Assembly (NCBI GenBank): GCA_002269645.1
Contig: NIVC01003456.1
Location: 32,801 to 96,800, forward strand
Direction: 5' to 3'
Origin: Macrostomum lignano
Taxonomy: Eukaryota
DNA length: 64,000 nucleotides
The position numbers were made by a program, and so were the translations under genes. How positions within the stretch are numbered: position 1 is the first letter of the stretch; every line of letters starts with the position of its first letter. Below the pieces are notes generated by a model. The model searched no databases and was not told the origin of the DNA. It saw only the letters and a list, made by a program, of their open reading frames with translations. Shown here piece after piece: positions 1 to 64,000 of this stretch.

Positions 1-573
1 TCTCTTCCATCCCACTGGACGTGGGATTCACAGCGACTGCGCACTGGCTGAGGCAAGATTATACTTGGGAGGAATAAAGGCACAATAGACCTCTTGTTTA
101 TTGTTTAAGCTGACTGCTGCGCGCCACCCACTCCAGTGGAGGCAGTTCTCGCAGCCTCATCCTCCAGGAAATCGGGGCTTTCATCTCTCTCCTGCGTGTC
201 TGACAGGCAGCGCTGCACTCTGCTGCTTTTTTACACCGGCAATGCTCACCTGTTTCTGTACGCATCGGCTGTATTTTATGTTCAATGAGCCACCTACCTC
301 AGATTTTCCACGGGACGCACAGCAGCTATCGTACCGCAGCTATCATGCAGTAAAAAGCCACTTAATTTTTAGTTCTCAGGTGCCTCAAGTGCAGGCTAAG
401 CTTGGCTTCTGGAGGATATAAAATTGGTTTAGCTTAGGGAAAGCTTTGCGTCATCTTTTTGCACGTTTCACAGCCTATCATAGGCTTACACTAGTTTATA
501 CCACAGCCACAAACGATACATTCAAGTTGCGCGTCTGAGAAAAAGTAGAATTAAAGAAGGTGAGCGCTATCAT

Positions 574-622
574 TTTTTATGCGACATGTTTCGCCTCGCG
601 TCAGGCATCGTCAGGCTCTTAA
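574..622 (-). ncRNA. Minimal type I hammerhead ribozyme-like motif (Penelope-associated)
   Basis: Minus strand reads CTGACGA-T-GCCT(GACGCG)AGGC-GAAA-CATGTC: complete core, 4-bp stem II, palindromic mini stem III ACATGT and a GUC triplet (C at 583). Stem I pairs only weakly. Lies about 240 bp 3' of the Penelope ORF end. Confidence 0.7.
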
Positions 623-751
623 AATTAGTAATATTTGTTCATTAATATTTAACAATTAAGACTAAGAACGGGTCGATAAAAGTCAGAAATGTATATAAAT
701 TAACAGTAGATTGTACAGTCCGACGGAGCGCTCACAGAGATGCAATGAGGG

Positions 752-763
752 GAGAGAGGGAGA

Positions 764-828
<65 letters not shown>
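752..828. repeat. (GA)n microsatellite
   Basis: Long GA dinucleotide run with a few GG interruptions at the left end. Confidence 0.98.
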
Positions 829-832
<4 letters not shown>

Positions 833-854
833 TGAGATGAGCACAAGTGTACAC

Positions 855-1700
855 CTAGAATACTCTAAGGAGGGCACTGGCACCGTGATTGGCAAGTTGC
901 TTATTTAGGATTGGTTTACGCGATTTTATATACAGGGCTTCAAGCACTTTTTCTGTACTCATTTGAGCACGTATGGATGGTGGAAAAGTTTTTATCTATT
1001 TGGCTGGCACAGCATTCTTTGCATATCAACAGGTAGGTGGTAGTGCACAGCCGACATCTTTTGCCTATGTTCTCTACTTCTCACGTACAGGTGTCGGGTA
1101 GTTTCACCTATGTAGGTGATACTCTGATCGCCAGAGCATTGAAATTGGTAAACGACACCTGCCCGTAAGGAGCTGGGAACGCGGCATTTCAAATTCTTAA
1201 CAAAACGACCGATTTTCTCGCAACGGAAAGTGACCATGAGCTTCACATTTAAATACTTATTAAACGCTCTGATGAGGTTCTTTTTAAAATTTGCTACTTT
1301 GTGCTACTTGTACAAGTTTTCAAACCAGTATCCACACCGAGTCTCTGCAGCTACTCTGCACTCATGAACCTTTAGCCGACCGTTGAAGACGCGCTTATAC
1401 ACGCACTTATACACGCGCTTAGACAGCGCATTCCCGGCAGCTTTGAGCATTCGAATAAGGGACGGCTCAATATGAGACTTAGGCTGGTAGTAGCCCACAC
1501 CCACCCTGCTGCTATTCGGAGATTATCCTACTTACTTAAAAAGGCTCAGATTTAGAACCGCACGGATAACTCGGCTCTGAAGCTCCGAATACGAGCAGGC
1601 AGCATGCGGGATTTCGCATGCATCGGCGGGCACTTTCAACGGCAGTCGCATAAGAAATTCCGCATGAGCCCCCAGCACCCGTGCTAAGCCTCTCACCAAG
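855..1700 (-). mobile_element. Decayed Penelope-like retroelement (RT C-terminal linker plus GIY-YIG endonuclease)
   Basis: Reads KNLIRAFNKYLNVKLMVTF...GVVYQFQC...YIGETTRHLYVRSREH, then after frameshifts KVLEALYIKSRKPILNKQL...LLRVF* (stop at 855-857). This is the typical PLE endonuclease end. The upstream part (1300-1700) is only weakly PLE-like, with stops and frameshifts. Confidence 0.85.
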
Positions 1701-3313
1701 AGCACAGTCTTCCCGGCCATTAGCGACCGGGTCTAATTAAGCAGCATAGATTACCTGTGGCAGCTCTATTCAAACGGGATGCGGGGACGCAGCTGGGACC
1801 GTGGATGCATCGCGACACTTGCTTAGCGAGGAAAAATATTTTCATCGAGGGCCTCAAAAATCCTGAGCGAATAAAATCACAGGGAGATCCACGAGGCAAT
1901 TTTAGCTGTACAGAATAAAGCTTTGCGAATCTGAAGGCTCAGTTTATTTATTCGTTGGGACAAAAGCCGAATAGAGGCTAAAAAAATAATGACAGAGCCA
2001 GACGCCAACACCAGCTGCTCTTCCATCTGCAGAAAATGAGCGCCCAGTTTCTGGCGTGATTTTTCCCCCAAAAGTCGCACCTGAGACGCTTAGCCTGCAA
2101 ATCTTCGAAAATAGTTATTCGCATTGAACAGTGCGGCTCTGCGAAAATGTTACCACAGCAAGCTGCAACACGGGCCGGGTCAGGCACCAGAACAGAAGCG
2201 CTCTGCATCCAAAAGTGAAGGGAACTTGAAGATTTCCATGGACACAACAAAATGCTCGGAGCGTAAAACTATTACGATATACAGCGGATTAGAATATAAA
2301 AGTGCTAAAACTGTCAGATTCGTGGATTGGACCATTGGGTCTTGATTAACTGCACAACAATTTAAATAAAAACGATTAAAATATTCGATAATCAGTGTAT
2401 CTTAATTGCACAACAAAACGAGAAAGCACAGAAATGCACAACACAAAGTATGCTGGAATGGGGACTACACAGTAATAAAACAAAAGATAATTTGCGGATG
2501 AAAAATATTTAGAGTTGCGATTGATTTTTGTTAAAAAGTTCCATAATTCCGTAGGAACAAAAGCTACTCTTGTCAAGTATGTGAGGGATAAGCTGTAAAA
2601 GGGAAATCATGCAGTGTGCTAGACTGCTTCTAGCGCGAAAGCAAGGCAAAAGCCAAACTGCAGTTGAATGTAGGGCAGATGGATGAACCATACGAAAAAT
2701 GGCGCAACAGAGGCTTATTGCATTGGGTAGGCAAAAGATGCAATAAAATGACCACGACAGGCTACTGACTAGTAATAACGATTGCGACAAGGAGAGTAGC
2801 AGTATAGAGGCTTTGTCGGAATTTGCATAGATAAAAAATATAAATGATATAGATGCGCTCTGGAGTTCAAGTAGAAGGTGTGTACGGATTAGAAATAAAA
2901 AACTCACAAATACGCTCGTAAATTTGCATTGCGAAGTTTTTGGAAGCGAACTCCGCGAATTCGGGGCTGTCATTGCTGAGAGATCAATCAGGATGGCTAT
3001 AACAGCAATAAAATAGGCGTTTCCAAAACAGGACTAAGTTTCTGCTTTCACAACCAGAACTCATGGTCAGAAGAGATGGGTAATTCAGACGTCATCATAA
3101 AATAATCCTCCCTAACAATCCTGCAACGAGAACAATCTTAAACTTGAATACAGCCCAGCAGCTCCCACTCCGGTCAACGAAAGGCGGGCAGCGGGGCACA
3201 AAAACGTGGGTGCAAATTGGACAAATAAGTTTGTGAGAGCAAAGACAAAGAGACAGTTGGTGCAGACACAGAAAGCTAGCAGTAATAAGAGCGTACGAGC
3301 AAAAGTTGGATTA

Positions 3314-8193
<4,880 letters not shown>

Positions 8194-11100
8194 TGGCGCT
8201 AGAAATCCGATTAGTGTGGCTGACATGAACACAAAACACAAAAAATGTTACTAAGATCTTAAAAACAGAAAATTTTAACATAATTTATGCAGCATTGAAT
8301 GCTCTTTCATTGAATTTCTCAAGGTTTTAAAGTAATGAAAGCATGGAAAATTATTAGTTATTTAATAAGTTTACTTTGAACTCGAATTAAATAACCAAAA
8401 CATTTTAACTATTAACAAGGAATGTAACGAGATATTTTTTGATATACAAACGAAGATAGATTTAAAAATATAAATTTAATGACACACAAATAAGTATGGT
8501 CTAATAGCTTAAATATCGAGGCAAAATTTAGCAATTTTTTTAGAATCTTAACCCTTGAAATCTTTGTCAATGGAATTATATCTATTAAAATTTATTAAAA
8601 TTCTAATTAATGAACTCATACTTAATAGAATCCAGTTGGTGGAATCCTAGCCCATAAAATTGAAATTAATAAAATCTTATTCAGTAGAACCTGGGTAAAA
8701 GAAATCCTATCAAATTCATTTTTTTGTTGTTCAAAAAAGCAGTTTCATAATCTGGAGATAAAGTATTCAAATTTTTATTAGTTAAGTTTCTGCTAATATT
8801 TAATATTTTAAATTATATTGCTACCAGCATGCCACTAAAAAAGTATTTGTCTATTTACACTGCTGGCACAAGCAGATTGGGGGCATAGGAAACAACTACT
8901 TTGGCAGAGGCCTAGAAAAGGGGACTAACAATTTTTTTGGTAAAATACAGTCTTATCACTATCTGCTTGCTTTTTGGTCTTTACCCCCAGGGTCTGCCTC
9001 TGGGCTTGTGAAATTTCTGGTTGTACTCCCTATGTCTCCAATCCTCCCAACTACCTATGTTATTTAGAATATATGAAATTTCAATGGAAATTTAATTATT
9101 ATAATTTAGTTTTTTCATTATATCTTTCTGTAAATTCATTATATCTTAACATCTTTCACACAAGCTAGTTCATATAATCTAACTAAAGATCGAATCATAT
9201 TTTTCTATATAATTTAAAATTTACTTTTCTTTTTTATTTACCATAATACATTTGCTAGTTAGAAATCTGAAACTAGAATTTGTGCATTCTTGATTTAAAG
9301 TTGGATTTTGTGGTAAAAGTAAGAGATTATATAGTATTATTCTCAACAAAAGTACTATGATATTTGATTAGAACACTACGAATAAAGTCTAAGTATTCAT
9401 AATCAGAATCCTTGTATTATATTTTGTAATTTTAATTTGATAAAGAATTGTAAAGACGAATTAACAACTTATAATAATCTACAAATGAAAAGCTTCTAAA
9501 ATTTTCAATAAATTGCAATAACATATACAACCATAGGCATTGTTATTGCTGTAGGCTGAAAGTAATATTATTACCAAGTGTTGTCCAGGCATTGGATTCT
9601 ATATTGTGTTCCATTCTGTTCGGCATTGTATCTAGCAATTCTAGCAGGAGAGGGGCTTTTAGGTTTTAGTTTGATAGCGAGATATGAGTAGTTAGCAAAT
9701 TATATGCATAATAAATATAGTAAAATATGTCCACTACTAAATTGTCACATTTACAACTCGACTTGATTATAATTCTTTTTATTATCGCTGGTTTTAAATT
9801 TCCGCTTCAACAATTACACGAGCCGCGATACAACAAAAGCACTAGAGGGATAATATTTTTTGTATCTATGCATTTTGTTTCGATTCCTCTATGCATTGCA
9901 GAAAACTAAAAAAAATATTCAACACTGACTCGTTTAAGCCTTGTTTCATCAACTAATTTAATCGTCATTCGTCATATTGTAACAAACACTAAGCAAATTT
10001 TGGTAATTGTGCTGATTAAAACTGCAAAGACGAACCATATGCTCCGGCCAGAACCAAGTTACTGGATTAAAAGCCTATAGTTATTATTAAATAATGCACA
10101 TTAAAAGTTATTGTTCATTGATCATGACGATCCACATTCTGGTACTCAATTTAGTAGTGCCCTAAGCAATGTTGTGCAATCGTGCCCTTTTTGCTCTCGC
10201 ACCCAGCCCCAACTCTTATAGTCGGCTTCAACCCTCCAGTTTTCTCAATCAGTGAGTACACTGATCACGCCACCTCACCCCTCATTCACCCAAACCGTAC
10301 TGTAAATTTGCACTCAAATTATTTATTTAATTAATTTATTCCATTCATGTTCATGTAGATCAAATTATATGATTAAATATGATGTTTTCCTTTGAGCACA
10401 CGCCACCTCCTTTTTTCCTACCGTTGGCTATTGTTAAAAAAGAAAACTACTATAACAAGTGTGCGTTGAACTACATCGGCTCCTCGTACTGATCTGCAAT
10501 CTACAAGAACCACCATCCTTGTTCTTTTTTGCTTCTCTCCCTCGGGCACGGGACTGCAGGGGTCGCACCGTCTCAACAGGTTAGGCTGCAGGCGTCGCTG
10601 CAAGGGGCGCCCAACACAATAGATATTTTTAATTGGCAACATGTACGAGTAGATGTAAGAGCTCATACTAAATAAAAAACGCTCTCAAAGTGTACGTAGC
10701 TAGGACGCTTCATTCGGCTTTCTTAGAAATAAGCTGCTGGAGGATGGTCATTAAAAGAACGTATGCATGACGTATTTAATATTTAATTAAAATTTGGCTT
10801 CCAGCCAATTTTACGCGATTTGCGAGTGTAGCGTCCAACTTCAGTTTATTTGCTCATGTCTCAGACTCGAAAATCTATAGTGGGTTTTAGTCTCGGTCTA
10901 AACTAAATCTAAAATGCTAAAAAATGACAAAAATGCTACTCTGGATCTTTGCAGAGCCTCGATTTACGAAGTAAGCAGTTCATTTGGACCAGTCATTTGT
11001 ATTGCAGTAGCGTATGCTCTCTGAGTAAAATTTGCTCAAACGTGGAGAAAATTTAATTTTAATTCTTAATTCTTACAGTGTATATGGAGATATCATGAAG

Positions 11101-11700
11101 GAGATATCATGAAAAATCGCATTAAGGACTTAAGTCGACCTTAGTATATGCTTTGCTTGTGCACGTGCTTGTGTCGAGATTATAAATATTTCACGTAGTG
11201 CATATGCATGCAGTAACATATTTAAAGTTGCTTTTCAGTGTTTTGTGGCAATTGGCAAATATGATTAAAAACGAAATAAGAAGTATTAAGCGGCTATTAA
11301 GTTCACCGATAAAATTTGCACCAAGAAGTGCAATAATGGAATAGGCAAATTTACGCACACTGAATTCCGTTCTTGCGAGCGATCGCTGCGAAGAGTACAG
11401 CTAGACCCTTAAAAATAGATTTCCAACTAGCGATTTGCAACAGCATCAAGTTCTTACCGCTTAAAACTTTCCTAATGTTGATAGTCTAGAATATGTAGAG
11501 AGCGTCCATTTTCATTGACTACACTGTGTACCGTGGACAGTGTAGAGTTACATGTACAGAGGACGGCTACAAAAACCAAGAGAAACCGACCATAGCAGTT
11601 AAGTAAGGTGCGCATTCAATCTTACAGCAAATCCAGACAAATAAAATCACAAGGACGAAAAGCTCCATTAATCCGCACGGTTCAGCCCAATGTCCAATGT

Positions 11701-13003
11701 TCAGCTTGCGGCTACTTGCTGCTGCTGCAGCTGCTGTGGCTGAGGCCGACGGCGCGTCGGCGCTGGTTCGTCTCTGGACTTCGGAGTGAACACATCCCGG
11801 TTTGTGGTGGCGGCGGCCATAGGCTCCCGGGAGAGCTCCAGTTCACCCTTCGGCCTCACGGGTGCCGGCCGCTCGCCACGCCGCGCTTCGAAATCCTGCT
11901 GGGCGACAGTGCGGGCGGAAAAAGGCTCCGCTGTGCCTGAGTTAAGCTGCAGCTCACCAGCGTGTCGAATTGGTTCCCGCCGGGACTGCTGCCGGCTTGT
12001 CTGCGGTGCGAAGTCGCCCCTCTGGGTGGTCTCGGCTGCGAAGGCACCAGCAGGGATGCTGAGCTCCCCGCGCGGCACAATTGGTTGGCGCTTGGCAGCC
12101 ACGGCGCCACCGACGCCAGCTGCGGCTCCATACTCGGCGTTGCTGCCGGCGCCACGGTTTACCATGGGCTCGGTGGACACTTGCAACTGGTCCGAGTGCC
12201 GCACTGGGCGGGCCCGCTCTGAGCCGGGAGCGGTGGTGGCAAAGTCACCAGCGTACGAGGAGCGCGCAGCAAACGGGACCTCAGGCGGCTGGTACTGCCT
12301 GTTGGGCTTGAAGCTGGCCGGCTTGGCGTCAGAAATCTGGGCTCGCTTGTAGCCAGGGAAGCTCTCCGCCTGCTCCGAGTGGCCTGCGAATGCAGCATTG
12401 GGATCTCGCAGTTGTCGGTGCTGCGACTCTGGCCGGATTGGCGGTAGGCGGACTCGGGGACCGCTGTTGGCGAACTCGTTGGAGTAGGTGGTGCGCAAGT
12501 CCATGCTACCCTCCGGCCTCTCGTAGGCGGGCTGTTGGTGTCGGTAGCGCGGCTGAGCCTGCCAGGCCTTGTAGGCATCACGACTGCTGGACTCGCCGTT
12601 GAACGGGCCTTCGGCGCGCTCGATCTCGTTCTTCGGCCGGATCGGCTGCTGCCGCTCTGCGGAGTGCAAAAGAGACGCCGACTTTTACTAGAATCGTTTT
12701 TCACTATACATACTTCGTACCTATATAGCTAGCTACCTAGCTAGTCGGATCAAGATTAGACAGAGCAATTTTCCCAGCCTTTTCCCCAAATGTAAAATCC
12801 TGTGCCCTCTCAAGTCTTAAAAACTTTCCTCAGGTGTAGGTGGATTTGTTTAAACTCAATTTCAGGTAGTCTAATTCCTTAGTCAGAAGTCTTTGGGACA
12901 TCAAAATGCAGAAAAGTGACTTACCGCCTTGCCTGTATTGAAAGTCCGCACGGTTCACGGACTCCGATTGAAACGGCTCGGTAGGTGGCGCAATCCAGGA
13001 CAT
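11701..13003 (-). CDS. SAXO: Stabilizer of axonemal microtubules (SAXO/FAM154-like, Mn-type repeats), ~344 aa
   Basis: join(13003-12925, 12656-11701) with a phase-1 GT-AG intron (RQG|ERQQPIRP). Repeated units such as PIRP...PF.GESS.R.AY and PF.A.TT.R.DF are typical of SAXO/STOP proteins. Upstream coding exons cannot be excluded. Confidence 0.8.
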
Positions 13004-13254
13004 TCTGGCGGGCAAACTGGGAAGATAAGCAGATCAATGTATCCACAGGATGGGTATTTCTAGTCGCAGCAGATGCGCGGAATCCGTGAGTGGCGATTTA
13101 TACATCCGAGACCCGCAGAGGGACTGTCTGTGCAGGCGGAAATATAAAACTCTCAGTGTCCTTCAAAGCGTTGCAAAGGACTGGGGGAGAGGGGAGAGCA
13201 ATTGGGTGGAGGGAAGGGCAGGTCGGAGAGAAGCCATCGGCAGGAGCGCGCCCG

Positions 13255-13268
13255 GTTGCTATGGCAAC
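13255..13268. promoter_or_regulatory. RFX X-box
   Basis: GTTGCTATGGCAAC, a near-perfect palindromic X-box ~250 bp upstream of the SAXO-like ATG. Confidence 0.75.
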
Positions 13269-13476
13269 TAGCAGAGAATTGGGGCGCGGGATACAGGGGA
13301 AGAGAAATCGATTTTCTCCTGAGTATAGAGAAAAGGGGGAGGGAGGGCGTCAGTAGGTACTCAGTTCCTGCTAAGCCGAGCGACTGCAGGGGGCGAGACA
13401 GGAAAATACAAAGCGCCGCTCCACACAATCAGCAGGAGGAGCGGGCGAGCTGGCAGTCAAGCAGGGACAGATTTCA

Positions 13477-13490
13477 GTAGCCATGGCAAC
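13477..13490. promoter_or_regulatory. Second RFX X-box
   Basis: GTAGCCATGGCAAC (reverse GTTGCCATGGCTAC), one mismatch to the consensus. Confidence 0.6.
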
Positions 13491-14467
13491 TGGCCAGGCC
13501 GTGTGGCACTGAAGGCGCGAGTGCGAGGAGGCGGAAGCGTGCGACTTGAGCAAATTCAATTAGAGCTGCTGAGAGCAGTGAGAATCGGTCCCGGAACTGA
13601 GCACTGTCGCAAAAGAGAAATGACTAATGGCCAGCATAGCACCGTCAGGTGGAATTGATTGCGATAAAACGCGGGCGCAGCGGCGCACGTTAAATTAAAT
13701 CCGAAGCGAGGCGATTCGCAACGCAATATTGCAGCCAGTGTATTTGCGGGAAGCTTAAAAACGGGACAAAATGCAGGCCGCGCAAGGCGAAATGCAAGGG
13801 CAAACGGACCAGCGCGAGCACAATAGAAGGGCGCACAGCACAAAGAGCAAAGTTGCACGAAAATGAAGGGCAAAAGCAAGTAAAAATCAGGCAAGAACAA
13901 AGCGGGCTCAGCAGGTTCGATGCGGCATTCAAGTGGCAGATTAGCACAGGCAGGCTAAACAGGCCAGCAAGCGATAGAAAGAAGGGGATACCAAAAGCAG
14001 AAAAAGCACAGAAAATAATGCAGATAACCGTACTGGGAAAGGCTATAACAATATAAATGCTACTGACGGCAGTTCAGAACTGGCCAATGGGGCAAAGGCG
14101 GTGCAAAAACGCGAGTGGTGCTGCTCATCAATACAATAAACAAAAAACTCTTGGAAGCGAAACGAAGCGGAAGGAGGGAGCTGGCATGGAGAAATGTGGG
14201 CGAATCAAAATAATTTGGGTAGAATAATTTTTTATATAACAGGAATGCAGCCGCACGCCACAAAGGCGAATGCAGCAGATGAAAGCGCATGAACTCACGA
14301 GCTCACAGACCTAACAGACAGTCCCCAGATCTTATAAAAAATAAATGCGACTGTCAGGGGCCAGAAACTGATTACTAACAGTAGTTAGTGCACAGAGCTG
14401 CATGTGAAACCAAAATGTAAAAATACAAGCAAACTCAGAAGCAATATAAAAGCAAACTTGGCTCAGC

Positions 14468-16490
14468 TCAGCCCAGGTAAGAAAGAGAGTGGGCGTCTAG
14501 CAGGTCATAGCAGAGGCAGTGGAGCAGCCGCTGCAGGCTGAGCCTGCGCACAGGGTCCGGATGCAGCAGCGCAGTGACGCACTGGTACAGCAGGGAGTCC
14601 ATGTCGGCCGGTCGGTCCACTTCGCCGCGCTCTAGCAGCCGCAGCCGCGCCTCGCCATCACTGGGGCTGTCAGTGGACTCCGGCACGTGACCGCCCGCGG
14701 CCTCGAACACGCACAGACCCAGGGAGAAATTGTCCACCAGACGAGGGTCCGGGTGCCGTCCGAGGTCCAGGGCGTCCATTGGCATGAAGCGGCCGTTGCC
14801 GTCCTCCAGGTTCTCCAGGTCAGCCGTGTCCCTGGCATGGCCGAAGTCGCCCAGCTTGAACAGCAGCCGCTCCCGGAGGTCGGGCATCATGGCAGCCAGC
14901 CTACCGTGCCGCTCCGACAGCGGCATCGCAGGTGGCAGGCTGGCCCTCGGTGCCCTGATGAGGATGTTGCTTGTGCTGCAGTCCAGATGGGCCAAGCCCT
15001 CAGAGTGCATGAAGGCCAGGGCGCTGCCGATGTCCCGCACCAGGTGGCGCAGGCGCTCGTCGGGCAGGCGGACGCGGCAGGCGAGGTACTGGCGCAGCGC
15101 CAGGCCGTTGCAGTACTCCAGTTGGATGTACAGTCGGTCGAACTGCACCCAACAACCGTAGTACTCCACTATGTTGGGATGGCGCTCAGTTAGCCCGGCC
15201 ATCGCCCACACCTCCTAAAATTCGAGCGAGTTCGAATTGCATGCCACAGGGATAACTACCTGGCCTGCACCATACCACAGTGACCACCAGCATGCAACTC
15301 ATGCCACAGGGATAACTACCTGGCCTCCACCATACCGCAGGGACCACCAGAATGCAACTCATGCCACAGGGATAACTACTTGGCCTCCACCATACCGGTG
15401 ACCACCAGCATGCAAATCATGCCAATATGGGATAACTACCTGGTCTCCACCATACCACAGTGACCACCAGCATGCAAATTATACCAATATGGGATAACTA
15501 CCTGGCCACCACCATACCGGTGACCACCAGCATGCAAATCATGCCAATATGGGATAACTACCTGGCCTTCAGCGTGTCACAGACCTCCAGAAAACTTACC
15601 TGGATGCCCTCCTTGGCCTGAGCAGAGGCGCTGGGACCGTCACGAGTTTTTTGCGGCAGGGCGGTCTTGAGGCAGTACACCCGGCCGTCCAGCCGGTTGA
15701 TGGCGGTGAACACGAAGCCAAAGGAGCCGCTGGCAACGGCCCTGGTGTTGTCCTCATCAGTGAGGTCGAACTCGGTGTAAAGCCGGTCGGAGTTCAGCAG
15801 CCGTTCGTCCATCAGCCGAGGCGCTTGGCCCGGCGTCAAGGCGAGTTTCCGCCTGCCTTCGGGCGTGCACCGGTTGATGTTGGAACCGGACAGGCAGCGG
15901 ATGGCCTGGCAGTTCCTGTACATGCGGCTCTGCTCACTGCGCACACTCAGCAGCAACTCCGGTGCCTGCGGGCCTGACTGGCCAACTGGAGTAGCGGGCG
16001 GGGGCGGCTGCCGCTGCTCGGGGCTCGCAGATGTTTCGCTAGCGTCATCGTCGAAGCGCAGCACCCGACAGACGTCGGCACCGAAGGCCAGCTTTGCCGG
16101 CGCTGTTCGCAGCAACTGCAGCTCCTTGCGCCGCGTAAACATGACCTCCTCCATCTGGACGGTCTCAAAGAACTCCTGCTCTTGCTCCTGCACAGCAGTC
16201 AGCTGCCATTGCTGCTGATGGCCGGCCAGCTGCTGAGGCACAGCCGAGTGAGCCAGGCCAGAGTCGCAGTACTCCACCTGCTCGACCGCGTTCGGTGACA
16301 AATCCAGGTCGGGGTTCGAGCAAGAAGACGAGCTGAGGTATTCCGTCAGGTCCTGGCGAGGCGTTGAGGCACTCTTGGTCGGCTCAATGGAGTGGAACAG
16401 TGCCATGCAGGGCGGTTCGCCGCGGTCCTCGCTGCCCGAGGTGTCCATGAGACAGTTTTCAAATGACAAATCAGCCGGTCGTGACTCCAT
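14468..16490 (-). CDS. WEE1: Divergent Wee1/Myt1-family protein kinase, ~545 aa
   Basis: join(16490-15600, 15214-14468), phase 0 (GIQ|EVW). Motifs: SGSFGFVF, NRLDGRVYCLK, HPNIVEYY, YIQLEYCNG, HLDCSTSNILI, KLGDFGH, DGNGRFMP, DNFSLGL. Long low-complexity N-terminus as in Wee1. Confidence 0.85.
15240..15570. repeat. ~60-bp minisatellite (~5.5 copies) filling the Wee1 intron
   Basis: Unit ATGCCACAGGGATAACTACCTGGCCTCCACCATACCACAGTGACCACCAGCATGCAACTC. Confidence 0.95.
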
Positions 16491-17505
16491 TGGTTTCTGC
16501 AAGCAAGAATTGCTGGTTGGTGCAAGCAAGAGTTTACAAGTGAAACGAGAGTTTCAACCAAGTGTAATTTTAGCTGTACAGTGTTTTAAATCTATAAAGG
16601 CCTTAAAGAAGGGTTAAAAAACTTGATTTAAATTTTAAAGCTAGTTGAAAGGTAAAATTTGATATAAAAGCATGCTAAGACATCAAAGAAAACTGGTCAT
16701 GCATGCAAAATAAAATTTTCAGTTTAAGCCAACTGTCTTTAGTATCTTATAGTGAACAATAGGGTTGTTAAAAAGCCAGATGCCTAAAAAAGTCGATGAG
16801 GTAACACTATTGATATGCTAAGATAATGGTAGTAAGGCCTATGGGAAGTCTTAGTTAAAGGCTAGGAATAATTTCTAAAACAAATATATTGTGTCTTATT
16901 ATGCATTTATCCAAGTGTCTACAAAATAATGTATTTTTCATATGCATAATACATATACTTGTACCAACAAAATTTTGCACAATTTTTAAAAGTAAAGGCA
17001 TAATTATGATTGTTTAAAATTAAAAAAAAAATCGAAGCTTTGATAGAACAACCTGACCTTATAGTACTTTTCTGCTTATTCATTTTTAGGTATATTTTAA
17101 ACTACCAAAAAGTATTTTGTCTACAAAAAAGCACAAAAATGATATACTGGTACAATGGTATAGCTAAGATAACAATAGGATTTCTTTAGTCTTGTAGTGG
17201 GATTTGTAAAGTTAAGATGTTTTAATTGCTTTATAAGCTTTTTAGAATACACATAAGATAAATGAACAGGTTTGTAAGCTTGAATACAGTTTTATTTTTG
17301 CTTAACAATTTAGAAGTAAGGTCTGGTTATTATACTAATAGCTATCAGCTCATCACCTTTAAAATATAGTTTAGTACAAAAGCAGCATTTTTTTCTAGAA
17401 ATAAGAAGCTATTTTTATATTTCTATGAACTATAATTATTGCTACTTTTGTTAAGATAAATGTGGATAGTCAGTAGTTCTAAACTTTTATATCTATGTTT
17501 TGGTA

Positions 17506-17770
17506 CATACATGCGCAACTGCTGGCCGACCTGGCCGATCTGACCACCGTAAATTGTGGTGGACTAGGGGTAAGTCGCAAAAATGCCCAGCCTAAAGAAT
17601 ACAGACGTAGTACTAATTAGATGACGAGGCATTAGCCCTTATAAGACAGTCATAGTTACTCCTGCCGTTTACCCAAAATTGCATTAGGGTTTCTTTCACA
17701 GGTAAGTCGCATTTTTGGTCAAAAAGTAAGTCGCATGGCCAGTGTAAATCAGGGGGGTTGCGCATGTATG
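17506..17770. mobile_element. hAT-type MITE (265 bp)
   Basis: 14-bp TIR CATACATGCGCAAC / GTTGCGCATGTATG; perfect 8-bp TSD TTTTGGTA at 17498-17505 and 17771-17778. Confidence 0.9.
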
Positions 17771-20214
17771 TTTTGGTAGACATTTTCAAGGATATAAATT
17801 TATACGTCATTTCACTGTACATATTCTTAGGCATGACTTTTGGACTTATAGTAAGCATATATAGTACATTATAGAACTGAACTGTATGGCATCTGCATTG
17901 TTTGTAAAAATGGACAAAAATGGACAGCATCAGCTTTTCAAATTATTACATATTATTATTAAAACTGTTTCTAATGCAATTGCAATTGGTAAAAGTAGTT
18001 ACTTTACTTAATAAACACTACTACTACAATATAGCAAAAAGGAACAACAAGCAAGGAAGCTGAAGTCTAGGAAATATTCTAGATATTCTAGATGAATCTA
18101 GTTTTATATTTTTCAAGTTTTTCTATAGATATCTGAGAAGTCTGAGTGCATTCAATCAAAACTACTTTCACTACTTGTTGCTAGCTTATTGACTTACTAT
18201 AAGTCTATAGTTGAGTTCCTACAACATTCATTTAAACTTTTGTTTGCATTGCATGTTTTTTTAAAGATATTAAAGTTGATATAGAAATGAAAGTTGCAAT
18301 TATAAATTTGTGTAAAATCCATACTTACAATGATGTCCTTTTGCCAGGAAAATTCTGATGCACAGAAGCCTTCTCAGGCTTCTCAGCACATGTGGCATAG
18401 ATGGCATAGTTGCAACATAGTGGCATAACATAATGCAGACTGTGCAATATTTAAAATGCAGCATATCAAATATAAAAGAAAAAGCATATTTAAATTAAAA
18501 ATCTATCTATTAGACTATGTTGGAATATAGTTTAAATATTTTAATTTTAGAAAAAATATATAGAGTTTACAATTTATTTTTTTGTCTTCATCACCTTAAT
18601 TTTAACATACTTTAGTAATTTCATTAGACAAATATAGCAATATAACTAAATATATATTTCAACAAATGTTGGCTTATAATAATATAGACTGGTGCATATC
18701 ATCATCCTGTATCTATCTATTATTTTTTATCTATTCTGTTTTATATTATATAACTAAATAGGAAAAGTTTCTATGTATGTATATATACGAGCTATATATA
18801 TAAGTATTGTATGTATATAATCAATTTTAAAAGATTTATCCAACCATTTTTTCAAGCTTGCACTTTTTAATCAAAAATTCTTATGAATTAGTACAGTTCT
18901 CTTGGCTAAAAGATTGCTCCATTTTAAAGGGATTAAGTATAAAAAGCATGCCTTTTTGCAAAGGTCAAGTAGATTTTTTCAAATTGAAATACATTATAAG
19001 AATGTTGGAGAAAAAAACTGACTGGCTAAATTTTTTTTTCTAAAAAGATTGCATCCTAACTGGATTGTAACTTTAACTTAAATTGTGCTACTGTGTTGAA
19101 AACACAGTGTGGAAAGATAGCACAAGACTTGATTTAAATGGAGTAACACATTGTTAACTTCAATTGAGACTGATACCAACTTCTTGAGAAATTGATTGTC
19201 AACTGCTTTGTGTGATATATTCTTAGCTTTGAGTATTGAAAGTGTTGAATTATTTTGAATTATAAGCGCTACAAAGATAGCCCAAAGGTGAACAGGCTAA
19301 ACTACTAATGTAGCAAAATGGGTTCAAATTTTCAGTCTAGAGTTTTTTATTAAAACTTCTTTACTGTCAAGAAACTAAAGAACACTTTAAAAGAAGCATC
19401 ATGTAAAACATTAAAAATGAATCAAGTAAAGCATAAAAGAAGTGCCATGTAAAAACCTTATATATAATCTTATTTACACTATTGTATACATTTTAGTATA
19501 GTGTACATCATTAGTATATACAACCTAGCACTTAAAGTCAACTTAAATGAAAAGTACACTTACACATTCAAATAATTATAAAAATGTAAATGGACCCAAG
19601 ATAATTGACAATAAATATATTGATTTTAAGCTCCAAGCTTACTAACAATTAGGTATCTTTTCTTTAGCTTTAATGAGTCCAAGGTACACCTCATTTTCCT
19701 TGACTTTTTCCTTGAAAATCATAATAAACTCATACTTAATATATTTAATTTAATTTGAATTGTTGAAGCCAAGTATTACTAAGGTACATAATCACTTAAA
19801 CAGAAATGCTAGTGTGCAATGATTCTTGCACCAAAATGTGAGTATCTATGTTTAGAAGTTTGGAACAATTCAAATTGATAATGCATTTGTAAAGCCCAGC
19901 ACAAAATACAACAATACCTTTAATATTGTAACTGTAGCTTTTGTAAGTTCTTCTTTTTAATGGATATTTAAAATTTATATCATATTAGCAATGTAGTGCC
20001 ATCCTTTGGGGTGTTCAATAAGCAAGAAGCAAAAATTACTCATGCAAATCTATAAAGAAACATTTTCTTGAGAAACAACTTTTTTGGTTTTATAGATTAT
20101 CTTATTCAAGTAAAATTGTCATAGACAAAGATGTTTGCTAGGCCTATGAAACTTTTGTTATCTAAAAGTAAATAAGTATGCAACAAAATAAAGCCTTCAA
20201 AAAGATAATATATG

Positions 20215-20575
20215 TTCCCCCTAAGTTGAAAACATTCCCCAGATGGCAAATATCACCTAGATAGCAAGCAACCCCAGACAGCAAGTATCTACCAATAGCA
20301 AGCAACCCTAGAAAGCAATCATCCCCCAATAGTAAGTAAGCATTTCCTAATAGCAAGCAACCCCAGACAGTGAGACAGCAAGTATCCTCTAATAGCAAGC
20401 AATCCTAGATAGCAAGCATTCCCAGATAGGCCTAGCAAGCAACCCAAAAAGCAATCATCCTTCAGATAAAAAACATCCCCTAAAAGTAAGTACCTCAAAC
20501 AACAAGCATCTCCCAATAGCAAACAACCCTAGATAGCAAGCATCCCTCGACAGCAAGCAACCCCAGACAGTAAAC
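20215..20575. repeat. Degenerate 18-bp-type minisatellite (GATAGCAAGCA.CCCC family), array 1
   Basis: Repeated TAGCAAGCAACCCC/ATCCCC motifs, related to the arrays at 27.6 and 28.4 kb. Confidence 0.85.
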
Positions 20576-22820
20576 AAACAAAATTATGCTTAGATTAGAA
20601 AAGCTAACATCCTATTTTAACTCTTTTTGCATGAATTGCAATATTTAACTATGAAAAATTAGCCTTACTAGCTATATAGTAGCTATAGCCTATACTTTAA
20701 TTTTTCTTCTCAAAAAAAAGCCATTTTGTCTGCTAGCAGACAAAAAGGTAGCAGACAAAATGACTACAACTGTGTACCTTTTAGCATAGGCATTATATAC
20801 ATAGTCATACTCATAGCTATAAATGTTTTTTTTACCTTAATACTATATGAATAATATATAGTATTATATATATATAATTTAAGATAATTAGGTTAATTGA
20901 ATAAGTTTGAAAACTCCTACAATTTTTTAAGTAAAGTAAATGTAGACTACAATAAAATTATGTGCTATGTTTTTTATGATTTACGCTATACTGATACATA
21001 ATTTGTCTTGATTCCAAGAAAGACACTATAATATTTTTTGAATAGAATAATTTTCTATGCCATGTATATAATTTTTTCTAGTTATATAATTTTTAAAAAA
21101 AATTACAAACTTATATAATATATAAAAATATACGCTTCTTTCTATAATTTGTTTTAATCTACATTTTTATGCTCAAAGTTTAATTGTGTGTGTGTGAGTA
21201 AAAAAATACTTCTTATATCACGTACATATGCAGCGCAGCCGCCAGCCAGACTGACTAAAGGTCTAAATGAAGCATTGATGTCTATCTTAGCTAAAAAGTT
21301 CTTGTGCAAGTGGTGCATACTCTATGACAGATTTGTTATCTAGATATTACAATACTAGACTCTAGTAGGTATTCTAGAGGCTACCAAATATAATATGGGT
21401 CCATAGCATTGACATGATAGACTGGCTTACCTAATATTAATAAAGAATAAAATGTCATATGAAGTCCTACGAAGAAAAAAAGGCACCTGTATATTAGGGC
21501 TAGGGAGCAGAGCACTGGCTCAAACTATCTGCTAGGCCTACCTAAGACGTATTTTATCTAATGACTAGGGGCCTAATATAATAAATACTTTAACTGTAAA
21601 CCTAAACTAAAAACAAAGTGCTTCAAAATTATATAGATGCCAATCTGATTTCAAACTCACTATCATTAATGCTCTATACACAAATTCTAATCGTTTAGCT
21701 TTAACATAGTTTTTAATTAATGGTGGAGATCAAATTTTCTGGCATTCTTTTGATTCATGATTATTTCAAACAGTGATAACTACCACTTAAAATAGTTGTA
21801 AGACATAAAAGCTGACAATAGTTTCAAATGAAAAGAAATCAAAAGTTGGCAAACTAACCTTGTTTATTTCAAAGGATAGTAAGATTATTGTAACTTATAT
21901 ATTGCTATTTTGCAGTCTATAATTACCTAAATATATATTTCCCATTAAAATGATTTTAAACCAAAGCTAGCTATAGGAAAGGCTATCAAATAGTCCCATA
22001 TGTCATTGTCTGTCAAGTAGCAAGTTTGAGCTAGTAGCTTATAATATCATCTTTGGTTTATAATTACTTCTACATACACACTTTACTAAAATTATTGCAA
22101 ACTAAAGCTGGCAATATTACATTTACTCTAAGTACATATGCATTACATAGGCGGAATAGGCCTACAATATTATTGTTAACCTAGTTTTGACTTTGGTTCA
22201 CGATCATTTTTTATGTGCCTTACACATTCAAATGATCATATACCAAAGCTGATATATAAGTATTATCCAAAATACCACACTTTCAATTTTGCATATTTTT
22301 TGTCAGCCAGTTTTGAACATGCCATTTTTGTGTTTCAAAAATAACAAAACTATTTTTTATACAAAGTTAAAGTATAGTATAGGCTCAGTAGCATTTTGCT
22401 ATAAGCTTAATATCATTTATCAAAAAATACTTGCAAATTACAATAGATATATTAAAAAATATAATTTTTTTAAAACTTAGAAAATTGCTAAAATTAGACC
22501 TATGCTTTTATATAACATTTAAAGTCTAGTTAAAGCTTTCATTGAAAGCATATTAAAAGCAAGGCATTTAAAAAATCATTTAAAACTAGGCCTATAGACA
22601 ATGTCAATTTTCTTTTTTGTAGTGCCTAAACAAACTTGGATTTTCTTAGTAACTTATTGAAATATATGTTATATGCAATTTTGGATCCAGGACATAACAA
22701 GATGCTTCTTGGCGACAAATGTTTTAGCAACACACAACAAGACATATCGGCAACAGATATTGCAGTAATTTAATTATAGCATAGTAGATAGAGTTCCTTA
22801 CTTTGTTATAGTTGTTTTAA

Positions 22821-25160
22821 CAGTAGAACTACCAAGAGGGGGGGGAAAATTTCCCCCCCCCCTGACAATTTTTTTTTGCTGCGCCGGAACGGAGCAATGC
22901 AGGCACACAAAATTCAAGAACATGGGCTAACTTTTTGTTGCGCACCTTCTCAAACAAGAATCAAGTCGCCAACCCTCCGGACCGTCGAGATATTCGACGA
23001 TTCTGCCAGAAGGTTGGATTTTTCCTATAAGCGCTAGTGTATTCAGTACACCCCTATGCGCCAATTAGCACTGCGCCTCAGTGCAGCCTTGCCAAGTCTC
23101 CAAATTTCATCAGCATGTCGACCACATGTGTCTGCATCAGTTCTGACTTCGTTGGTTACTGGCCTTCACCAAGACGGAGCTTCTAGACCTTCAACAGGTG
23201 GCACCAGGTGACTATGAACACCTTGATGCAAATTTCTCTAGTTTCACCGATCAAGCCTCGACAGTGGGCAAGAATCAACCGCCAGACATTCTCAGCTAGT
23301 CTCTCAAGACTTCCGTCATCATCCCGACGCCGTCGGCTCCTTCAACAGATTATACCAGGTGACTATGGACATCCTGTTGCAAATATGTCAGGTCTTTCTT
23401 ATCAAGCTTCAATAATGGGCAAACCTCAACCGACGGACATTGTCAGCTAGTCTCTCAAGCATTCCGTCATCATCCCGACGCCGTCAGCTCCTTCAACAGA
23501 TTACACCAGGTGACTATGGACATCCTGTTGCAAATATGTCAGGTCTTTCTTATCAAGCTTCAATAATGGGCAAACCTCAACCGACGGACATTGTCAGCTA
23601 GTCTCTCAAGCATTCCGTCATCATCCCGACGCCGTCAGCTCCTTCAACAGATTACACCAGGTGACTATGAACACCTTGATGCGAATTTCTCGAGTTTCAC
23701 CAATCAAGCCTCGACAGTGGGCAAGCCTCAACTGCTGGACATCCTCAGCTAGTCTCTCAAGCATTCCGTCATCATCCCGACGCTGTCGGCTCCTTCAACA
23801 GATGACACCAAGTGACTATGGACACCCTGATGCGAATTTCTCTAGTTTTGCCGATCAAGCCTTGACAGTAGGCAAGCCTCAACTGCCGGACACCTTCGGC
23901 TAGTCTCCTAAGCATTTCACCATCACCCCGACGCCATTGGCACCTTCAACAGGTGGCACCAGGGGAGTAAGGACACCTGAGCATGATTTTTCATCATGCT
24001 CTTAACATTTCTGAAGCTCTCAAAATTTTTAAAGCACGGAAATTGCTATAGTTAAGCTTGAACTCATGTTGCTGTATATTATATTATTATTACACATACC
24101 TTTATGCATACGAGCTACATACATATTTTATTCGAAAAGCTGTTTAGTTTATTCAACTATAATATTGAACCCAATTTTTATGCAGTAAGGGTTATGCTTT
24201 TAAGAAGCCAGTAAATTCAATCGGTTTTTTCATTTTTTTATGATTCAGAAATGTTAAGAGCATGATGAAAAATCATGCTCAGGTGTCCTTACTCCCCTGG
24301 TGCCACCTGTTGAAGGTGCCGACGGTGTCGGGATGATGACGGAATGCTTGAGAGACTAGCTGAGGATGTCCAGCAATTGAGGCTTGCCCACTGTCGAGGC
24401 TTGATTGGTGAAACTCGAGAAATTCGCATCAAGGTGTTCATAGTCACCTGGTGTAATCTGTTGAAGGAGCTGACAGCGTCGGGATGATGACGGAATGCTT
24501 GAGAGACTAGCTGACAATGTCCGTTGGTTGAGGTTTGCCCATTATTGAAGCTTGATAAGAAATACCTGACATATTTGCAACAGGATGTCCATAGTCACCT
24601 GGTGTAATCTGTTGAAGGAGCCGACGGTGTCGGGATGATGACGGAAGTCTTGAGAGACTAGCTGAGAATGTCTGGCGGTTGATTCTTGCCCACTGTCGAG
24701 GCTTGATCGGTGAAACTAGAGAAATTCGCATCAAGGTGTTCATAGTCACCTGGTGCCACCTGTTGAAGGTCTAGAAGCTCCGTCTTGGTGAAGGCCAGTA
24801 ACCAACGAAGTCAGAACTGATGCAGACACATGTGGTCGACATGCTGATGAAATTTGGAGACTTGGCAAGGCTGCACTGAGGCGCAGTGCTAATTGGCGCA
24901 CAGGGGTGTACTGAATACACTAGCGCTTATAGGAAAAACCCGACCTTCTGGCAGAATCGTCGAATATCTCGACGGTCCGGAGGGTTGGCGACTTGATTCT
25001 TGTTTGAGAAGGTGCGCAACAAAAAGTTAGCCCGTGTTCTTGAATTTCGTGTGCCTGCGTTGCTCCGTTCCGGCGCAGCAAAAAAAATTGTCAGGGGGGG
25101 AAATTTTTCCCCCCCTCTTGGTAGTTCGACGGGCGGAAAAATGGCTTGGTATTCCTACTG
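22821..25160. mobile_element. Foldback-type non-autonomous DNA transposon with ~0.9-1.2-kb inverted arms
   Basis: Left arm 22821-24015 is the reverse complement of right arm 24244-25160, with a 228-bp AT-rich spacer. Termini CAGTAG...CTACTG are flanked by TTAA on both sides. The arms carry 5 versus 3 copies of a 151-bp unit. No transposase. Confidence 0.9.
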
Positions 25161-25689
25161 TTAATGCATCACTAAGGACTAGGGGCCTTAGGCTACAGGC
25201 ATAGTGCTGTCATATCTACTTTTCTAAACCATGCCACAGTAAAAATTGAAAGCCATTATATTGTAATCTACACAAATCAAAATACCCTGCCAGCTACCAA
25301 AAATCAATTTTAGATACTATGCCAATGCAACATTGCAATGAAATCACTGGCCATGCTGTACACAACCTCCAATTTTGAACAAAGTCTTGTTCAAAAGAAA
25401 CAAGCAGAACTTCAATTCAAACACTTTAAGAAATATCAGCCCTTGCGGAAATTCAATTCAAACAGAGTCCTTTTCTATTGAAACAGAAGAACTTCAATTC
25501 AGACTGTTTGTGGCCAAAATTGTCCTTGAGTGATGCGCATGCACAGATTTGAAATTCAAAAGAAACAAAGTCACACTCTATTTCAACACAGGGATAAAAC
25601 ATAGCATATCGATAAATATAAGAGTAAAATGAAAAACAGGAACAAGACAGTGTTAGTTGGCCAACTTGAGACACCTAACCATCAATTGC

Positions 25690-26560
25690 CTGTCTACCAA
25701 TGCAGCGAGGTACGTATGTAAACACATGGTTTAATCACTCAGTGCATTTGTCTATAGAGATGCAGCCAATAGTTCTGTCCACCATGTTGTATAGAATATC
25801 TCACTAATAGGCCGCCATTGACTGATTCCCATGCTGCTTAGCTATTGGAGTGATGAAATTTTGCTGGTCTGCTGCCAGTTTTCTCTTCAGAGTGTCCTTC
25901 CAACAGGAGATTGAGTTCTCCACAGGAATCAAAAATGGACTGTATGGTAGAAGCCACTTGACCTGAATGGTGTCCAGAATCTCATAGGCTGCTTTTCCGC
26001 TCTCCCTGACCTCACAATCGTGTTTGCTGTTGTCTTCTTGACTCCAAGTTGGCGCACCAGTTCCACAAGTCATCCCCAAACAATCAGTAGCCCTGATGAT
26101 ACAGTCTCTGTCACTGTTGCTTAAACAATAGTGCACTGCCAAGACTGCTGTTCCATGATATCTTCATTGAATTCTGCTTCAAATTCATTGATTCTATCTT
26201 CTTCTAGCAATTCATTGTCTTCTTCAATCTGATCTTACAGCATTCATATCATTTCTTGTTGTGCAATGACTGTACAGTTATGCAGTATAGGGAAAACAAA
26301 AAAGTTAGATTAATGTACTAAAATGTACTTGTACCTATGTGCAAAAATCTCTGTCAAAATAGAATATGATTTTGTTTCTTTTGAATTTCTTTGGTAGACA
26401 CTGGAAATTCTGACACCGTAAATTACTGTGTCATTTTGTTGAGCTGATTACTAGCAGTAAGGTAGATGTTGCCACCACCGTAATTTACATATTATGGAAC
26501 GTTGAAGTCTCAAACTTTCTTTGAGTTGAGAACTTTGGGTTGTTTTATGCCCCATGGGCA
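25690..26560 (-). pseudogene. Decayed Tc1/IS630-like (DDE) transposase fragment
   Basis: DNSKHD ~ DNAxxH; LLPYSPFLIPVENSISCWK ~ LPPYSPFLNPIExxxSxWK; downstream YVPRCIGRQ-like end. Interrupted by stops and frameshifts. Confidence 0.75.
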
Positions 26561-27639
26561 AATGACTCAAAATAAAGCTATAGGTTAATATACGAACAGT
26601 TGATTATTAATTTGCTGTTTATTATTGCTATCAAACAAATAGCTAAAATATTAGAGAATGAATTGAGATGGCCTCGACTAATGGGTCCAGCGTGCCAGAT
26701 GCAGGACAACTAATTAAATCTAAGTAAAGGAGGAAAAAAAGAGCACATGAAAATACGGGCTCCAAACAGCACTGTATAAATAATAATAAAATTACATCTT
26801 GCCAGAGGGTGGGACACCTGTGGATCCAGTGAATGGAAAACGATTTGCCATCTTGGAGATCTTTGACTGGCTGCTACACAAAAATATTAGAAAAAAATTA
26901 TTAAAAGGGAAATTGCATCACTTGGGGCAGTACTTGGGGCATAGCATGGAGGCCATTACATTTGATAGGGCAACGATTGGGGCATAGCATGGAGGCAATT
27001 ATATTGGATGGAGAAGCGCCTAGGCCAATTAGTGGCGTGACATCAGGAGCTCACAGTGGCAAATTTCACAAAAACTAAGCAAATTAACGCAAAATATTAA
27101 TATTGACCTTAAGCAAATTATTTGACAAAAATTGAAGCAAAATTAATATCCTTAAAGTAAATCATGCAAGTGAATTAATGGGGGGGATTAACAGGGAGCA
27201 ATGCACAAATTAATTTGCCAATTTGATCAATCTCACTCAGTGGTAGATGCACTACCACACTACCACCTTAAAATTCTAAGAAATTATACACTCTTAACAA
27301 AGCAAACTTATTATTTATTGTTTTTAAATATTCTGGAATATAATTGTTTGTAAAACATGGTTAAAAACATTTTAGAATATTCTTGCTTATTAGCGCAGCA
27401 CCTCTTGATTTTTTTTCTTGAAATTTTTAAAACTTTTCAATTTGGACTGTTCGTCTGCGGGGCAGTCCAGTCAGCTGGCAGAATAATAGTCCAGTACCCA
27501 CAATTTTAGGCCCTACTAGCAATCTTTGCCCCCCCCCCCGATGGGCGACATCTTGATAGAATCTTTGTTCTTTACAAGTAACAAATAGACAGTGAAAAAA
27601 AAACTTTCATAAAAAAGCAACAAAATTGTCTCTAAAAAC

Positions 27640-27820
27640 AAAACATCCCAAGATAGCAAACATCCCCAGACAGCATTCAAGCATCGATCCCTAAAAAGCA
27701 AGCATCCCCCAGATAGCAAGCATCCCCTAGATAGCAAGAATCCCCCAGATAGCAAGCATCCCCCAGATAGCAAGGATCCCCAGATAGCAAGCATCCCCCA
27801 GATAGCAAGGATCCCCCAGA
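27640..27820. repeat. 18-bp minisatellite ATCCCCCAGATAGCAAGC, array 2
   Basis: Tandem near-perfect units. Confidence 0.93.
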
Positions 27821-28409
27821 CCCTATTGGAATAAATGTTAAAAACCCGCGGACGCGCGCTTTAGAAAAGAGTCAAACTATTTTACCGTGCTTTAGGATTA
27901 TTAGAGATGTTCCAAATGATCTGCAGTTTCGTCAAAATCAAAATTCGCTAACTTTCCAAAACCAAAATTGAAATTTCCCAAAATCATAATTCAGAAAAAC
28001 AAAGTTTAGCATGATCAACACCCACTTTTTTACTTTCAATTTACTGCTTAAGCAAAAAGTAATACATGTATATATAGTAGAAAGTAGTTTATTTTTAGTG
28101 ACTTTTTAGACAATCAAAATTTTCACTTCTAAATTTTTTTGAAATTGAAATTCGCTCTAAAAAATTCAAATTTTGGAAAATTGAAATTGAATTTTCAAAA
28201 CATCTCTAAGCTTAATAAATTACAAGTGTATAAGCCCCTTCAACAGAGGTATTATACCCATTTCCATGTATATGTATTTGCTAGAGCAGCAGCCAGTAAG
28301 AAAGGGCAGCGCGGGCGCAGGCGATGCGCCTGTGTGTGCGCTGCGCTTTAGAAAAAATTCAAAAGTGCGCCAGACACACTGTCTGCAGTTTTACAACTTT
28401 TGTTTGCAA

Positions 28410-28685
28410 GGATCCCCCAGATAGCAAGCATCCCCCAGATAGCAAGCATCTCCCAGATAGCAAGCATCCCCCAGATAGCAAACATAACCTAGATAAAAAG
28501 ACCTTATAGATATCTAGCAACCCCCTCTCAGATAGCAAGTACCCTCTACCCCCCAAAAGCAAGCATCTCCCAATAGCAGATAACCCCAGTAGCAAGCATC
28601 CCTTAGATAGCAAGCATCCCTCAGAAAGCAAGCATCCCCCTAATAGCAAGTATCCATCCTTAAATAGCAAGCATCCACCAGAGAA
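28410..28685. repeat. 18-bp minisatellite, array 3
   Basis: Same unit as 27640-27820, progressively degenerate. Confidence 0.9.
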
Positions 28686-28734
28686 CAAGTAGCTAGTGCA
28701 ACAATTTCCTTAGCTTTATAGTGGCTCCATTTTG

Positions 28735-29960
28735 TTTGGCATGACACTTCTTTTTATGTTTGAAACGGTGGCTTTTTTATGTTTGAAATGGTGGCTCTTC
28801 TATTTTTGACATGGTAGCTCTTTAATGTTGACATGGTGGCTCTTCTGTGTTTGACATGGTGTCTCTTTTATGTTTGACATGGTGGCTCTCCTTTGTGTGA
28901 CATGGTGTCTCTTTTATGTGTTTAACATTTGACATGAAGTCACCTAGATGTTTGACATGGTGGCTGTTTAATGTTTGACATGGAGTCATGTATATGTTTG
29001 ACATGGTGGCTCTTTAATGTTCGACATGGTGGCTCTTAAATGGTTGACATGGTGGCTCTTTTATTTTTGACATGGTGGCTCTTTTATGTCTTACTTGGTA
29101 GCATTTTTATGTTTGAAATGGTGGCTCTTTTATGTTTGACATGGTGGCTCTTTTATGTTTGACATGGAGTCACATATATGTTTGACATGTTGGCTCTTTA
29201 ATGTTCGACATAGTGGCTTTTAAATGGTTGAAATGGTGGCTCTTTTATTTTTGACATGGTGGCTCTTTTATGTCTTACTTGGTAGCATTTTTATGTTTGA
29301 AATGGTGGCTCTTTTATGTTTGACATGGTGGCTCTTTAATGTTTGACATGGAGTCACATATATGTTTGACATGTTGGCTCTTTAATGTTCAACATAGTGG
29401 CTTTTAAATGGTTGAAATGGTGGCTCTTTTATTTTTGACATGGTGGCTCTTTTATGTCTTACTTGGTAGCATTTTTATGTTTGAAATGGTGGCTCTTTTA
29501 TGTTTGACATGGTGGCTCTTTAATGTTTGACATGGAGTCACATATATGTTTGACATGTTGGCTCTTTAATGTTCGACATAGTGGCTTTTAAATGGTTGAA
29601 ATGGTGGCTCTTTTATTTTTGACATGATGGCTCTTTTATGTCTTACTTGGTAGCATTTTTATGTTTGAAATGGTGGCTCTTTTATGTTTGACATGGAGTC
29701 ACATATATGTTTGACATGGTGGCTCTTTTATGTTTGATATGGTAGCTCTTTTATGCTTGACATGGTGGCTCTTTAATGTTTGAAATGGTGACTCTAATAT
29801 TTGACATGGTAGCTCTTTCATGTTTAATATGGTGGCTCTTTAATGTTTGACATGGTGGCTCTTTAATGTTTGACATGGAGTCACATATATTTTTGACATG
29901 GTAGCTCTTTTTATGTTTGACATGGTGGCTCTATTATGTTTGACATATTGGCTCTTTTAT
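28735..29960. repeat. 23-bp satellite TTTGACATGGTGGCTCTTTTATG with a 184-bp higher-order repeat
   Basis: About 50 monomers. The variant monomer CTTACTTGGTAGC recurs at 29090, 29274, 29458 and 29642, exactly 184 bp (8 x 23) apart. Confidence 0.93.
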
Positions 29961-30007
29961 GTTTAGCATTTTTGTGTTTTTAAGGTGTTTTAATAAAAAA
30001 AAATTTT

Positions 30008-30072
30008 GCACTACTAAGATTCAAACCCAGGTTGCTAGATTAGCAGTCTAGTCTGTTCACATCGAGGCTGTC
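30008..30072 (-). pseudogene. tRNA-derived relic (SINE head or tRNA pseudogene)
   Basis: Anticodon-like arm CTAGA-CTGCTAA-TCTAG and T-arm CTGGG-TTTGAAT-CTTAG are present. D-arm and acceptor stem do not pair. Confidence 0.45.
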
Positions 30073-30511
30073 TCTTTTCAATTGGAGAACATGATTTGTG
30101 GCCCTTATAATTCAATACTTACAGCAAGTCGGGTAGAGTAAAAAGTTATGACATAATCAATTTCTTAGTTAGCCAGTATCAGTCTCAATTTAAGTTAGCA
30201 ATATTGGTTATGCAATTTCAATCAAGTCTTGTGTGCATTTCTTTGGCACTGTTTTCACCTTGTTGTGATGCAATCTATTTCAGAATCAGAATTCAAAAAG
30301 TCAGTTTTTTCTCTAGCATTCTTACATTGTATTTCAAGTCAAAAATTTTGCTTGACTTTTGCAAAAAGCATGTTTTTCAAATATTTAATCCCTTTAACAT
30401 TGAGCAATTTCTTAGCCAACATGCATGTACCATCCCAGGAAAATTTCTGATTGAATGGTGCAAATTTGAAGAAAATTGGTTTAGCAGTTTTTTCTGAAAA
30501 TAATTGCATAC

Positions 30512-31296
30512 GGCTCATTCCATATAAGCATGGTCGTAACATGACAGGTTATTTTTACTTATAAAATGAAATCTAATAATAGAATATACTAAACCAATAT
30601 TTTAAATGAAAGATTATTTTGTCTAGAATATATTTATAGAGTTTCATATAGATATCATCATTAGTATAGATGCTATTAAACCTTAAATGACACTTATGGT
30701 CGTAACGACAGGATTTTTGACATATAGAAACTAAAAGGTAAAAGTCTTATAACATTTTTCATTTTTGATATTTTGCAATACATTTTTAAAATTTGACTAA
30801 GAACATCTTTAGAAATCATACTCTTTTATTAGAATATATAAACTCAAAAGGCAACAAAGATACAAAAGAAAAGGCAGCCTTATGGTCGTAACATTATGGT
30901 CATAACATATTTTTTTCTGTCAATTCAGTAACTTTGAGGTACTAATACATTAAAAATATAATAGATTATTTGGTCACCAATGCTTTTATCTGATGATGCA
31001 AGTACTATACTTTTATCTATAGTTTGTTTCAACCTTCAAAAGCTTTCTATTTGTTTTTAAAAGGTACAAAATCTTAATGATGTCTTTTGCTTCGAAAAAT
31101 GTCCAAATTTTTACAAAAATGACTTTTTGCCAATTGATAACATACTAATCCAACATTTTACCATTCCTTTATTCTTAGATTGTATATATTGCACAATATA
31201 AACATTTGGTAAAAAATAGGCTAATTAGGCAATGGCAAGCAAAAATATTGACTTTTTTCTATTTTCCAAATATGTCCATCTTATATGGAATGAGCC
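30512..31296. mobile_element. Non-autonomous DNA transposon with 17-bp TIR and 4-bp TSD
   Basis: GGCTCATTCCATATAAG / CTTATATGGAATGAGCC; ATAC on both flanks; internal repeats of ATGGTCGTAAC. Confidence 0.8.
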
Positions 31297-32341
31297 ATAC
31301 CCATATACATACCTAGATAACTCATTTTTAATATATAGGAATTTTAATAAGTCCAAACTAAGCTAACTATGCATTTGACTTTGAAATGCATATATTTTAA
31401 AGGAACTAACAAGACTAACAATAGCCACTTTTTGAACCATAGGCCACTTTGGTCTGCTTACCAAGTGAAATTAATAAATAAAAATTTTTGTTAATTTTAG
31501 ATGATAAAAACTTGTTTAAGAATGATTATTAATACTGGAACTATTATCTAGCTACAAAATTATTATTCTTTGCTATTGTTTGAGATTAAGATAGTTATAA
31601 TTAATAAATTAATAAATAAAAAGTTTAAAGTCAAAAGTAGTATAAGTAAAAGTATTTATTAATCAATATTAATTTGTCCTTAATAAGCTGGCTTATACTT
31701 TAACATCTATTAAACAAGGTCTTATTAGGCTATTTGCTAGTGTTCCACTATAAAGGGGGTTTATATATAGTAGCCATAGCTATAAGCAAAACTATGGCTT
31801 TTTCCAATTCTCTATATTATGTAGCCATATGGACCCCAATATTACTATATTCCCATAGTTCTCATAGCCACAGTTTTAACAAAAAGTCTAGGATATAAAG
31901 TAGTTTGAATTAGGAATTAGGTTTAACTTAATATTTAAACAATTATAAACAAAGATAAAAGCTAAGTTTTTGAATCTATGATGCTGTTTATAAAGTTAAT
32001 AAGTTAATAAAGTTTATCATTTACACTATAGTAGAGTTTGCAAAATCAATCAAGTATTAGTGCTGTCATTAGTTCTCCTAAGCCACAAGTTGAATTTATA
32101 TTTATATTAATATAGTGAACAAGGTAGCTGAAATATCTGTGGTAAATTATTGGTTAGGATTGTCTATTGGGAAGAGCATTATGACTAACTGAAAAGTATA
32201 AGGCTGTATTGCTAAACATAAAATATGATTGCTTATTTAATAGTTAAAAGTTGTAATATTCTAAGCTGGGAATATGTTGTCTATGCATGGTAATTTTGAT
32301 AAAAACTGGAATATTATATCATATAATCTCCTTAAAATCAG

Positions 32342-33121
32342 GGGCCAATTTTATGAAGCACTGGTTAATAACTAGTAATAAAAAACCAAAAATAGCACCA
32401 GTGCTGATAATTTTGATTTTATGAAGCATAGATAAAATCAGTCTAGATGCTAATAGTTAATCAACTAGTATGTAAATATTATAAATGTAAATTTTATTAT
32501 ATAAGCCTATATTTGGAAGTTGGCCCATAGACACTAGAAGAAACTGTGTTAATCTTTCTATCTCCTTATGTAGTCTATCTTCTAAAAGACCAACATAAGG
32601 CTCAAGCCTTTCCTTAAGCATGAATCCTTGAATGAATCAGTTTGGACCCCCCTCTCCACTCCCTCTCTCTGGCTCTCTATCTTATCCACACTGTGTACAT
32701 TGACTAGAGCATAGATGCAATCTGTGGCTCCAACTATTGAAACCTCAAAGTGCATTCTAAGCACTGAACAAAGTAGCCATCGTTGTCCATGAATGCTCTC
32801 TCAATATAAACAAGACCGGCGTCATTTGTCATTGACTTCCCACAATTGGAGCAGATCTATGCTTGAAATGTTAGCCTGTTATTAGTATAGTTGGCTTTTA
32901 TCCTGCTTTGAAGGTGGATAAAATTTTCTTGATTTTATCTACAATTTTTTACCAGTGGTAGACTGATAAGAGCTTTGTAAAATTGGATTCAGCACCTCTG
33001 CCACACAAAATTTATATGGTTGATAGGTGGTAAAAAATCAGTGCTTTGTAAAATAGAGATAGAAAAATACCATTGGTTTGCTAGTAATTTACCAGTGGTA
33101 AGTGCTTCATAAAATTGGTCC
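32342..33121. mobile_element. PIF/Harbinger-type MITE
   Basis: 21-bp TIR GGGCCAATTTTATGAAGCACT (1 mismatch) and a 3-bp CAG TSD (32339-41, 33122-24), consistent with CWG-targeting Harbingers. Confidence 0.8.
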
Positions 33122-34334
33122 CAGAGCAATCAAATTTCATATATAATTATGCCATTTAATTTATCATAGTCTATGGTTAGAATATCCTCAGTTGCAATCA
33201 ATGGTCCTCAGCTCACTTTGCTCGCCCAAGGAATTCTAAATCTAGCAACTGGAATGACAACTGAAATAGCAGTGAAGACTTTTTTTATACAAGATGAGGC
33301 TTACTGCAATTGCCACAGACATAGGATTTGTTTTCCGTATCAACTTAGATTGCCACTAAGAAGAATCAGCTTCATTCACCTTATTTTGTCTTTGTCTTAA
33401 GAGTGACTTTCCTAAAGCCAAGTCTCTGCATCCTCTGCATGATTTAGAATTCCTTGGCTTACCTTGTGACCATTAAATGGAGCCTCAAACATTGTATCAT
33501 TTTGGAGGGGTTTTTAGGGGTCTACCAATGAAGCTAAATTGCTGCACATTTTAAATGTCTATGGCCAAACCACACTGAGAAAACACTTCAGAAAAAATCC
33601 AAGCAAGCCAGAATCTCAACTCAGTCAATAGGCCTGCGAAAAAAAGATAGCAAGCACGTAGTACACCTTCTGTTGAAGAATGGGTAATTTTGGTCCAAGT
33701 CAAAGTCCTTCAGTCAAAGTAGCAGCGTTACTTTTCCAAATCCTGTCTCCAAAGCACAGATGGTTTCACGGAGCCACCTGACTTGATGAACATTGGCGGT
33801 GGTGGCTTTGAATTGAAGATTGGCCTTTCCGAAATGTTGATCCTCAATGATATTGATTCCACAGACACGAAGTAGATAGCAGAATAGACCAGCTTGCAGG
33901 TGCAGGTGCATAAAATCTGCCATTAATCTTGCGTAAGCGTAGAAGAGTGTAGAAGATGCTCAATCCAGTGACTAGATGTTGAATATCGGCTGTCGCTGGA
34001 TTGCAGAAGTAGCTCTTACTCGACAGAACCTCGCTAAACTTACAAAGCAGCAATTTTCTTGCACTAGAACAGACTGGCATATTGCCCAATTGCATAGTAT
34101 TTATTTTATTGATCTCAGTGGAGGAGCTTCAACTTCATCGGCATCCAATTGAATGATATCGTCAAGCATGCTGGGAACTAACTGGGAACTCAAAGCTCCA
34201 ACAACGTCACCTTGCAACATGTTCAATAGTCCAATACGAGTGCCGGTTGTTGAATCCAACATGAAAACCATATGCTTTTGGTCGCAGTCGCGCATTGAGC
34301 TTTAGCTAGCTATGAACCTTCTGCTACGAGTATA

Positions 34335-34917
34335 CTGTCCGTCAAAAGTTCCGGAACCCTTGCTACGATGTCTTCTAGTGGACATAATTTCAGTCCGTTT
34401 CAATTGTAACTTGATTCAAATTAAAGCTGCGGATCTCAGCTCCATGATGTGGTCAAGAAAAGTTTATTCGAAGGAGCGCGTGTGAACAGGCCAGTGTTAT
34501 GTACATAAAGGTTAGAGAAAAAAAGTGAGGAAAAGACAGACAAGCAATTGACTCTCCCATGAAAGCTGACTGCACAAGAATCCATAAGAGCCTGTTGATT
34601 TCAACACAAGTTTTGGCCATATACTAATGTTAGCCAGGCTGAACACTGCGCGCAAACCGATTCCTTCCCATGTGTGTTTGCTCCATAGACTCAGCAACCA
34701 TAGACAATTGCTTGTTTGTCTTTTCCTCACTTTTTCTCTAACCTTTATGTACATAACACTGGCCTGTTCACACGCGCTCCTTCGAATAAACTTTTCTTGA
34801 CCACATCATGGAGCTGAGATCCGCAGCTTTAATTTGAATCAAGTTACAATTGAAACGGACTGAAATTATGTCCGCTAAAAGACATCGTAGCAAGGGTTCC
34901 GGAACTTTGACGGACAG
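34335..34917. mobile_element. Tc1/mariner-type MITE with ~215-bp TIRs
   Basis: TA|CTGTCCGTCAAAAG...CTTTGACGGACAG|TA; near-perfect arms 34335-34550 and 34705-34917; ends ~280 bp upstream of the AMPK ATG. Confidence 0.9.
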
Positions 34918-35093
34918 TATATTTGACTTACAACTTCATGTCTACACTTTCTATTTTGGACCATAGATATTTTGAGCGTGCAGCATTAGCTCTCAGCATA
35001 GCTATATAATTGCTACTCTATGCTTTTCAATTGCTTAAATTTAGATACTTTAGATTAGATTCAGGACTCAGGTTCCAAAAAACAACTAGTTAA

Positions 35094-38810
<3,717 letters not shown>

Positions 38811-39664
38811 GTCGTCAGAGACGTCAGAGGATGCAAGCAGCGACGATATCAGGGGAATCAGGAGTTCAGCTGCTAAATGAATTGTATGCATGATTTCTAG
38901 TTCAGTTTCTGCTCTTGTTTTGCGATTTTGATCCCTCATTGCTGGTGCAATGCCCGCAGAAGTTAAACCTTGCTGGTCTGCGCTAATCCCAGGGCTGACG
39001 TTCAGTGTGCCATTTTTATTCATCAGTCAGTCATTCTGCTTCTTGCCCTGCGCACCTTCGGCGAGCACTTGGTTATCGAGCCGTGCCGGAGACACTTGAG
39101 ATTCTGTAAGCCAAATTGGCTCTGCTATTCATTGCTTTACCATTACGCTTAGCGATTATGCTAATCAGTTATTATGAGACACTGTGATTTCCGCTAATTC
39201 CCTTTTTGATTCCCCTATTTTGCTACTGTTAATCACTGACGTTATCTTGTTGCCCTGCGCAGTTGTTTTACTTGGCTTCGAACTGTTATTTTAGTGTACA
39301 TATCCTACAGGTAGATTGTAGCTTCGTTAGTGATCGCAGTTTACGACTAGTCTGCGTCTCAACTATTTTTAGCTTTGTTCTTTGTACGCCCACCAGAAAG
39401 GTTTTATATCTGCACTTTTATATCTTATATCTTCACAGAACAGTTCGTTGTGCACAAATATTCTATTCCAGCTAAGTATTTCCCTTTGATTATTTTATCA
39501 TTGCAAAGGTTTAAAAAAATAGACAGAATAGCGGAGTGCCATTCCGGCAACTCCTTCAGTTCAATAGCTGATTTGAGTCCTCTTCAGTCTTGCTTTATTT
39601 TCACTTAGTTTCATTTGGGCTTCGCAGGCGGTTCAGCTTAACTGCGGTGCAGAGGCAGGCATAC

Positions 39665-42600
39665 TCAGTCGAACTCGGCGCCCAGCGCGATGCTCACTTC
39701 GCCAGACTCAACTTCTGTCTCGTGAATCCACTTTGACGTCTTTAAAGCAACTGAAAACATTGGTGGGAAAATTTAGCCATGAACCTGGAAAACTGTAGCA
39801 GCCAACTAAATGTTGTAGCGACTCACTCATGTCCCCGGGTCTCAGCAAGACTTGATACACGTGCTGGCAGGTATAGTAGCAATTCAGAGGCGGCCTCAGG
39901 CGCCACCGCTTGCTGCCCTGAATCTGCGCCTGCCACGTGTTGTAGTACACTGCGTCGATCTGCGTGGGGTTCAGGTTTTTTACGTTATTTTTTGTACTTG
40001 GTTCGGTTTCTGGACTAGTTGGTTCAGGTTCGGTTTCTGGACTAGTTGGTTCAGGTTCGGTTTCTGGACTAGTTGGTTCAGGTTCGGTTACGGGACTAGC
40101 ATAGTTGCCACCCCTGCTCAAATTTTGAGCAATTGCTCAAAAAAATTTAAGCTGCTCAAATGCTCAATTTTATTTGGTTCTGCTCAAAAAAGTAATTATT
40201 TTTTTGCTTGTCTATTTTTTACTTCTATTGCTAAAAAGTCATTCTAAATAAAGTAAGAAAGGTCAAAATGATTCTTGTTCCTTCTTTTTGGGTCATTAGT
40301 TTTGTAATTTTCTCTATAAACTTATACGTATAAGTCTATGTATAAGTATATTATATGTATAAGTAGTGAAAGTACTAAAGTGGGAATCTAGGGAAGTAGT
40401 AGTTTAGGTACTACGCTCGTATAAAATTCAAGTCACATTTCAGCCACATTCTAATGCCCACTGATCGAAAAACGAAGTGGAATGCTACCTGGTTATCTGA
40501 ACATGACCATTCTGGGGTCAAAATATCACGATGGTGCCAGAAAGACGACGACAATGACGATGAAGCCACATGTAGATTGTGCAACCGTGGAGTAAATTTT
40601 CGTCAACATGGCATTGCTGCTTTGCGACAACATGCTGATGGTGCAAAGCACAAGGCTCTTTCTCGGGCTATGGTTGCTGCTTACAGTCAGCAAAAAATCA
40701 ATGCTTTTTTCCCAATCACTCCATCTGAGAACCAACAACTAAAAAAAGTGGAGGCAGAGGCATCTTTGCCCCAACAGACCATGGCGGCGAGCCTACGATT
40801 CGGACTGCTTGTTGTTCGGAAAGACCTATCATTCAAAACTATGGACGAAATTTCTGAAACACTGCCTGTTGCTATTCCTGATAGCAGTGTTGCTCAGAAC
40901 TTTTCATGTGGAAGAACCAAGACAACGTACCTGGTCACTGATGCACTTGCCCCACATGCTAAGGAGGAAATGTTTAAGAGCCTTCGTGACTCTCCCTTTT
41001 CAATTCTGCTTGATGAGGACACGAAACGTGACCGCTGCTGGCTGGTTTTACTGGCCCGCACTTTCTGCATTGAAAGGCAGAAGGTAATTCTTGTCTACAT
41101 TGGTTCAGAGGAGCTTAAAAATTCATCGGCGTCAAATATGAAGGACACAGTTTTGTCGTTGCTATCCCAAGCCAAATTGCCTGCAAGGAATGTTATTTCC
41201 GTGATGACAGATTCCTGCAATGCAATGAGAGGTATGCGAGATAGCTTGATGAGTAATCCTTGTTGACAAAGATCCTGTCCCTAAAATAATTCACCTTTCA
41301 CATTTCAGGCATCCACAATGGACTTCTCACCAAGCTGAAAGATGCTATGCCGCAGCTTATTGATGTTGGAGGCTGCAGTCTCCATCATGTACATAATAGT
41401 GTTCAATATGCAACTAAGGCATTTGACAGCACTGGCGAGGCTGAAGGACTGATGGATGATGTCTATAACTATTTCCGATTTGTGAAAAGGCGCGGAGCAT
41501 TCCATGAGGTATGAATTTAAACTTTGCTTAATCTTGAATGTGCTTTTCTTCCCTGACAAAAATTAAAATTTTTAGATTCAGGATGCACTGGACCTGGCTG
41601 AACACGTGTTCATCCGCCGAGTCGAAACTCGCTGGCTCCAGATTCTAAACGTCATTCGACGGATTCTAGAGCAATGGGAGGCCCTGAAGCTGCACTTTGA
41701 GAAAGCTAGTGCCTCAGAACTGGACAACATTCGGGCACGACGAATCAAGCTGGCCCTTACTGATGAGATGCTAGCCAAGCTCCAGTTCTTAAGCCAAGTG
41801 CTGCCAAGATGCGAAGCATTCGAGAAAATTTTTCAGCGGGAGAGCACTCAGGTTCACCACTTGGCTTCTTCGCTGGAAAAGCTTTTTAGTGACATTCTTC
41901 TTTGCTTCATGCGGAGTGAAGTTGTTGAAAACAGCCGCTCTCTTTCAGACCTGGTTGACAGGGCTACTGATCGCAACAATCAACTAATGAACAAAGATCT
42001 AATCATCGGCTCGGCCACCCGTGAGACTGTTGCACGGTTACGTCAGATGGAGCAGATTGGCTTTTTTAAGTCAGTTCGCTGCTTCTTTTCTGAAATTATT
42101 AGTCGACTGTTTGCCTACTTACCTTTCAACAACAAGGTGCTTTCTGGCCTTCAGTTTGTGGATCCTGAATACATGTTGGGATCAGACTTCAACTTTGACA
42201 ACAGCATTCTACGTGTTGGGCGTGCTATGAGCACAGTCATTTCTGCCGACTTGCTGGATGATATCCGGCTGGAAGCTACAAGGCTTCGACTGACCTGCCC
42301 AACTGAGAAAGCAAAGGAGACACCAGAGGCTTTTTGGGCACAGCTTTCTGTTGAAGATTATCCTCATCTTTCTAAACTAGGTCGTGCTGCCTGCTGCATA
42401 CCGCACGGTAATGCAGATAGTGAACGAGTTTTGAAATGGGTGGCCAACAACTTGACCAAGCAGCGCAATAGGCTAGGAGAAGTTACGCTGGACTCGATTT
42501 TGGCTGTGAAAGTTTGGATGAAATGCAACAGCACTGGCCCAGCCAAGGTCACTATTGATTCTAACCTGCTGGACACAGCTTTTCAAGCCAAAAGCAAAGC

Positions 42601-44718
42601 CGATGAGCGACGACGAGCTAAGCAAAACGAAAAGGCCATGAAGCGACTTCAGCAAGCACTGGAGGAGCAGCGACGACTGGTTACTGAAAAGGAGAAAGAG
42701 CTCCAGCAGCAGAAGCAACAAAAGCAGGCAGAGGCCCAAACAAAGATTGACGAAATGCGCAAGAAGGCTCAGGACATGCTCGCACTTGCTGATAAGGAGG
42801 AGCATGCCCTACGCAAGCGGCATGGTGACAGTGAAGAAGCAAAATCAAAGAAGAAGAAGAAATGACTATGTTTGTACATTTTATCAGCTTAAAATTTACT
42901 GAATGTTTGTAGTAACTATAACTCTAAGCTTCATGCTGTAGTCTTTATTGTCTGAGGTGCTTCTTTTTATTTTTGTCTGCGCAACTTGAAACAATTTTCC
43001 TTGTACATGTAAACCATTTTTGTTTTCGAATTTACTAAATGTCTGTCATAGTGAAAAGAAAAACTGGTTTGTGGGAAGGATGCGAGTTTTTTAAGACCTG
43101 CGCTAAAAATTAGTCCTTGCGCTACTTTTCTTCAAAAACTGGGTGGCAACTATGGGGACTAGTTGGTTCAGGTTCGGTTCCGGGACTAGTTGGTTCAGGT
43201 TCGGTTCCGGGACTAGTTGGTTCAGGTTCGGTTTCTGGACTAGTTGGTTCAGGTTCGGTTTCTGGACTAGTTGGTTCAGGTTCGGTTACGGGACTAGTTG
43301 GTTCAGGTTCGGTTTCTGAACTAGTTGGTTCAGGTTCGGTTCCGGGACTAGTTGGTTCAGGTTCGGTTCCGGGACTAGTTGGTTCAGGTTCGGTTTCTGG
43401 ACTAGTTGGTTCAGGTTCGGTTTCTGGACTAGTTGGTTCAGGTTCGGTTACGGGACTAGTTGGTTCAGGTTCGGTTTCTGAACTAGTTGGTTCAGGTTCG
43501 GTTCCGGGACTAGTTGGTTCAGGTTCGGTTTCGGGACTAGTTGGTTCAGGTTCGGTTTCTGGACTAGTTGGTTCAGGTTCGGTTTCGGGACTAGTTGGTT
43601 CGGGTTTATTTCAGGACTAGTTGGTTCAGCTTCGGTTTCGTGCTGGCTGGTTCTGGCTTGGTTTGATTTCTGTTTAAAATGCGATATCTGTTCTTTCGAA
43701 TGCATTAATAAATTTTGTCAGCTGCACAGAAATAAAAAGCCAAATATTTGAAACTTTCCAAAGTAAATATCGATCGTAATTCCTATCACGGTTGTGTACC
43801 TAAGATCAATTTTAGGCTAAGAAAGGCGTTGAAAATATAATCGCCCTAAAAGACTCCAGAATAGCAGGTCTTTGTGCTCACATGGGCTGGCGCGCCCTTG
43901 CCGGGTCCGCCGACGAAAATCCACTCAGTGGCGCCGTGTTCGCTGTCGCTGGCCAGAAATCCCGGCCTTTTGTAGAGCCGCCTCAGCCTCCGAGCAACTC
44001 GCTGGTTGCAGACATTCCTGCAAGCGCGTGTTAGTGGCTGTTTGATGCTGACAATTCTCAAGTCCTGCAGTTAATATGCGAGCACCTTGAAGTGCAAATG
44101 CAGTCGTGTCACTCACCAACCGACGTACCAGGAGTCACGGCTCAGATTTTCCGGCTCCTTGGACCAGCGGAAAAAGTGGCCAAGCGTTGGGAACTGGTTC
44201 TTGTAGTCGAACATCTGGCAGAGCACGCTGGCCCCTCCACCGCCGCCCTCTGGGTGGCCTTCGTTGGTCCACCGGCCCCGCCGGGCCTCCCGATAGAGCC
44301 GGCGCAGCAGGTCAAGGTCGAGGCGCCTGGTCACCGCCGGCCAATCCGCTGCGCCACCGCGGATGACAACAGGCACGTTCCGCTCCAGGAACTCCGACCG
44401 GAACCGGGCTGGGCTGATGGCCTCGGCGCCTGCCTGCAGCTCTGGCAGGCTGGTGAGGTTGGCGCAGTGGCCGCAGTCGGTGTCGGGCTGCAGTAGCATC
44501 TGCACCCAACCCGACTGCGCCGCCAGCAGACAGGGTGCGCTGTACGGGTCGCTGCCGGGGTTCGCCCGCCTCGCCCAGGCGGCCATGGCGGAGTCAAAAA
44601 GTTCGGCCGCCCATCCTGGCGACTCCGGCTCAGGAGGCCAGGCGTGGCGGCCGCCGAGCAACAGCAGCAGCAGCAGAGCCAGCAGACCCCCGCCTACCTT
44701 TTTGGCAGTACCTGGCAT
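39665..44718 (-). CDS. Signal-peptide-bearing JmjC/cupin-8 domain protein (JMJD8-like), ~318 aa
   Basis: join(44718-44117, 44017-43882, 39959-39827, 39750-39665), phase-consistent. Hydrophobic N-terminus LLALLLLLLLGG; PVVIRGGAADWPA; WIFVGGPGKGAPAH|IDAV...WQAQIQGSKRW...LRPGDM...WIHET gives an HxD...H triad. Confidence 0.85.
40100..43154 (+). mobile_element. Full-length hAT DNA transposon (3055 bp)
   Basis: 14-bp TIR CATAGTTGCCACCC / GGGTGGCAACTATG; perfect 8-bp TSD GGGACTAG (40092-99, 43155-62); encodes a spliced transposase. Confidence 0.95.
40454..42865 (+). CDS. hAT transposase, ~755 aa, two introns
   Basis: join(40454-41231, 41309-41508, 41576-42865) is open. N-terminal C2H2 finger (CRLC...QHADGAKH), ILLDEDT, TDSCNAMRG, CSLH (CxxH), ETRWL, HGNADSERV and a C-terminal K/E/Q coiled coil. 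Confidence 0.92.
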
Positions 44719-45377
44719 CGCATGAGTTGGCGCGGCTGCTTGCAGTCTTCCGCACAGTGTATTATTTATACCTTGAGTTCAGGTCGACCAGGCTGCATCA
44801 CGCAACAGGCCAGTTTCCTGGAGCCGTCAATCAGGTCTACCAGAAATCAGCGAATTTCCGCCGGTTGTGGCTTTCTGAAAGCCCACAGGCTGGGACTCGC
44901 CATGCTGGCATTTCCTAGCGTGCATGAACGGATAAGAAATGGCCTCATTATTTGACTCTATTTTGCTCCCCTGACGAATCGATGCCTTCAAATTGGCAAA
45001 GCTCGTGCTGTACAGATAAGATTTGGCTTTAGCTTAATGATAAATGGACAAGGTGTTAGTATGCTCATAAAGTGGTTTGAAGTGTAAAGGTTGTGTTGAT
45101 ATCGCTTGTGCATCTGTACTCATATACTCATACTCATAATCGCCTATTGCACCTGCCCCTTCACGCCAGTGCCTTTCTCGCCTCTACGAGCTATTCTGAT
45201 GTGTTTAATTGTACATTGCAAGTAAGTCATTCACCCTTAGCACCCCGCTAAAGCCTTGCGTCAAGCCCACTTTCTATTAAATTGAAAATCAAAAACCTGG
45301 CACACAAAGTACTTCCCCTTCTCTCCAGTTATGAAAAATAAATGCAGGTTTGGCTAAGCAGCAATCGGTCATGAGCC

Positions 45378-45640
45378 TCCACTACAAAATCTCTGACGAG
45401 TCACAACAGTTCTCGAAATTTTCGCATGCCCAAGGCCATATGATCATATTAGCTACCGTTACCGTACATGAAATCTCAGACGAGTCACAACAGTTCTCGA
45501 AATTTTCGCATGCCCAAGCCCATATGATCATATTAGCTACCGTTACCGTGCATGAAATCTCAGACGAGTCACAACAGTTCTCGAAATTTTCGCATGCCCA
45601 TATGATCATATTAGCTACCGTTACCGTACATGAAATCTCT
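45378..45640. repeat. 84-bp tandem repeat (~3 copies) between the divergent JmjC and polycystin genes
   Basis: Unit GAAATCTCAGACGAGTCACAACAGTTCTCGAAATTTTCGCATGCCC...ACCGTACAT; the third copy is slightly shorter. Confidence 0.9.
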
Positions 45641-46187
45641 TCACGCGTCGGCCAAACAACTGCATGCAGTGCTCTGTGATGAAGTTAAAAGAATTTAGTT
45701 TTTGCAGGCGAGTGCAAAACGAAGTTTGAGTGCAGCATGGAGGAGCTCTGAGCACTTTCACGCCCAATTTCAGACAAAATCCTTAGCAAGATTTTATCTG
45801 TCTTGTAAATAATTAATTTTCTCAAACCGCCTCGCCCGACATGAGCACTGCTAGTTGCCAAAGCAGTTGCTCAAAAACAAAGGAGCTGCACTTCCTTCGT
45901 AGCAATGGGTTGCCATGGTGTTGCTGAGCTTCGTGCGAGCCGCCAGGCCGTTGCCAACGCAAAGCGCAGCGAGCAATGCCGTACCCATTATTCATGAAGC
46001 TGGGACAGCTCAATTTGTCGTTTGAATCATTGATGAGGCGCCCAGTGTCACCTCAGAACCATTTAATACGGCGGAACGACCCCGCATCTCTCACGCTCAA
46101 AGTTTCTTAAAGTCTTCGCCAGCAGGCTCTGATTTGTGAGATTCATTTCACAAGCACCAGCGTCAAGGACCTCAGTGAGCTGCAGTG

Positions 46188-49100
46188 ATGCTGCGGATCT
46201 TGCTGCTGCTGCTGCCGCTGCTTCTGCTGCAGCAGCTGCTTGGAGTCAGCGGCCAGGCGCAGGAAGGTGAGGCAATCGGCAAGATTTCCCCCGAGTAAAA
46301 TCGCTAAAGCTTGCTTAATAATATGAGAACTTAGAGTTTCTCATCATAGGACAGTATCTCTCACGAGCTCACAGCTTTAAATTAAAATCTGAAACTCTCG
46401 AACTAAGTGCCAGAGTCTTGAACTAGCTTTAACTCTCGAACTACTAAGTGCCAGAGTCTTGAACTAGCTCTAACTCTCGAACTACTAAGTGCCAGAGTCT
46501 TGAACTAGCTCTAACTCTCGAACTAAGTGCCAGAGTCTTGAACTAGCTCTAACTCTCGAACTAAGTGCCAGAGTCTTGAACTAGCTCTAACTCTCGAACT
46601 AAGTGTCAGGGTCTTGAACTAGCTCTAACACTCGAACTAAGTGCCAGAGTCTTGAACTAGCTCTAACTCTCGAACTAAGTGCCAGAGTCTTGAACTAGCT
46701 CTAACACTCGAACTAAGTGCCAGAGTCTTGAACTAGCTCTAACACTCGAACTAAGTGCCAGAGTCTTGAACTAGCTCTAACTCTCGAACTAAGTGCCAGA
46801 GTCTTGAACTAGCTCTAACTATCGAACTAAGTGCCAGAGTCTTGAATGGAGGCAACCAGAATCGCAAAGTCTGCGACATCAAAGGTGAAGGTCCTGCTAC
46901 TTGTCTTCTTTGATGCAAGGGACATGTGTCAAGCAGTATCTGGTGAACAGCAATGTTACTTTGCTGGAGCAGTTTCCATCCAGGGATTTTTTCCTGAATC
47001 TCAAAGAGGGGGCGCAAAGGAACTCTTTTTCCCAACATAGATCATCAGGAGAGCCACAACGAAGGAACTTTGGAGTGTTCAGACCACATGCACACAGAAC
47101 TTCTTAAGGAACGACCTGGGAGAGGTTTTATAGAAATTATATGCACTACTTTTTAAACTTTTCAGAGTCCTACACCTTGGTGATCAAGACTGGCAAAACG
47201 GGGACCACCAACAAGGTTTTCTTCAGCCTTAAGGGCCAGATGGGCGATTCCCCACAGCAGAGCATCAACTTTGATGGCTCCGACAAGCCTATCACGAGCA
47301 TGTTCACACCGGGAAAGTGAGTGCCTTCACTGGGCTAGGGGAGCATTCCCAAGAGCACAGCATGTTCACACCGGGAAAGTGAGTGCCTTCACTGGGCTAA
47401 GGGAGCATTCCCAAGAGCACACAGGATGTTCACACCGGGAAAGTGAGCCCAGTTCACTGGGCTAGGGGAGCATTCCAAGAGCACACAGGATGTTCACACC
47501 GGGAAAGTGAGAGCCTTCACTGGGTTAGGGGAGCATTTCCCAAGAGAACATCTGCAACAGTCGCTGCCATTCTCTCTCGCAAGGGTGGATGTCATCGAAG
47601 GCAAATTTCGCGGAGCCCTGGGCTACATCAGCACAGTGAAGGTCAGCCAGGACTCTTACAATGGCTGGGAAATCGAAAGTGTAAGTTGTCTTGCACTCGC
47701 TTGTCTGCTTTAAGTAGTTATTTAGGAGTCGCAGTGCTATGCTCATACCCTTTGGCCCCTTTGGCCACTGAAAGTGCCAGACTGGCGCGACCGAGTTCAG
47801 TTTTTGTTGTCTCTCTCAGTTAACAGCCACCTCATCAGTGGTATCGCTGATGTGCAAATGACAACCGAAATCGGAAGGCCTTAGAATCCTGTTACACCGC
47901 GTTTTATGTTTCTGTTAGCGATGCATCATTATGTTTGCTGCAATTCCACGTGCCCTCTCAGATTGTGGTCTTCAGTGACACCACCAGGGTGTCCAACAAC
48001 GAGACCTACATTGTTCGGCAGCCCCAGGACATCAGCTTCAACGGTGAGCAGCGAATTGTCCTTGCTCCATGCTATGACATTCCCATGACCCATGTGAGCA
48101 CTGACACTGTGCTGTCCTGCTCCATGCTATGACATTCCCATGACCCATGTGAGCACTGACACTGTGCTGTCCTGCTCCATGCTATGACATTCCCACGACC
48201 CATGTGAGCACCGACACTGTGCTGTCCTTGCTCCATGCTATGACACTCCCATGACCCATGTGAGCACTGACACTGTGCTGTCCTGCTTCATGCTATGACA
48301 TTCCTTTTTTTGTAAAGTCAGCTTATTTGGCAATGTTCAACCGTCTCTATACATTTTGCGGCAGCGTGCAAAGGAGAGAAAATGAATCGGCATAGAATAA
48401 CGTGGAAGTCAGTAGCAGTGACTTAGTGCAAATAGCCAATACAATTTACAGTCACACAACTGAGGTCATCACACCCATGACCCATGTGAGCACTGGAACT
48501 GAGCTGCCCTTGCACCCTGCTATGACATACCATGACCCAATGACTTACAGTGAACTGCGGCTGGAGCGCCTGGAGCAGCTGGATGACCTGCCAAGGCACC
48601 TGCGCCACAGGTGGGGTCCAGATGCGAATCCGCAACCCGAACAGCCCCCCCAGGATCAACTCTGGCAAAGCGTGCGAGGGCTCCGAGTTCGAGCAGCAGC
48701 CCTGCAAACTGGCAATGGACTGTCCGGGTAACACTGGGGTTCGGGTGCTGGGTCCAGTGGCTGGGAATGCAACTGGGTAGCTGGGAATGCAACTGGGTAG
48801 CTGGGAATGCAACTGGGTAGCTGGGAATGCAACTGGGTAGCTGGGAATGCAACTGGGTAGCTGGGAATGCAACTGGGTAGCTGGGCATGCAACTGGGTAG
48901 CTGGGCATGCAACTGGGTAGCTGGGCATGCAACTGGGTAGCTGGACATGCAACTGGGTAGCTGGGCATGCAACTGGGTAGCTGGGCATGCAACTGTATAG
49001 CTGGACATGCAACTGGATAGCTGGACATGCAACTGAATAGCTGGACATGCAACTGGATAGCTGGGCATGCAACTGTATAGCTGGACATGCAACTGTATAG

Positions 49101-52100
49101 CTGGGCATGCAACTGGATAGCTGGACATGCAACTGTATAGCTGGACATGCAACTGGATAGCTGGGCATGCAACTGTATAGCTGGAGATGCAACTGGGTAG
49201 CTGGACATGCAACTGGGTAGCTGGGCATGCAACTGGGTAGCTGGATATGCAACTGGGTAGCTGGACATGCAACTGGATAGCTGGGCATGCAACTGTATAG
49301 CTGGACATGCAACTGGGTAAGCTGGACATGCAACTGGGTAGCTGGGCATGCAACTGGGTAGCTGGGAATGCAACTGTATAGCTGGACATGCAACTGGGTA
49401 GCTGGGAATGCAACTGGATAGCTGGACATGCAACTGTATAGCTGGACATGCAACTGGATAGCTGGACATGCAACTGGATAGCTGGACATGCAACTGTATG
49501 CTGGGCATGCAACTGTATACGAGCGTAGCTGGGCATGCAACTGGGTAGCTGGACATGCAACTGGATAGCTGGACATGCAACTGGGTAGCTGGGCATGCAA
49601 CTGGGTAGCTGGACATGCAACTGGGTAGCTGGGCATGCAACTGTATAGCAGGAAATGCAACTGGGTAAGCTGGACATGCAACTGGGTAGCTGGGCATGCA
49701 ACTGGGTAGCTGGGAATGCAACTGTATAGCTGGACATGCAACTGGGTAGCTGGGAATGCAACTGGATAGCTGGACATGCAACTGTATAGCTGGACATGCA
49801 ACTGGATAGCTGGACATGCAACTGGATAGCTGGACATGCAACTGTATGCTGGGCATGCAACTGTATACGAGCGTAGCTGGGCATGCAACTGGGTAGCTGG
49901 GCATGCAACTGGGTAGCTGGACATGCAACTGGGTAGCTGGGCATGCAACTGTATAGCTGGACATGCAACTGTATAGCTGGAAATGCAACTGGGTAAGCTG
50001 GACATGCAACTGGGTAGCTGGACATGCAACTGGGTAGCTGGGCATGCAACTGGGTAGCTGGGCATGCAACTGGGTAGCTGGACATGCAACTGGGTAGCTG
50101 GGCATGCAACTGGGTAGCTGGGAATGCAACTGTATAGCTGGACATGCAACTGGGTAGCTGGGAATGCAACTGGATAGCTGGACATGCAACTGTATAGCTG
50201 GACATGCAACTGGGTAGCTGGGCATGCAACTGTATAGCTGGACATGCAACTGGATAGCTGGACATGCAACTGTATGCTGGGCATGCAACTGTATACGAGC
50301 GTAGCTGGGTATGCAACTGGGTAGCTGGATACAACTGGGTAGCTGGGCATGCAACTGGGTAGCTGGACATGCAACTGGATAGCTGGACATGCAACTGTAT
50401 GCTGGGCATGCAACTGTATACGAGCGTAGCTGGGCATGCAACTGGGTAGCTGGGCATGCAACTGGGTAGCTGGACATGCAACTGGGTAGCTGGGCATGCA
50501 ACTGTATAGCTGGAAATGCAACTGGGTAAGCTGGACATGCAACTGGGTAGCTAGCTGGGCATGCAACTGGGTAGCTGGACATGCAACTGGATAGCTGGAC
50601 ATGCAACTGTATGCTGGGCATGCAACTGTATACGAGCGTAGCTGGGCATGCAACTGGGTAGCTGGACATGCAACTGGATAGCTGGGCATGAAACTGTATA
50701 GCTGGACATGCAACTGGATAGCTGGACATGCAACTGTATGCTGGACATGCAACTGGGTAGCTGGGCATGCAACTGGGTAGCTGGACATGCAACTGGGTAG
50801 CTGGGCATGCAACTGGGTAGCTGGACATGCAACTGGGTAGCTGGACATGCAACTGGGTAGCTGGGCATGCAACTGGGTAGCTGGACATGCAACTGGGTAG
50901 CTGGGCATGCAACTGGGTAGCTTGGTAAGTGGTATTTAGTTTGCTTATCCGAGGTATGAAGCGGTATCAAGTAGCCATATCGGGTATTATTGGGTCGAGT
51001 AGACTCAAGCTCAAACAGTAAACACCTGGCCAGGCCGAAACTTATTGAGGTAAAAATTGAGTCAGAATTTCACTACCAGCATGTACAGAGTCTATCGGCC
51101 ACTCACTCCACTGTCAATTTTTACACCCCAAATTCCACAGTGAATGGCAACTGGAGCGACTGGTCCCCCTGGAGCGCCTGCAGCGTCAGCTGCGCCCAAG
51201 GCAGCCGCAGCCGCAGCCGCACCTGTACGAACCCGGCGCCCGCAAACGGCGGACTGGACTGTGTCGGCGCCGCCAGCGACACCGGGGTCTGCACCGAGTC
51301 GCCCTGCCCCAGTTCGTCCTCAGATCTTACTCTGACTACTCTGAGTCGCTAGCAAATAACTCTGTAACTTGTATTGGAAACTGCTTATTATATCTGTCTG
51401 GCAGCTCAGACTCTTGTTACCTCATCTGGGATTTCATCTCTGGCAATCACGGAAACCCTGATTTGATCAATCCGTTACTTCGCCGGCTGGCCCTGTGGGA
51501 AATATAGCTTACTATGTTAGACCAGGTGTCGGGTGCCAAAAAGCGGCCAATATTGCAGAAAGATCGCCCCTAAGAGCTCCCCAAGCCAGCAGATCCGCAC
51601 CCGCCCCGCAGTCGATGGCCAGTGGGGCAGCTGGTCCCCGTTCTCCGCCTGCAACGCCAGCTGCGGCCCCGGAGTCCAGACCCGAGCTCGCCTGTGCAAC
51701 TCGCCAGAGCCGAAGTTCAACGGCAGGAACTGCCAGGGCGACGGAATCGAGCTCAAGACCTGCGAGCTGACTCCATGTCCCAGTGAGTTGGGCTGGCTTC
51801 CATAGCAACCATCACCTACATAAACCTGTTGAGTCACGCTCCCGTAGCATTCACCGCAAAGTCACAGCCTCACAGCCCCATCCGTGCCCCAACCCGCTGA
51901 GTCCGTGGCGCACTCGAAGTGCTGGGGTGGGCGTTGCGTGCAGCAGCCGGAGTCGGGACGAGGCTTCAGCGCGGCCGTTTCCTCGGCAACTTGTCGCCAG
52001 GAATTGTCCGAGGTAAGGTGCCGAATTTATCTCAGTAAATCTCTGTGTGCATGAATAAGCCTGCTTGAGCTGTGATTGGATAAAAGCTTTCAAATTTATT

Positions 52101-55100
52101 CAGCGCAAACTCATTTATACGATTTTTTTTAGCGTTAAAAAGATATATAGAATCGCTTCAACACTAAAGCTCGTATTTCACAAATCCTTTCTTCCATGAG
52201 CTGCTGGTCCTCAATGTGGACTGCAGCTTCAGTAGCTCTGGCACAAATCCTCACGCAATTCTGTCCATGAGCTGCTGGCCCTCAATATGGACTGCAGCTT
52301 CAGTAGCTCTGGCACAAATCCTCACGCAATTCTGTCCATGAGCTGCTGGCCCTCAATGTGGACTGCAGCTTCAGTAGCTCTGGCACAAATCCTCAAGCAA
52401 TTCTGTCCATGATCTGCTGGCCCTCAATGTGGACTGCAGCTTCAGTAGCTCTGGCACAAATCCTCACGCAATTCTGTCCATGAGCTGCTGGCCCTCAATG
52501 TGGACTGCAGCTTCAGTAGCTCTGGCACAAATCCTCAAGCAATTCTGTCCATGATCTGCTGGCCCTCAATGTGGACTGCAGCTTCAGTAGCTCTGGCACA
52601 AATCCTCAAGCAATTCTGTCCATGAGCTGCTGGCCCTCAATGTGGACTGCAGCTTCAGTAGCTCTGGCACAAATCCTCAAGCAATTCTGTCCATGATCTG
52701 CTGGCCCTCAATGTGGACTGCAGCTTCAGTAGCTCTGGCACAAATCCTCACGCAATTCTGTCCATGAGCTGCTGGCCCTCAATGTGGACTGCAGCTTCAG
52801 TAGCTCTGGCACAAATCCTCAAGCAATTCTGTCCATGATCTGCTGGCCCTCAATGTGGACTGCAGCTTCAGTAGCTCTGGCACAAATCCTCACGCTTCAC
52901 TTTAACAGTCATGAACAGAGCCGGAACGGCTGCACCAGGCTATGGCAGTCCCAACAAGAACTGCAACCCGACAGCCCGACATTCCAGACCAGCTTTACTT
53001 TATTGCTAATGGCTGGCGACTGAGATGCCCACTCCAGAGCCGTCTGCATCTCCAGATTCCCTCGCAATCGAACTCACAGGTTCACAAAGTTACACAGTTC
53101 TGTGGCATTCTGTTGGTGCGTGGGTGCGTCTGAGAGCAACTCTGCGATTTTAATTTGCATAAATTAAGCCTGGCTGCCACCTCAGATTCAAGAGACAAAA
53201 TGCCATCTTGATACCAGATTGCTCTTCGCCATAAGTCAGCGGATCCTCAGCTGATGGCCCATCAGTCAGCGGATCCTCAGCTGATGGTCCATCAGTCAGC
53301 GGATCCCAGACAATAGCCAATGAGTTGTTTCCCATATCGCCCAAAGCAAATTCGATGAACATCCCGCAGTCGACGGCGGCTGGTCCAGCTGGGGCGAGTT
53401 CTCCAGCTGCTCGAGCTCGTGCGGCGACGGCATCGAGATTCGAAACCGGCCCTGCACGAACCCGCCTCCCCAGTTCGGCGGGCGGCCTTGTCCGGGGAGC
53501 GCCAACGACTCGAGGTCATGCAATCTCAGGCCATGCCCGAGTGAGTGGCTAGGGGCTTCCCAGCAGTTTAATGGTGGTCGAATATCGGGATTTAATAAAA
53601 ACTGCACGAGAGACCCGCAGAGACTCGAGATGTCCAATCCCGAACCCCTAAACCTTCCAGTTGACGGCCAATGGAGCGAGTGGTCCACCTTCTCTGGGTG
53701 CAGTCGCAGCTGTGGCTCCGGCAAGCAGTGGCGCGGCCGCCAGTGCGCCAGCCCGGTCCCGCAGTTTGGCGGTCTCGACTGCCCCGGCGGAGCCAACGAG
53801 ACCGCGAGTGCAACACCAACCCTTGTCCAGGTGGGTGCTTCGCGTGGAACCAGTTTCCTGATCGAAGACTTAAATCCAGAGAAAGTAGAGAGAATCATTC
53901 GAGTAAAAGGGTTGACCACGTGTCCATTGGCAAGATAATATGACTTTTAGACTCTCTCAGCAGCCAGCCTCCCTGCATCCGACGCCATTTTCTTGAACTT
54001 CCCTGCAGTGGACGGCGGCTGGTCTGCCTGGTCCGCCTTTGCTGACTGCAGCGTCACCTGCGGCAACGGCAGCCACAGCCGCCAGCGCAGCTGCAGCAGC
54101 CCGGAGCCGCAGTTCGGAGGCCTCAACTGTTCTGGCAAGGCGGTCGAATTCGGCAACTGTAACCCCGACCTTGCCCGAGTGAGTGACAGCCGCTGCTCTC
54201 CCTGCCAGCCCCACCTGCCGAGTGAGTGACAGCCGCTGCTCTCCCTGCCAGCCCCACCTGCCCGAGTGAGTGACAGCCGCTGCTCTCCCTGCCAGCCCCA
54301 CCTGCCCGAGTGAGTGACAGCCGCTGCTCTCCCTGCCAGCCCCACCTGCCCGAGTGAGTGACAGCCGCTGCTCTCCCTGCCAGCCCCACCTGCCCGAGTG
54401 AGTGACAGCCGCTGCTCTCCCTGCCAGCCCCACCTGCCCGAGTGAGTGACAGCCGCTGCTCTCCCTGCCCAGCCCCACCTGCCCGAGTGAGTGACAGCCG
54501 CTGCTCTCCCTGCCAGCCCCACCTGCCCGAGTGAGTGATAGCCGCTGCTCCCCCTGCCGCTGTCACTCACAGGGGGAGCAGCGGCTGTCACTCACTCGGG
54601 CAGGTGGGGCTGGGCAGGGAGAGCAGCGGCTGTCACTCACTCGGCCAGGGTGGGGATGGGTCTGGCTGCTCACTTCTTCATCGTACAGCTCACCTACTCA
54701 CATATTTGACCTTTTAATTAGCTTTCGAATAGACCAGAATTTATTACGAGCATTGAGTGCATGGTCCGGATGCGCAGTAATTAATGAGCCGTGGCAGCAC
54801 TGGACAACCCATGCACTCGCAATGACAATTAAATCTCAGTGCTTCAAGCCAAGCCATGCCATGGAACTCTCCCGCAGTTGACGGAGCCTGGACCAGCTGG
54901 TCTGACTACTCGGCCTGCTCGCTCACCTGCGGCAGGGGTCGCCAGTGGAGCCAGCGGAGCTGCAGCGCTCCGGAGCCGCAGTTCGGCGGGAAAAACTGCC
55001 CAGGAAACTCCACCCGCGACCGAGCCTGCCTGGTCACTGAGTGCCCCGTGGACGGCCTCTGGGGATCCTGGGGCGCCTGGGAGAGCTGCAGCGTCACCTG

Positions 55101-58100
55101 CGGCAGCGGCACCGCCTGGAGGAGGCGGCACTGCGACTCCCCGGAGCCTCAGTTTGGCGGCAGCCGCTGCAGTGGTGCAGGCAACGAGAGCACGCCCTGC
55201 CATCCGGAGGACTGCCCCAGTGCGTGCTGCCGCATGGTCTTGCTTCCCATTTCCCCTGTACTCAGCGCATTTGTGCTTGGGCCATTTTCGCCTATTCCCC
55301 GCCCCTGGTTTGTCAATTCAGCTTCACCTTGCAGACGCCGTCACCCGTTCACAGTCATCCCGCCGTTTCTTCCATATTATTTTTTTCAATTCTCCGTCAT
55401 CGCCCAAATTTCAGTAAACGGCGGCTGGTCGCCCTGGTCGGAATTCACCGCCTGCTCCAGGTCTTGCGGGGGCGGCCAGCGCAGCCGCACTCGGCGGTGC
55501 GACTCCCCGCCGCCCCACGCCGGCGGCGCTGACTGCGTTGGCAGCGGAAGTGACGTCCAGGACTGCGGCACGGACCCTTGCCCAGGTCTGGCTTGTCTCC
55601 TACAAGACTATGCGATATGAGTTATGACCCCGCTGCCAACTATAGCAAGATTTTCCATCTATATTAAGCTGTTGCGTTTGTGTACGGTTGGGTTGCCAGA
55701 CAGAAGAATGCCTGCAGGGCCATAGACTTCAGCAGGGGTGTAGCCAGTGAGACAAGGGTGCCGCTGATAAAACTCATGTCACCCCTTCGCAACTGATTTG
55801 GAGCCCATTCACGTCAGTTGTGGTGTCCCCTACCTGCTGATTTGGCCCCCTCACAGAAGGTGAGCCCTTGGTGCCCCTTGATGCTGGCGCCCCCTTGGTG
55901 CTAGAGCCCGTTGTTGATGGTGCTTTAGTGTCTCTGGGAGTATCTAATATTTTGACCGGGTTGAAATTGCTGTCGCCAAACCGATTGAGGTGTATCGTCC
56001 TTCCTGTCTCGTTTTTGTTTCTGGTCTGGAAAAAGCGCAAACTTGAAATCATGAGATGCTGAAGAGAATTCACAGATGCATTTTTTATATCCGCCCTCAC
56101 CCCAGTGAACGGAGGCTGGGCGCAGTGGAGCGCCTGGGGCAGCTGCTCCAGGAGCTGCGGCTCTGGCCTGGTGCAGCGCAGCCGCGGCTGCACCAACCCT
56201 GTGCCCGAATTTGGGGGCGACGACTGCGCTGGCGAGGCTGTCCAATCCACCGCCTGCGACATCCCCGCCTGCCCCGGTGAGGCCCGCCCTGCCCCCAAAC
56301 ACCGCCTGCGACATCCCCGTCTGCCCCGGTGAGGCCCGCCCTGCCCCCAAACACCGCCTGCGACATCCCCGTCTGCCCCGGTGAGGCCCTCCCTGCTCTC
56401 TACCGGGTACTGCTCAGGATGACCCCTCAGCTCCCAGCTGACTTTTAAAGCTGATTAATCGGGTCGTCAGGCTGTTTAACGGCTCTGCAGCCCCGACCCA
56501 CGAAGCCTCCCGAGAGTCAAAAAGTCACTGGAATCACAGAAATTCATGAGTTTTTTGTTCCATCTTTTTGTTAACTAGTTTGTTTCTTGATATTCTGTTT
56601 GACCTTTTCGTTCGCAAAGATTTACCTTTCTGCCAATCTGCCTTAAAAGCGAAGTGTAACTGAGCCGCCTGCCAATTCAATTCCATTCCCAATTCAATTC
56701 CAGTGAACGGAGGCTGGGGGCATGGGGCCAGTGGGGCGACTGCAGCCTTAGCTGCGGTGGCGGCAACCAGCTGCGCTCTCGTCAGTGCGACTCGCCGAGA
56801 CCGCAAAACGGCGGAGGAGCCTGCGTTGGCACCGCCAGTGACGGCAGGCAGTGCAACACGGACCCCTGCCCCAGTGAGTGCCCTCGTTTGTCCACACAAA
56901 TTACTCATGTCTTCAGCACCACTCGACTGACTTCGGGCTTTCAACTTAGAGTTTTACCTGAAAGCAAGTCACACAGACATCCGCCCTCTCCGACTGCAGT
57001 TGACGGTGGCTGGTCAGCCTGGAGCGAGTGGTCCGGCTGCTCCACCAGCTGCGGTACCGGCAAGTCGACCAGGCAGCGTGGCTGCTCGAGCCCTGTGCCG
57101 CAGTTTGGCGGCCGGGGCTGCTCAGGCAGCGGCTCAGACATTCGCGACTGCCAACAAGGGCCCTGTCCAGGTGCGTTTCCTTGACCACTGACGTGACTTG
57201 GTCTTTCATGAATATATCTATGTATGAAAATATTGTGGCATGGAATCGCTTCCGATTTTATGTGCTCATCAACAGTGCACGGAGGCTGGAGCGAGTGGAC
57301 CGAGTTCTCGAACTGCTCCGTAACCTGCGGCAATGGAACCCGTAGCCGGAGCCGCAGCTGCAGCAGCCCGGCCCCCCAGTACGGTGGCCGCTTTTGCCTG
57401 CCCTGCACCGCAAACCTTACCTATCCGGAGTCTGCCGACAACGCCTCTGTCTCTTTGGCAACTGTTGTCAAGGACTACGTGAGCGTTGAGGACAATTGCT
57501 CCTACAAGGGAAACTACTATGAGGTGGACGGCGATCTCATAATTTGGGACGATGACGTTCAGTACGCGAACTGCAGCATGGAGCCCTGCATATGTGAGTC
57601 ACCCCATCGTAGGTCCTTTGGTCTCCCTATAAATTAGCGATTGCACATTTACTTCGTACCTCAACCCTCTCAATACGCAGCGACCCTTGCTGACAAGGCC
57701 AACAGTTTCGTTGACGAATTCCTCAAAGGCCTGAACAACTCAGGGACCAACAAATCCGTAAGTGCAGGAGAGCCCCTAGTTGCAATTTCGCTCAATTACT
57801 TTGCACCTATTTTGTAATTGCGGCTGCATCTTCTCTCTACGCTGGCCCGCAGGACTCGGAGTCCATGAAGGCCGCACAGGAGATGGTGAACAAGATTACA
57901 AACCTGTTGGCAGATCAGCTGAAGAACGCGGAGGTGGGTAAGCCTGTGATGATCGACGCCAAGGGCGTCTCCGTCGGCGTGTCGAAGGTGAACTCGTCCA
58001 ACATGGCGGGCTCCGAGATGAAGTCCGGTGACAAGGGCGGCATCGTGCTGGGCGACGCAGAAGATACCGGGGTCGAGGGCCAGGACGCCAGTCTGAAGTT

Positions 58101-61100
58101 CTCAGCCCTGGACCCAAAGACCTTCTTCCCGGGCGCCGATAAGAAGGACCAGTCCGCGGCAGTTGTTTCCCTCAACCTGGCCCAGGGAACTGAAGTGAGT
58201 TGGGCTTTTCCCGGCCATCAGTGCTGAGCCAGAACCCAAAATGTCTCCTGGAAATCTGATTCATTTCATTATGGTAATTGATTTTAGGTGGTGAAGCCAA
58301 GCAACGCCTCAAAGGTGTCGCTAACGCTATCGCTGCCCAACCAGAACCAGGAGACCACCGAGAACCTGCTGCAGCCGGTGGCCATGAAGCGTGGCAAGCG
58401 GATGGTGCAGAAGTTCACGTTCGAGGCGGCGAACACTGCCATCAAGGTATGAGCAGCCTCACTGCATTGTCTGAAAAATCGTGCTGTGAGACAGTGCGCA
58501 GAAACGTTAGCTGAGCTCCGATGAAGAAATGAAGAAAAACCGAAAGCTCAGAGAAAAGCCGGGATGCATTAGCGGGACCTTTCAATGAATTTGCCGCCCC
58601 GCCCCTCAGGCGTCACTGGAGCTGCCATCTTCGGACTCCTACCTGATGATGTTCCGAGGCGGCGTCCCGGCCAACTTCAGCAAGCAGGCGAACTTTACGG
58701 CTTGGGTGCACTCAAACGAAACCATGAAGATCGAGACGGACGGCAGCCTGGAGGTCCGGCTGAAGTTCGACACCGCCTTGGCGGCTGCTCGGCGGCGACG
58801 GCGACGCGAGACAGCCTCGCCGGAGAAGCCGCTGACGCTGAGCGTGTTCATCCCCGGTGGCCAGATGGCGGCGGGCAGCGCCGTTTTCATGTCGCTGGAG
58901 CTCGTGGACAACGGGACGGCAGCGGCAGCGTCCGGCAGCAACGTGACGACGGAGTCGGCCAACATGAGCCTGACGGTGGGGGTAGCGTCCATTACGCCGA
59001 GGGCGTGGAGCGACCTGCTGGGAGGCTGGGTTGACACGGACGCAGAGGTGGCGGAGGAGTCCAGCATCGAAAAGATGGTGTTCAAGAGCAACTTCCTCGG
59101 CTCGTACTCGGGCAAGATGTTCATCGCGCCCAACACCATCAATTTTGCCACCGTTTTCAACAACTTCGCGGGCAAGCTGGCTGAGAACTTTGTCACGCTG
59201 TTGGTGCTGTGTCTCATAATAGGCATCTACGTGGTCGTCTCCGTCTGGATGTGGCGACTGGACCGACAGGAGGCTGCCAATGTAAGTGCCAGCAGGCTGG
59301 GACTACGGCAAATTTGGATTACTTGCCACTGGGTCTCCGCATGTATAGGCCTTATTAGGCAGTGTAGGTGTTACGTTGAACATGTGGTACAGTCACACAG
59401 TATAAATTCCCTTAAGCTGTGCACAAAAGCTGCCTGAGCAATAATAAAGATCTAAGGGTGATTTGGATTGCCAGAGTGAGCTAAGGGGACAGTGGCTAAG
59501 TGAAATTAGCCACTAAATTAACATATTTATTTGAGAGTTAACGCAAGCGCTAGTTCCTCTGAGATGGAAGAGTTTTGTTTTTACTGCAAGATTTATACTT
59601 TTTATTTCGAGGCTATGAGCTAAGTAGCCGATCTTTGTACACACTGCATGCTTCAACAAATGGAATGATTGGCACAGCATGCGGTCTCAACCCAATCCAC
59701 TCACTCAGCTGCGGTATGAGCCCCTGGAGGACAACGAGTTCGACAATGACTACACCTTCATCATCAGCGTGTACACCGGGGACGAGTCCGGCGCCGACAC
59801 CACCTCGAATGTGTTCATCAACCTTGCGGGCACCTGGGGCTCTTCTGGCAAGCGCCAGCTGTCTGACGGAGTGCGCCAGAACTTCTCCCGCGGCTCCGTC
59901 TGCAACTTCGCAATGACCACCAGGGCTCCTCTCGGCGAGTTGCGCGGCCTGAAGGTCTGGCACGACAACAGCGGCAAAAAGCCGGGCTGGTTCCTGGAGA
60001 AGATACTCATCGAGGACCTGCAGACCAAGAAGAAGTGAGTTTCTTCTTGTCTTTCTTCCTATCTAGCTCGTGTTCAGCATGTCCGCCCTTTTGCCGCTTG
60101 GCTGGTTTGTTGCTTTTACAACACTGTGTGGTGGCTTTCAAACTGGATCATCGTTTCAGATGTATCTGTATATGCTCATATTAGTCATGAGTCTCTCCTC
60201 GGAACACTGCGATTCCGGTGGAGGTTCATAGATTCGAGGAATGCACAGGAACCCACTAAATGCCCACAAATTTCACTATTTCAGGAAACTTCACATCTTT
60301 AAAATGCTGGCCTATTTTCATAACCCTTAATTCTGGGCATATCAGGGTGTAAAGAAAGCAAAATTAGGGATAGAATTAGGGATAGAAGGTGGAAATTTTA
60401 TTTGAATAGTACAAAGCCTAGCGATTTTTGCGCCTTCCACTAAATTCATTGCTAAGTCTACGACAATGCGACAATTTAGCCAATTTAGCACAAGACGTTC
60501 AATGTGCTACACAGTCTGAATCTGCAAATTCCTTGCCCAAACTCACCTGCAGCTATGTCTTCATGTGCGATCAGTGGCTGGCTGAAAACAAGTTTGACAG
60601 CCGTACCATGCGGGTGCTGCCCGAGGTGAAGCAGGACCAGCGCTTCCAGGAGATGATGCTGCGGTACAAGGCGGGCGGGGTGGTCAACAAGCACGTGATC
60701 ACGGCGCTGTTCCGCAAGACCGGCCAGTCCAACTACTCCCGGCTGCAGCGCACAGGTGTGGCCAACGCCATGTTCTTCCTCACAATGGTGTGCAATGCCA
60801 TGTGGTACGGCAAGGGAGACGACCTGGATGCCGAGGCTAACTTCAGCATCGACCTCGGCCCGATTTCGGTCACCTGGTTCCAGCTGTACTCTGGCATTCT
60901 CTCCATGGCCATCACCTACCCCTGCATCTTCGCGGCGGCTGAAATCTTCCGCCGAACAAAGAAATGGCAGCGTCGCTGGAGCGAGGACGATGTGGAGAGC
61001 AAGAAGAAGGAAATTCGGCTGCCCAAGGGCTTCCTGGTCATCGGCTGGGGCCTCCTGCTCCTGGGCGTAGGGCTGAGTTTCTTCTTCACCTTCCTTTACA

Positions 61101-63700
61101 GCATCGAATGGGGCAAGGAAAAGGCCAACGGCTGGCTCAAGAGCTTCTTCCTGGGAATCCTGCAGTTGGTGGTGGTCACAGATCCCATCTGCCTGCTTAT
61201 CGTGTTCGTCGTGGCCAAGAAGATCTTCGGCCAGAAAGAGTCGGAGGAAAACGTCTTCGAGCTGGATGATCTCATTAATGATGATCTCAAGCAGGTGAGG
61301 AGCCGAAACGATATGTTAATTGGTGGTAGTTATAATAATTTAGTTCCGTATCTCTCTTGTAGCTATCTTTGAAAAGCTACAGCAATAAATGCTATTTTGA
61401 TGTATCTTCCTTCATGCGGCATTTGTCTGTCCTCGCTCCGATCACAACAGTTGCTGCCATCTAAATGGTGCTTCCACAACTCATGCCACACCTTACACAC
61501 TTTCAGGTCCTGGATGGCACTGAATACGCTCCCCCGGACCCGACTCGGATGGAGGAAATCCGAGCTGAGCGCCGAAACAACCAGAAGATGTCGCAGACAT
61601 TCACGGACGTGATGTCCTATGTGGTGTACATGTTCCTCCTCGTCGCTCTGGCTTACGACTCACGTGACCAGGTCAGCTTCCGCCAGAACCAAAACTTAAA
61701 AGACCAATTCCTCACGGCCGCGCCAACCCGGTTCAATGACTTTAAGCACGTTTTCGACTGGCTGAATGGCAGCATCGTGCCCAGACTGTACCGAACCACC
61801 GAATACAACGGCGAACCACTCACTGGAGACCTCAAAGATGCGATCGACACGTGTGACTGCATCAAGCAGGGACCATTCAGGCTGAGGCAGCTGAGGGTCA
61901 ATCCACGTGAGTCTAGGCTTTCCTAGTTGAAAATATTTGGGACTTATAGGATCCACTGCTTCTGGGGTTGCCACTGGATGGATTTAGCAGGTGGCTGCAG
62001 CAACCAGCCCTATCTCCCACAGGCAAGTGCCCGGTAACGTGGCCGTTCAAGGCGTACCCCCAGAAATCGTGGATCTGCTCATCGGACTTCTCTCCCCAAG
62101 CGGCGGACCAGGCGGTTTACCGTCCGCTGTGGCTGCCCGACAGCAACGGCTGGGTGCGGAATGCGTCATTGCAAATGCGGGCAAAGTCGCAGATCAAGCG
62201 AATGCGGCCGGATGAAATCGTTCTACAAGCCTTTTGGTACCGTAGCGCTGACTCCATGATGAGCTTCCCGTTCGAGGGCGCCTTCACAACCTACCCGGGT
62301 GATGGCTATGCAGCCACGCTCGGGCTCAACAGTGCTGAGGCCATGTGAGTCCCAAACTCAAACGCTCACGCTGCTGAACGCTGTAGTTTTGTGAAAAGTG
62401 GCGGTGTGAAAAAACTTGCAAAAAGAAGCATATTCTCCCTGGTTTGAAGCGAAATGCATACAAACGCCTTAAAACTTTTTTCGTTTTTTTCCTATCGTGG
62501 ACCCACAGGTGGATCATCAACCGGCTGCGGGCACCAACTGGTTGGACGAGAAGACTCGAGCCATGTTCCTGGAGGCACGGTGTACAACGCCAACACCAAC
62601 CTGTTCACCACCATACAGATCCTGTTGGAGTTCCGGCCGCAGGCGGAATTCTCACCTACAAGAACGGAGTCCGCACCTACCGCCTGTACAACTACACCGG
62701 CGGCAAAGGCATCATCCTCATGGCCATGCAGGGCCTGTTCGCCCTCATCTGCCTGTACCAGATCTATCGGGAGACGCGCAGCCTTCTCACGCTACGACTC
62801 AAGTACTTCGATGACCTGTGGAACAAGATCGAGTTCGTTAACATCCTGCTGCTGCATCACAATCATGATCACGTACGGCATCCGCATCAAAATCACCATC
62901 GACTCCATCGAGCTGATGATGAACAATAGGGTGAGGGCGGTGCTCGATTTAGTGAATTTGTTGTGAATTCTATTCCTGGCTGCGTGGCGTTTAAAATTTT
63001 TGTTTTGCTAGGTGCGGAAAAAACACGCTGTTGTCACAATAACTCAACAGAAGTTCTAAAACAGCACAATTCCATCCCTTCAGCATGCTGTTGTTTCCCT
63101 GCGTCCCTTCAGTCCTCAGTTTAAGTTGTTGCCGTGTTTCATACACTAGTGCTTGGGAAAAAATGCTGGAGAACAACAGACAGCTGTATTAATTCCCTTT
63201 CCCACAGGAATGTACGTGGCTTTCGACAACGTTATTGAGTGGGTAGAGGCAACATGCGTGCCATGGCTCTAAGTGTGTTCCTCACGATCTTCGGGTGCTG
63301 AAGTTCTTGGGCTTCAACAAGCACATCGCCATCCTGCTCGCCACCGTGAAGCAGTGCGCCCACCAGTTGTCCTTCGTTCGGCGTCGCCTTCGTGCTGATC
63401 ATGGCGGCCTTCCTGTCGGCTGGCACGATCCTGTTCTCGTTCACCGAGGCCAGCTTTGCCTCCGTGCTGTCCAGCTGCCGTTCGCTCTTCACACCGCACT
63501 CGGCATTCAGGGTTACACGCAGATCTTCGTCAACAGCCAGGGCACGACTGCCAGCCTCATCTTTTTTGGCGGCTGGTCTTGCCTGGCGGTTTTTTTCTGG
63601 TGTCAGTCTTCGTGTCCATCCTCACAGACACCTACAGCGTCGTGGTCAGCGACGGCCTCTATAGCTACGATGAGGAGTTTGTCAACCACATGGGAGCAAG
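46188..63700 (+). CDS. PKD1L: Polycystin-1-like protein (SP-PLAT-13xTSP1-GAIN/GPS-like-TM-PLAT-PKD channel), 3' incomplete
   Basis: Signal exon 46188-46266; PLAT-like exons 47166-47316, 47584-47680, 47962-48043; TSP1 exons starting at 48551, 51141, 51612, 53370, 53661, 54009, 54878 (x2), 55415, 56106, 56704, 57000, 57276; GAIN-like exons 57681-59281; TM1; PLAT 59709-60034 ([16 protein letters not shown]); TM exon 60553-61294; TOP/channel exons 61507-63700 ([21 protein letters not shown]). Several 1-nt deletions are present. Confidence 0.92.
46391..46845. repeat. 38/41-bp minisatellite (~11 copies), polycystin intron 1
   Basis: Unit AACTCTCGAACTAAGTGCCAGAGTCTTGAACTAGCTCT. Confidence 0.95.
46846..47140 (+). 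pseudogene. Decayed mariner transposase fragment in polycystin intron 1
   Basis: [15 protein letters not shown] ~ mariner SKVKVMLIVFFDxxG; [16 protein letters not shown] ~ NITVLEQPPYSPDLAPCDFFLFPKLK. Confidence 0.7.
47298..47545 (+). repeat. 62-65-bp repeat x4 containing an exon end and 5' splice site
   Basis: CCGGGAAA|GTGAG at 47317, 47379, 47443 and 47507. Confidence 0.9.
48063..48300. repeat. 55-bp intronic minisatellite (~4.3 copies)
   Basis: Unit TGCTCCATGCTATGACATTCCCATGACCCATGTGAGCACTGACACTGTGCTGTCC; a partial extra copy lies near 48475-48540. Confidence 0.92.
48760..50925. repeat. 20-bp minisatellite (~105 copies, ~2.2 kb) in a polycystin intron
   Basis: Unit GCTGG(G/A)CATGCAACTG(G/T)(G/A)TA; it is the source of the spurious 670-830 aa minus-strand ORFs. 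Confidence 0.98.
52194..52893. repeat. 71-bp intronic minisatellite (~10 copies)
   Basis: Unit CCATGAGCTGCTGGCCCTCAATGTGGACTGCAGCTTCAGTAGCTCTGGCACAAATCCTCACGCAATTCTGT. Confidence 0.96.
54177..54644. repeat. 44-bp donor-containing minisatellite (~9 copies) followed by ~1.7 inverted copies
   Basis: Unit GA|GTGAGTGACAGCCGCTGCTCTCCCTGCCAGCCCCACCTGCCC; reverse-complement copies at ~54572-54644. Confidence 0.93.
56248..56390 (+). repeat. 52-bp repeat x~3 containing a TSP1 exon end and donor
   Basis: CACCGCCTGCGACATCCCCG.CTGCCCCG|GTGAGG starting at 56248, 56300 and 56352. Confidence 0.9.
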
Positions 63701-64000
63701 TGAGCAAAGTGGTCAAGTGCACCTACTCCCGAATGTGTTAAGTGTAGTTGGTAGGAACTGGTCTTCGAAGAGTTTTGGAGCACATGGAATGTTGTATGCT
63801 GGTGGTGTTCATGGATTAGTCCGGTCCATGTTAGTGTGCTATGCACTGGTCTGGCGTATTTGCGTGCCAATCTGTTGGGCTTTAACTACATACTTGCAGC
63901 ATGGTGTCGCTAGGCTAACCAGCCTTGATCATTCATTTACCTCATATTGGAATCCAAAATGCACTATGCTGCAAATCATGCTTTCGAAACTACAGATTCA

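Follow-up and report, generated by a model that had tools for sequence, protein, structure and literature searches.

A cysteine-less GPS equivalent with predicted loss of autoproteolysis in a polycystin-1-like receptor of Macrostomum lignano

The loss of GPS autoproteolysis is well supported for a polycystin-1-like protein encoded in the window analysed in this study (64,000 nucleotides of Macrostomum lignano, contig NIVC01003456.1), the uncleaved state being deduced from the chemistry of the residues at the cleavage position. GPS autoproteolysis is regarded as a hallmark of polycystin-1 and of adhesion GPCRs, and what it contributes to mechanosensing is a matter of continuing debate. In the explanation that we consider highly probable, the segment is the GPS end of a GAIN domain in an 11-TM polycystin-1-like receptor, which is the Macrostomum (co-)ortholog of PKD1L-2 and a member of an ancient, spiralian-restricted, non-cleaving clade. 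As judged from the sequences, this would be a naturally uncleavable, disulfide-free GAIN/GPS that has been conserved since before the divergence of flatworms, annelids, molluscs and brachiopods.

Gene architecture and the GPS equivalent

The gene lies on the + strand and very probably encodes an 11-TM polycystin-1-like receptor with the order TSP1 repeats, GAIN-like domain, TM1, PLAT, TM2-5, polycystin domain and channel region. A single open frame runs over six spliced exons (four ectodomain exons, the PLAT exon and the TM2-5 exon) with consensus splice sites. Upstream, N-terminal ectodomain exons of the same gene (48550..57400) contain at least 11 thrombospondin type-1 (TSP1) repeats, visible as WSxWSxCSxSCG motifs in frame; Pfam TSP_1 matches at 57212-57634 (2.6e-11), and the TSP1 region is collinear in tblastn with that of Schmidtea PKD1L-2. 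The GAIN-like domain starts in exon 57681..57757, joined in one frame, with the first long helix (19 residues; helix 78-100 of the AlphaFold model of the database protein P0001). Exon 57853..58194 continues with the second helix and the opening beta-strands of subdomain B, placed by the same model and within the pre-GPS hhalign match described below; LDPKTFF in this exon is the counterpart of the conserved NPF/Y motif of the family. Exon 58288..58446, assigned by splice frame and motif scan, encodes the middle beta-strands of subdomain B and holds a furin-type motif, KRGKR↓M (↓, cleavage position). The final third of the GAIN-like domain, a polybasic tract, the Cys-less GPS, the stalk and TM1 (59189..59254, a hydrophobic stretch of 22 residues; model helix 460-491) are all encoded by one exon, 58610..59281, which has ag as its acceptor and gtaagt as its donor.

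A PLAT/LH2 domain occupies the first cytoplasmic loop after TM1, as is characteristic of the PKD1-like family (exon 59709..60034, phase-matched junction; Pfam PLAT 2.3e-14; Foldseek top matches are lipoxygenase PLAT domains). Further exons (60553..63692) encode TM2-5, the polycystin domain and the channel-like TM region and are collinear in tblastn with residues 869-1648 of Schmidtea PKD1L-2, of which residues 1117-1648 cover the polycystin domain together with the last six, PKD-channel-like TM helices. Pfam Polycystin_dom gave ordered but weak, sub-threshold matches on single exons. The gene continues toward the window end, and its extreme 3' end may be outside the window. No Pfam REJ match was found upstream of the GPS in the window protein or in seven clade members, whereas four of five canonical relatives have REJ; the domain is not universal in the polycystin-1 family, since human PKD1L3 is without it (PMC1934368).

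The window protein matches M. lignano A0A1I8FW75 at 98%. M. lignano has many near-identical gene copies, and the paralog model P0002 is full of frameshifts. Such copies and such a frameshifted database model could suggest that the locus is itself a decaying or mis-assembled copy and that its odd GPS results from relaxed constraint. However, all exons are open in frame with consensus splice sites, the gene is collinear with a functional Schmidtea ortholog through the channel region, and the motif FKSNF[FL]G[ST]F is better conserved than the neighbouring sequence across four phyla. This very improbable reading is effectively refuted already; a pseudogene or assembly artefact is ruled out by the open frame together with the collinearity with PKD1L-2.

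Directly before TM1 and the PLAT domain, the Cys-less segment aligns to the polycystin GPS without gaps. In MAFFT alignments with canonical PKD1-like proteins, the four Cys are replaced (C1 to P, C2 to A, C3 to F, C4 to S) and the cleavage triad has changed from H to F and from T to G. Its Leu is retained, and so are the Asn, both Trp and the PNxIxF stalk, all with identical spacing. The substitutions and the retention of both Trp, of the spacing and of PNxIxF had been read from the sequence in the preliminary description, and they hold. A typical GPS comprises about 40 residues with four Cys and two Trp, of which the window protein has both Trp and none of the Cys. The GPS-motif equivalent (58997..59101; pLDDT 87-89), defined by the alignments and hhalign, reads P(C1)-R-A-W (58997-59008), then G-G-W (59021-59029), A(C2) and finally F(C3)-K-S(C4)-N-F(H)-L-G(T), which lies in a ten-residue stretch at 59078-59107. 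F-L-G (59093..59101) takes the place of the H-L↓T/S autoproteolysis triad and provides neither its base nor its nucleophile; the copy P0001 has F-F-G at this place. From its Gly onwards runs the 16-residue equivalent of the Stachel or tethered agonist, a stalk conserved with canonical polycystins (59099..59146) that ends in PNTINF (59129-59146). The GPS-like segment closes the ectodomain 29 residues before TM1.

Homology to GAIN domains and the spiralian clade

By profile comparison, the region is a GPS/GAIN homolog. Aligned with hhalign to canonical PKD1L GAIN/GPS regions, the whole ectodomain reached 99.6% (E 8.8e-24), and the 290 residues upstream of the GPS alone gave 99.4% (E 3.4e-21), so that homology extends over the whole domain (about 300 residues) of GPS-bearing relatives. 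The GPS alone, entered as a profile restricted to the 50 residues that precede PN in Cys-less relatives against a canonical GPS profile, still scored 94% (E 1.2e-7) in the same register as the alignment. With canonical polycystin-1 proteins (human PC1, PKD1L2, sea urchin REJ3), the window protein shares the placement of this segment directly ahead of TM1 and PLAT. Homology to them includes both Trp and Asn-x-Leu as well as the stalk F-x-P-P-N-x-I-D-F and about 300 residues upstream. The canonical GPS differs in its four Cys (two disulfides) and a self-cleaved H-L↓T/S, against no Cys and F-L↓G in the window protein, in which upstream REJ was also not detected.

Simpler searches missed this relationship. 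The curated Pfam GPS (PF01825), GAIN and REJ models had no match in the exon or in the 416-aa ectodomain, for GPS not even at E<=10, and Pfam GPS was detected in none of the eight clade members tested, compared with all six canonical relatives tested. A PDB sequence search returned chance matches only, a word-indexed homolog search with the exon alone returned nothing, and a profile re-search brought back the same four proteins. An exhaustive search was headed mostly by multi-PLAT (LOXHD1-like) proteins, which were disregarded. Because curated GPS models miss the whole clade, annotations of spiralian PKD proteins under-report GAIN domains.

PKD1-type GAIN domains are to date without experimental structure (PMC11697300). 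An AlphaFold model was built on the 98%-identical P0001 (599 aa, alignment of 44 sequences; mean pLDDT 75.6, 87-89 over the GPS). It shows two helices, the only ones modelled for subdomain A, and after them a beta-sandwich, whose final two strands (421-426 and 430-438) are joined by the turn that holds F↓G. After the PLAT matches, Foldseek retrieved the uncleaved HormR-GAIN of BAI2 (8oek; probability 0.99, E 7e-3, 199 columns), a modest similarity with TM 0.16-0.26 and rmsd 11.8 A. Since the query was the whole 599-aa model, PLAT matches dominate and the GAIN match is diluted. The identification of the segment as a polycystin GPS, made in the preliminary description, is thus borne out by MAFFT, hhalign, AlphaFold and Foldseek; of the HMM and structure checks proposed there, the Pfam models failed to match, profile-profile alignment was favourable, and the model puts F↓G in the terminal hairpin turn, with a modest structural similarity to the GAIN domain of BAI2.

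The best PKD1-like match of the window protein is Schmidtea mediterranea PKD1L-2 (AKN21725.1 / A0A0H3YFF8), a polycystin of rheosensory neurons, with 39% identity over residues 70-598 (E 4e-77) and collinearity across the window. Both proteins combine TSP1 repeats (four in Schmidtea, at least 11 here), a GAIN-like domain that escapes detection, TM1, PLAT, polycystin domain and PKD channel, and the GPS of the planarian protein is Cys-less too (LTPRIWNF...FKSNFLGTF...APNMIDF). The two are sisters in a tree of TM1 and PLAT, and the window gene is likely a (co-)ortholog of planarian PKD1L-2. They belong to a group of 18 Cys-less sequences from Platyhelminthes, Brachiopoda, Annelida and Mollusca, which is spiralian-only and monophyletic in a tree built from TM1 and PLAT only. 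FKSNF[FL]G[ST]F occurs in 18/18 members, with the residue after Gly given as S/T/A across the clade, and the Gly at P1' is invariant in all of them. Comparison of these sequences indicates that the clade is ancient and spiralian-restricted, and that it has lost both disulfides and the H-L-T/S triad and fixed this motif. The loss of Cys, for which an ortholog alignment had been suggested, is accordingly conserved and common to the whole clade.

Consequences of the lost triad

Self-cleavage cannot occur as far as the residues tell, because Phe at P2 and Gly at P1' provide no general base and no nucleophile. The preliminary description had claimed that autoproteolysis was lost, and this is upheld by the missing His base, the missing Ser/Thr/Cys at P1' and the Gly at P1' as in an uncleaved mutant: engineered latrophilin T838G, with Gly at this position, folds and is not cleaved (PMC3321182). 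Within the superfamily, PKD1L1 and PKDREJ are likewise without HL-T/S and show no GPS cleavage (PMC9672506). Their likeness to the window protein concerns the missing tripeptide, and they differ in containing REJ domains and in their vertebrate origin, which is unrelated to the spiralian clade. A shifted cleavage at G↓S was considered and rejected: the residue after Gly is S/T/A in the clade and equals the canonical P2', and no His base is present.

With the N-to-O acyl shift made impossible, the sequence strongly implies that the ectodomain remains covalently attached to the stalk and TM1. The domain would still fold into a beta-sandwich of GAIN type, with the conserved stalk strand buried inside, and force on the TSP1-rich ectodomain could reach the 11-TM core via an unbroken chain. 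Signalling would then be non-dissociative, as in cleavage-resistant adhesion GPCRs, and the loss of disulfides may render the sandwich mechanically more compliant. On the predicted structure, the window protein would resemble ADGRB2/BAI2, ADGRB3/BAI3 and latrophilin T838G in having a folded but uncleaved GAIN; BAI proteins also pair TSP1 repeats with GAIN, and BAI2 (8oek) is the best non-PLAT Foldseek match of the model. Knock-down of Smed pkd1L-2 by RNAi leaves planarians with an impaired sense of vibration and flow (PMC11448475). PKD1L-2 therefore offers a natural experiment, which suggests that a polycystin-type mechanoreceptor can function without self-cleavage.

The polybasic tract and possible convertase cleavage

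An RRRRRR tract (58790..58807; AARRRRRR↓E) is encoded by CGG CGG CGA CGG CGA CGC and fits the furin/PC consensus R-X-K/R-R. The tract is where the preliminary description had reported it, at a measured distance of 63 aa from its end to the Pro replacing Cys1 rather than about 65. In the model, it falls at the end of helix 321-330 and in the next loop, with the first four Arg (327-330) in the helix and pLDDT decreasing from 78 to 63. The second furin-type motif, KRGKR↓M (58387-58401; P0001 residues 247-251), lies in the hairpin turn between strands 242-246 and 251-257. Both fit a furin substrate in a lumenal, exposed segment; the tract is in a lumenal/extracellular region that has ten N-glycosylation sequons. 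As the tract is lumenal, a role as an RXR signal for ER retention was rejected. Judged by their modelled positions in surface turns, RRRRRR↓E and KRGKR↓M are lineage-specific candidate proprotein-convertase sites. Actual processing of the window protein at either of them is possible, although we would sooner expect none.

Conservation of the polybasic site among orthologs had been proposed as a check, and it is not conserved. In the alignment, the tract is an insertion relative to Schmidtea PKD1L-2, which has no polybasic tract and very few basic residues in the final third of its GAIN-like domain. The loop of the tract also differs from the conserved RRLL/RVKR loop of relatives, whose basic motifs are mostly in the next loop; RVKR of Owenia aligns to the R6 loop. 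Across the clade, furin-type or RRL(L) motifs are present within 120 residues upstream of the GPS in 11/18 members versus 0/32 canonical relatives (Fisher 8.5e-7, uncorrected for shared ancestry). RRLL in the Lingula, Littorina and Babylonia members equals the optimal motif of site-1 protease (SKI-1/S1P), R-X-aliphatic-Z (PMC8310232), whereas R6, RVKR and KRRRR fit furin as candidate sites and the motif of the window protein is of furin type, not of S1P type.

With a probability that falls a little short of even, the tract arose as a neutral expansion of trinucleotide type, confined to this lineage and tolerated in a surface loop; it would then have no part in processing, and the protein would be a purely single-chain, non-cleaved GAIN receptor. 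The CGN-rich run follows GCG GCT GCT and could be a slippage product; it is inserted relative to Schmidtea, the messy paralog model P0002 differs over it, and PKD1L-2 is functional in spite of a K+R content of 3% in the corresponding region. However, the tract is intact in both M. lignano copies seen (window and P0001), the clade-wide enrichment of basic motifs argues against randomness, and a second furin-type motif occurs in the same domain.

The preliminary description had instead proposed that convertase cleavage possibly replaces autoproteolysis. In this reading, furin/PC cleavage at RRRRRR↓E would generate a two-chain receptor whose NTF release is regulated by convertase activity, which we regard as doubtful. 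The part of this proposal that stands is the fit to R-X-K/R-R at a helix-end/loop site of lowered pLDDT in a lumenal/extracellular region, along with the motif enrichment in the clade. RVKR of Owenia at the same loop and a metagenomic relative (P0004) that is also without HLT and has two RRKR motifs point in this direction as well. A precedent is BAI2, whose GPS is uncleaved and whose ectodomain is cut by furin at another place (bioRxiv 10.1101/2023.03.12.532270). BAI2 differs in that it keeps the canonical HLS in what appears to be a normal disulfide-bearing GPS; in addition, its furin site is outside the GAIN domain and its core is 7-TM rather than 11-TM. What does not fit is that the nearest ortholog is functional without the tract, that R6 and the conserved RRLL of brachiopods and gastropods are not homologous in position, and that the tract is low-complexity coding sequence. 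Furthermore, a cut would leave strands 341-438 on the C-terminal side; these are interleaved in the sandwich, and therefore shedding is not the obvious outcome. In the model, about five beta-strands of the sandwich would stay on the membrane side, and for this reason the fragments would probably remain associated. The further suggestion of the preliminary description, that shedding is regulated rather than constitutive, finds no support in these results.

Non-cleaving receptors of this clade may be cut by other proteases instead. It is tempting to extend this to an exchange throughout the clade, in which GAIN autoproteolysis (no Cys, no His, Gly at P1') was swapped for in-trans convertase cleavage in GPS-flanking loops, by RRLL (S1P-type) in brachiopods and gastropods and by furin-type motifs in the annelid, the scallop, the Lingula paralogs and Macrostomum; we consider such a swap unlikely. 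If the basic motifs were real processing sites, convertase cleavage would here for the first time be seen to have taken over from GAIN self-cleavage, and the result would be a different, protease-controlled two-chain receptor, in which the membrane part keeps a larger piece of the GAIN sandwich.

Gene architecture and surrounding repeats

The window consists of eukaryotic genomic sequence in which exons are GC-rich and introns carry repeats; its base composition is strongly heterogeneous (GC 0.27-0.31 at 8001-10000, 18001-22000 and 30001-32000 versus 0.52-0.62 over the polycystin gene). The Cys-less GPS lies in a plus-strand exon at 58610-59281 (ag acceptor, gtaagt donor), whose 224 residues include, in this order, AARRRRRRE with its Arg tract (R6) at 58790-58807, the GPS-like segment and a hydrophobic transmembrane (TM) helix at 59189-59254. 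Spliced at consensus sites with three upstream (57681-57757, 57853-58194, 58288-58446) and two downstream plus-strand exons (59709-60034, 60553 onward), it forms a single uninterrupted frame. Immediately 3′ comes an exon for a PLAT domain (Pfam 2.3e-14), which is followed by the regions for TM2-5, the polycystin domain and the channel-like helices. Upstream (~48.5 to 57.4 kb of the window), the gene encodes 11 or more thrombospondin type-1 (TSP1) repeats. The gene is therefore of the polycystin-1-like 11-TM type, and the segment occupies the exact position expected of a GPS.

After splicing, the encoded protein shares 98% identity with M. lignano A0A1I8FW75 (P0001). When P0001 was searched exhaustively with HMMER against 1.84 billion representatives, the best true polycystin match was Schmidtea mediterranea PKD1L-2 (P0028; single alignment over residues 70-598, 39% identity, E 4e-77). 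Collinearity of this protein with the window extends from the TSP1 repeats through the channel region. Planarian pkd1L-2 is a marker of the rheosensory organ, and its RNAi impairs vibration and water-flow sensing (PMC11448475). The top-scoring matches to the PLAT exon in the exhaustive search were LOXHD1-like proteins with 10-20 tandem PLAT domains; these score above true polycystins, and best-hit annotation can be misled.

A minus-strand ORF at 44113-44718 opens with the signal-peptide-like MPGTAKKVGGGLLALLLLLLLGG and probably represents exon 1 of an adjacent gene, bounding the polycystin gene at its 5′ end. The intron that follows the first TSP1 exon is filled by a 20-bp tandem repeat (48767-50922, about 106 copies, 87% matches), which gives rise to spurious ORFs as long as 829 aa on the minus strand. 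Two minisatellites, 44 bp x 9 (54164-54558) and 52 bp x 2.9 (56248-56396), have units including a TSP1 exon end and a GTGAG donor-like sequence, and these tandem units could serve as alternative donors. More minisatellites with periods of 38-111 bp (45387-45639, 46393-46846, 47300-47550, 48057-48304, 52189-52892) lie in non-coding sequence within and around the gene.

Homology and predicted fold of the GPS-like segment

Curated models do not recognise the segment: neither the exon nor the 416-aa ectodomain gave a Pfam match to GPS, GAIN or REJ, even at E<=10, and searching the PDB by sequence yielded nothing beyond chance hits. Alignment with Panthera PKD1L2 (Pfam GPS 4e-11) and 26 other canonical relatives, which carry a four-Cys GPS with H-L|T/S, confirmed the substitutions and register read in the preliminary description. 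The four Cys are replaced (C1 by P, C2 by A, C3 by F, C4 by S), and at the site N and L are unchanged, with H replaced by F and T by G. Both Trp and the stalk F-x-x-P-N-x-I-x-F are retained, as had also been claimed. When separate profiles of Cys-less and canonical sequences were compared by hhalign, they matched over the whole 340-residue ectodomain (99.6%, E 8.8e-24, 298 columns), over the pre-GPS portion by itself (99.4%, E 3.4e-21, 235 columns) and, in the same register, over the 50-residue GPS alone with the PN motif excluded (94%, E 1.2e-7, 45 columns). These profile comparisons argue strongly for homology to canonical GPS regions.

AlphaFold with only three sequences was unusable (pLDDT 35); with 44 sequences, pLDDT reached 75.6 overall and 87-89 across the GPS. 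The model consists of two long helices followed by a beta-sandwich, and F429|G430 falls in the tight turn joining the final pair of strands (421-426 and 430-438), a predicted GAIN cleavage-site geometry. The strands of the model outnumber those of an adhesion-GPCR GAIN, in agreement with the extra beta-sandwich of PKD1-type GAIN domains, for which no experimental structure exists (PMC11697300). In Foldseek with the whole model, PLAT domains ranked first, and the first plausible ectodomain match was 8oek, the crystal structure of uncleaved BAI2 HormR-GAIN (prob 0.99, E 7e-3, 199 columns, low TM-score). Thus, the predicted fold is supportive of a GAIN domain but not conclusive.

The Cys-less clade and probable loss of autoproteolysis

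Eighteen polycystin-type matches have zero or one stray Cys in the GPS, and all 18 carry [VI][FVY][KE][SN][NKST][FMI][FL]G[STA][FY], typically FKSNFFGSF. They come from Platyhelminthes (Macrostomum, Schmidtea), Brachiopoda (Lingula, many paralogs), Annelida (Owenia) and Mollusca (Littorina, Babylonia, Saccostrea, Ylistrum, Argopecten, Pinctada); hemichordate, amphioxus and vertebrate relatives have the canonical form. In a neighbour-joining tree from TM1 and PLAT only, hence independent of the GPS, all 18 fall in one clade containing no canonical sequence, with the two flatworm proteins as sisters. Pfam GPS was found in 0/8 clade members versus 6/6 canonical relatives tested, and REJ in none of the clade members tested versus 4/5 canonical relatives. 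One clade from four phyla with a shared motif argues that Cys and triad were lost long ago, before these phyla diverged, and that the change is maintained by selection. Cys loss is thus common to all clade members and a feature of the clade, not of a single gene. Decay, which might otherwise have produced such an odd GPS, is ruled out by its clade-wide, ancient occurrence and shared motif. In the literature searched, no description of a Cys-less spiralian polycystin clade was found.

In the accepted mechanism, GPS autoproteolysis depends on His as the base at P2 and on Thr, Ser or Cys as the nucleophile at P1′. In the clade, P2 is Phe and P1′ is invariably Gly, a natural counterpart of latrophilin T838G, which abolishes cleavage and allows folding, whereas T838A/P misfold (PMC3321182). 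PKD1L1 and PKDREJ, without HL-T/S, are known not to be GPS-cleaved (PMC9672506). The proposed loss of autoproteolysis is therefore strongly supported at the sequence level and appears to extend, as an ancient trait, to the whole clade. The stalk after the site is as conserved in the clade as in canonical polycystins, and the PC1 stalk acts as a tethered agonist (PMC11458180). On the best reading, the GAIN domain would be permanently single-chain, still cradling a functional stalk, and would signal without dissociation. It is tempting to speculate that, without its disulfides, the sandwich is mechanically softer.

The P1 residue varies among near-identical M. lignano copies, with F-L-G in the window (59093-59098) versus F-F-G, the clade consensus, in P0001 (residues 428-429); further differences between them are V/A and KR/PS. 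A distant eukaryotic relative, P0004 (1285 aa, from an ENA metagenome contig), retains the Cys pattern but has C-V-S-R-T plus an insertion for C-N-H-L-T, along with two RRKR motifs ~200 residues upstream and an 11-residue stalk nearly identical to that of the window protein.

Polybasic motifs and putative convertase processing

The R6 tract is real, matches the furin consensus and lies in an extracellular region with ten N-glycosylation sequons. In the AlphaFold model, a short helix (321-330) ends with the first four Arg of the tract (327-330); the remaining two Arg and eight further residues make up a loop that precedes strand 341-347, and pLDDT falls from 78 to 63. A second furin-type motif, KRGKR|M (58387-58401), absent from the preliminary description, lies in a beta-hairpin turn of the same GAIN-like domain.

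In the 120-residue stretch preceding the GPS, R-x-[KR]-R or RRL is present in 11/18 clade members versus 0/32 canonical relatives (Fisher 8.5e-7, phylogeny ignored), and shuffled sequences gave an expectation of <1 of each motif type per group. Lingula and two gastropods have S-S-R-R-L-L at one shared position, 65-66 residues ahead of PN. RRLL fits the optimal site-1 protease motif R-X-aliphatic-Z (PMC8310232). In Lingula paralog P0047, RVKR-L stands where others have S-R-R-L-L, and the Owenia RVKR aligns with R6. BAI2 offers a precedent for an uncleaved GPS with furin cleavage elsewhere. These points favour the suggested replacement of autoproteolysis by convertase cleavage. Conversely, the polybasic site itself is not conserved: R6 is an insertion one loop before the conserved RRLL site, encoded by CGN-rich, low-complexity DNA, the Macrostomum loop matching that site (365-385) holds no basic residue, and Schmidtea PKD1L-2, the nearest ortholog and one with validated function, has no such motif (K+R only 3% in the region). 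Replacement by a convertase is a reasonable but unproven hypothesis, better supported for the clade than for R6. As for the regulated shedding also suggested, it has no support yet; in the model, about five sandwich strands would stay membrane-side after a cut at R6, which favours a non-covalent heterodimer over shedding.

S-R-R-L-L is carried by P0046, P0065, P0070 and P0073 (Lingula), P0118 (Littorina) and P0132 (Babylonia), from two phyla, in the loop preceding the GPS, in P0070 at 85 residues before PN.
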